Under the pieces are notes generated by a model. That model ran no database searches. It had not been told where the DNA came from and saw only the letters and a program-made list of their open reading frames with translations. This document shows, in pieces, positions 1 to 64,000 of a stretch of DNA of 64,000 bases. Location: assembly GCA_039621445.1 (NCBI GenBank), contig CP154954.1:26424954-26488953 (forward strand), given 5' to 3'. This DNA is from Euglena gracilis. Taxonomy: Eukaryota. The translations under genes were made by a program, and so were the position numbers. Positions within the stretch are counted from its first letter, which is position 1. The number at the start of each line of letters is the position of its first letter.

Positions 1-2
1 TC

Positions 3-146
3 CGCTATGGGGGCAACATCATCCTCCTCGCACCGGACTGGTCCAAGGTGCTGGCTGCCCTTCAGAGCATCTCCTCGGGCAGCATGACCCTGCCACGGTG
101 CCCTATCTACCGGCACTGCTCCCGGCCCCGGTCTGGGCAACTGTAG
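3..146 (+). pseudogene. C-terminal part of a Dam-like N6-adenine methyltransferase domain in retrotransposon copy 1
   Basis: The frame from nt 3 reads RYGGNIILLAPDWSKVLAALQSISSGSMTLPRCP. This aligns by eye with LTEGGHLFLVCP...LTRVHGRLTLRCA, which follows the NPPF motif in copy 2, and with the 'LILIAPxW' strand of DIRS-type MTases. The NPPF motif itself would lie upstream of the window. Confidence 0.6.
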
Positions 147-655
147 CCCTGCGGATACACCACCCAGGCCACCCTCCACTGAGCAGTGCCCCGGGGCCAG
201 TGAGGCCCGTCTCCCGCGCAAGCTACTCGGAGCGTCCGCCTCGTGCCTCGTACACACCATATCCGCTCGCGCCACTTCTCTCCCTGGGGCAGCACCGCCT
301 CATCAGCAAGCGAACCGCCTTACACGGCGGCGAAACATTCCACCTGGGGGACTACGCGGGCCGGACTTTCCTGATCTACCACGACGCCCTCTGGGACATC
401 CGGGGTACCTCCCCCCACTGGTGCCAATGCTGTGGACTGTGGCAATGGCCATGGGACTGTCCCACGCTACTTCCCCAACACTTTGCCGCACCCAAAACAC
501 CACTTCTCCGGCCTGCCTTCCGGCTGAACCCCACCCCACACTCCTTCCTTGACGCCGTACAAGCACCACCAGCTGAGACAGCGCCGGCTCATCCGTCACC
601 AAAAAACGACCGTCGTAGTCCGTCACTAGGCGGTGCCTACACCTTGGGGACCAAC

Positions 656-709
656 CGTGGACGGGGTAGCCTCCTCACCTGTGGGGATGTGGAGGGGAAC
701 CCTGGGCCA
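656..709 (+). other. 2A (StopGo) ribosome-skipping peptide RGRGSLLTCGDVEGNPG|P
   Basis: Exact D(V/I)ExNPGP motif, in frame in ORF 98-1306; 16/18 identical to T2A (EGRGSLLTCGDVEENPGP). Confidence 0.9.
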
Positions 710-1277
710 GCCAAGCGCCCAGCACCGCCATCCCCCCGCGGAGCGCCAACCGAAACTGAGGCCAGAGAACATGACAACCTTTTCCTGGACCTCGCTCACC
801 CGGAACGTGACGCGGCGATGGTCATCGACGGCGCCAGCCAGGAGTCCAATCTCCGAGGACAGCATGCGCACAGTCTGGTGGTTGGCGCTCCCCCCTGCGA
901 CATAACCCACCTTCTCCAACAGAGAATTCCGACCCTCCTCCACCTGCCCTCGGCCTGCCAACAACCTGTCTTTGACACCATGGCAGACGCCATTACGGCA
1001 TATGTACGAGCACCCACGGACGCGGCATTGTTCGCCGTGCTCTCCTTCCCCAAGCTTGTCCTCCGCCCTGCATCAACAACCAAACCACCGCCACCAGCAG
1101 AACTGGAGTCCATCCTGCTGCGACGCGCCAGACTATTCCGCGAAGGGGATTACGCTACCCTGCTGACAGAGGCCCAAAAGGACACCCAGACACGACACTC
1201 CATTGGGGAAACCAGGGCAGAAAAACGCTCCAGGACACAGCCCACCGCCCTCAGTGAAGCAATGACGAGACGCGTAC

Positions 1278-3110
1278 CTCCCCCCATGGAATCTCGACTG
1301 GCATGAATGTCGACAAGTAATTTCTCGGCCAATAAAATGCCGACAGCCGGCTCCGGTCGAACAGACTTTTGTCGAAGGTTGGTTTTTGGCATGAGTTTCC
1401 CCATAGGTCGCCGCGCTGCTTCCCGCCAGTAAATATGTAACTTACCTGTCCCGACGAGGCTTCTTTTTAAGGTGCAGAGTCTCCCGGGGGGTGGGTCCGG
1501 GCCGGACCCCCCCCCCCGGGGGTGTTCCCCCCGTGACCCACCCGTGACCCCCCCCGTGACCCCCCCGTGACCCGAACAAGGACCCTTTTCGGCGAAATTT
1601 TGTAGGGAAAATTTTTGGCCGGTGATGCCCAATTTGATAAAATTCTCATGCAGATTCCTAATTTTGAGGTGTAAAATTTGCAAATTTGGGCTTGGTGATT
1701 CCTAATTTTGTGTCAAATTCCTAATTTCAGGTGTGGAGATTCCTAATTTGTGGAATTTTTCCACAAAAATTCCGGCTCGGTGATTCCTAATTTTGCCACC
1801 AAAAATGTGGTGTTCCCCCCGTGTCCCCCCCCCGTGACCCCCCCGTGACCCTCCCCGTGACCCGAACCACCCCCCCCCCGGGCGCCGGAGGCGCTGGGTA
1901 TACCTTTTCCGCGCGAAGCGCCGAAAAATTTTGGAAATTGCCTTTAATGGGCCCATTTTTGGGGGGTCCCCGCCCCCCGGGGGGGGTCCAGCCACCCTGC
2001 GTGGATGGGGCCCGGTCCCCCCCCCCGGGGGTCTTAAAAAGAAGCCTGGTCCCGATGACACGACAGAATTGGCCCGAAGTTGTTTGACCCGTGGGCAAAA
2101 AAATCCTCCAAAACTGTGGCACCCGGCTGCCCCCCCGTGGCCAGAAATTGGACCAAAAATGTGAGACCGGTGGCCCCACCCGTGGCCAAAAAAAAAGGCC
2201 CACTGTCCCCAAAGCTGGCGACCAATCTGCCACAACACCCATTCCCCCCCCCCCCCGTTGCCCAAAACAGCCCCACCCGCAGACCCAAAAAGGCCCCCCA
2301 AAACAGGCCAGATGGCACATTGACTCAAAAAAACCCTGATTGCAGATCCAACATGTCACATCCTGGGGCCATACTATTGAGAATCACGAAGCCCCAGAAA
2401 ACACCCTTGCAAACAAAACATATTAAAAAACTTTTGGTTTTCAAGCACAGCAACAGAAAATACAAATACAAGCGATTTCCTGGTCGTATTCCCAACATGG
2501 AGCAGTTTGGCGCGGACATGCTCAGGTCCAGATTAGTAACAAACTCATTCCAATAAGTTCATTTCAGCTCAAGCCACCTGTGTACATGGTCTCAGCACCA
2601 TATTCTTGAGCTTTGCGTGATCATCTGCAACAGCTCCGCACCAACTTCTGCACGATAGACTTCAGAAAATATTCTTGCCTGTGCTCTGCAGCAGAGAAGG
2701 AGGAACTCCCTGACATCATAGTTTGGCAAACCTTTGTCATCATGAGAGCTTGATGCCGAGAGAAACCAGTCAACTCAATAGCCCCTCTCAGCCACTTCTG
2801 CCATCCAGTCTTGTAACTCATCACAGCATCAAACATCCTATTGTGACCAAGATTTCCTGACCACAAACTTGTCCATTCCTCTGAAGACAAAGTTCAGGAT
2901 GTGAAAACATGTGTGGTTGAGTACCTTTGGCTACGGCCAGTCCAATTAGTAATATCCCGCCGCGTTCCCAGTCGCGGTCATCTGTACCAAAGATGTGAAT
3001 ACTTATTTCGAATACTGTGCGAGCTCGAACAGAGAAATATCGACAAGAGAGTGGTTCGGCTTTAGAATTTCTCGAGTTTAGTACGGTCTACATTTGGATA
3101 CCCCTGGTAC
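1278..3110. mobile_element. 1.8-kb composite insertion interrupting retrotransposon copy 1
   Basis: GTAC at 1274-1277 and 3107-3110; removal restores the frame. No TIRs were recognised at the outer ends. Confidence 0.75.
1456..2048. mobile_element. hAT-type MITE
   Basis: TIRs GAGGCTTCTTTTTAAG / CTTAAAAAGAAGCCTG (15/16). 8-bp TSD GTCCCGAC (1448-1455) / GTCCCGAT (2049-2056). The interior resembles 22240-22560. Confidence 0.8.
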
Positions 3111-3325
3111 GCAGCCTCACCGCAGAGGGGGCTTCTGCAAAGGCTGTTCAGATTCTGCTGTCCGAGGGTGCGCACCAACCGGACGACCCAGAGGTCTGGG
3201 GCGCCCTGGAAAAGCCACACCCTGTCGGCAGGAATGTTGACACCAATCGCCTGCCGCGTCACGTCCGCCCTTTCCACGAGAACCACACCCCTAACTGGGA
3301 GGACCGACTGAAGGAAGCCATCCGT

Positions 3326-6300
3326 GGCTCCCGGATCTGGCCTGGAGGGGGGGGGTAGTGGGGGTCGACCATGGTCGACCCACGGTCGCCTCGGTCGCCC
3401 TCGGTCGCTCTCGGTCGGGGGGGGGGGGGGGTTAGGGGGGGGGGGCCACCGAGGCGACCCTGGGGGACGACCGAGGGCGACCATGGTTGACCCCCACCCC
3501 ACGACGGGAAACCCCCCCTTTTGAAGGACGACCATGGCCGACCCCCACCCCACGACGGGAAACCCCCCCTGGAACGGGGGCGACCATGGTCGACCCCCAC
3601 CCCACGACGGGAAAACCCCCCTGGGGGGGGGGGAGGAACCTCGAAATCCCCTGTGTTGCCGAACCGTTTTGGAAGCCAATCCCTTTTGTTGCTCAACTGT
3701 TCCAGGGCCCCAAAATAACAAAATCCCCTGTGTTGCCGAACCGTTTTGGAAGCCAATCCCTTTTGTTGCGCAACTGTTCCAGGGCCCCAAAATAACAAAA
3801 ATCCCCTGTGCTGCCGAACCGTTTTGGAAGCCAATCCCTTTTGTTGCTCAACTGTGCCAGGGCCCCAAAATAACAACATCCCCTGTGCTGCCGAACCGTT
3901 TTGGAAGCGAATCCCTTTTGTTGCTCAACTGTCCCAGGGCCCCAAAATAACAAAAATCCCTTGTGCTGCCGAACCGTTGTGGAAGCCAATCCCTTTTGCT
4001 GCTCAACTGTCCCAGGGCCCCAAAATAACAAAAATCCCCTGTGCGGCCGAACCGTTTTGGAAGCCAATCCCTTTTGTTGCTCAACTGTTCCAGGGCCCCA
4101 AAATAACAACATCCCCTGTGCTGCCGAACCGTTTTGGAAGCCAATCCCTTTTGTTGCTGAACTGTCCCAGGGCCCCAAAATAACAACATCCCCTGTGCTG
4201 CCGAACCGTTTTGGAAGCGAATCCCTTTTGTTGCTTAACTGTCCCAGGGCCCCAAAATAACAAAAATCCCTTGTGCTGCCGAACCGTTGTGGAAGCCAAT
4301 CCCTTTTGCTGCTCAACTGTCCCAGGGCCCCAAAATAACAAAAATCCCCTGTGCGGCCGAACCGTTTTGGAAGCCAATCCCTTTTGTTGCTCAACTGTTC
4401 CAGGGCCCCAAAATAACAACATCCCCTGTGCTGCCGAACCGTTTTGGAAGCCAATCCCTTTTGTTGCTCAACTGTTCCAGGGCCCCAAAATAACAAAATC
4501 TCTTGTGCTGCCGAACCGTTTTGGAAGCCAATCCCTTTTGTTGCTCAACTTTCCCAGGGCCCCAAAATAACAAAATCCCCTGTGCTGCCGAACCGTTTTG
4601 GAAGCGAATCCCTTTTGTTGCTCAACTGTGCCAGGGCCCCAAAATAACAACATCCCCTGTGCTGCCGAACCGTTGTGGAAGCGAATCCCTTTTGTTGCTC
4701 AACTGTCCGAGGGCCCCAAAATAACAAAATCCCCTGTGCTGCCGAACCGTTTTGGAAGCCAATCCCTTTTGTTGCTCAACTGTTCCAGGGCCCCAAAATA
4801 ACAAAATCCCCTGTGCTGCCGAACCGTTTTGGAAGCGAATCCCTTTTGTTGCTCAACTGTGCCAGGGCCCCAAAATAACAACATCCCTTGTGCTGCCGAA
4901 CCGTTTTGGAAGCCAATCCCTTTTGTTGCTCAACTGTCCCAGGGCCCCAAAATAACAAAAACCCCTGTGCTGCCGAACCGTTTGGGAAGCCAATCCCTTT
5001 TGTTGCTCAACTGTCCCAGGGCCCCAAAATAACAAAATCCCCTGTGCTGCCGAACCGTTTTGGAAGCCAATCCCTTTTGTTGCTCAACTGTTCCAGGGCC
5101 ACAAAATAGCAAAATCCCCTGTGCTGCCGAACCGTTTTGGAAGCCAATCCCTTTTGTTGCTCAACTGTTCCAGGGCCCCAAAATAACAAAATCCCCTGTG
5201 CTGCCGAACCGTTTTGGAAGCCAATCCCTTTTGATGCTCAACTGTTCTAGGGCCCCAAAATAACAAAATCCCCTGTGCTGCCGAACCGTTTTGGAAGCCA
5301 ATCCCTTTTGTTGCTCAACTGTCCCAAGGCCCCAAAATAACAACATCCCCTGTGCTGCCGAACCGTTTGGGAAGCCAATCCCTTTTGTTGCTCAACTGTC
5401 CCAGGGCCCCAAAATAACAAAATCCCCTGTGCTGCCGAACCGTTTTGGAAGCCAATCCCTTTTGTTGCTCAACTGTTCCAGGGCCCCAAAATAACAAAAT
5501 CCCCTGTGCTGCCGAACCGTTTTGGAAGCGAATCCCTTTTGTTGCTCAACTGTCCCAGGGCCCCAAAATAACAACATCCCTTGTGCTGCCGAACCGTTTT
5601 GGAAGCCAATCCCTTTGTTGCTCAACTGTCCCAGGGCCCCAAAATAACAAAAACCCCTGTGCTGCCGAACCGTTTGGGAAGCCAATCCCTTTTGTTGCTC
5701 AACTGTCCCAGGGCCCCAAAATAACAAAAACCCCTGTGCTGCCGAACCGTTTGGGAAGCCAATCCCTTTTGTTGCTCAACTGTTCCAGGGCCACAAAATA
5801 GCAAAATCCCCTGTGCTGCCGAACCGTTTTGGAAGCCAATCCCTTTTGTTGCTCAACTGTTCCAGGGCCCCAAAATAACAAAATCTCTTGTGCTGCCGAA
5901 CCGTTTTGGAAGCCAATCCCTTTTGTTGCTCAACTTTCCCAGGGCCCCAAAATAACAAAATCCCCTGTGCTGCCGAACCGTTTTGGAAGCGAATCCCTTT
6001 TGTTGCTCAACTGTGCCAGGGCCCCAAAATAACAACATCCCCTGTGCTGCCGAACCGTTGTGGAAGCGAATCCCTTTTGTTGCTCAACTGTCCCAGGGCC
6101 CCAAAATAACAAAATCCCCTGTGCTGCCGAACCGTTTTGGAAGCCAATCCCTTTTGTTGCTCAACTGTGCCAGGGCCCCAAAATAACAACATCCCTTGTG
6201 CTGCCGAACCGTTTTGGAAGCCAATCCCTTTTGTTGCTCAACTGTCCCAGGGCCCCAAAATAACAAAAACCCCTGTGCTGCCGAACCGTTTGGGAAGCCA

Positions 6301-9300
6301 ATCCCTTTTGTTGCTCAACTGTCCCAGGGCCCCAAAATAACAAAATCCCCTGTGCTGCCGAACCGTTTTGGAAGCCAATCCCTTTTGTTGCTCAACTGTT
6401 CCAGGGCCCCAAAATAACAAAATCCCCTGTGCTGCCGAACCGTTTTGGAAGCGAATCCCTTTTGTTGCTCAACCGTCCCAGGGCCCCAAAATAACAACAT
6501 CCCTTGTGCTGCCGAACCGTTTTGGAAGCCAATCCCTTTTGTTGCTCAACTGTCCCAGGGCCCCAAAATAACAAAAACCCCTGTGCTGCCGAACCGTTTG
6601 GGAAGCCAATCCCTTTTGTTGCTCAACTGTCCCAGGGCCCCAAAATAACAAAAACCCCTGTGCTGCCGAACCGTTTGGGAAGCCAATCCCTTTTGTTGCT
6701 CAACTGTTCCAGGGCCACAAAATAGCAAAATCCCCTGTGCCGCCGAACCGTTTTGGAAGCCAATCCCTTTTGTTGCTCAACTGTTCCAGGGCCCCAAAAT
6801 AACAAAATCTCTTGTGCTGCCGAACCGTTTTGGAAGCCAATCCCTTTTGTTGCTCAACTTTCCCAGGGCCCCAAAATAACAAAATCCCCTGTGCTGCCGA
6901 ACCGTTTTGGAAGCGAATCCCTTTTGTTGCTCAAATGTGCCAGGGCCCCAAAATAACAACATCCCCTGTGCTGCCGAACCGTTGTGGAAGCGAATCCCTT
7001 TTGTTGCTCAACTGTCCCAGGGCCCCAAAATAACAAAATCCCCTGTGCTGCCGAACCGTTTTGGAAGCGAATCCCTTTTGTTGCTCAACTGTGCCAGGGC
7101 CCCAAAATAACAACATCCCTTGTGCTGCCGAACCGTTTTGGAAGCCAATCCCTTTTGTTGCTCAACTGTCCCAGGGCCCCAAAATAACAACATCCCCTGT
7201 GCTGCCGAACCGTTTTGGAAGCCAATCCCTTTTGATGCTCAACTGTTCCAGGGCCCCAAAATAACAAAATCCCCTGTGCTGCCGAACCGTTTTGGAAGCC
7301 AATCCCTTTTGTTGCTCAACTGTCCCAGGGCCACAAAATAGCAAAATCCCCTGTGCTGCCGAACCGTTTTGGAAGCCAATCCCTTTTGTTGCTCAACTGT
7401 TCCAGGGCCCCAAAATAACAAAATCCCCTGTGCTGCCGAACCGTTTTGGAAGCCAATCCCTTTTGATGCTCAACTGTTCCAGGGCCCCAAAATAACAAAA
7501 TCCCCTGTGCTGCCGAACCGTTTTGGAAGCCAATCCCTTTTGTTGCTCAACTGTCCCAGGGCCCCAAAATAACAAAAACCCCTGTGCTGCCGAACCGTTT
7601 GGGAAGCCAATCCCTTTTGTTGCTCAACTGTCCCAGGGCCCCAAAATAACAAAATCCCCTGTGCTGCCGAACCGTTTTGGAAGCCAATCCCTTTTGTTGC
7701 TCAACTGTTCCAGGGCCACAAAATAGCAAAATCCCCTGTGCTGCCGAACCGTTTTGGAAGCCAATCCCTTTTGTTGCTCAACTGTTCCAGGGCCCCAAAA
7801 TAACAAAATCTCTTGTGCTGCCGAACCGTTTTGGAAGCCAATCCCTTTTGATGCTCAACTATTCCAGGGCCCCAAAATAACAAAATCTCTTGTGCTGCCG
7901 AACCGTTTTGGAAGCCAATCCCTTTTGTTGCTCAACTGTCCCAGGGCCCCAAAATAACAAAAACCCCTGTGCTGCCGAACCGTTTGGGAAGCCAATCCCT
8001 TTTGTTGCTCAACTGTCCCAGGGCCCCAAAATAACAAAATCCCCTGTGCTGCCGAACCATTTTGGAAGCCAATCCCTTTTGTTGCTCAACTGTTCCAGGG
8101 CCACAAAATAGCAAAATCCCCTGTGCTGCCGAAACGTTTTGGAAGCCAATCCCTTTTGTTGCTCAACTGTCCCAGGGCCCCAAAATAACAAAATCTCTTG
8201 TGCTGCCGAACCGTTTTGGAAGCCAATCCCTTTTGATGCTCAACTGTTCCAGGGCCCCAAAATAACAAAATCTCTTGTGCTGCCGAACCGTTTTGGAAGC
8301 CAATCCCTTTTGTTGCTCAACTGTTCCAGGGCCCCAAAATAACAAAATCTCTTGTGCTGCCGAACCGTTTTGGAAGCCAATCCCTTTTGTTGCTCAACTG
8401 TCCCAGGGCCCCAAAATAACAAAATCCCCTGTGCTGCCGAACCGTTTTGGAAGCGAATCCCTTTTGTTGCTCAACTGTGCCAGGGCCCCAAAATAACAAC
8501 ATCCCCTGTGCTGCCGAACCGTTGTGGAAGCGAATCCCTTTTGTTGCTCAACTGTCCCAGGGCCCCAAAATAATAAAAATCCCTTGTGCTGCCGAACCGT
8601 TGTGGAAGCCAATCCCTTTTGCTGCTCAACTGTCCCAGGGCCCCAAAATAACAACAATCCCCTGTGCTGCCGAACCGTTTTGGAAGCCAATCCCTTTTGT
8701 TGCTCAACTGTTCCAGGGCCCCAAAATAACAAAATCCCCTGTGCTGCCGAACCGTTTTGGAAGCCAATCCCTTTTGTTGCTCAACTGTTCCAGGGCCCCA
8801 AAATAACAAAATCCCCTGTGCTGCCGAACCGTTTTGGAAGCGAATCCCTTTTGTTGCTCAACTGTCCCAGGGCCCCAAAATAACAACATCCCTTGTGCTG
8901 CCGAACCGTTTTGGAAGCCAATCCCTTTTGTTGCTCAACTGTCCCAGGGCCCCAAAATAACAAAAACCCCTGTGCTGCCGAACCGTTTGGGAAGCCAATC
9001 CCTTTTGTTGCTCAACTGTCCCAGGGCCCCAAAATAACAAAATCCCCTGTGCTGCCGAACCGTTTTGGAAGCGAATCCCTTTTGTTGCTCAACTGTTCCA
9101 GGGCCACAAAATAGCAAAATCCCCTGTGCTGCCGAACCGTTTTGGAAGCCAATCCCTTTTGTTGCTCAACTGTTCCAGGGCCCCAAAATAACAAAATCCC
9201 CTGTGCTGCCGAACCGTTTTGGAGGCCAATCCCTTTTGATGCTCAACTGTTCCAGGGCCCCAAAATAACAAAATCCCCTGTGCTGCCGAACCGTTTTGGA

Positions 9301-11588
9301 AGCCAATCCCTTTTGATGCTCAACTGTGCCAGGGCCCCAAAATAACAAAATCTCTTGTGCTGCCGAACCGTTTTGGAAGCCAATCCCTTTTGTTGCTCAA
9401 CTGTACCAGGGCCCCAAAATAACAAAATCCCTTGTGCTGCCGAACCGTTTGGGAAGCGAATCCCTTTTGTTGCTCAACTGTCCCAGGGCCCCAAAATATC
9501 AAAATCCCCTGTGCTGCCGAACCGTTTTGGAAGCCAATCCCTTTTGTTGCTCAACTGTCCGAGGGCCCCAAAATATCAAAATCCCTTGTGCTGCCGAACC
9601 GTTGTGGAAGCCAATCCCTTTTGTTGCTCAACTGTCCCAGGGCCCCAAAATAACAAAATCCCCTGTGCTGCCGAACCGTTTTGGAAACCAATCCCTTTTG
9701 TTGCTCAACTGTTCCAGGGCCACAAAATAGCAAAATCCCCTGTGCTGCCGAACCGTTTTGGAAGCCAATCCCTTTTGTTGCTCAACTGTTCCAGGGCCCC
9801 AAAATAACAAAATCTCTTGTGCTGCCGAACCGTTTTGGAAGCCAATCCCTTTTGATGCTCAACTGTTCCAGGGCCCCAAAATAACAAAATCTCTTGTGCT
9901 GCCGAACCGTTTTGGAAGCCAATCCCTTTTGTTGCTCAACTGTCCCAGGGCCCCAAAATAACAAAATCCCCTGTGCTGCCGAACCGTTTTGGAAGCGAAT
10001 CCCTTTTGTTGCTCAACTGTGCCAGGGCCCCAAAATAACAACATCCCCTGTGCTGCCGAACCGTTTTGGAAGCGAATCCCTTTTGTTGCTCAACTGTCCC
10101 AGGGCCCCAAAATAATAAAAAGCCCTTGTGCTGCCGAACCGTTGTGGAAGCCAATCCCTTTTGCTCCTCAACTGTCCCAGGGCCCCAAAATAACAACAAT
10201 CCCCTGTGCTGCCGAACCGTTTTGGAAGCCAATCCCTTTTGTTGCTGAACTGTCCCAGGGCCCCAAAATAACAAAATCGCCTGTGCCGCCGAACCGTTTT
10301 GGAAGCCAATCCCTTTTGTTGCTCAACTGTTCCAGGGCCCCAAAATAACAAAATCCCCTGTGCTGCCGAACCGTTTTGGAAGCGAATCCCTTTTGTTGCT
10401 CAACTGTGCCAGGGGCCCAAAATAACAACATCCCTTGTGCTGCCGAACCGTTTTGGAAGCCAATCCCTTTTGTTGCTCAACTGTCCCAGGGCCCCAAAAT
10501 AACAAAAACCCCTGTGCTGCCGAACCGTTTGGGAAGCCAATCCCTTTTGTTGCTCAACTGTCCCAGGGCCCCAAAATAACAAAATCCCCTGTGCTGCCGA
10601 ACCGTTTTGGAAGCCAATCCCTTTTGTTGCTCAACTGTTCCAGGGCCCCAAAATAACAAAATCCCCTGTGCTGCCGAACCGTTTTGGAAGCGAATCCCTT
10701 TTGTTGCTCAACTGTGCCAGGGCCCCAAAATAACAACATCCCTTGTGCTGCCGAACCGTTTTGGAAGCCAATCCCTTTTGTTGCTCAACTGTCCCAGGGC
10801 CCCAAAATAACAAAATCCCCTGTGCTGCCGAACAGTTTTGGAAGCGAATCCCTTTTGTTGCTCAACTGTGCCAGGGCCCCAAAATAACAACATCCCTTGT
10901 GCTGCCGAACCGTTTTGGAAGCCAATCCCTTTTGTTGCTCAACTGTCCCAGGGCCCCAAAATAACAAAATCCCTTGTGCTGCCGAACCGTTTGGGAAGCG
11001 AATCCCTTTTGTTGCTCAACTGTCCCAGGGCCCCAAAATAATAAAAATCCCCTGTGCTGCCGAACCGTTTTGGAAGCCAATCCCTTTTGTTGCTCAACTG
11101 TTCCAGGGCCCCAAAATATCAAAATCCCTTGTGCTGCCGAACCGTTGTGGAAGCCAATCCCTTTTGTTGCTCAACTGTTCCAGGGCCCCAAAATATCAGA
11201 GTCCCCTTCGAAATGGGGGGGGGGTTCCCGTCGTGGGGTGGGGGTCGACCATGGTCGCCCCCCGACCAAGGGGGGTTTCCCGTCGTGGGGTGGGGGTCGA
11301 CCATGGTCGTCCTTCAAAAGGGGGGGTTTCCCGTCGTGGGGTGGGGGTCGACCATGGTCGCCCCTGAAAGGGGGGGGGGTTTCCGTCGTGGGGTGGGGGT
11401 CGACCATGGTCGCCCATGAATGGGGAGGGTTTCCCGTCGTGGGGTGGGGGTCGACCATGGTCGCCCTCGGTCGACCCCCACGACCGAATACGGCCTGGCC
11501 TCGGTCGACCCCCACGACCGAGGGCGACCGTGGGTGGACCATGGTCGACCCCCACTACCCCCCCCCCCCCAGGATGTAGCTACCCCTC
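3326..11588. mobile_element. Non-autonomous DNA transposon (Mutator-like by TSD length) carrying a satellite array
   Basis: Perfect 9-bp TSD GCCATCCGT (3317-3325, 11589-11597). Inverted repeats start at CCTGG (3341) and end at CCAGG (11573). Subterminal repeats GACCATGGTCGACCCCCACCCCACGACGGGAAACCC are direct on the left and inverted on the right. No transposase ORF. Confidence 0.85.
3644..11198. repeat. 77-bp tandem satellite, about 98 copies
   Basis: Unit AAATCCCCTGTGCTGCCGAACCGTTTTGGAAGCCAATCCCTTTTGTTGCTCAACTGTCCCAGGGCCCCAAAATAACA with a few recurring variant sites. ORF calls recur every 77 nt. Confidence 0.97.
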
Positions 11589-13052
11589 GCCATCCGTCGC
11601 TTCCCACGGCCATCGGCGCCGGGGCCATCTGGGTTGCGACCAAGCCACCTCCAAGACTGCCTGCGGAGACCAGGTCGAGGAGCAAGGCTGATCACTGCCC
11701 TCGCACTCCTGATTCGAGTCTGGGTGGACGGCCAGCTACCGCCCCACCACCAGGCTTCCCTGCCCTTGTCAAGTGGCGGCTACGGCCTCCGCATCCCAAC
11801 CTTCACACAGCCTGCGGCCAGGATTTCCTGCCTTGCAGACTTCTACTCCGATGGGGCACGACGGGTTGGCGTTCCCGGCTACGCAACCTCCCCACAGCCC
11901 TCCCTCATTACGCCTGTCCTGGACGACCTCAGGGGCAGGCTAGGGGCCAATCACGCCACGGTCACCACCTTCCTCAGCAACCCTCAACGTATCGCGTCTG
12001 CGGACTCAGAACCCCGGAAACAGAAATGGTGGAATCACGAGCTGGGCAACAAGACGATGGATGACCTGGTGGACCAGGCTCGTCCCCGGGACCAGAACCG
12101 CCTCCTCGAACAGGCCACAGGCTTCGGACATGGTTGGATGGCAGCAACCCCCTCCAACAACTCCCACACCACTTTCTCCAGCGAAGAGTACACCTTGGGG
12201 TTGAAGTGGTGGCTAGGTCTCCCGGTGCTGAACGACGTCAGCCAACCATGCACGGGATGCAACCAGCCCCTGGACAAGGAAGGTGACCACCTCCTTTGCT
12301 GTCGCAGGAATAACTTCGCCACCCGCCACAACGCTGTTCAGGACGCACTGTTCCAAACCTTGTCCAACAGCGGACAGCGGGTACAGAAGGAGGTTTCCCT
12401 GCCAACGGCCCAAGATAGCCACCTCCGCCCGGCCGACCTCCTCCTAGACTGTTGGTCTGACGGGAAGCCGACAGCGCTGGATGTCACCGTCTGCCACGGA
12501 TGGCAGGCGACTGAACACACTGCCACCCGCGAACGGTGGAGATCCTTCCTGAAGAGAAGGGAGGAGGCCAAAAAGCAGAAGTACAACATCCCATGCCAGC
12601 AAGCAGGCTAGGGCTTCACGCCCTTCGCCCTGGGAACGTGGGGGGGCATGGGGCCCGAGACAGCCAAAACCCTCAGCCGGGTGGCGAAACGCGCCTCGTC
12701 CTGGCAACAGGGGGCGGAACGAGAATTAAAGGAGGCGGAGATTTACCAGAATGTCGCAATCGCCCTATTACGCGAAGTCTTCCATCTCTTGCAACCCAAG
12801 CACATTCTCCGTTAAAAAAAAAACCAACAACACACACACACACAACCACGACCCACCGCCACTCTCCCCGTCAAGCCACATACCGCCGCCCTGCCCCCGA
12901 CCCCGCTACACTCCAGCACTGCCGTTCCCCTCAGCTCCCCGCTCCCCCTCGCCCCTCTACCCTCGCACAACGTATTGAAGGTGGGCCTAGCCCATTTTCC
13001 GCCCGCCGTCCTATACCCCAGCTGTAAATTATCGTAACCGCCTGCGGACCTA

Positions 13053-13106
13053 CAAATCCAGTAGGCTGTGCCACTGGTCGGTGGATTCGGTTCGCCCCAC
13101 CACCGC
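13053..13106 (+). other. Conserved 54-nt 3'-UTR motif of the CRE-like elements (putative structured RNA)
   Basis: CAAATCCAGTAGGCTGTGCCACTGGTCGGTGGATTCGGTTCGCCCCACCACCGC is identical at 17989-18042, with a diverged copy at 60703-60753. Stems CCAGT/ACTGG and GGTGG/CCACC. Confidence 0.7.
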
Positions 13107-13680
13107 GCTTTCTCTGACAGAAGTTCTCGCCGTGTGAGGCCGTACCCCAAGGGGTGTACTTGAGCCATTGGCGTAGCCAATCCGCACGTTTTCGGACCAT
13201 CTGCCTGCGGAAAAGAAAATACGCTCGGAGCAGGAATTTTGTGGCCGCACAAATCTGGCTGCGCCGCTGGAGCAACTTTCTCTTCCGCCCTACGGAGGGG
13301 AGGTTTTTCGTCTGCACGCTCTGTTTGCAAAAAATAACACAGACCTCGTCCCTTCAGAACACTCTCCTCCTTCTCTCTACTCACACTTCCTGCTGCACCA
13401 CGGAACACCTGTCTACCCCCCCCCCACCAGCCCGCCTTCCGCCTTTGTGAGCCCAAAGGACCAACCCGCTCTGCCGGATGTTGCCCAAGTTCGTCCGGGC
13501 GTCCACCCTTCCGCTAAAACCCCGGTGGTTCCCATGACAGGGCAGGGGTATCTGTTGATACCGCCGTACCATCCCTCTGCGTGTCCACCACCAGTGGGCC
13601 GCTCAAGCCACGCTGGCCTAACCCGCCCAAATTTCTCTCTCCTCCCAGTGGGAGCCTCCGACACCGGACTGCCTCTCGCG

Positions 13681-13957
13681 GATGACTACATACTCGAGCC
13701 CGGCTGGTTCCGTGTCGCCGTCCACACGCTCACCTACTTCCCTCCCTATTATTGACGCCTTTGCGGCGCCGCACAACAGCCAATGCCCAGCCTTCTGGGA
13801 TAAACACCAGAACGCATTTCTCCAAGATTGGAGCAGGCCGCGGCCTATTTGGGTCAACCCTCCGTTTTCGCTTCTTCCTCTCGTCCTCCGCAAACTTCTG
13901 ACGGAAGGGGGCCATCTGTTCCTTGTCTGCCCTTCCGATCACCCTGCGCGACCCTGA
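13681..13957 (+). pseudogene. Dam-like (phage/DIRS-type) DNA N6-adenine methyltransferase domain
   Basis: DDYILEPGWFRVAVHTLTYFP[frameshift]PIIDAFAAPHNSQCPAFWDKHQNAFLQDWSRPRPIWVNPPFSLLPLVLRKLLTEGGHLFLVCP contains IDxFA...N, NAFxxDW and the catalytic NPPF motif. Confidence 0.85.
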
Positions 13958-14259
13958 CCCGAGTCCATGGGCGGCTCACCCTCCGTTGTGCCGTCTCGTA
14001 AATCAACCGTTCCTGGAGTGACAGCGACAGTTTTGTAAAAATCATCCTCCGCTCTTCAGCGGAGCTCCGCTCTGGAACGTCCCCCCGAAACAATTTACCC
14101 CCCCCCTTTATTGTCCCACCGACCTGCCCCCGGGAGGCCCGGCCGGACAATAAAGGGGCGCCACGTCCGGCGTCCACTCGTTGCGCCTTCCGCTTCCCCA
14201 CCTCCGTTCGGGAACGCTGGCTGCCGCCCTTTTCCTCCCTAACCGCCCTTCTGCGCTCT

Positions 14260-14311
14260 GGCAGAGGTTTCGCCCTGCTCTCCTGCGGCGACATCGAGTA
14301 ATCCGGGGCCC
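14260..14311 (+). other. Frameshifted 2A-like peptide GRGFALLSCGDIE-x-NPG|P
   Basis: GGC AGA GGT TTC GCC CTG CTC TCC TGC GGC GAC ATC GAG T AAT CCG GGG CCC: the x codon is reduced to one base. The NPGP frame runs without a stop into the C2H2 finger and ORF 14537-15028. Confidence 0.8.
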
Positions 14312-17300
14312 AACACCAATCGGGACTCCGCCAAAAAGACACGCCAGAGTCGGGAGTCACAAGCCCCACACCTTCTATACCCCACACAGGTCTGTCTCAA
14401 GAAATGGCGTTGGCCACCATCCTCCCCAGCAGCAACGACGCTGCAACCCGGCCTGCCGTCCGACCTTGGTCCGGGGTTTTCCTTTGCTTCCCATGACACC
14501 TGCCCCTTTGCAGATTGCCCACGCTCGCGGACAACCATGACCCGCTCTCAGGTCCTATCTCACGTCTCTCAACACGTCGCCGCCGGACGATCACCCACCC
14601 CCGAATTTTTGCGAGCTACTGCGACCACGACTTGCGCCATTTGTCGGACCTTGCTACGGGCAAGAGAACGTTGCCAATGCCCCCACCAGGGTGCCTCGGC
14701 CGTCCTCGCTTCTTCACACCCCTCTGTCCCACTCCCCTCTTCATCGCACCAACCCGTCGGGAATGGCACTCCTCTATCTCTCCCGTGCCCAGATATGCAG
14801 CCCGATCTGCAGGTGGTTCTCTCCACCAACTGCCCCACTCTTCGCCGTATCCCAGTGTCAAGTCGTCACGCCATTTGTGACGCCCTTGCATCCTCCATTC
14901 AGACCTTTCTCCGAGCCCAAACCTGGGAAGCTCTACACCGCCTGTTCATTTTTCCGAAACTCGTTCTTGGTGCCCCTCCCAAAACCTCGTCTTCCCATCA
15001 ACACACATTGCATTGCCTCCTGGAATAGCCGGGATGGTAGTACGGACGAGCAAAACCAAGGCCAATGCCACTCCTTACAAGAGCAGCATTGTACTGGCGG
15101 TGGGAAGCGGGTGTCCCAAAGTGTGTGCTGATGGAAGACGAAAAGGCGATCCCGGAAGGCCAGCACCGGGGACGAGGTGTGTCGGTGTATCCATTTGAAT
15201 GACTTGTGCCAGTCCACTAGGGATTCAGGTGGCACGCAGGAGAGTTTGCTGCTTTGTTTGATCCGCTTCGCTCTGACAGACGGCGAAAGCGGCCCACCAC
15301 CCGCGCCAACCCCTCTGGCTCTACTTCTGACTCTGTGGCACGTGGTCAGGTTCGCGGACTCGTTGAAGAAGGGGCCCTCGGCAAGGCTGTGGACGCTCTC
15401 ACCTCTTTGCCCCTGGCATCGCCCGGGGATCCAGCAGTGATGCAGAAGCTCCTTTCGCTCCATCCACAGGGGTCCCCATTACGAGCCAGTTTGCCGCTGC
15501 CTGGGGCAGGCAATACTCCACAAACTACTGACTTCAACTGGTCGTTAATTGTGCAAGAAGCTGCAGCCTCTTTCCCCCGTGGCAGCGCCCCCGGCCCATC
15601 TGGTCTCCGTCCACAACACCTTCGGGACTTGTTGGACCGTGAGGCCGGGACAGGCCCGCTACACACAGCCTTGGGGTCCCTGGCTCAGAAGGCCTGGGAG
15701 TGTTCTCTGCCAGCAAAAGCCTCGATCGTTTTTGGTACGTCAAATCTGATCCCACTTACCAAAAAGGATGGCGGTCTTCGGCCGATCGACGTGGGGGATT
15801 GCCTCCGGCGCTTCATTGGGAAAATGCTGTTGCGACACCCGCAGTGCAAAGCGGAAATGTCTCAGCTGTTCCCGCAGCAATTGGGAGTGGGGGTGCGCTA
15901 CGGTGCGGAGACAGTCGGGTTGGCGGTGCAGGCCGCACTGGCGTCTCTGCCAGTGGATGGCGATTGGGTGGTTTTCCAGGCCGACGTTTCCAACGCCTTC
16001 AACACCATTGATCGATCCGCGTTCCTGCAGGCATCCCTGGACCTCTGCCCGTCCCTTTACAACTGGCTCCGATTCTCCTACGGAGAAGACGTCCCACTTC
16101 TTTGCTAGGGTGACGTGCTGTGTCACAGCAGGACCGGTGTCCATCAAGGGGACACATGTGGGCCCATTGCCTTTGCCTTGGGTCTCCATCAGGCGCTGCA
16201 ACAGGCTTCGGCCAATTTGCCCAACACGGTGTGGCAGGCATGGTACTTGGACGACGGTACTGTCATCGGCCCTGCCGTTGATGTTCTGCCTTTCACGGCT
16301 TCTCTGGCCACGGCACTTGGCAGCGTTGGGCTCCACCTCAACCCCTCTAAGTGTGCCTTGTGGGGACTAGGTGTACCCTGTGCCACTCCGAAACCCCCGG
16401 CTCTTCAGATCCTGCCTCCCGACCACCTTGCACAAAACTTCCCGGTCACTCCATGGGGACCGGGCAGTGGCATCCTGTGCCTAGGGGTACCTTGCGACTA
16501 TCCTGGTGACTGCACCTTTTCTGACACCACGTGGGCCAAGGCATCTGAAAAATTTCAAGCTACCATCTCGCGCCTCCAACAACCGCTGGATCCCCAACTC
16601 CAACATTGTTTGCTGCGCAACTGTCTGGATGGCTGCCGCGTCACGCACCTTCTGCGTCAGACAAACATTTCCGGGACACACAGTGTGCAAGTGATCTCTG
16701 ACTCCATCCGGAGTGCTGCCTGTGACATTGTGGGGGCACCCCTGTCTACCTTGCATTGGAAACAAATCACCTTGCCGTGCAATAAGACAGGGTGGGGCAT
16801 CACAGACCCCCAGTTGAAAAGACCAGCTGCCCGTTTGGCTGCTTGCGTGGGTTTTTCCCAACGAGCGCCCGGCTTCAATATCCCTCCGCCCTGGCGCATG
16901 CTCCCGCTACCAGATACCATCCCCGTCGCCAAACTGGCTCGTGACACCTTGGGCCCGCACAGCGAACCATTGGCTTCCTGGATCGCCAACCCTTCTTCCT
17001 TGGCCTGTTCCACCCCAGATCACTCCACTCAATCGTGGTTGGCCGAACGTTTCCACGCCGTTCGCGTGGCAACTTTGGAGGAGGGTGCACCTCTTCGGGA
17101 CATTGACAGGCTTCGTTGCCAGTCCTCTGCCTTCCTTCAAAATTGGATGACCGTCTTACCATCCAGGTCGGTGAATACCGTCCTAGCTCCGGACAAATAC
17201 AGACTGCTTCTACGCTTCTGGACTGGCTTACCCCTGATCCCAACAACGGACATGCTTCTGTGCCTTTTGTGTGCTGAGGCAGTCGATCCATTTGGTGATC

Positions 17301-17836
17301 ACCTCCTGGCTTGCAGAAGGAATGGCATAACAGAAAGACACAACTGTGTTCGTGACGCCATTTTTGACCTGTGCCAACGCTCAGGCATCACTCTTCGCAA
17401 AGAACAGGGATGCGAGGGTGGCACCCGTGACGCTGATCTCCTCCTCCTGGGGTGGAACAAAGGGAAGCATCTCGCTGTTGATGTCACCATTGAACACCCG
17501 CTGGCCCCATCACGGTGGCCTCTGAACTTGACCCGAGTTCAGCGTACTTTACCAGACACTGAAATGCACAAGAGAACACAAGCCGAAGAACGGTGCGCCC
17601 GCCACCAGTGGGAGTACATTGGGGCTGCATTTAACCCCTGGGGGTGCACAGGACCGGCAGCCTCCAAACTCCTACGCGATGTCCTACGCCTCGCGACCAA
17701 TTCATATTCTGGAACAGCCAAACAACAAAAATTTCAGGAATTGACCGAAAACTTGGCCATCACACTGGCCCGTGCAGTTGCACGACAGCTGCGGTTGGTC
17801 GAAAGAGCCACAGATCGTATGATCCTGAACTCGTAA
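14300..17836 (+). pseudogene. Zinc finger - reverse transcriptase - RLE polyprotein of copy 2
   Basis: CPFADC-x12-HVSQH; SAPGPSGLRPQHL; LIPLTKKDGGLRPI; DVSNAFNTIDR; GVHQGD; WYLDDG; CLLC...DHLLAC; RHNCVRD; RDADLLL; AVDVTI. Disrupted near 15010-15255 and by a TAG at 16106-16108. Confidence 0.92.
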
Positions 17837-18134
17837 GGTGATAATGCTCCCCGTTGCACCAGCCGGAGAACACCGCGCATGCACACTTCACACCTCTCCA
17901 CCCATCACTCTCTGCTTGGGCTTTGCCCTTGCTCTCACCGCTCGACCCACACTCCTTCGTTGTATATAGCCTCGCACCCTCGAACACTCAAATCCAGTAG
18001 GCTGTGCCACTGGTCGGTGGATTCGGTTCGCCCCACCACCGCACAACTTTCTGTGGTAGGGCTCAGCAGAGCCACGGAACCGTGTGAGGTATGGTTCGTC
18101 TGCATATCAAAAAAAAAACCCACTACAAACATTA

Positions 18135-18990
18135 GGCCGCAAGAACGGCCTCACCGAAAGACATAACTGCCTCCGGGACGCCCTCGTCGATCTCTGCCAG
18201 CAAGAAGGCATTTAGGCATTTCTGTTCGCAAGGAGTAGAGCTGCGAATCTGGCACTCGCGATGCCGACCTCCTACTGCTCGGTTAGAACAGAGGAGGCAC
18301 CTTGCCGTAGACGTTACCATCGAACACCCTCTGGCCCCCCTCCCGGTGGCCTCTGAATCTCACCCGTGTCTCGCACTTTGCCTGATGCTGAGCTGAGCTG
18401 CATACCCTCACCCCCCTCTCAAAGTGGCCACCCTCCAAGCACCAAGGGGAGTAACCTGAAATTTTCCAATTTTTTTGGCCACTTTGGGGGGACACTTTGA
18501 GGAGGGGGGTGAGGGTAAAAGGAACCAGGCAGAGGACAGATGTTCGCAGCATCAGTGGGGCTACTCCGGTGTGGCTTTCAACCCGTGGGGCTATCCTGGC
18601 CCTGCCGCTGCCAAGCTCCTCCATGACATCCTCCACATGGCTACAAACCCTTTCGCCAGCACTGTCAAACAACGCCGGCTCCAGGAACTGACAGAGAACC
18701 TATCTGTCACACTCGCCCGGGCAGTTGCCCGCAACTGCGCCTGGCCGAAAGAGCCACAGACCGGATGCTTTTATCCACGTGATAATTCACCCTAACGCCG
18801 GTGCCCTCACACTCCCCCCCCTCTCTTTTTCCCCTCCTCTCCCTTTCACACTGGTCCTCTGGGCCATCACACATAAACCTATACTCCCCAAACCCCCAAC
18901 CTTGAGCTTTGCTCAAGCGTCCGCTCGCTTACTCGCGCTTGTTGTATTTGTACATACTCCTAACCAAACCAGGACTATCCACAACTGGCC
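18135..18990 (+). mobile_element. 5'-truncated third copy (RLE region plus part of the 3' UTR), related to copy 2
   Basis: TERHNCLRDAL...TRDADLLLLG...AVDVTIEHPLAP and QWGYSGVAFNPWG...LTENLSVTLARAVAR closely parallel 17330-17800; frameshifts and a small insertion near 18400-18515. Confidence 0.85.
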
Positions 18991-19029
18991 CTTTGTCCAC
19001 AAACATTTTTTTTGCACCTTGCAGGCACC

Positions 19030-22000
19030 TTGTTCCGCGATGGAAAAAATTCGGTTTCCAAGGGGCGTCTCCCCCGCATCCCCCCCCCCCGCGTCCCATA
19101 CGCCCCCTAGCAGGGAATTTTGGACAAAATGAAGATCCCTCCTGGACAAGTTTTGTTGTCCCTCGCGGACACGTTCCGGAGAACCCCCCTGGACACAATT
19201 ACCATGCCCCCCCCCATATTGTACCCCCCCCTGGGAGCCATTTTCTGGGGGGGAGGTACAATATGGGGGGGGTACAATATGGGGGGCGGCCAAGGTCATG
19301 GTCCATGGTGGGGGGGTATCCCGTGGGGGGGGGTACATTATGGGGGGGGGGTACAATATGGGGGGGGCATGGTATTGATCAACAGCGATAGACACTTATT
19401 GTAATACGTCGGCATTAAAAGCGACAGGCATTAATTCCGTTTTCTTCCCAGAAGTCGGAGGTCTAATTCCGGTTCGGCTTGGCTGAGACAATTTTTTCCT
19501 GTCTCCGGAAGGGTTCATTAACTTTTTTAGGAAAAATTTCACGTTGTGGTTGCGCAAACTGGGTGCTAACAAACATGCGTCACCACCCAAAAAAATAAAC
19601 CTGTTCCTGGACCCCTGACCAGCCACCGTTTTGGATGGAACGTTTTTGGACAGGACACCCCCCAACCAAAAAAGCAAAACAGTACCTCCCCAGTTTTTAT
19701 CCCCCGGTTTTTGCCCCGACGTAAAAAAAAACCTGACCCATCTGTTGTTCAAGCTGGTGTTGTTCAAGCTGGGACACAAAACCGACCCCAAGATCCCAAG
19801 ATGAGGTATCAAACCCCCCCAAAATGTGGCCCACAGCTGTCCCAGGATGTGCCAGGGGGTGGTGCGGGTCACGGGGGGGGGGGGTCACTCACGGGGGAAG
19901 TATGCCACTTTGGAGGTAGCGGGAGGCATAGTGGGTTGGTGTTTTTTTTGACGTTTTTTTTTTGTTTTTTTTTTTTAAATTCTAACAATTTTTTTTAAAA
20001 AAACACCCACTAGGTTTTGCATGGGCAATTTTTTGAATGAACATTTTCAATCATTTTTTGCAACTTCTGGGTAATTTCTGCCAAAAAACTTCCTTCTACA
20101 AAAATGAAAAAAAAAGTATCCTAAAATTGGTGATTTTCGGGTCAATTTTTTTTTGTTTGGCCATTTTGGGCCATTTTTGAACAAAAAAAAAGTGCTTTTT
20201 GGTCCGAAAGTGGTCATTTATGGGTGATTTTTATGTCCAAGATTGGTCATTTTTTCATTTTTTGAAAGGAAACTTTGTTAGGGTTTTCTTGAACGGCCCA
20301 AAAAAATATTCTGTTTTGGGTGTGGCAATGCACCAATTTTTTGGCAATTTTTTTAAGGGGACAATATTTTTGGCCATTTTTGGGTTTGAAACCGTGTATT
20401 GGGGTTTTGGCTTCATGCCCGAACCGGCGTTCTGGACGCCGGTTCGGCGCAGAAATTTTTGCGCCGAACCGGCGTCCAAAACGCCTTTGGGAGGCAAGAT
20501 GGCGTCCAGAGGACCGAAAATTAAAATTGGTTACCACCTCCCCCCCCCCCCTAATTGACCGGGGACCTCTCCACGGGACCCCCCTTTTGGTCAATTAGGG
20601 GGGGGGTTCAATTAGGGGGGGGTCAATTAGGGGGGGGTACCGTCAATTAGGGTGTGCTTCAGCACGGAATCTCCCCGGGCAGTCAATTAGGGGGGGGGGT
20701 TAAAAAATTTTCCCCGGGGCGATTGGTCAATTAGGGGGGAGGTCAATTGGGGGGGAGGTGGTAGTGGACACGTGGCAATCACATCTGAGCAGTTTTGGGG
20801 GGGTATTTGGCCAGATATTGGGGTATTTTGTGCAACTTTGGCCAAATTTGGGGAATTTTTGAAATAGAATACCATGGAGGCTAGGCATGGGGGGGGCTGA
20901 GGGGGGGGAGCGGCCGCGCGGGTGCGCGGGGGGGGGGGGGGGGGGGTCGGAGGGCGGCCGCGCGGGCGGCGCGCATCCTAAAATCGGTGATTTTCGGGTC
21001 CAAAAAGTGGTCATTTTTTGCCATTTTGGGCCATTTTTGACCAAAAAAGTGCTTTTTTGGCCGAGCGCGCGGCCCCCAAATTTGCCATTTTTTGTCCGAA
21101 AATGGTCATTTTTGGTCATTTTTGAGCCTCAAAAAAGTCGCGATTTTTTCACAAAATTTTTTTTTCTTGGCCATGCTAGGCACAGTGGGGGGAGGGGGGG
21201 TCCAGGGGGGGCGAGCGGCCGCGCGGGCGGCCGCGCAGGATCCGCGCGGGGGGGGGGAGGGGGGGTCCCGGACCTCCCCCCCCCCCCGAGCGGCGCGCCT
21301 AGCCTCCTATGCAGCACGGCTGGAATCTGAGGCCATCTGCTGAAAGCCCTTGAGAAGAGCTTTCGATCAATGGGCAACATGTCTGGTGAAACAAGGAATT
21401 TCGACTTTGCAAGCAGGGTTGGAAAATGCGATTTCTGATTTTCAGAGTGCTCTGCAGTGTAGCTGAGTTCTGAGGGTACCAAGTGAAAGGTCTTGGGGAT
21501 AGCTTTCGTTTGATATGCTGTATGGCACCTGCGATGTGGGATTTCACAAATTAAGATGTCAAAACTTGGAATGCACAATCGCTGAAAATAAGCGCTGTGT
21601 GCATAATGGCTGAATCCTGTGGCCATCTATCAAAAGGCCCTTGAGAAGAGCTTTCGATCGATGGGGGTGCGGGGGGGGGACGCGGGGGGGGGGGCGGGGG
21701 GAGGCCGCGGGGGGGAACTGTGGCCCAACCACCCCCACACGTTTTCTTTTGCGTCACCTAAATTTGTATGTGATTCCCTTTGGTCGACCAAAAAACGTGC
21801 CCGGCCGAAATCCGGGACGCGGGGGGGACGCGGGGGGGGGACGCGGGGGGGACGCGGGGGGAACACCCCCGATGGGTAACATGGCACCAGACCTGTGAAA
21901 ACTTCAATCGGCCGACCGCTATGGGAATTTCTGAAATAGAATACCATGGGGGCGGCTGGCCGGCTAGCCGTCCGAGTCGTCCTGACCTCTTCAGCTGGAC

Positions 22001-25000
22001 CAATGCTGGACGGGGGTGTTCCCCCCGTGACCCCCCCCCGTGACCCCCCCCCCCCCGTGACCCCCCCGTGGAGGTTAGGTAGGGGTGGGGGGGGGGGTTG
22101 GGGGCTTCGCCCCTAAAGGAATTTCAATTGAGAAACTTCACCGGTGAAGTTCACCGGTGAAGTTCACCGCCATGTATTTCCAATGAAGAGGGGGGGGGGG
22201 TGGGGGGGTCCCGCCCGAAAAACCCAAAGTTCACCGCCTGATCTCCCGTGACCCGAACAAGCACCCTTTTCGGCGAAATTTTGTAGGGAAAATTTTTGGC
22301 CGGTGATGCCTATTTTGATAAAATTCTCAGGCAGATTCCTAATCTTGAGGCGTAAATTTTTCAAATTTTGGCTTGGTGATTCCTAATTTGGTGTCAAAAT
22401 CCTAATTTTGGGTGTGGGGATTCCTAATTTGTGGAAATTTTTCCCAAAAATTCAGGCTTGGTGATTCCTAATTTTGCTACCAAAAACGTGGTGTTCCCCC
22501 CGTGTTCCCCCCCCCGTGACTCCCCCCCCCCGTGACTCCCCCGTGACCCGAACCACCCCCGACGCCCAGCCGTCCGTCCGGACGAAGCATTTTTTCGCCA
22601 GCCGTCCGTCAAGCCGGATCAATGTCTGTGTTGCCAGCCGGCCGGACCAAAAAAGCGCATCCACACCGGCCATGGCAAAATTGGTATATATCCGCCCAGA
22701 GTCGCGTGCACTGAGACGCCTGCGCTTCCAAAGACCCGGCCGGCTAGCCGGCCAGCCGGCTAGCTGGACCAAGTGCATTTTCTTCAGCCGTCTGGACCAA
22801 GCCCACAAGGTCAGCCGTCCGTCCGGACCTTCGCTTTTTTCACCAGCCGTCCGTCTGTCCGTCCGTCCGCCCCCCATGCAGCACGGCTGAAATCTAAGGC
22901 CATCTGCCGAAAGCCCTTGAGAAGCCCCCCTTATCGATGGGCAACATGGGGGGGTTGGTACGACGTGGCAAGGGGGTCCGAATAGGGGGGGGGGGAACGG
23001 CGGGGAAATGGCGTGGCGAGGGGGTCTCAGATGGGGGGGAGGGAGGGGTGTGCCATGGTTGCAGAATGAAAAATGTGTTGGGTGGCGTGGCGAGGGGGTC
23101 CGTTTAGGAAGAGGGGGGGGGTAAATGGCGCGGCGAGCCCCTCGGAGGGGGGGGGAGGGGTGTACCAACCCCCCACAGCAGGTGCACAGTGTATTTTGGA
23201 ATTTGCGAAAAGGGTCAAAACATGCGATTAGCAATTTTCAGAGCACTATGCAGTGTGGCTGAGTTCTAAGGGTACCAAATGAAAGCTCATGGGGAGAGCT
23301 TTCAATTGATATGCCGTATGGCACCTGAGGTGTGGGATTTCACAAATCAGGATGTCAAATTTTGGAATACATGATTGCTAAAAAGAAGCTCCGTGTGCAT
23401 TATTGCTGAATCCTGTGGCCATTTGTCAAAAGCCCTTGAGAGGAGCTTTCGATTGATGGGTAACATGGCATCACATTTGTGAAAACTTCAATCGGCCGAT
23501 CGACATCGCCATTCGCCCAAAGGAGGTCAAAAATGCTCAAAAAGGTTCAAAAAATGGGTATTTAGGACGAAATTGGCCTGGATTCCTTGAACGCCGGTTC
23601 GGGCGTGAAGCCAGAGCTCCTGATCCGCGGTTTCGACAACTGTGTCCAGAACGCCGGTTTGGGCGTGAAGCCGTGTTCCAGAACGCCTGTTTGGGCTGCC
23701 GCCCAAACCGGCGTTCTGGAACACGGCTTCACGCCCAAACGTTCTGGACACAGTTTTTGTATCAGAAACCCCCAAGAATTGGGGCAGGGGGCAAAATTTG
23801 GGAATAAATTGTTCCCCCCCGAGTTTTCCACCCCCCCCCCCCATCAGTCAGCCACCCTTGGAGGTTAGGCAGGGGTGGGGGGGGGCTGTGGACCCCCCCG
23901 GTGAAGTTCACCGGTAAACATTCACCGGGGGGGGGGGTACTTTCGGCGGTGAAGTTAACCGGTGAAGTTCACCGGTGAACTTCACCGTTTTGATGGTTGG
24001 GGGTGAAATTTTCATGGGTGAAATTTTGCTCCTTTCCCTTTCCTCTCAAAATGGTCATTTTGAGGTTGATGCTTCATGGAATTTTATCGAAATTTCCGAA
24101 AACTTGCCCAAAATGCCATTTTGGGCCATTTTTGGCCAAAAAAGTACTCTCTTGGTGAACTTCACCGGTGAACTTCACCGGTGAAGTTCACCGATGGGTT
24201 AGGCAGAGGGGGGGGGAGGGGTTCCGGGACCCCCCGGTGAACTTTCAAATGGTGAACTTCACCACAGGGGGGGGGGGTCAAAATGACCAAAGTCTACTAC
24301 CTGATCTCCACTTGGCCAAATTCCCCTCCCAAGGGGGTGACTAACTAGAGGGGGGGGGGGCATGGTATTTTGGGCCTTCAAACAATTGCGTAGGAAAAGG
24401 CATCGGATGAATCAATCCTCCAAGTGGCTCTCTGTTGTTAACGTTCATTTGAGTTCTTGTGCTCTTACTAGGGGGAGCACACGGGTGGCCAATGGCGTAA
24501 CGGAAGCCGGGTCATGCTGTTCATCTAATTTTGAGTTGCAAATGCCAAATTTGGTGTGCCAGTTCCGTTTGGGCAATTTTTGGTCAATTGAAACCATTTC
24601 ACACAAAATTTGAGCTTTTCTTCGTCCATTATTGTCCATTTTCCAAGTAAATTTTGCCAGTTTGTTGAGAATGTGACACCAATTGTGCAATTTTTATTCA
24701 GTTGAATACTTTTTTTCAGATAAAAATCCTTTACGAGGACCATAGAATGACCCCAAAATTGACCAAAATGGTCAGAATTTGTCAACCCCCCCCCAAAATT
24801 TGCAAAACTGACATAAAATTATTTCAAATGAGCAAAAATGCAGCCTCCACCAACAATGAACATGACCTTAAAGGGAGATTGACGAAGAAATTGTTTCTGC
24901 AGGATGTGGCTCGGGTCATTTTCGTGTGAGTCATCATGGCTGACGGCTGACCGACGGCTGGCCGACGGCGTGCTCCCACTTTTGGAGTGAAGCCAGTGAA

Positions 25001-28000
25001 ATGCTAAGAAACCCACAGCGCAAAGGACAAAATGGTGAAGTGACAGGTTGGGATCGATGACCAGGTTTTGAACAGTGCTGAGCTCTTAATAAGCGCTCAC
25101 CCACCCCTTCATCGACCCCTCCATACATACCGGCGCACTCCATGGAGCTCTGCTGACTGAAAAGCAAAGGTTTTGTGCCCGAAACAGGGCGCCGGGGGGT
25201 GAAGAAACACTCGTTTTTGGCTCAAAATACACCTTTTCCGGGTCTGGATAGCCAAAAAACAGCGCTTTGAGCGAAAAATTTTTTTCGATTGTTTCGACTT
25301 TTTTGACCCAAAAATGACCGGAAGTGAGTTGACAGCCCAAAACGGGGCGCTGGTCGAAAAACGCTCATTTTCGGCCCAAAAACTTTTCAGGGTTCGGGAG
25401 GCCCAAAAACATCGTTTCGGGCAAAAAAAATTGTTTGATTTTTTCGACTTTTTTGCCCCGAAAATGACCCAAACCAGAAAAAACTGTTTTTGGGCCGAAA
25501 ATGAGCGTTTTTCGACCCGCCAGCGCCCCGTTTTGGGCTGCCAACCCATTCCAAAAACATCGTTTCGGGCAAAAAAATTATTTCGATTTTTTCCGACTTT
25601 TTTGACCCATGATGCCCATCATTGGTCATGATGGGCATCATGGGTCATGATGGGCATCATGGGGCATGATGGCCATGATGGGGCATGATGGGCATCATGG
25701 GTCATAAAGGCCATCATGTGTCATGATGGGCATCATTGGTCATGATGGCCGTCATGGGTCATGATGGCCATGATGGGGCATGATGGGCATCATGGGGCAA
25801 AAATTTTTTTTCGATTTTTTTCGACTTTTTTGACCGGTTTTGACCCAAGTTCAATGGGTTGGCGGCCCAAAACGGGGCGCTGGCGGGTCGAAAAACGCTC
25901 ATTTTCGGCTCAAAAACAGTTTTTCTGGGTCCGGGAGGCCAAAAAACATCGTTTCGGGCAAAAAAATTTTTTCGATTTTTTTCGACTTTTTTGACCGGGT
26001 TTGACCCAAAATCAATGGGTTGGCGGCCCAAAACGGGGCGCTGGCGGGTCGAAAAACGCTCATTTTCGACTCAGGTGATTCGGAAACTAGGAATCCAGTC
26101 GCTTGCGACTGAAAAAAAAAAAATCCGGGAACGGGGCCGGGATCATGGTGATAATCCATCGGTTCCCGAGGTGGCCCCGACCCGGGGGGGGGGGGGGGGG
26201 GGGGGGGGGGGTGGGGGGGGGGTTTCCCGCAGTGGTAAGCTTCGCTCTTACCCATAAAGGGATAAGAGCTCAGCGACGACCCCCCCGTACCACCCCCCCC
26301 CCCGGCCTCCGTTGACCCGCCTCCCCGCCCCCCAGACCCCCCCCCAGCCAGTCACACGGACTTTTCGAGTTCGGACGTTTTTTTGGACTCCACAAGTGAC
26401 CCCAATTTTCAAATCGAATTTTGCAATTCCGAAAATGCTGAGACTAGGAAAACCATTTTGTTCGGTTTCACCCCCACACATCACCAGCCCCGCCAGCCCG
26501 GCCATTTCTAAGGCGAAAAAGTCAAAATAGTTTCCTTACAAAATGGGAAGTGAGGGTGCAAGGGGGGGGTTGAGGGACACATATGGCAAAAATTGCCGCC
26601 CCACAAGCCTGAGGGGGGGGGGTTGGGGGAGAGGATCCAGGGCAACCCAGGCCCCCCCCAAGACCCCCAGGACCCCACCGCCCTAGGACCCCTAGGACCC
26701 TGAAAAAATGGGGGTTTGGGGGGGGTTTTGGGGGGACCTCATGTATGGGTCCCAAAATGGGTCAAAAAAACACCTGGCGCCTAAGGTGCGGGAAAAAAAT
26801 TTTGGGGGCCAAAAATTGGTGCCACCAGAACAACGGGAAGAGGTGGTGGGGGGGGGTGGTCGACCCCCCCCACCCACCACCTTGCCCCGAGGCCGTTTCC
26901 CGTTCTGCCTTGCTTCCAAAATATCAACATTTTCTCAAAATTTTGATTTTGAGCGGTTTTTGATGCAAAAAAGCCATTTGAAATAAAAAAAATCCAAGAG
27001 AAAAAGTCTCAGTAAAATTGTACTGTCACAAAATTTTGTCCATTTTTTGAGCTTCTGTTTTTTTTTACCCCTCCTAAAAACTACCAATTTTTAACCTGAA
27101 AATTTTTGAGGGGGTGGTTCGGGACGCGGGGGGGGGGGGGACGCGGGGGGGGGCGGGGGGGGGGGGCGCGGGGGGGGGGGCTACACGTTGTTTTCACCTA
27201 AATTGTATGTAATTTTCCTTTGGTCGACCAAAAAACGTGCCCGGCCAAAATCCGGGACGCGGGGGGGGGGACCGGGGGGGGGGGACGCGGGGGGGGGGGA
27301 CGGGGGGCCGGGGGGACACCCCACTGTTGATAAAGATTTTTTTTGTGAAAAAAAAACGTGCCCACCCAAAAATCACGGGTGGATGTGCGCGGTGACATGT
27401 GCTTTCAACGGGGAATGTGCGACGGGGGGGGGGGGGATGTGTTTTCCAGACGCGGTGGATGTACGCGGGATGTGTGTTCGATCCGGGGATGTGTTTTTCA
27501 GTCCTGTATTTTGTTTTTTCAAAAAAAGTTTTCATTTTCCAAAAAATCACGGGTGGATGCATTTTCAGTGGTGGAAATTGTGTGTGGTGGGTGGGCCATT
27601 TTCAGGGTGGGGGGGGTGTTTTCAGTCCGGCGTGTGTTTCCAACTGAGGATGACATCTCATTCCGTGTTGTAGGTGGATGTGTGTAGATGTTTTTTGTTC
27701 GGTTTTCAAAAAAGTTTCAAAATTTCCCCGGCCAAAGCATCCGTGTGGCCAAAATGTGGTGAACAATGCTGCTGGTGGGGGTGGTCCGACCCCCTGGGAC
27801 TGGGTCGCCCAAGCTGAGTCCGTGCTGCTGGTTGGGGGCCCCTGGCGGACCTGTTGGGGGGGATGGCCGAGTATTTTGTGGGGGCTATTCAAAAGATGTT
27901 GGTTCTTGTGGCTGGGAACTGTTTCTGTGAGATTGAGTGGGTTGATGCAGCAGAGAGATTTTTTGATGATTTCTAACGACTTCAGGCAACTTTCGGGTCC

Positions 28001-28300
28001 TGCTGTTGGCATGAAGGCAAAGAATGTGTGCTGGCCGCTGCGTCGGAAAACTCGGGCTTGAGTCCCGGTGCATCCAATGTGCTTTGCGCTGTTTTGCCTT
28101 CACAAGAAGCAAGCCCAAATTCTCGGGGGGGGGGTCAATCCTGAAGAAAAAAAAAGCAGGGAACGGGGCCAGGGTCATGATGATGATGATGATGATGATG
28201 ATGAAACAGAAAAAAATACAACAACAAAAAGCACCATCCAAAAAGTTGCCGATTGTGGTTCTTAGTCCTATTTAAGGATTAGGCATTTTTTGGTTTTAAA
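19030..28300. repeat. Nested MITE-like and low-complexity repeat region
   Basis: Homopolymer-rich sequence with recurring motifs (TCAATTAGGGGG, TTCACCGGTGAA palindromes, ATGGGCATCATG tandems at 25608-25795) and duplicated blocks (21310-21660 vs 22875-23460). No credible protein. Confidence 0.75.
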
Positions 28301-28505
28301 AATAAATTAAAAAAACAAAAGCCAACCACGATTTGTCAATTTTTTTTTGAAACGGTGATTCCCACATTGGCTCTAATTCTTAATTAAGTGGAAGCACCGT
28401 AAATCAAACCAAGACCCCAGTCAATTGCAGTTGATCGCTTGGTCCTCGTTTTGAGTGTTTGTTGATCAATCCCGCAACATACACATCTTCTTTTCAGCAT
28501 CAACT

Positions 28506-47948
<19,443 letters not shown>

Positions 47949-49114
47949 GTGCGCCCTTTGCCCTTGGAGCCTCCTCCCCCCATTTAGACCAGCCGCGTGC
48001 ATTTGGGCTTTGCCGACCGGCCAAGGGGGTGCCTACGTTTTGGGGCTGCTTTCATTTGGTGTCACTGGGCTCCCGGGGGGCTGCTTAAAAATTGGAGTCA
48101 ACGGGCGACAAAAACAGCCCCTCTTTTTGTGTCAAAAGAAGAAGGAGTGAATTTGTCTGGAGGAGGTACGCAAGGACCTTTGATAACACATTTATGGAAA
48201 CAAAGAGCAATTTTCTCAACCCCAGCTCTTAACTTTGGAGGAAGTTCATACAAGAGGGCTGACGAGGTTCGATCTGGGTCAAAAATTTTTTTCCATGCAT
48301 TGTGCCATAAATAGAGGAACCCCTCTGGGGGGGTACCACTCAGTACAGGCGGGGGGGGGGGGGCTGGAGCCACCCTCCAGGTTGTAAAATTCAATAATGC
48401 ACGTTAGAGGAACTGAATGCCTGTTCCAGTGATAAAAATTTGAAAATACATAAAAATGTATGCACAAGAGGGCTTTGTTAAATCTTCATTAGCACAAACC
48501 CAATGCAGCAACGAGGTATCTAATGTGTGCACATGCAGCATTGTGGCAGCATACTACAGCATGCAGCATTGTGGCAGCGTCATACTATTAACCCCCATAC
48601 CATTGGGAGTTGGTCCTTGGGGGTCCCAGCAGTATGAGGCTGCCAATACTGTTGGAAAAAAGAGATGGACATGGACCCGAACATGTTTGCACACACATAT
48701 ATGAAGTTGCAAATGCACACTATGCAATGATGGGAAAAAGTCACATTAAAACCAGCAAAGCCCAGAGGAGAACTAGCTAAACTAAAACAAACTGCAAACA
48801 TATTAATACGAAATTATTCCATTGGTCTGGTTTTTTTTTCTGAAAACATGGCTTTTATCCCACTTCAACGCTTGGTGTTATCACCTTGATTGGGGACAAA
48901 AAATTGCTTTCCCAAAAGTTCAGGGTCTTTTTGCGGTTTTTACACAACCTTTACCTGCTGCAGCCTATCACTCGCCCACACACTTTCAAAGTTGCTTTTT
49001 TTTGTACAAAACTTCATTTCTCTTGCATTTCCTTGCTCATCGACCTTGCCAAAAAGACGAATCTTGAGGCAGGCGCGGTGGATGCCACACAGGCAGACTG
49101 GCTCTGCCCTGGGT

Positions 49115-52100
49115 GGCTGAAGGGGTTGCCGTGGGCGTTCCAGAGGGCGTGGCGGACGGTGTGGTCGTGGGCGTCGCCGACGGCGTGCTGGTGGGCGTCG
49201 GGGAGGGCGTTGCTGACGGGGTGGCCGTCGGCGTGCTGGAGGGGGTTGCCGAGGGAGTGGTGGTGGGGGTGGTTGCAGGAGAGAAGCTCCGGACACAAGC
49301 AACGGGGGTTTGGGGGGGGGGGCATACCAAAATGTCCCTTGACCCTGAAAACCAGCAGCGAAAGTCCCGGGGCAGAACCAACAACAGACATATGTGCCAA
49401 ACCACTGGCTAAATGCCATTTGCCAAATGCAGGATAGATTCTGGGTTTCTCCCTTTGCTCCCTTTCGTTGGCTTGCTTTTGCAATGTCTCCACGCTTATT
49501 TCCCAGCCCAGTCAGTTTAAATCAGCTTTTGGGGGGGGGATAAAACACATCTACACATATCAACAAAATATATTTATAAATATTCTTGCTGGTATAATTT
49601 TACGCATTTTGCATCAGACGCGTCACAACTGGCATACCTTTGAAGCAAATAGATGGGAGCAGGCTTTTGCTATAGGATCCAGGGGAGGGGTCCACTACTT
49701 GGCCACTTTAACAGCAACTAGAAAACGCCACTGGCTGACCCCAGGGGGGGTCTGGGAGTCCCCAACAGGAAAAACTTTTTTTTTCATCTGGTGCTGTGCA
49801 CCGAGGTGAAAATGAGGTTTTTAATGCTCTTGGGCTGATTTTGTTCCACCAAAATGTTTGTTGTTTTGCTGTTTCACCAAACTGCCAAAACGCATTTTTT
49901 TTTGGTGTTGGGGGTCCAAAAAGCTTTGCACAGGCCACTGGGAAAAATTTCCACCAGCTAGCCCTGCTAGCATGCTAGCAGATCACCCCCCAGGAGGTCC
50001 ACTAGGTAATTTCCACTTGCCAATTTGGACGGCTGCAATAGCCCCTGGGGAATGCGAACCCTTAAGCAGAAGCGTGGACGGGATAAACCAATTGCAAACA
50101 ATCTCGCTCTGCCCCTGTTGGCAGTCAAAATTTTCATTCCATAAAAACTTTGCCTCTATTTACCGACAATCGCCTCTTATCATCAAAAACATCTTCTTAT
50201 CATCAAAAACATCCTCTTATCATCAGAAACTGGTCTCCTAGTCAATTCATACCAACCAGCAGATTCATGTTCATACAAAACGGGGGTGATCGGCAGGAAT
50301 GGGGTGGTCAGTGAAGAAGAGGCCACAAGAAATGGGGATCTAGAGGCAGAATCGTTTGCATCGGAGATGGGTGGGCTCTGTCATAGACAGGGGATCAACC
50401 TGAAATTTTCGTACAAGGTTCTGCACAACAACAACCAGCACATCTTTCCAGATGAAGTTTATGCTGCAGAAAACAAAACTTATGACTGTGACTTAAATGT
50501 GAACAAATTCTTCAAAATATTTGCAAAAGCAGAAAAATGACATTGATGGCTTTCAACCTGGTTGGCTGAAGGGGTGGCCGTGGGGGTGGCAGATGGTGTG
50601 GCGGATGGTGTGGCGGTGGGCGTTGCCGACGGCGTGACGGTCGGCGTGGTGGACGGTGTGGCCGAGGGCGTGGCGGTCGGGGTTGCCGATGGCGTGGCGG
50701 AGGGTGTGCTGGACGGTGTGGCGGAAGGGGTGGCCGTGGGGGTGGCGGACGGCGTTGCCGACGGCGTGGCGGTGGGCGTGGCCGATGGTGTGGCGGTTGG
50801 CGTGCCGGAGGGTGTGGCGGAGGGGGTGGCTGTTGGGGTGGCAGAAGGCGTGGCGGTTGGGGTGCCAGACGGTGTGGCGGAGGGGGTGGCTGTCGGGGTT
50901 GCCGAGGGCGTGGCAGAGGGTGTGCCGGTGGGGGTGGGGTCAGAAGCAGAGCTTTGGGATCGAAAAGTAGCGTTGAACATAATCTAAATGAGAAGAGCAT
51001 ACTGAGAAAAAAGCGTTGAGAGTAGTGTTGAGCTCTGAGCCAATCATCTCTTAATTCACTTTTTGATGTGGTGATTTTGAGGAAAATAATCCCTTCTGCA
51101 CTAAACTTCTGGAAGGAGAGGAAAAAGATGACACCATTTCTCACAAGATTTGATTCCCCTTCTTTACAACCCTGTGCTTGACCACCAAAACCACGGGCCC
51201 AATTTCACCAAACCTGGGGCAGTGCGGATCAAAAAAAAAATGAAACTGAGCACCGCAGTCTGACATGCTGAAACAAAGGTTCAAAATGCCTCACCAGACT
51301 CTGGGGCAACTTCACTGGGGCAACAGTGAGACGGGGCAAAAAAAAAGTGAGTCATCAATTTGGAATTCCAGGATTGCTTGCTAAAAGCAGGAAAGCCAGA
51401 AAGAATGACAGGCAGATGAAATGAAAAAGCCCCATCTGGCATGGTTTGAGGTGGGCGACTCTCCAAAAAAAAACGGAAAAAGAAGCTGACGACAATAGAT
51501 CTGTTGTGTTTAATCATTGAACACAACTGAACATGAAATCGGTGTTCATTTTCAGCGACAATCAACAACTGAAAACGAACAAATTTCCACTGGTTGTGAG
51601 TGTGTGTGGGTGACTGTGCATTTGAGTTGGGAAATATTCAGTGGTGTTTAATGGTGCTCAAGCATGATTGCTGGTCGGGGAGGCCAGGTACCAAAAGCTG
51701 CCCTTGTGCCAGGAACCAGGAGGAGGGGCTCCGTCCTGAGAGGCTGAAGGAGTGGCCGTGGGCGTGGCAGATGGTGTGGCGGATGGTGTGGCGGTGGGCG
51801 TCGCCGACGGCGTGCTGGTGGGCGTGGCGGACGGTGTGGCCGAGGGCGTGGCGGTCGGGGTTGCCGACGGCGTGATGGTCGGCGTGCCGGACGGTGTGGC
51901 GGAAGGGGTGGCTGTCGGAGTGGCGGACGGCGTGGCCGACGGCGTGGCGGTGGGCGTGGCCGATGGTGTGGCGGTTGGCGTGCCGGAGGGTGTGGCGGAG
52001 GGAGTGGCTGTTGGGGCCAGGTACCCAATCGCGATGGGCCACCATGTTGGGCCATGTTGGGCAAGTTGGCCCACTTTGATTTTAGCTTTGCTGTTAAATT

Positions 52101-55100
52101 GCCCAACTGAGTTTTGCACATATCACATAAAGTGTGGCCTTCATACCTCGGGTATGGAAGGTGTGCGGGGTTTGGGGGGTATGGGGGTGTGAGGGAAAGG
52201 GTATGGGGATGTTGTTGATGAGGTTGGCTGAAAAAGGGGGGATCCATGATGCACTTTCCAATGGCTCCTTGTAGTTATCCCACAACGGCAGTGAACACTG
52301 ACGTGTTGTTTGGATATGTGTTGCAATACTCTGGGGCTCATCTGGGGAACGGTTTCATAAATCGCGCGATCTGCCCACACAATAAGTCGGTACACAGTTG
52401 AGGTTTATTCTTCTTGCCCCCCCCCCCCCCCGAGCACTCCGACAGTTCAATATATCGTGTGATTTGCCCAGGAAATGATGCATCAGAAAAAACATCAACT
52501 GCCACGCGGAGGTGCAGCCGCATGGGGCAGGGTACGGGGGTATGGGGGGATGGGGTATGGGCAGGGCAGAACGGGAAGGCCTGGTGGGGGGGGGTTGAAC
52601 CCCCCCACCCGGGAGTTGGAGCCCGCCCTCCCCCTGCTGGGTAGGTAGGGGAACCAGCGGACTATCACCATGACCCTGGCCCCGTTCGCGGAGTTATTTT
52701 TTTTGCAGTCGCGAGTAACCAGATCCCGAGATTCCAAATCACCTCTGGTTAACCCCCAACTGCCCGCCAGGCCCAAGTTACTCACTCGCGAAGGGTCCAA
52801 ACTGGTCAGGATTAGCCACCCCCCCCCCCAGTTCAGACTCTGAAATATCTCTCCGGGGTGAGATTTTTGGTATTAAAAAAATAATCGATTTTTACAAAAT
52901 ATCTTGAGAAAACGAACATTATTCCGGAAGTGTCTGTCAGACCAAATGAAGGTCCTCCATCACCCCCCAAACGTCATTTTTGTTACCAACACGCCTGGCC
53001 TGTGTTCTGGCACGCTTTTGTGGTCCAAAACGGCCATTTCGGGATGTTTGGGGGGGGACAATATTCTCAAAATAACTCGAAAATGAAGCAAAATAAAAGA
53101 AAATGTCCGCAGAGCAAAAATGAAGCCCTTGGAATACCCTATCCAAAAATGGTGTACTTTATCCCCAACTCTTCGTTTAGCCCGAGTTATGGCCATTTTT
53201 TTTTGGACCAAATTTGGCCATTTTGCACAGTTTCGGCTTGTTTCAAACTTAGCCGTTTTCGGGACAAAAAAATCAATTTTTTTTTCCAGATATCTCGAAA
53301 ATGAAGCAAAATCAAAGGAAAAGTCCTAAATTAAAGCCTTTTAAAAGCCCAACCTAACCACATTTTGTTTTCTGTGTAACTCCCCGCTGAATTAGGTCAA
53401 AGAAGTCAAAAAAATAATCCCAAATGCCATCTTTTTTGAGCCTCGTAGATCCATAAAAACTTTTTTTGAGCCGAGTATGAGCGTTTTTCGCCCCCCCCCC
53501 CCCAGTTTTTGGCTCGAAACCCATGCATTTTGGGTCACTTTGAGCCACTGGGGAAAAGGGGGGTTGAACCCCCCCCCGTCCTCCCCCCGCCGGGTAGGTA
53601 GGGGAACCAGCGGACTATCACCATGAGCCCGTTCCAAGAATTTCTTTTGCAGTTGCGAGCGACTGGATTTATATTTTCCGAATCACCTCTGGTTATGGCC
53701 AACTGCCCGCAGGCCCGAGTTAAACCCCCCCTACTTATAAACCCCCCGGGGTTTATAGGATCCGGTTTGGTTGGTCGGCCCGAGGGGGGTATAAGTAGGG
53801 AGTTTTAAGTGGGGGTGGGGTTTACTCATCCGTGAAGGGTCCAAACTGGGCCGGATTAACCAACCCCCCCCCCCAGTTCCGACTCCACCGTTTCTCTGGG
53901 GTGAGATTTTTGGTCAAAAAATCGATGGCAGAGTCTGAAATGATTGGGGTCCCACTTTGAGCCATGAGTCGAAGTGTGACTGGTCCTCCCTCAATTAGAC
54001 TCCAGTGCCTTTCTTCCTCAGTTTTGGCTTCAGCTTCCGCTCTCTCTTATCTTTGGGGGGGGCAGCAATTCTTTGCTTCCATCACAGCACAAACACAGCG
54101 GGTGACCTCTCACCGGGGATGCCTAAAAAGCAGTGCCGACACCGCTGGCACCGCTTGACACCGCTGGGACAGAAGGCTTTCTTTTTTTAGGGGGAACCCT
54201 TGCAAAAAATTTTCCATGTGCTTTTGTTCTATACAGGTTTTTTTTGATGGCCACGAATGTTTATGTGACAACGAGATGCTTTGATGCTTTCTTATGGGAA
54301 ATCCCCGCATTTTTTCCCTCAGTATTATTCCATGGGTTCCTGTCCCAGCGGTGTCAAGCGGTGCCAGCAGTGTCAAGCGGTGCCCCAGCGGTGCCCCAGC
54401 GGTGCCCCAGCGGTGCCCCAGCGGTGCCCCAGCGGTGCCCCAGCGGTGGCCCAGCGGTGCCCCAGCGGTGCCGGCACCGCTTGTCGGCATCCCCACCGCC
54501 AGTGAGCGTCCATTTTGCACAGCCCAGGTTTTCAAGTGGGCATATGCAACGGTATGAGATGTTTCCTGCCCTCACACGGAACAACTATTAAATTGGAATG
54601 GTCACGAGGAAGCGAGTTTCCGCTTCCTCGTGGCTATTTGGAAAATTCGGGGGGGGGTGGCTGTGCGTGCTCTCGTTACCTCCGCCGATCCCTCCTATCC
54701 ACTCGTCGGCGTCCCAAAAAAGAAGCAATTTTGAAGATATCCGCTTCCCCTTCTTTTAAGGTCTCAAGGCCCTCCATTTCTGGTCATTTTGCCCCTGGAC
54801 GCCTCGAAATGAAGCATAACTGGGAGCGTTTTTGGACTGTTTCTGTCGGAGGACTGGCTTAAAGTGACTGACTTCTTTCAGAGGCCAAGATGAGCAAAAA
54901 GGGGCCCCAATACTTTGGCCAAAAGTCGAAATCAGCAAAAAAAACCACAAAAATTTGAATAAATGAAGCAGGAAACGTGTCATCGCTGTCTAAAAATTTT
55001 TGTTTCCGCTTCCTTTTCCGCTTAAACATTCACCATTGTTAGGCATTTACACGGCCTCAGTTTAGGGCTAAAATGGTGGTGAACACAATTTGTACACTCA

Positions 55101-58100
55101 AAAAAAGCGTGCAGAAATCTCCAAGAATAAACATCCTCGGTAACATCCTAAATTTTATTTTGGCATGACAAAAAAACATAAGACAGGAGGGGTTATGCCT
55201 CTTAGAATTGTTTGGGCAGATTTATCACAACGGCGGTTTTTTTAAGACCCAGCGGGGGGGGGGGGGGGGCTGTGGTTCGCACCCATCCACCCCCTTCACC
55301 TGGGGTAGGTCGACCCGACCCCCCAACCCACCACGGCATCTTCACCATTTTTAGGAAAACGGGGATTTTGGTCGGGAAAATTTTTTGAATTTTTTCCTGA
55401 AAAAATGGACCCAAATTACATGATTTTTTTTGATGAAAAACCACATTTTTTTTTCGCAAAAGAATCAAAAAAATTTCAGGTTTAAAATTTGGTCCTTTTT
55501 AGGAGGGGGTGGAAAAAACGAACGTCAAAAAAATTGGACCAAATTTTGGCACAGTCAAATTTTACTGACGTTTTTCTCTTGGAACTTTTTGGATTTTCAA
55601 CAGCATTTTTTGCTTCAAAAACCAAACTTTTGAGAAAATGTGAAATTTTGGAAGGTGTGAAAAAATGGGGGTTTGGGGGTTTTGGGAGGACCACCCACAT
55701 GGGTCCCAAAATGGGTCCAAAATGCACCCGGCACCGAAGGCACCGGGAAAATTCTTTTGGGAAGAGGTGGGGGTGGGTCGACACCCCACCCACCATGCAG
55801 GGGTGGGAGGGTGGTCGACCCCCCCCCCCCCCCCACCCACCACCCTGGCTGTTCGGCCGATTCCCGTTCTGCGCTGGGTATAGTATGGGAGGGTGTGGAG
55901 GGGTCGCTGAGCTCTTATCCCTTTATGGGTAAGAGCGAAGCTTGCCACCGGGGAAAAGGGGGACACAAACGAAAACCATATGTATCCATGCATTATGGAT
56001 CTGATAGCGCAATGGTGATTTGCTTTTATTAATAGGTACCTTTTTGGGGTGGCGGATGGCGTGGCCGAGGGCGTGGCGGAAGGTGTGGCGGATGGCGTGG
56101 CCGTGGGGGTCGCGGAGGGAGTGGCGGTCGGTGAGGGACTGGGCGTCGCGGACGGCGTGGCACTGGGCGTGGCGGACGGCGTGGCCGAAGGTGTGGCCGT
56201 GGGGGTGGCGGATGGTGTGGCGGTGGGCGTGGCGGACGGTGTGGCCGAGGGCGTGGCGGTGGGGGTGGCGGACGGGGTAGCTGAGGGTGTGGCGGATGGG
56301 GTGGAGACAGAGGTGGAAAACCTTGAATGCCACATGAGGAACTTGAATGGGGGAAAGTGCTGCTCTTCCATTAATCCTATGACCGAGTGGCAGTATGAAT
56401 GGAAACACCCGACGGTTTGTTATGGTGTGTTTGCACGGTTTCCCTTTTTAGTGCTTTTATTCCTCCTTTTTATGCATAAGCTGTCCTCAAAATATGATTT
56501 GAGGCAAAACAGGTGCATCTTCGAAATACTCCCCTCATCACTGAAAGCTGTAAACTTACCAAGGGGCTATGTTAGATACCATAATGACATTTTCGCTCGG
56601 AGGTCTTGATGTTTTTTTTGCCAAATATGAGCATAAGATAATGTGGGTTCTGCAGGGGCAGAGAATTATTGTTTGGGGCCAACAGAATGGGAGAACAAAA
56701 TTGTAGAAGAGTAAAACTGTGGAAAGAAAATACAAACCTTGGTAGCTCACCCGCCCAACGTTCCTGAATGGGGCGTGGCATGGGGGTGTTGACAACACGG
56801 TGTGTCAACAAAACAGTTCCGAACCAGGGAATTTCAAAAGGACCCCCAAAGGGGGGTTCAACCGGCTGGCTGGAAAAAGGTGTGCGTGGAAAAAAAGGTG
56901 CTGGCTGGACCCACCCCCAGGACGTGGGAGGGGTCTGGGGGGGTCCCCAGGCTGGACCCGGCACGCACCCAAAAACAGGCAAAAGGCCCAAATCCAGTTG
57001 GGTTGAATTTTCAGCCAAAATTTGGGGTGAAACCCCCCAAAAACCCCTCAAAAATGCTCAGAAATGGCCGTTCCGGCCATATTTGACGTCCAGCTTTGCC
57101 GGGCTGCAATAACTTTTCTCCCACTCGACCCCCCTCCAGGGGGGTCCACAGCCCAGCCGGGCTGCTGGATGGAAAACGTGCCGGCTGTCTGGACTCCCGC
57201 CCAGGGGTAGGTTTGTGGGTCTGGCTGAAGAAATGCCCTAAACCTACACCCAACACACCCAACACCACATTTTTGGAAACATTGTTTTTCCCCCAGAAAA
57301 GCTCTTCCAAAACGTTTGAAATTGCTTTGGGCAGGATTTGATTCTGTTCATCAAATCCACAACAAAATGCCATTTCTCTCAAAGTTAACAATTCGACCAA
57401 AAAGCAAATAGCACCGAAACTGCATAAAACTGCTGTTATTTGCCAACACCACAGTGCCTCTTGGAGGAGGGGGGTGAGGTCGGTCCAACAAAAACCAGAC
57501 CTGACCAAAAACCAGGTCTGAAGAATAATGCCTGATGCGGCTTTCATTTGGGGGTGGTCGGTGAGCAACCACAAGCCAGCACTTCGCGCTTCAAAAGGAC
57601 AAGCCACCCCTGCGCGGCGGAGGGAGTGACCGTTGGCGTGGCTGAAGGCGTGGCAGAGGGAGTGGCAGACGGCGTTGCTGATGGGGTTGCGGTGGGGGTG
57701 GAGGACGGCGTGGCGGTGGGCGTGGGGGTTGGGGTGGCGGATGGCGTGGCCGAGGGCGTGGCGGAAGGTGTGGCGGACGGCGTGGCTGTAGGGGTCGCGG
57801 AGGGCGTGGCGGTCGGGGTGGGACTGGGCGTCGCGGACGGCGTGGCGCTGGGCGTGGCGGATGGTGTGGCTGAGGGTGTGGCCGTGGGGGTGGCGGACGG
57901 GGTGGCGGTGGGCGTGGCGGACGGTGTGGCCGAGGGCGTTGCGGTGGGGGTGGCGGACGGCGTCGCTGAGGGTGTGGCGGTGGGTGTTGCCGAGGGGGTG
58001 GCCGTGGGCGTGGCGGACGGTGTGGCGGACGGCGTCGGGGTTGGGGTGGGGGCAGAAGCAGAGTCGGCGATGGATAAACTGATCACAACAAATGTTGGAG

Positions 58101-60290
58101 CAGTGGGGGGGGGGGCTGATTTGCGTTCAATAAGTGAACAAATTTTTAATTAATAGGAATTTATAATTCCCATAACTTCCGTTTCCCATGAATTAAATAA
58201 TAATAAATAAATAGGAATTTAAATTCCCATAAATTTCCATTTCCTATTAGCAGGCAAATAAATAAAATAGAAACATGAGGCCAAAATGTGGCTTATTTCA
58301 AAGGGAGAAAAACACACAAAACCTTGCTCTTAGCCTGCTGCTGGACACAAGGGACCCCTTCTGTCTCGCCTATTTACGTCTCTGATGAAAATCTCACACA
58401 AACCAATTTAATGCCGTTGACGGGTTTATTTTACAATGCAGGCGGGGGTGCCAAAATCGCAAAAATGGCAGCTCTCCCAAACACCATATTTCTCTGACCT
58501 TTGCCAGGAGACGGCGAGCTCTCCGTTGATCAACCTTTCCCCAAGGTTGTTTTGCTTACTCATGTTTGCATATATTCACCTTCATTGAACCCAGCATATG
58601 TGGATGTTTACATTTATGCAGGCTGTCTTCTTCTGCTGGTGCTGTGTTTTATTTTCTGCTGCGACTGCTGCTGCTGCTGCTGCTTCTGCTGCTTCGTACT
58701 GTGAAGAGAATTCTGTTCCCCCATTGGTGGACTCATGCTCAACTCAAACTGCAGCACAAGTTAATTACAACGCCAGGGCGTATTTTGGTTCGCAACCGTT
58801 TAAAGCTGTGGACTGCAAATTTATTTATATATTTTATTACATTATAATATTTTACATAATATAACATTATACATAATACAATATTACAATTATACAATAT
58901 ATACATAATATCATAGTATATAATATAATATTGTGCATCACATAATATGTATATATTATATTTATATATTATATTTATATATATCACACCCATTTATATA
59001 TGTTAATGGCCAAATAACTTGGCAAACTGTGAGCCGAAAACAACCTTGTACTAACATCAACTGGCAGGAGGTGGGGTGGGGAAGTAGACCAAAGCAGACA
59101 TCGTCAATTCTCAAGCTGAAACTCTGTCCTGGGCAGCTGAAGGGGTGGCCGTGGGCGTGGCGGATGGCGTGGCGGATGGCGTGGAGGTGGGTGTTGCCGA
59201 CGGCGTGCTGGTGGGCGTGGCGGATGGTGTGGCCGAGGGCGTGGCGGTCGGGGTTGCCGACGGCGTGACAGTCGGCGTGCCGGACGGTGTGGCGGAGGGG
59301 GTGGCTGTGGGAGTGGCGGACGGCGTGGCCGATGGCGTGGCCGAGGGCGTGGCCGATGGTGTGGCAGTGGGCGTGCTGGAGGGTGTGGCGGAGGGGGTGG
59401 CTGTTGGGGTGGCAGAAGGCGTGGCGGTTGGGGTGCCAGACGGTGTGGCGGATGGGGTGGCTGTCGGGGTTGCCGAGGGCGTGGCGGAGGGTGTTCCGGT
59501 GGGGGTGGGGGCAGAAGCAGAGCTTCGGGATCGAAAAATAGTGTTCAACTTGGAGCCAATTGCCTCTTAATTCATTTTTTGTCGTTGCGAGATTGATAAG
59601 AAAAGTAATAAAAATAAATAAAATACCTTCTGTCCTCAAGTTGGAAGAAGAGGGAAAAGACAGGGGGGGCTGGAGGGCCCAGGGGGGCAAGGGGGGCAGG
59701 GATAGGGGGTAAAACCCCCCGAGTAACAGGGCGAGGTGCCTTGTTACTGGCACCATATTTTTGGCCTTCCCCCCGACCCGTTATTTGGGCTCTACCCATC
59801 ATCATGGTATTCCCTCACAGACCTTTTGTGATGAGTGACACATCCTCTGATGTCGCTGCAAACCTGAAATCCGAGACCTTGAACATGATTTTGACCCATC
59901 CTGATTCCACTTGCACCATCTGTCTCTTCTGTTCCTCCCCCAAAGCCTACTGCGAAACACTCACGGCAGGCAAGTGCTGTGGAATATTTTCGCCGTCACT
60001 AAGTTCTTGGACCAAAAAAAACTGGGAGTACCCCACTATTGGAACTATGTTTTTTGGTCTGCCCCCTGCCCCGTTATTTGGGCAATGCCCACCCAAAGGG
60101 CACTGCCCCGTTATTTGGGGTTTGAGGGGGGCAGGGGTGGGTAGGAGGTAGAATGGAGCAGGGGGGGGGGTCCCAGGTTCGTGCCATGTCTCACAATACA
60201 TCCGCCCTGTTCTGTCGCTGAAATCAAAGTTCATTTTCAGCGATCAGCAACAGAATACAAACAGTGTGCATGTGTGTGTGCGTGCGTGTG

Positions 60291-60357
<67 letters not shown>

Positions 60358-60358
60358 A

Positions 60359-60410
<52 letters not shown>

Positions 60411-60455
60411 TGTGTGTGTGTGTGTGGTTGGGTGTGGGTGGGTGGGTGGGTGGGT

Positions 60456-60544
<89 letters not shown>

Positions 60545-63500
60545 CGTGCCTGTGCACTCTTGTTAGGGAGTGTTTTGCGGTGTTGCAAAAACGTTCAGTA
60601 TATTTTCCAAACCCTCCCCATCCTGAACACTGCTAACCTGCCCATGGGGTTTACCCATCTGTACGTTGCCCTCCCTTCTGTACATAGCCCTCCTGAACAC
60701 TGCAAATACAGTAGGCGATACCACTGGTGGGTTGATTCAGTTCGCCCCACCACTGTGTTTTGAATCGGCGTTGCATATCTCGTACAGACGCCCTGGACCA
60801 TTTGCGGCATTGCTTAACGGCATTCAAGCATGATTAGTGGCGGGGGCGACCAGCTACCGAAAGATTGTCGTTGTGCCAGGAACCAGGAGAGGATGGATCT
60901 GTTCTGGGCAGCTGAAGGGGTGGCCGTGGGCGTGGCAGATGGCGTGGCGGATGGTGTGGCGGTGGGCGTCGCCGACGGCGTGCTGGTGGGCGTGGTGGAC
61001 GGTGTGGCCGAGGGCGTGGCTGTCGGGGTTGCCGACGGCGTGATGGTCGGCGTGCCGGACGGTGTGGCAGATGGGGTGGTTGTCGGAGTGGCCGAGGGCG
61101 TGGCGGAGGGTGTGCCGGTAGGGGTGGAGGCAGAGGCAAAGCTTCGGGAGTTCCCAATTTGTGATTTTTCTGGTTCTGTAGAAAAAATATTCCTTTCCTT
61201 TCCCCCCTCTCCAACCCTCCCCTCTGGAAAGCTGTCTCCTGACTTGACAGGATACCAAAACCTTTCTTTCTGGGAATTTATCAGGATAAGGGTACTGGTC
61301 GACTGCTCCTTCCTCTTCTTCTGGGTAGTGAGCATGTGGTTCTTTTCCACTCGAAAATTGCAGAAATGCAGAAATATCAGCATCGAACTCCACCACAAAC
61401 GATGACAAATAAGAGATTCTCTGGCTCAATCCCACACATGGATCGCACTGACAGAATCGTGTGTTCCCTGATCGCTCTAGCCCCGGCTATTCACGACGCC
61501 GTCTGTAGAAGCACCCCCAAAGGGTCTGGAAAACATTAAGGAGATGGTTCCGTGCTCCAGTTTTGCAAAAAAAAAAAAGAGAAACCAGGAGAGGGTGGCT
61601 TCGTCCTGGGCAGCTGAAGGGGTGGCCGTGGGGGTGGCGGATGGCGTGGCGGATGGCGTGGCGGTGGGCGTCGCCGACGGCGTGACGGTCGGCGTGGCGG
61701 ACGGTGTGGCCGAGGGCGTGGCGGTCGGGGTTGCCGACGGCGTGACGGTCGGCGTGCCGGACGGTGTGGCGGAGGGGGTGGTTGTCGGGGTTGCCGAGGG
61801 TGTGGTGGAGGGTGTGCCGGTGGGGGTGGGGGCAGAGGCAGAGCTTCGGGATCGAAAAACAGTGTTCAACTTGGAGCCCATTGCCTCTTATTTCATTTTT
61901 TGGTAGTGTCTTTGATAAGAAAATGAATAGAAAAAAATCTTCCAAACTTCTGTCCTCAAGTCTGGAAGAAGAAGGAAAAGGTAGTACGGGATGGGGGAAA
62001 CAGCGGGTTGCTGGTGGGGGGTAGGGGGAAAGGGGGGGATTTGGAGGGGCAGGGGGAAGGGGGGGTAGGGGGGGTAGGAGGGATAGGGTTACTGGGTTCG
62101 TGCCATGTCTCTGGATACATCTGTCCCGTTCAGTCGTTGAACACAACTGAAACAGATGCTCATTTTCAGCGATCAACAACAGAATACAAACAACTCTCCA
62201 ACTGTGTATGTTTATGTGCCTGTGCACTCATGTTCGGGAGTGTTCTGCGGCGTTTCAAAAATGTTCTGCAGTACTTAACGGCATTCAAGCATGATTAGTG
62301 GCGGGGCAGGCAAGCTACCAAAAGATTGTCATTGTTGCGAGGAACCAGGAGAGGATGGATCTGTCCTGGGCAGCTGAAGGGGTGGCCGTGGGCGTGGCGG
62401 ATGGCGTGGCGGATGGCGTGGAGGTGGGCGTTGCCGACGGCGTGACGGTCGGCGTGGCGGATGGTGTGGCCGAGGGCGTGGCGGTCGGGGTTGCCGACGG
62501 CGTGACAGTCGGCGTGCCGGACGGTGTGGCGGAGGGGGTGGCCGTGGGAGTGGCGGACGGCGTTGCCGACGGCGTGGCGGTGGGCGTGGCCGATGGTGTG
62601 GCAGTGGGCGTACTGGAGGGTGTGGCGGAGGGGGTGGCTGTTGGGGTGGCAGAAGGCGTGGCGGTTGGGGTGCCAGACGGTGTGGCAGATGGGGTGGCTG
62701 TCGGAGTGGCCGAGGGCGTGGCAGAGGGTGTGCCGGTGGGGGTGGGGTCAGAAGCAGAGCTTCAGGAGTCCAATGCGTTATTTTTCTGGCTCTGAAAAAA
62801 ATATTCCGTTCCTTCTCCTCCTCTAACCCTTTCCTTTGGGAAGGTGTCTCTTGGCTTGACAGGATACCAAAACAGGTTCTTTCTAGGAATTTTACAGGAT
62901 AAGGGTAGTGATCCACCTGGTCCTCTTCTGGGTAGAGAGCATTTGGTTCCTTTCCACTCGAAAATTACAAAACTATCAGCTTTGAACTCCCCAACAAAAA
63001 CGATGACGAACAAGAGACTTCGCACATGGATTGCACTGACAGAATTGTGTGTTCCCTGATCGCTCTGCCCCCGGATATTCACTGGGATGTCTGCACCAGC
63101 CCCCAACCCACCCCAGAGGCAAAACATTAAAGAGATGGGTGTGTGTGTGCTCCAGTGTGGCAAAAAAAAACTAAACTAGGAGAGGTGGCTCCGTCCTGGG
63201 CGGCTGAAGGAGTGGCCGTGGGCGTGGCAGATGGCGTGGCGGATGGTGTGGCGGTGGGCGTCGCCGACGGCGTGCTAGTGGGCGTTGCTGACGGTGTGGC
63301 CGAGGGCGTGCCTGTTGGGGTTGCCGACGGCGTGACGGTCGGCGTGCCGGTGGGGGTGGATGCAGAAACAGACCCCCGAATAAGCACAACTGGTGACCCA
63401 GTGTGGCGAAGTGTTCTGGGCGGGACAGAGTTCTTTTGGCCACCCAATTTTCTCAGTTGCGTCAAAGTCTTGCTGGACATTTGGCAATGTCAAGCACCTC

Positions 63501-63600
63501 GAGGACGTTGCGACCAACTCCCCTGCCCTTGGCAACCGGTACAACCATGAAGCTTGGAATGAGGCCCCGTTCAGCCCCGTCTTCGCCCCCAAAGCATTCC
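49115..63600 (-). CDS. Mucin-like Thr/Pro/Ser/Ala-repeat (TATPSATP) protein; multi-exon, both ends unresolved
   Basis: Exons in transcript order: 63422-63600 (non-repetitive, after a conventional TTTCCCTTTCGCAG acceptor), 63202-63363, 62372-62749, 61612-61833, 60910-61131, 59135-59512, 57616-58053, 56046-56302, 51742-52012, 50564-50941, 49115-49270. All join in frame using N3-CAG...CTG-N5 introns. The repeats vary mainly at synonymous positions; 954 repeat codons. Confidence 0.82.
54356..54470. repeat. 11-bp minisatellite (GCGGTGCCCCA)n
   Basis: Directly visible. Confidence 0.9.
60270..60542. repeat. Compound (GTGC)n/(GT)n microsatellite
   Basis: Directly visible. Confidence 0.95.
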
Positions 63601-64000
63601 CTGCGAAAGGGAAACCCAGGTGAGTCAGACGAAATCTCAACTGAGGGGCGGAATGGGGGTGGGGGTGGGAGAGGTTAGGGGAAGGGAGGGTCAAAATGCA
63701 AAAAGAAGTGTTGCACTTTGAAGGTATGCAGATTTCTTTAAGGAGTCCCCAGCCCGGCCAGGGTGCTGCCTCATCGCAGGGGGGGGGGTCTTGCCCTCAG
63801 TGCCTTGCTGACTTGGAACACCTCGTTGGGTTCGCCGAAAGCCACCTTCACAAGAAGTCCACAGGGAGTGAAACATAACCTAACTATAAAATGAGAATAC
63901 CCCCCCCGGGGGGGGCACCTGACAGGTTGGCCAGTACCGGAGACCCTGACAACTTCCAATCATGACAGGTTGGCCAGTACCAAGAACCCTGGCAGTTTCC

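What the first reader, a model, noticed from the sequence alone, without database searches (positions are those of the whole stretch)
656..709. Near-T2A skipping peptide in a retrotransposon, with a cryptic frameshifted homolog in the second family
RGRGSLLTCGDVEGNPGP is 16/18 identical to Thosea asigna virus 2A. Copy 2 has GRGFALLSCGDIE-x-NPGP at the equivalent position (14260-14311), missed by the ORF track because of a 2-nt loss. Conservation of this motif amid unalignable flanks implies function and suggests a viral origin or strong convergence.
Basis: partly seen in the sequence, partly recalled or inferred. Interest (0 to 1): 0.75.

Follow-up and report, generated by a model that had tools for sequence, protein, structure and literature searches.

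The report
T2A-like skip peptide in Euglena retrotransposons
Two dead copies of R2-like jumping genes in a Euglena-type genome carry a virus-style "2A" ribosome-skipping signal between a DNA-methyltransferase part and the reverse transcriptase, a real and conserved feature of this group of elements but an example of something already known in other retrotransposons.

Summary
Observation confirmed. 656-709 encodes RGRGSLLTCGDVEGNPGP in a long open frame, 16 of 18 residues as in T2A as printed in PMC13431600. At 14260-14311 GRGFALLSCGDIE is followed by one base and then NPGP in the next frame. Chance expectation for the core motif is 0.0002 per window.

Both sit between a Dam-like adenine methyltransferase segment and the N-terminal domain of an R2-like reverse transcriptase/restriction-like endonuclease protein. 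Of 32 near relatives with over 100 residues upstream of that domain, 22 carry D[VI]ExNPGP there, mostly as GRG-x(1-2)-LL[ST]CGD[VI]ExNPGP. All 80 more distant metagenome loci lack it.

In contigs of three public runs, 99-100% of the depth bridging 14295/14296 has two extra bases that restore GDIESNPGP and the frame. The 2-nt loss is therefore private to this rearranged, stop-bearing copy, or is an assembly error.

Most likely these are class A 2A/StopGo sites that release the methyltransferase from the RT protein; activity is inferred, not shown. 2A in non-LTR elements is known. This scan had already noted the same element type elsewhere in this genome. Viral origin remains untested.

The parts
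2..655 (+). Copy 1 (family 1): C-terminal part of the Dam-like methyltransferase segment plus linker. The window cuts the element just after where relatives have their NPPF motif.
   Evidence: P0049, P0050 and P0051 align to query residues 38-425 from their residue 113 or 59; these proteins have NPPF at residue 57 or 2. Pfam Dam (PF05869) in P0049 and P0050.
656..709 (+). Copy 1: intact class A 2A/StopGo peptide RGRGSLLTCGDVEGNPGP, predicted to skip between G (704-706) and P (707-709).
710..1276 (+). Copy 1: N-terminal domain of the RT protein (..IPTLLHLP..FPKLVL..), the first product downstream of the 2A.
   Evidence: P0040 aa 954-1303; 77 database proteins carry this domain.
1277..3013 (.). 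Insertion that interrupts copy 1, about 1.7 kb, not identified. The open frame runs 30 nt into it and stops at 1304-1306.
   Evidence: the P0040/P0050 alignment breaks at 1276 or 1240 and resumes at 3014 or 3107; no Pfam hits.
3014..3334 (+). Copy 1: continuation of the RT protein (P0040 aa 1283-1378).
3335..11588 (.). Second insertion in copy 1: a 77-bp satellite (98 copies, 3644-11207) flanked by mutually reverse-complementary 52-bp repeat arrays.
11589..12824 (+). Copy 1: RT remnant (core deleted: P0040 aa 1426-1738 have no match), CCHC and restriction-like endonuclease, in-frame stop at 12609-12611, poly(A) at 12815-12824.
13622..13957 (+). Copy 2 (family 2): N-terminal half of the Dam-like methyltransferase with WVNPPF.
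   Evidence: PF05869, 40.5 bits against a cut-off of 28.1, E 3e-10..
14260..14311 (+). Copy 2: broken 2A. GRGFALLSCGDIE in one frame, a single base at 14299, then NPGP (14300-14311) in the next frame. Other genomic copies have 2 more bases here and read GDIESNPGP.
14312..15025 (+). Copy 2: N-terminal domain of the RT protein, in the frame of NPGP.
   Evidence: (P0034 aa 1168-1342).
15029..15229 (-). Copy 2: 201-nt piece coding the methyltransferase C-terminal half (..FVFHQHTLWDTR..CCSCKEWHWPW..), misplaced and inverted. In other copies it lies in + orientation 10 nt upstream of 14159.
   Evidence: (joints 14159|15029 on opposite strands; 15025 to 15229 skipping 203).
15230..17836 (+). Copy 2: RT, CCHC (about 17261-17314) and restriction-like endonuclease, with an in-frame stop at 16106-16108. 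Natural stop at 17834-17836.
18110..18119 (+). Copy 2: poly(A) tail after a 3' UTR of about 270 nt.

Best explanation
The two motifs are class A 2A (StopGo) ribosome-skipping peptides of two families of R2-like non-LTR retrotransposons, that is, elements with an RT plus a C-terminal CCHC and restriction-like endonuclease. The elements have one long reading frame that encodes a Dam-like adenine methyltransferase ahead of the RT protein. The 2A lies in the linker between the two. During translation the ribosome would release the methyltransferase ending in ...NPG and go on from the proline, so that the RT-endonuclease protein is made as a separate chain from one mRNA. Shown here: the motif, its position, its conservation in near relatives, and the domain identities. 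Inferred: the skipping itself. Both copies in the window are dead. Copy 1 is split by two insertions, has lost its RT core and has an internal stop; its 2A is still intact. Copy 2 is rearranged, has internal stops and has lost 2 nt inside the 2A. That loss is a private lesion of this copy (or an assembly error), not a programmed frameshift, because the bulk of family-2 copies in public data keep the codon and the frame.
For: Motif and chance: (expected 0.00022 per window; 0 hits in 300 shuffles).

Position: upstream of the copy-1 2A, P0001 residues 38-218 align to relatives that carry NPPF and Pfam Dam. In copy 2, 13622-13957 scores 40.5 bits on PF05869.

Downstream: the domain is shared by 77 database proteins. 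It is followed by an RT-endonuclease whose family profile hits R2 structures 9nl3_A and 9dou_A at E about 1e-21 over profile positions 22-654. C385, C388, H398, C402, R410, H411, D443, D458, E485 and K488 are invariant.

Conservation: 9 of 18 long relatives of the RT have D[VI]ExNPGP upstream of YxDD, several of them 2 to 4 times. Of 32 relatives with more than 100 residues upstream of the post-2A domain, 22 have it within 200 residues. All 12 proteins that carry NPPF (P0040, P0041; P0049, P0050, P0051, P0053, P0055, P0056, P0065, P0083, P0119, P0120) have a 2A after it, and 6 of them also have one before it. In 62 unique 18-mers, L at -12 occurs 51 times, L at -11 43 times, S/T at -10 50 times and C at -9 50 times, and 44 contain GRG.

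Family 2 intact elsewhere: two bases put in behind 14295 or 14296 in X1 (1859 + 19.8 of 1894 depth), X2 (3228 + 1310 of 4538) and X12 (120.2 + 86.5 of 206.7). X12 record 11 joins the methyltransferase piece, 10 nt and 14159-14353 with a letter count that keeps one frame (201 + 10 + 2 = 213). The 15025 / 14 letters / 15229 joint also keeps the frame.

Plausibility of activity: T2A processed at 80-90% in Trypanosoma cruzi, another euglenozoan (PMC10830525, passages). An F2A-linked hptII-gus construct gave resistant, GUS-positive Euglena (PMC8230907, passages).
Against: No experiment or RNA or protein data for these elements was seen. Only contigs of DNA-type runs were laid, and no RNA run.

Both copies in the window are pseudogenes, so nothing at this locus is being expressed as described.

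Ten of the 32 near relatives lack a canonical motif within 200 residues upstream. Of these, P0034 and P0094 have one further upstream, P0032 has DVQPNPGP, and 7 have none in the sequence available.

None of 80 more distant metagenome loci (22-51% identity), 19 of them with more than 1800 nt upstream, has [DG][VI]ExNPGP on the coding strand. Only 3 have any [NH]PGP. The motif is therefore not needed by this RT type in general.

A 2026 preprint reports that most retrotransposon 2A-like peptides it tested lowered protein abundance rather than simply skipping.
Confidence: 0.8

Rival explanations
1. The peptide works mainly as a translational throttle. The ribosome releases the upstream product and often does not resume, or the nascent chain lowers output, so that little RT-endonuclease is made relative to methyltransferase. 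Separation of the two proteins would be secondary. This overlaps with the best explanation rather than excluding it.
For: Odon et al. 2013 (PMC3708506, passages) relay the proposal that the L1Tc 2A down-regulates the products downstream. The bioRxiv preprint 10.64898/2026.06.17.732966 (section 13 read) reports reduced protein abundance for 59% of ORF2p-associated and 70% of ORF1p-associated 2A-like peptides tested. Relatives often carry 2 to 5 motifs in a row, which would multiply any drop-off.
Against: T2A itself, 16 of 18 identical, is an efficient separator in the systems cited. Nothing here measures ratios.
Confidence: 0.3
2. The 2-nt gap at 14299 is not biological. It is an assembly or consensus error at a GAGA-type site, and the locus really reads GDIESNPGP.
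For:: in contigs that bridge the site, 99-100% of the depth in X1, X2 and X12 has the two bases. No bridging contig with the window's version was evident in X12 (0 of 206.7).
Against: The depths are in the hundreds to thousands, so the contigs come from many copies and say little about this one locus. Logan contigs drop rare variants, as the tool text states. The same copy has other lesions that are typical of decay: an in-frame stop at 16106-16108, a stop at 15026-15028, a 2-nt difference at 13728 and a misplaced inverted 201-nt piece.
Confidence: 0.2
3. The motif is an inherited relic without skipping activity on Euglena ribosomes, or a chance or contaminant sequence such as a laboratory T2A cassette.
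For: No activity data. T2A is a common laboratory sequence: 127 papers print the 12-residue stretch.
Against: Chance is excluded. The peptide is embedded in frame between element domains. It recurs in 33 unrelated environmental proteins, with variation at position x and in the two residues after GRG but a fixed core. That is the pattern of purifying selection on a working signal, not of a cassette. The second family differs at 6 of the 17 comparable positions. 2A works in all eukaryotic systems cited.
Confidence: 0.05

Closest known systems
Thosea asigna virus 2A (T2A), a class A 2A/StopGo peptide of an insect RNA virus
   Same: 16 of 18 residues are identical to the copy-1 peptide, including the whole GRGSLLTCGDVE stretch upstream of the core. 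The core is GDVExNPGP. The upstream part is leucine-rich and ends in CG before the D, as in the L-rich upstream motif groups of PMC12846837 (section 10 read).
   Different: The host is a cellular retrotransposon, not an RNA virus. Position x is G. Most relatives of the element use a register with two residues, not one, between GRG and LL: 37 against 11 of 62, and copy 2 does too. No evidence on descent in either direction.
2A-like sequences of APE-type non-LTR retrotransposons (L1Tc and Ingi of trypanosomes; Rex1, L2, Crack and CR1 clades; Odon et al. 2013, PMC3708506; Heras et al. 2006 as cited there)
   Same: A canonical 2A in frame in the N-terminal part of the single long ORF of a non-LTR element. 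Copies are heterogeneous, with mutated motifs in part of the family (L1Tc about 57.5% DIEQNPGP, 20% with N to H). L1Tc and Ingi are also from Euglenozoa.
   Different: Those elements have an APE endonuclease. Here there is no APE hit in six relatives, three of them carrying the RT, and the endonuclease is C-terminal and R2-like. Here the 2A separates an accessory enzyme (Dam-like methyltransferase) from the RT protein. The upstream sequence differs.
2A-like peptides ahead of ORF2p with fused accessory domains (deubiquitinase, PPR) in Haematococcus Dualen/RandI and Symbiodinium elements; RT-bearing 2A contigs from metatranscriptomes (bioRxiv 10.64898/2026.06.17.732966 and 10.64898/2026.09.24.754024)
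   Same: The layout is accessory domain, then 2A, then RT protein in protist LINE-like elements. Of 1,547 class A 2A contigs, 330 carry an RT, mostly non-LTR-like.
   Different: In the passages and sections I read, no methyltransferase, Euglena or RLE-only clade is mentioned ('methyltransferase' 0 and 'euglen' 0 occurrences in the first preprint).
DAM-carrying retrotransposons (DAM-DIRS, DAM-LTR; bioRxiv 10.64898/2026.05.21.726589)
   Same: Prokaryote-type Dam domains carried by retrotransposons, with Euglena gracilis named as a rich and complex case. The preprint notes Dam elements whose RT branches with LINE/L1-like RTs.
   Different: That preprint classifies them as DIRS or LTR elements. 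In the text searched it has no occurrence of '2A-like', 'skipping' or 'NPGP'. Here the element has a poly(A) tail and an R2-like RT-endonuclease.
R2 and other RLE-type non-LTR retrotransposons (R2, R4, CRE, NeSL, Hero as listed in PMC3708506)
   Same: Single ORF, RT followed by CCHC and a restriction-like endonuclease. The best solved-structure matches are R2 proteins. Poly(A) 3' end.
   Different: In what I read, no 2A and no methyltransferase is described for these clades. The clade assignment within RLE elements was not made here (no tree).

Membership tests
Class A 2A / StopGo peptide | C-terminal core D(V/I)ExNPG|P | tested here: met
   Copy 1: DVEGNPGP at 686-709. Copy 2 as it stands: not met (DIE, one base, NPGP out of frame). 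It is met in other genomic copies of family 2 (DIESNPGP after the two extra bases).
Class A 2A / StopGo peptide | Leucine-rich upstream stretch, with (A/S/C)G directly before the D | tested here: met
   SLLTCG-D (copy 1) and ALLSCG-D (copy 2). Definitions taken from PMC12338488 and PMC12846837 section 10.
Class A 2A / StopGo peptide | In frame inside one ORF, with coding sequence on both sides | tested here: met
   Copy 1: frame 2..1306 with homologous domains on both sides. In 25 relatives the motif lies inside the predicted protein upstream of the same domain. Copy 2: broken.
Class A 2A / StopGo peptide | Peptide-bond skipping between G and P during translation | not testable with these tools
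   Needs a reporter assay or N- and C-terminal protein sequencing.
RLE-type (R2-like) non-LTR retrotransposon | Reverse transcriptase domain of the non-LTR type | tested here: met
   Pfam RVT_1 in the window ORF only below the cut-off (22 bits against 29.6), but above it in relatives P0040, P0050, P0034 and P0035. The family profile hits R2, then LINE-1 ORF2p, then group II intron RTs.
RLE-type (R2-like) non-LTR retrotransposon | C-terminal CCHC motif followed by a restriction-like (PD..D/E..K type) endonuclease, and no APE domain | tested here: met
   Invariant C385, C388, H398, C402, R410, H411, D443, D458, E485 and K488 in 18 sequences. The alignment to R2 chain 9nl3_A runs through this region to chain residue 1131. 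No APE/Exo_endo_phos Pfam hit in the six relatives scanned. Which residues are catalytic is recalled from the R2 literature, not tested.
RLE-type (R2-like) non-LTR retrotransposon | Poly(A) or A-rich 3' end, 5'-truncated copies, no LTRs | tested here: met
   A runs at 12815-12824 and 18110-18119, directly after the 3' UTRs. There are 3'-only fragments at about 12980-13335 and 18120-18800. LTRs were not searched for systematically.
Dam-type N6-adenine DNA methyltransferase (Pfam PF05869) | Match to the family model above its cut-off, and the (D/N)PP(Y/F) motif | tested here: met
   13622-13957: 40.5 bits against 28.1; WVNPPF. Only profile positions 31-75 of 169 are matched, and the C-terminal half is diverged. 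Enzyme activity not testable.

The most novel reading that the evidence does not exclude
GRG-x(1-2)-LL[ST]CGD[VI]ExNPGP, the T2A type of 2A, is the ancestral polyprotein separator of a widespread and so far undescribed subclade of R2-like retrotransposons of protists, which use it, often several times per ORF, to cut out a captured Dam methyltransferase and other modules. The insect tetravirus T2A and these elements would then share the peptide by horizontal transfer rather than by convergence, in one direction or the other.
Probability: 0.15. Interest if true: 0.7.

Novelty: new member of a known kind. Interest (0 to 1): 0.4.

Why it matters
It extends 2A/StopGo use from APE-type LINEs to R2-like elements with a restriction-like endonuclease. 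It also shows such elements using 2A the way RNA viruses do, to cut a multi-enzyme polyprotein (methyltransferase | RT-endonuclease) out of one ORF. That fits an organism whose mRNAs are trans-spliced and carry one frame.

It gives a natural set of T2A-like variants: 62 different 18-mers. These could serve as a map of allowed substitutions.

The near-identity with T2A beyond the functional core gives the old question of where viral and cellular 2As come from a concrete pair to test.

For annotation: the broken motif in copy 2 is decay, not recoding.

Tried and rejected
Whole-genome search for the motif: no genome is held for this window, so copy counts for the two families could not be made.

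Pfam on 69 further ORFs of the window gave nothing that bears on the finding.

phmmer of the window RT ORF alone against PDB sequences gave 0 hits; the family profile was needed.

Programmed +1/-2 frameshifting at 14299 was considered and rejected, because other copies simply have the two bases and the copy has other lesions.

Host-gene fusion release (2A freeing the element from an upstream host exon) was rejected, because the upstream sequence is the element's own methyltransferase.

An upstream ORF from 13177 was first taken as part of copy 2. This was rejected because about 12980-13335 repeats the 3' UTR of family 2 and ends in an A run; the first ATG after that is at 13535.

A frame count across the 13952|15229 joint did not close. 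That joint was seen in one contig of X16 only, and runs X1, X2 and X12 continue after 13952 with other letters, so the middle of the canonical methyltransferase is not in the window.

Look-up of earlier notes by sequence found nothing.

The first alignment was too diverse for the locus scan.

I did not test for a spliced leader at the 5' ends.

Full report
**What is there.** Window 656-709 (+) translates to RGRGSLLTCGDVEGNPGP. It lies in a frame that is open from the window's first bases to 1306. At 14260-14298 the sequence reads GRGFALLSCGDIE and then hits TAA. One base further, 14300-14311 reads NPGP in the frame of the downstream ORF 14243..15028. Codon x is thus represented by a single base (14299), a loss of 2 nt. 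The six frames of the window contain one complete D.E.NPGP and two GD[VI]E, which are exactly these two sites. From the six-frame residue frequencies, 0.00022 occurrences of D[VI]ExNPGP are expected, and 300 block shuffles gave none.

**What the motif sits in.** tblastn with long environmental relatives shows two retroelement copies on the + strand.

Copy 1 runs from the window's start to a poly(A) run at 12815-12824.
- It is split by an unidentified 1.7-kb insertion (1277-3013).
- It is split again by an 8.3-kb insertion (3335-11588). That insertion is a 77-bp satellite of 98 copies, flanked by mutually reverse-complementary 52-bp repeat arrays.
- It lacks the RT core: P0040 residues 1426-1738 have no match.
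- It has an in-frame stop at 12609-12611.

Copy 2 runs from about 13336 to a poly(A) run at 18110-18119.
- It has stops at 15026-15028 and 16106-16108.
- It has the 2-nt gap in the 2A.
- A 201-nt piece lies inverted at 15029-15229.

Both copies are therefore dead.

**Domains.** An alignment of the window's two RT/endonuclease ORFs with 16 relatives has invariant C385, C388, H398, C402, R410, H411, D443, D458, E485 and K488. Its profile matches solved R2 retrotransposon proteins (9nl3_A, 9dou_A) at E about 1e-21, from the RT fingers to the C-terminal endonuclease. LINE-1 ORF2p scores far weaker. Six relatives, three of them carrying the RT, show only RVT_1 and Dam in Pfam, with no APE domain. 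Upstream of the copy-2 2A, 13622-13957 matches Pfam Dam (PF05869) at 40.5 bits against a cut-off of 28.1 and contains WVNPPF. Upstream of the copy-1 2A, residues 38-218 of the open frame align to the region after the NPPF motif of P0049, P0050 and P0051. The window therefore cuts copy 1 inside its methyltransferase. In both families the 2A lies in the linker between a Dam-like methyltransferase and the N-terminal domain of the RT protein.

**Conservation in near relatives.** The two copies do not align as DNA at the 2A. In protein the linker aligns only through GRG..LL.CGD.E, while the domain after the 2A is 29% identical.
- Among 18 long relatives of the RT, 9 carry D[VI]ExNPGP upstream of YxDD, several of them two to four times.
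- A HMMER search of 1.84 billion representatives with the copy-1 frame gave 76 hits. Of these, 27 contain the canonical D[VI]ExNPGP, and two more have only HPGP in another context, which makes 29 with [NH]PGP.
- Counted strictly: 77 database proteins contain the post-2A domain, and 32 of them have more than 100 residues upstream of it. Of those 32, 22 have a canonical motif within 200 residues.
- Of the 10 misses, P0034 and P0094 have canonical motifs further upstream, P0032 has DVQPNPGP, and 7 have none in the sequence available. These proteins were called by automatic gene finders and often start at an internal M.
- All 12 proteins that carry NPPF have a 2A after it, and 6 of them have one before it as well.

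The 62 distinct 18-mers give the pattern GRG-x(1-2)-L-L-[ST]-C-G-D-[VI]-E-x-N-P-G-P. The register with two residues after GRG is commoner (37 of 62) than the T2A register with one (11 of 62). Position x is free. Copy 1 uses the T2A register and copy 2 the other.

**A limit on the conservation.** A scan of JGI metagenome contigs with the RT alignment returned 80 more distant loci, at 22-51% identity in the best segment. None has [DG][VI]ExNPGP on the coding strand, although 19 have more than 1800 nt upstream of the RT match; the opposite strand also has none. Only 3 have any [NH]PGP, none in a 2A context. Only 2 show the post-2A domain and none shows the Dam part. The 2A, like the methyltransferase, marks the subclade near the Euglena elements, not R2-like elements at large.

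**The 2-nt gap.** Logan contigs of four public runs were laid on 13600-15300 at 85% likeness. Depths of hundreds to thousands show a high-copy family. At the gap, contigs have two extra letters:
- GA behind 14295: X1 1859 of 1894 depth, X2 3228 of 4538, X12 120.2 of 206.7.
- AA behind 14296: X1 19.8, X2 1310, X12 86.5.

Either version turns the site into D-I-E-S-N-P-G-P and puts NPGP in the frame of GDIE. Together they account for 99-100% of the depth that bridges the site in these three runs. In X16 (a run labelled as another organism) one contig continues after 14294 with letters that read ..ESNPRP.., a mutated copy.

The same contigs show that the inverted 201-nt piece normally lies in + orientation 10 nt upstream of 14159. 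In X12 record 11 the letter count 201 + 10 + 2 = 213 keeps one frame into the 2A. They also show that 15025 normally joins 15229 through 14 letters, which again keeps the frame and removes the stop at 15026-15028.

So the prevailing family-2 element has one continuous frame: methyltransferase C-half, linker, 2A, RT protein. The window's copy is a decayed, rearranged version of it. Contigs cannot tell whether the gap at this very locus is real or an assembly error; I put about 0.2 on error.

**How it most likely works.** These are class A 2A/StopGo sites. The nascent ...LL[ST]CGD[VI]ExNPG in the exit tunnel prevents bond formation with the prolyl-tRNA. The upstream chain (methyltransferase plus a 2A tail) is released, and translation continues from the proline with the RT-endonuclease protein. 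This mechanism is taken from PMC12846837, PMC12338488 and PMC3708506 (passages and sections read). The motif, its place, its conservation and the domain identities are shown here. The skipping itself is inferred. Its plausibility in this lineage rests on two reports: 80-90% T2A processing in Trypanosoma cruzi, and a working F2A-linked two-gene construct in Euglena gracilis (cleavage was not shown in the passages I saw). A throttle function is a live, non-exclusive alternative.

**Comparison with what is known.** 2A-like sequences are established in:
- APE-type non-LTR elements: L1Tc, Ingi, Rex1, L2, Crack and CR1.
- Dualen/RandI and other protist ORF2p-like proteins with accessory domains.
- Hundreds of RT-bearing metatranscriptome contigs.

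Dam domains in retrotransposons, with Euglena gracilis as a complex case, are described for DIRS and LTR elements. In that text there is no occurrence of '2A-like', 'skipping' or 'NPGP'. Three literature searches turned up no paper that joins 2A with R2/CRE-type elements, with a methyltransferase or with Euglena retroelements.

Earlier notes of this scan had already described the same element type elsewhere in this genome: an R2/CRE-like LINE with a Dam-like methyltransferase bracketed by 2A sites. My tests agree with them and add three things: the family-wide T2A-type consensus, the absence of the motif in distant relatives, and the contig evidence that the broken motif is intact in other copies.

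**Verdict.** This is a real, conserved 2A signal and a new member of a known kind. The 'cryptic frameshifted homolog' is a decayed copy of an intact family motif. The viral-origin idea is untested. Interest is moderate.

Noticed in passing
window 3335-11588: The larger insertion in copy 1 is a 77-bp satellite (98 copies, 94% matches, 3644-11207). It is flanked by 52-bp repeat arrays at 3474-3632 and 11217-11466 that are reverse complements of each other. The layout resembles a foldback-type transposon with an expanded internal array.
   Followed up: partly
window 12815-18800: Elements lie head to tail. After the copy-1 poly(A) comes a 3'-UTR-only fragment (about 12980-13335) that shares a 45-nt stretch with the copy-2 3' UTR at 17990-18042. 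Then comes copy 2, then its poly(A), then another 3' fragment (18120-18800, matching P0041 aa 1648-1719). This suggests repeated insertion next to or into earlier copies.
   Followed up: partly
window 13953-14169 and 15029-15229: In copy 2 a 201-nt coding piece of the methyltransferase has moved about 870 nt downstream and is inverted. At its old place stands other sequence, including a stretch (14056-14169) whose summed contig depth is 10 to 60 times that of the rest of the element, with short hairpin-like ends. It looks like a separate, very abundant small repeat at the breakpoint.
   Followed up: partly
window 13728: Most public contigs have two extra letters behind 13728 or 13729, so this copy carries a second 2-nt difference from its family just ahead of the methyltransferase motif.
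   Followed up: no
relatives P0034, P0035, P0056, P0086, P0119: Some environmental relatives carry 3 to 5 2A motifs in one protein, in places only 21-45 residues apart (for example P0035 at 605 and 626). P0035 uses a different upstream type (W..D...DGDVExNPGP) in all four of its sites.
   Followed up: no
window 1277-3013: The 1.7-kb insertion in copy 1 has open frames of about 200 aa on the minus strand with no Pfam match. Its nature is unknown.
   Followed up: no

What the first reader, a model, noticed from the sequence alone, without database searches (positions are those of the whole stretch)
13681..14000. NPPF-type N6-adenine methyltransferase carried N-terminally by a LINE
The motif set (DDYxL...F, IDAFA...N, NAFxxDW, WVNPPFSLL..VLRK, LFLVCP) is complete here, and its tail is recognisable at window positions 3-146 in the other family. 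It lies upstream of the RT, unlike DIRS elements, where it follows RT/RNase H.
Basis: partly seen in the sequence, partly recalled or inferred. Interest (0 to 1): 0.72.

Follow-up and report, generated by a model that had tools for sequence, protein, structure and literature searches.

The report
Adenine methyltransferase inside an R2-like LINE
A dead copy of a very abundant R2-type jumping gene carries, ahead of its reverse transcriptase, a small Dam-like adenine methyltransferase that intact relatives would release as a separate protein through a ribosome-skipping 2A site.

Summary
Window 13681-13933 (+) encodes the five listed motifs. The 111-aa ORF 13622-13957 passes Pfam Dam PF05869 (E 3e-10, 40.5 bits, cut-off 28.1). 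Window 3-163 is the tail of the same domain in a second family.

The carrier is a non-LTR retrotransposon of the restriction-like-endonuclease (R2-like) type. Its order is methyltransferase, 2A site, zinc-finger region, reverse transcriptase, CCHC/endonuclease, conserved 3' tail. Five unbroken database ORFs show this order, so it is not a chance neighbour or a DIRS piece.

This copy is dead. It has a 2-base gap at 13728, a break near 13953, a stop at 14019, a 61-base insert, a 2-base gap inside the 2A motif at 14295, a 203-base insert and a stop at 16106. Contigs of other copies carry the missing bases at 13728 and 14295.

The module is optional: only 2 of 17 long reverse-transcriptase relatives carry it. 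Function, 6mA marking of the element's own nucleic acid, is inferred, not shown.

A 2026 preprint describes such methyltransferases in DIRS and LTR elements only. It dismisses LINE-like Euglena cases as possible chimeras.

This scan has noted the same kind three times on other DNA of this genome. Verdict: new variant of a known kind.

The parts
3..163 (+). Copy 1 (family A): tail of the methyltransferase domain, GGNIILLAPDWS...LPRCPIY in frame 3, then LLPAPVWATVALRIHH in frame 2. There is a frameshift near 113. The NPPF part would lie before the window.
   Evidence: tblastn of P0008 and P0005; custom profile positions 77-113, i-E 1e-4; translation
392..460 (+). Copy 1: Cys-rich block WD.RG..C..C..W.WPW.C, lying between the methyltransferase and the 2A site. 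It would be part of the same StopGo product in family A.
   Evidence: same block in P0008, P0005, P0001
686..709 (+). Copy 1: whole 2A motif DVEGNPGP, preceded by GSLLTCG
11589..12803 (+). Copy 1, remainder: start of the RT, then the endonuclease part (the RT core is deleted). It is separated from 2-1303 and 3110-3349 by inserted DNA, including a 77-base satellite.
13050..13112 (+). 3' tail of copy 1, the same ~55 bases as the tail of copy 2
13113..18043 (+). Copy 2 (family B), the whole element of the finding: 5' leader, methyltransferase, 2A, zinc-finger region, RT, endonuclease, 3' tail
   Evidence: colinear with P0039 (316-380, 553-576, 569-792, 824-1661) and P0010; 3' end at 18041 from more than 100 contigs with loose ends
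13534..13536 (+). Only ATG in the open frame 13177-13752 that runs into DDY; candidate start codon (inferred)
13681..13734 (+). Methyltransferase, first piece (DDYILEPGWFRVAVHTL), frame 1 mod 3
13728..13729 (+). Two-base gap relative to other copies (they read CT behind 13728). With those bases the first and second pieces are in one frame.
   Evidence: table 4 (one contig in each of X1, X2, X14, X15); frame check
13739..13954 (+). Methyltransferase core, frame 2 mod 3: IDAFA 13751-13765, NAFLQDW 13811-13831, NPPF 13856-13867, LFLVCP 13916-13933. Stop at 13955-13957.
   Evidence: Pfam PF05869, E 3e-10; custom profile 97.2 bits; model core pLDDT 94-96
13990..14102 (+). Decayed last third of the methyltransferase (frame 0 mod 3: LCRLVNQPF, stop at 14019-14021, PPLFSGAPLWNVPPKQF)
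   Evidence: frameshift-aware alignment to P0039 and P0160; weak. A 305-base X14 contig departs from the window at 13952.
14098..14158 (.). 61-base palindromic insert (14-base inverted ends), a far more abundant repeat than the LINE
   Evidence: loose ends at 14098 and 14158; bin 14102-14268 stands out
14263..14311 (+). 2A site RGFALLSCGDIE | NPGP, broken by a two-base gap behind 14295. Other copies read GA there, which gives DIESNPGP in frame with the downstream ORF.
   Evidence: (X1, X2, X14)
14501..14680 (+). Zinc-finger-like region: CPFADC..H....H at 14501-14575 and C..C..C.C at 14633-14680
   Evidence: pattern only. Colinear with the C2H2-like block of P0039. Pfam not significant.
15026..15228 (-). 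203-base insert peculiar to this copy. Its minus strand encodes the family-A Cys-rich block (WDTRF...WPWFC, 15050-15118).
   Evidence: joint 15025->15229 in one X1 contig and one X15 contig
15229..17836 (+). RT plus restriction-like endonuclease ORF: GSAPGPSGLRP 15581-15613, YLDDG 16244-16258, CCHC 17261-17314, RDADLLL 17426-17446, AVDVT 17474-17488. One in-frame stop at 16106-16108; ORF ends at 17834-17836.
17983..18043 (+). Conserved 3' tail, two predicted hairpins, shared with copy 1 and with 60700-60761
   Evidence: In each of X1, X2 and X14, 52-68 contigs join the stretch only from 17982 or 17988.

Best explanation
Window 13113-18043 is one dead copy of a very abundant non-LTR retrotransposon of the restriction-like-endonuclease (R2-like) type. 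Its single long reading frame is built from modules set apart by 2A (StopGo) sites.

The first module is a minimal, roughly 135-residue Dam-like (PF05869) N6-adenine methyltransferase with a D-A-F-A strand and an NPPF catalytic loop.

In an intact element, translation would start near 13534 and make the methyltransferase. It would release it at D-I-E-S-N-P-G|P, then continue with the zinc-finger, RT and endonuclease protein that performs target-primed reverse transcription.

Shown here: the anatomy, the recurrence of this layout in unbroken relatives, and the conservation of the catalytic motifs.

Inferred: the released enzyme puts N6-methyl groups on adenines of the element's own nucleic acid (cDNA, RNA:DNA hybrid or new insert). 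New copies would then sit in 6mA-marked, permissive chromatin, as proposed for the methyltransferase-carrying LTR elements.

I put about 0.9 on the anatomy and membership, and about 0.3-0.35 on that functional step.

The module is optional in this clade and is broken in this copy.
For: Identity of the domain:
- Pfam Dam E 3e-10, above the cut-off.
- 379 relatives at E<=1e-3.
- D45, F47, A48, W59, A65, W70, N79, P80 and P81 are nearly invariant, and W77 invariant, in a 69-row alignment.
- NPPF is kept in 37 of 40 rows of the LINE/2A group, and D of DAFA in 40 of 40, at 35-60% identity.

Fold: the intact relative P0002 models with pLDDT 81. Its top structural rows are N6-adenine methyltransferases: CAPAM Z 9.3, rmsd 3.0, 125 aligned; E. 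coli Dam 7.8; T4 Dam 7.6.

Carrier:
- R2 proteins are the best PDB matches to the RT-endonuclease profile, at 1.4e-22.
- CCHC, R410/H411, E432, R440, D443 and D458 are invariant and K488 nearly so.
- No other Pfam family was found in the 6 ORFs or the 40 further ORFs.

Linkage:
- P0008, P0010, P0039, P0160 and P0161 are unbroken ORFs with methyltransferase, 2A, RT and endonuclease in that order.
- Copy 2 is colinear with P0039.
- 43 of the 152 methyltransferase-bearing proteins held carry a 2A motif, often within 25 residues upstream of the domain.
- In the methyltransferase tree a 41-row group (SH-aLRT 89) holds all 7 LINE-linked rows, 24 of 29 2A-only rows and the window. The copia-type, C5-methylase-linked and RVT_1-linked rows lie in the other half, and the DIRS-like row lies outside the 41-row group.
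- In the RT tree, methyltransferase-bearing elements sit in at least four lineages of one starred clade.

Family state: contigs of other copies carry CT behind 13728 and GA behind 14295. These give one frame across the first break and a whole DIESNPGP in frame with the downstream ORF.

Function by analogy: the preprint 10.64898/2026.05.21.726589 (sections 4-10 read) reports more 6mA on methyltransferase-carrying LTR families, E. gracilis included.
Against: No activity is shown. In the preprint (section 9), DIRS, LTR and adintovirus enzymes of this family gave no rise in 6mA when expressed in dam-deficient E. coli.

The module looks dispensable:
- Only 2 of 17 long RT relatives carry it.
- P0154 and P0155 have long N-terminal parts with 2A sites but no methyltransferase.
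- P0162 has an RT almost identical to that of P0161 yet lacks it.

The best structural match is an RNA cap methyltransferase, and all Z values are middling. The Foldseek best E is only 1.2e-2.

In this copy, five of the seven disabling lesions fall in the 620 bases from the methyltransferase to the 2A site. At 13728 and 14295 part of the contig depth shares the window's broken state, so broken-methyltransferase variants may also have spread.

No upstream 2A was found in this copy.

The contigs may come from the strain that gave the assembly, so they are not independent of it.
Confidence: 0.8

Rival explanations
1. Chance juxtaposition. On this reading the methyltransferase piece is a remnant of a DIRS or LTR element, or an assembly chimera, that merely lies in front of an unrelated LINE. 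The preprint suggests this for E. gracilis elements whose RT branches with LINEs.
For: The preprint (section 7, read) lists nested insertions, chimeric elements or assembly artefacts as possible causes. This locus is a patchwork with several insertions, and the methyltransferase stretch is more broken than the RT.
Against: Five unbroken ORFs from other sources hold the methyltransferase, 2A, RT and endonuclease in the same order. Copy 2 is colinear with P0039 throughout. Copy 1, a family only 30-45% identical, has the same order. Other copies restore the frame at both 2-base gaps. No DIRS or LTR domain was found in the 46 window ORFs scanned.
Confidence: 0.04
2. The module is real, but it acts on RNA, or on the RNA strand of the replication intermediate, rather than on DNA. 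For example, it might methylate the element's own capped, spliced-leader-bearing transcript.
For: The best structural match is the cap-specific adenosine methyltransferase CAPAM, which also has NPPF (Z 9.3; Foldseek probability 0.99). rRNA adenine methyltransferases follow, on a par with DNA Dam. The domain has no separate target-recognition domain. E. coli assays for DNA 6mA were negative for relatives (preprint, section 9).
Against: By sequence the domain belongs to a family named for DNA Dam enzymes. The Z values do not separate RNA from DNA enzymes. The preprint reports raised DNA 6mA on methyltransferase-carrying families.
Confidence: 0.2
3. The module no longer catalyses anything. On this reading it is kept, where it is kept, as a nucleic-acid or SAM-binding accessory protein (an ORF1p-like helper), or it is on its way to being lost.
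For: There are repeated absences among close RT relatives and a methyltransferase-less twin of P0161. The heterologous assays were negative (preprint, section 9). Lesions cluster in the module in this copy.
Against: NPPF is kept in 37 of 40, and the motif-I aspartate in 40 of 40, LINE/2A-group rows despite 35-60% identity. That pattern is what selection on catalysis predicts.
Confidence: 0.15

Closest known systems
Methyltransferase-carrying retrotransposons ('DAM-TEs': DAM-DIRS and DAM-LTR; Fernandez-Moreno et al., bioRxiv 10.64898/2026.05.21.726589; sections 4-10 and found passages read)
   Same: Same Dam-like domain family with the Asn-Pro-Pro core. Both are borne by a retroelement, and E. 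gracilis is among the hosts. The proposed role in 6mA-marked chromatin is the same.
   Different: Those are DIRS elements (methyltransferase after RT/RNase H, tyrosine recombinase) and Ty3-like LTR elements. Here the carrier is an R2-like LINE, with the module ahead of the RT and set off by 2A sites. The preprint mentions LINE/L1-like RTs in E. gracilis once, as possible chimeras or artefacts, and does not mention 2A or an endonuclease.
R2 and the other single-ORF LINEs with a restriction-like endonuclease (R2, R4, NeSL, CRE, Hero; listed in the introduction of PMC3708506, passages read)
   Same: RT followed by CCHC and a restriction-like endonuclease. There is a zinc-finger-like region before the RT and no LTRs. 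Copies are truncated or internally deleted. R2 proteins are the nearest solved structures.
   Different: No member known to me (recalled) encodes a methyltransferase or several 2A sites. Target specificity was not established here. Clade assignment within the group was not tested, because no reference library of LINE clades was at hand.
2A-bearing APE-type LINEs (L1Tc, Ingi, and CR1, L2 and Crack elements; Odon et al. 2013, PMC3708506; PMC13405545; passages read)
   Same: A D(V/I)ExNPGP StopGo motif inside a LINE reading frame, near its 5' part.
   Different: Those have an APE endonuclease and usually one 2A near the N-terminus. Here the endonuclease is restriction-like, relatives carry up to four or five 2A motifs, and the sites bracket an extra enzyme.
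Small phage and bacterial Dam enzymes of Pfam PF05869
   Same: Same profile family and the same minimal layout. P0061, a bacterial-type protein with AAA_25, has two such domains (E 3.9e-38).
   Different: Those are free-standing or fused to phage and bacterial proteins. That they act on GATC DNA is recalled, not tested here.
CAPAM/PCIF1 cap-specific adenosine N6-methyltransferase (6irx, 6irw)
   Same: Best structural match of the intact relative (Z 9.3, 125 residues aligned, rmsd 3.0). It is also an N6-adenine methyltransferase.
   Different: Only 14% identity and a much larger protein. The Z value is middling, so this is a shared fold, not shown kinship.

Membership tests
Pfam PF05869 Dam (small N6-adenine methyltransferase) | Profile score above the curated cut-off | tested here: met
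   40.5 bits against 28.1, E 3e-10, for window 13622-13957
Pfam PF05869 Dam (small N6-adenine methyltransferase) | Catalytic (D/N)PP(Y/F/W) loop | tested here: met
   NPPF at 13856-13867. N79, P80 and P81 are nearly invariant in 69 rows. NPPF is present in 37 of 40 LINE/2A-group rows.
Pfam PF05869 Dam (small N6-adenine methyltransferase) | Motif-I-like strand D-x-F-A (cofactor side) | tested here: met
   IDAFA at 13751-13765. D45, F47 and A48 are nearly invariant. That this strand binds the cofactor is inferred.
Pfam PF05869 Dam (small N6-adenine methyltransferase) | Whole domain in one open frame | tested here: not met
   In this copy, profile positions 1-20 are in another frame, 21-97 are in frame, and 98-136 are decayed with a stop and an insert. 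It is a pseudogene copy. Intact relatives have the whole domain.
Pfam PF05869 Dam (small N6-adenine methyltransferase) | Class I methyltransferase fold | tested here: met
   Met for the intact relative P0002 (57% identical): pLDDT 81, with top rows all N6-adenine methyltransferases at Z 7.6-9.3. The 111-residue window fragment alone gave no match.
Pfam PF05869 Dam (small N6-adenine methyltransferase) | SAM-dependent methylation of adenine N6 | not testable with these tools
   Relatives were negative in E. coli assays (preprint, section 9)
Non-LTR retrotransposon with restriction-like endonuclease (R2-like) | LINE-type reverse transcriptase | tested here: met
   The profile of 17 relatives finds R2Tg at 1.4e-22, R2 at 5.6e-22, R2Bm at 1.1e-12 and L1 ORF2p at 2e-6. 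RVT_1 is weak on the window ORFs and clear on relatives.
Non-LTR retrotransposon with restriction-like endonuclease (R2-like) | CCHC motif and endonuclease residues C-terminal to the RT | tested here: met
   C385, C388, H398, C402, R410, H411, E432, R440, D443 and D458 are invariant, and K488 nearly so, in 17 rows. Window coordinates are 17261-17572. The match to the R2 motif set is by recalled pattern.
Non-LTR retrotransposon with restriction-like endonuclease (R2-like) | No LTRs, integrase, tyrosine recombinase, RNase H or APE domain | tested here: met
   Self-comparison shows no flanking long repeats, only the 55-base tail of the neighbouring copy. Pfam finds only Dam and RVT_1 in the window ORFs and in P0008, P0010, P0039, P0160 and P0161.
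Non-LTR retrotransposon with restriction-like endonuclease (R2-like) | N-terminal zinc-finger DNA-binding region | tested here: inconclusive
   There is a C..C..H..H-like pattern at 14501-14575, colinear with P0039. Pfam gave no hit.
Non-LTR retrotransposon with restriction-like endonuclease (R2-like) | Insertion at a specific target | not tested
   Copies lie head to tail, and the flanks behind 18041 are diverse in contigs. No target analysis was done.
2A / StopGo site | D(V/I)ExNPGP motif in frame between two coding parts | tested here: met
   It is whole in copy 1 (686-709). In copy 2 it is broken by a 2-base gap, but whole (DIESNPGP) in contigs of other copies. It is present in 43 of 152 methyltransferase-bearing proteins.
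2A / StopGo site | Ribosome skipping in translation | not testable with these tools
   Inferred from the motif only
DIRS retrotransposons | Methyltransferase after RT/RNase H, and a tyrosine recombinase | tested here: not met
   Here the methyltransferase lies 1.5 kb upstream of the RT. No recombinase family was found in the 46 window ORFs scanned. A DIRS-like order is seen in P0104 for contrast.
Ty3-like DAM-LTR elements of the preprint | LTRs and an integrase | tested here: not met
   No rve or LTR here. P0103 (rve plus RVT_2) shows what such a relative looks like.

The most novel reading that the evidence does not exclude
A whole clade of R2-like LINEs, hugely amplified in this euglenid, builds its polyprotein from 2A-delimited modules. 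One module is a minimal Dam-like enzyme that methylates the element's own replication intermediate (cDNA, RNA:DNA hybrid or capped RNA). Each new insertion would then be born carrying the host's mark of active chromatin.

This would make LINEs a third, independent class of retroelement that brings its own epigenetic writer. The 'DAM-LTRs with LINE-like RT' set aside as possible artefacts in the 2026 preprint would then be these elements.
Probability: 0.3. Interest if true: 0.8.

Novelty: new variant of a known kind. Interest (0 to 1): 0.6.

Why it matters
LINEs are thought to carry only what they need to copy themselves: an RNA-binding protein, an endonuclease and a reverse transcriptase. A LINE clade that also brings an adenine methyltransferase, expressed as a separate protein by ribosome skipping, extends the recent finding of such enzymes from DIRS and LTR elements to the third great class of retroelements.

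It also offers natural controls. Sister families with and without the module (P0161 against P0162; copy 2's clade against P0154) could show whether a transposon-borne writer shapes 6mA on its own copies.

Finally, it gives a concrete reading of an oddity that the 2026 preprint left open for Euglena gracilis.

Tried and rejected
- **Genome access.** No whole genome is held for this window. The bases before position 1 (copy 1's NPPF) and other genomic copies could not be read. Earlier notes near the window start say nothing about them.
- **RNA scans.** Rfam found nothing in the window. ARAGORN found only one tRNA, far from the element.
- **Sequence searches of the PDB.** P0010, the window ORF and the 69-row methyltransferase profile gave nothing useful.
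- **Foldseek.** The 111-residue fragment model gave no match with E<=0.001. The full relative reached only 1.2e-2.
- **Upstream 2A in copy 2.** No motif was found by pattern. The frameshift-aware alignments to P0161 and P0003 there are unconvincing.
- **High-E tblastn.** A scan of 88 domain sequences on 13100-14400 was too noisy to use.
- **Depth figures.** I did not use the contig-based depths to rank parts of the element or to estimate copy number. I make no claim of expression from run X15, whose RNA label is a guess.
- **Hairpin folding.** The two-hairpin fold of the 3' tail is not better than shuffles (z -1.43).
- **ESM Atlas.** It gave only generic RVT_1 clusters.
- **Cluster look-up.** It gave no organism names for the relatives, so the taxonomic range of the clade is unknown.
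- **Literature.** Searches for a methyltransferase in a LINE, or for Euglena LINEs, found no description. The passages read mention 2A only in APE-type LINEs. The preprint's supplements were not available.
Full report
**What is in the sequence.**
The window is GC-rich, repeat-laden eukaryotic DNA. Earlier notes of this scan call the genome Euglena-like; I did not test the taxon.

Read stop to stop, 13622-13957 (+) gives a 111-residue ORF. It contains SLPIIDAFAAPHN, NAFLQDW, IWVNPPFSLLPLVLRK and GGHLFLVCPS. A neighbouring frame, open from 13177 to 13755, ends in DDYILEPGWFRVAVHTL.

The coordinates are:
- DDY block, 13681-13710.
- IDAFA, 13751-13765.
- NAFLQDW, 13811-13831.
- NPPF, 13856-13867.
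- LFLVCP, 13916-13933.

The ORF passes Pfam's Dam family PF05869 at E 3e-10, 40.5 bits against a cut-off of 28.1. A phmmer run over 1.84 billion representatives finds 379 proteins at E<=1e-3 and 42 at E<=1e-10. A 136-position profile that I built from those hits scores 97.2 bits on 13739-13969, covering its positions 21-97.

**The second copy.**
At the window's first bases, frame 3 reads GGNIILLAPDWSKVLAALQSISSGSMTLPRCPIY. tblastn places residues 72-108 of P0008 on 3-113 and residues 113-469 on 113-1240. My profile matches 9-119 at positions 77-113, i-E 1e-4.

So the tail of the same domain, in a family only distantly related to copy 2, opens the window. Its NPPF would lie upstream, which I could not read.

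This copy goes on with a Cys-rich block (392-460) and a whole 2A motif, DVEGNPGP (686-709). Inserted DNA follows, including 98 units of a 77-base satellite. Then come the start of the RT and the endonuclease part at 11589-12803.

**The carrier.**
Downstream of the methyltransferase in copy 2 lie:
- a zinc-finger-like stretch (14501-14680);
- an RT (GSAPGPSGLRP, DVSNAFN, YLDDG);
- a block with CLLC...H...C, RDADLLL and AVDVT at 17261-17488.

In an alignment of 17 relatives the CCHC residues, R410/H411, E432, R440, D443 and D458 are invariant, and K488 nearly so. This fits the restriction-like endonuclease of R2-type elements; the motif set is recalled.

A profile of that alignment finds R2 proteins first among solved structures: 9dou 1.4e-22, 9nl3 5.6e-22, 8gh6 1.1e-12. 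L1 ORF2p follows at 2e-6 and group II intron RTs at 0.01.

Pfam finds no integrase, recombinase, RNase H or APE domain in the 6 ORFs or the 40 further ORFs. Self-comparison shows no LTRs.

The element ends in a ~55-base tail that is identical in copy 1 and copy 2 and recurs at 60700-60761.

**Is the methyltransferase part of the LINE?**
Yes. Five unbroken database ORFs have the same order:
- P0008, 1294 aa: methyltransferase 1-133, 2A at 275, RT 546-914, endonuclease 1106-1283.
- P0010, 1273 aa.
- P0039, 1805 aa: methyltransferase 297-431, three 2A-like motifs, a C2H2-like block as in copy 2.
- P0160, 2111 aa.
- P0161, 1727 aa.

Copy 2 is colinear with P0039 from the methyltransferase to the endonuclease.

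Of the 152 methyltransferase-bearing proteins among the 167 I then held, 43 carry at least one D(V/I)ExNPGP-like motif. The motif often lies within 25 residues before the domain (examples P0002, P0006, P0012 and P0019).

In a quick tree of 107 domain rows I used only rows covering at least 100 profile positions. A 41-row group (SH-aLRT 89, not starred) holds all 7 rows linked to a LINE RT, 24 of 29 rows with 2A only, 9 unlabelled rows and the window. The copia-type, C5-methylase-linked and two RVT_1-linked rows lie in the other half. The DIRS-like row (P0104) lies outside the 41-row group.

Within that group NPPF is kept in 37 of 40 rows and the aspartate of DAFA in 40 of 40.

**The reverse test, from the RT side.**
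Among 17 long relatives of the RT-endonuclease ORF, only 2 carry the methyltransferase, while 9 carry a 2A motif.

Several of the 17 are cut by contig ends. But P0154, P0155 and P0162 have more than 450 residues before the RT and no methyltransferase. P0162's RT is almost identical to that of P0161.

In the RT tree of 30 rows, methyltransferase-bearing elements sit in at least four lineages of one starred clade. The module is thus old in the clade but optional.

**Fold.**
The window fragment alone models well only over residues 41-105 and finds nothing.

The intact relative P0002 is 57% identical and starts just after an NPGP. It models at pLDDT 81 with a sheet-and-helix core over residues 16-144.

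Foldseek's best match is CAPAM, at E 1.2e-2 and probability 0.99. The Foldseek-independent search gives:
- CAPAM: Z 9.3, rmsd 3.0, 125 aligned.
- DIMT1: 8.0.
- ErmE: 7.8.
- E. coli Dam: 7.8.
- Mcbe1: 7.6.
- T4 Dam: 7.6.

The Z values are middling, but the top rows are all N6-adenine methyltransferases, of RNA and of DNA alike.

**State of this copy.**
A frameshift-aware alignment to relatives and contigs of four public runs laid on 13100-18100 agree on the lesions:
1. A 2-base gap at 13728. One contig in each of X1, X2, X14 and X15 reads CT there.
2. A break at about 13953. A 305-base X14 contig fits 13751-13952 and then departs, and the window has a stop at 13955.
3. A stop at 14019-14021 in the decayed last third of the domain.
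4. A 61-base palindromic insert at 14098-14158, belonging to a far more abundant repeat.
5. A 2-base gap behind 14295 inside the 2A motif. X1, X2 and X14 read GA there.
6. A 203-base insert at 15026-15228, which one contig in X1 and one in X15 skip.
7. One in-frame stop at 16106-16108.

With the extra letters, the local translations read DDYILEPGWFRVAVHTLSPTSLPIIDAFA and RGFALLSCGDIESNPGPNTNRDS. The second is in frame with the ORF 14243-15025. Other members of the family thus have the first break closed and a whole 2A.

Five of the seven lesions lie in 620 of about 4150 bases. I cannot say whether that is chance, a locally fragile stretch, or spread of variants whose methyltransferase was already dead. 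At 13728 and 14295 part of the contig depth shares the window's state.

The contigs may stem from the strain that gave the assembly, and they are not long enough to bridge modules.

**How it most likely works.**
- Shown: the module order, the 2A motifs, and the conserved catalytic residues.
- Established for 2A motifs in general: the ribosome releases the upstream product at NPG|P and goes on (abstracts of PMC3708506 and 10.64898/2026.09.24.754024, seen in the search listing; passages of PMC3708506 read).
- Inferred: an intact element makes a free methyltransferase of about 20-25 kDa (with a Cys-rich tail in family A), plus the zinc-finger, RT and endonuclease protein.

The target is open. The preprint by Fernandez-Moreno et al. 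(sections 4-10 read) proposes that such enzymes deposit 6mA on reverse-transcription intermediates, so that the host's AMT1 keeps new insertions in permissive chromatin. It reports more 6mA on methyltransferase-carrying families, E. gracilis included. It also reports no activity in E. coli. The structural likeness to an RNA cap methyltransferase keeps an RNA target alive as a rival.

**Comparison and novelty.**
Dam-like domains in DIRS elements are long known. The 2026 preprint adds Ty3-like LTR elements. [quoted passage not shown] It has no mention of 2A or an endonuclease.

2A motifs in LINEs are described for APE-type elements. My searches found no description of a methyltransferase in a LINE or of Euglena LINEs.

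This scan has reported the same kind three times on other DNA of this genome (e1-7360347, e1-7361290, e1-7361327). My tests agree with those notes.

I class it as a new variant of a known kind: a known domain family and a known idea (transposon-borne adenine methyltransferase) in a new class of carrier with a new mode of expression.

Noticed in passing
window 14098-14158: A 61-base palindrome with 14-base inverted ends (CCCCTTTATTGTCC...GGACAATAAAGGGG) is inserted in the decayed end of the methyltransferase. In the contig data this stretch belongs to a repeat far more abundant than the LINE (bin 14102-14268 stands about 30-fold above its neighbours). Only one copy lies in this window.
   Followed up: partly
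window 15026-15228 (minus strand 15050-15118): A 203-base insert between the zinc-finger region and the RT of copy 2 encodes, on the opposite strand, the Cys-rich block (WDTRF..C..C..W.WPWFC). In family A that block follows the methyltransferase. Other copies lack the insert. It may be a template switch between families during reverse transcription.
   Followed up: partly
window 13050-13112, 17983-18043, 60700-60761: A ~55-base 3' tail with two predicted hairpins is shared by LINE families that are only 30-45% identical in protein. In each of X1, X2 and X14, 52-68 contigs join the stretch only from 17982 or 17988. It is possibly the RT's recognition signal. The fold is not better than shuffles (z -1.43).
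   Followed up: partly
window 13113-13150 and 18044-18090: Elements lie head to tail. Each new element starts with CTTTCT.TG...CCGTGTGAGG directly after the previous tail, and letters between tandem joints in contigs include TTTCTGAG. The third element (18044-18780) is internally deleted rather than 5'-truncated.
   Followed up: partly
window 3474-11466: Copy 1 is split by a large insert. It has 98 units of a 77-base satellite (3644-11207, 94% matches), flanked by short arrays of a 51-52-base unit that are reverse complements of each other (3474-3632 and 11217-11466). The layout is foldback-like.
   Followed up: no
P0167 (database relative): A distant RT relative carries a PHD finger before the RT and a ubiquitin C-terminal hydrolase (UCH, E 2.4e-65) after it. 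This is another LINE-like protein with an accessory enzyme.
   Followed up: no
P0001, P0092, P0004: Some relatives carry two methyltransferase domains in tandem. In P0004 they are separated by a 2A-like motif.
   Followed up: no
P0060: A relative combines the Dam-like domain with a C5 cytosine methylase domain, as in the 'EpiLTR' elements of the preprint.
   Followed up: no
window 43006-43094: ARAGORN calls an 89-base tRNA-Pro (GGG). It is long for a tRNA, so it may hold an intron.
   Followed up: no
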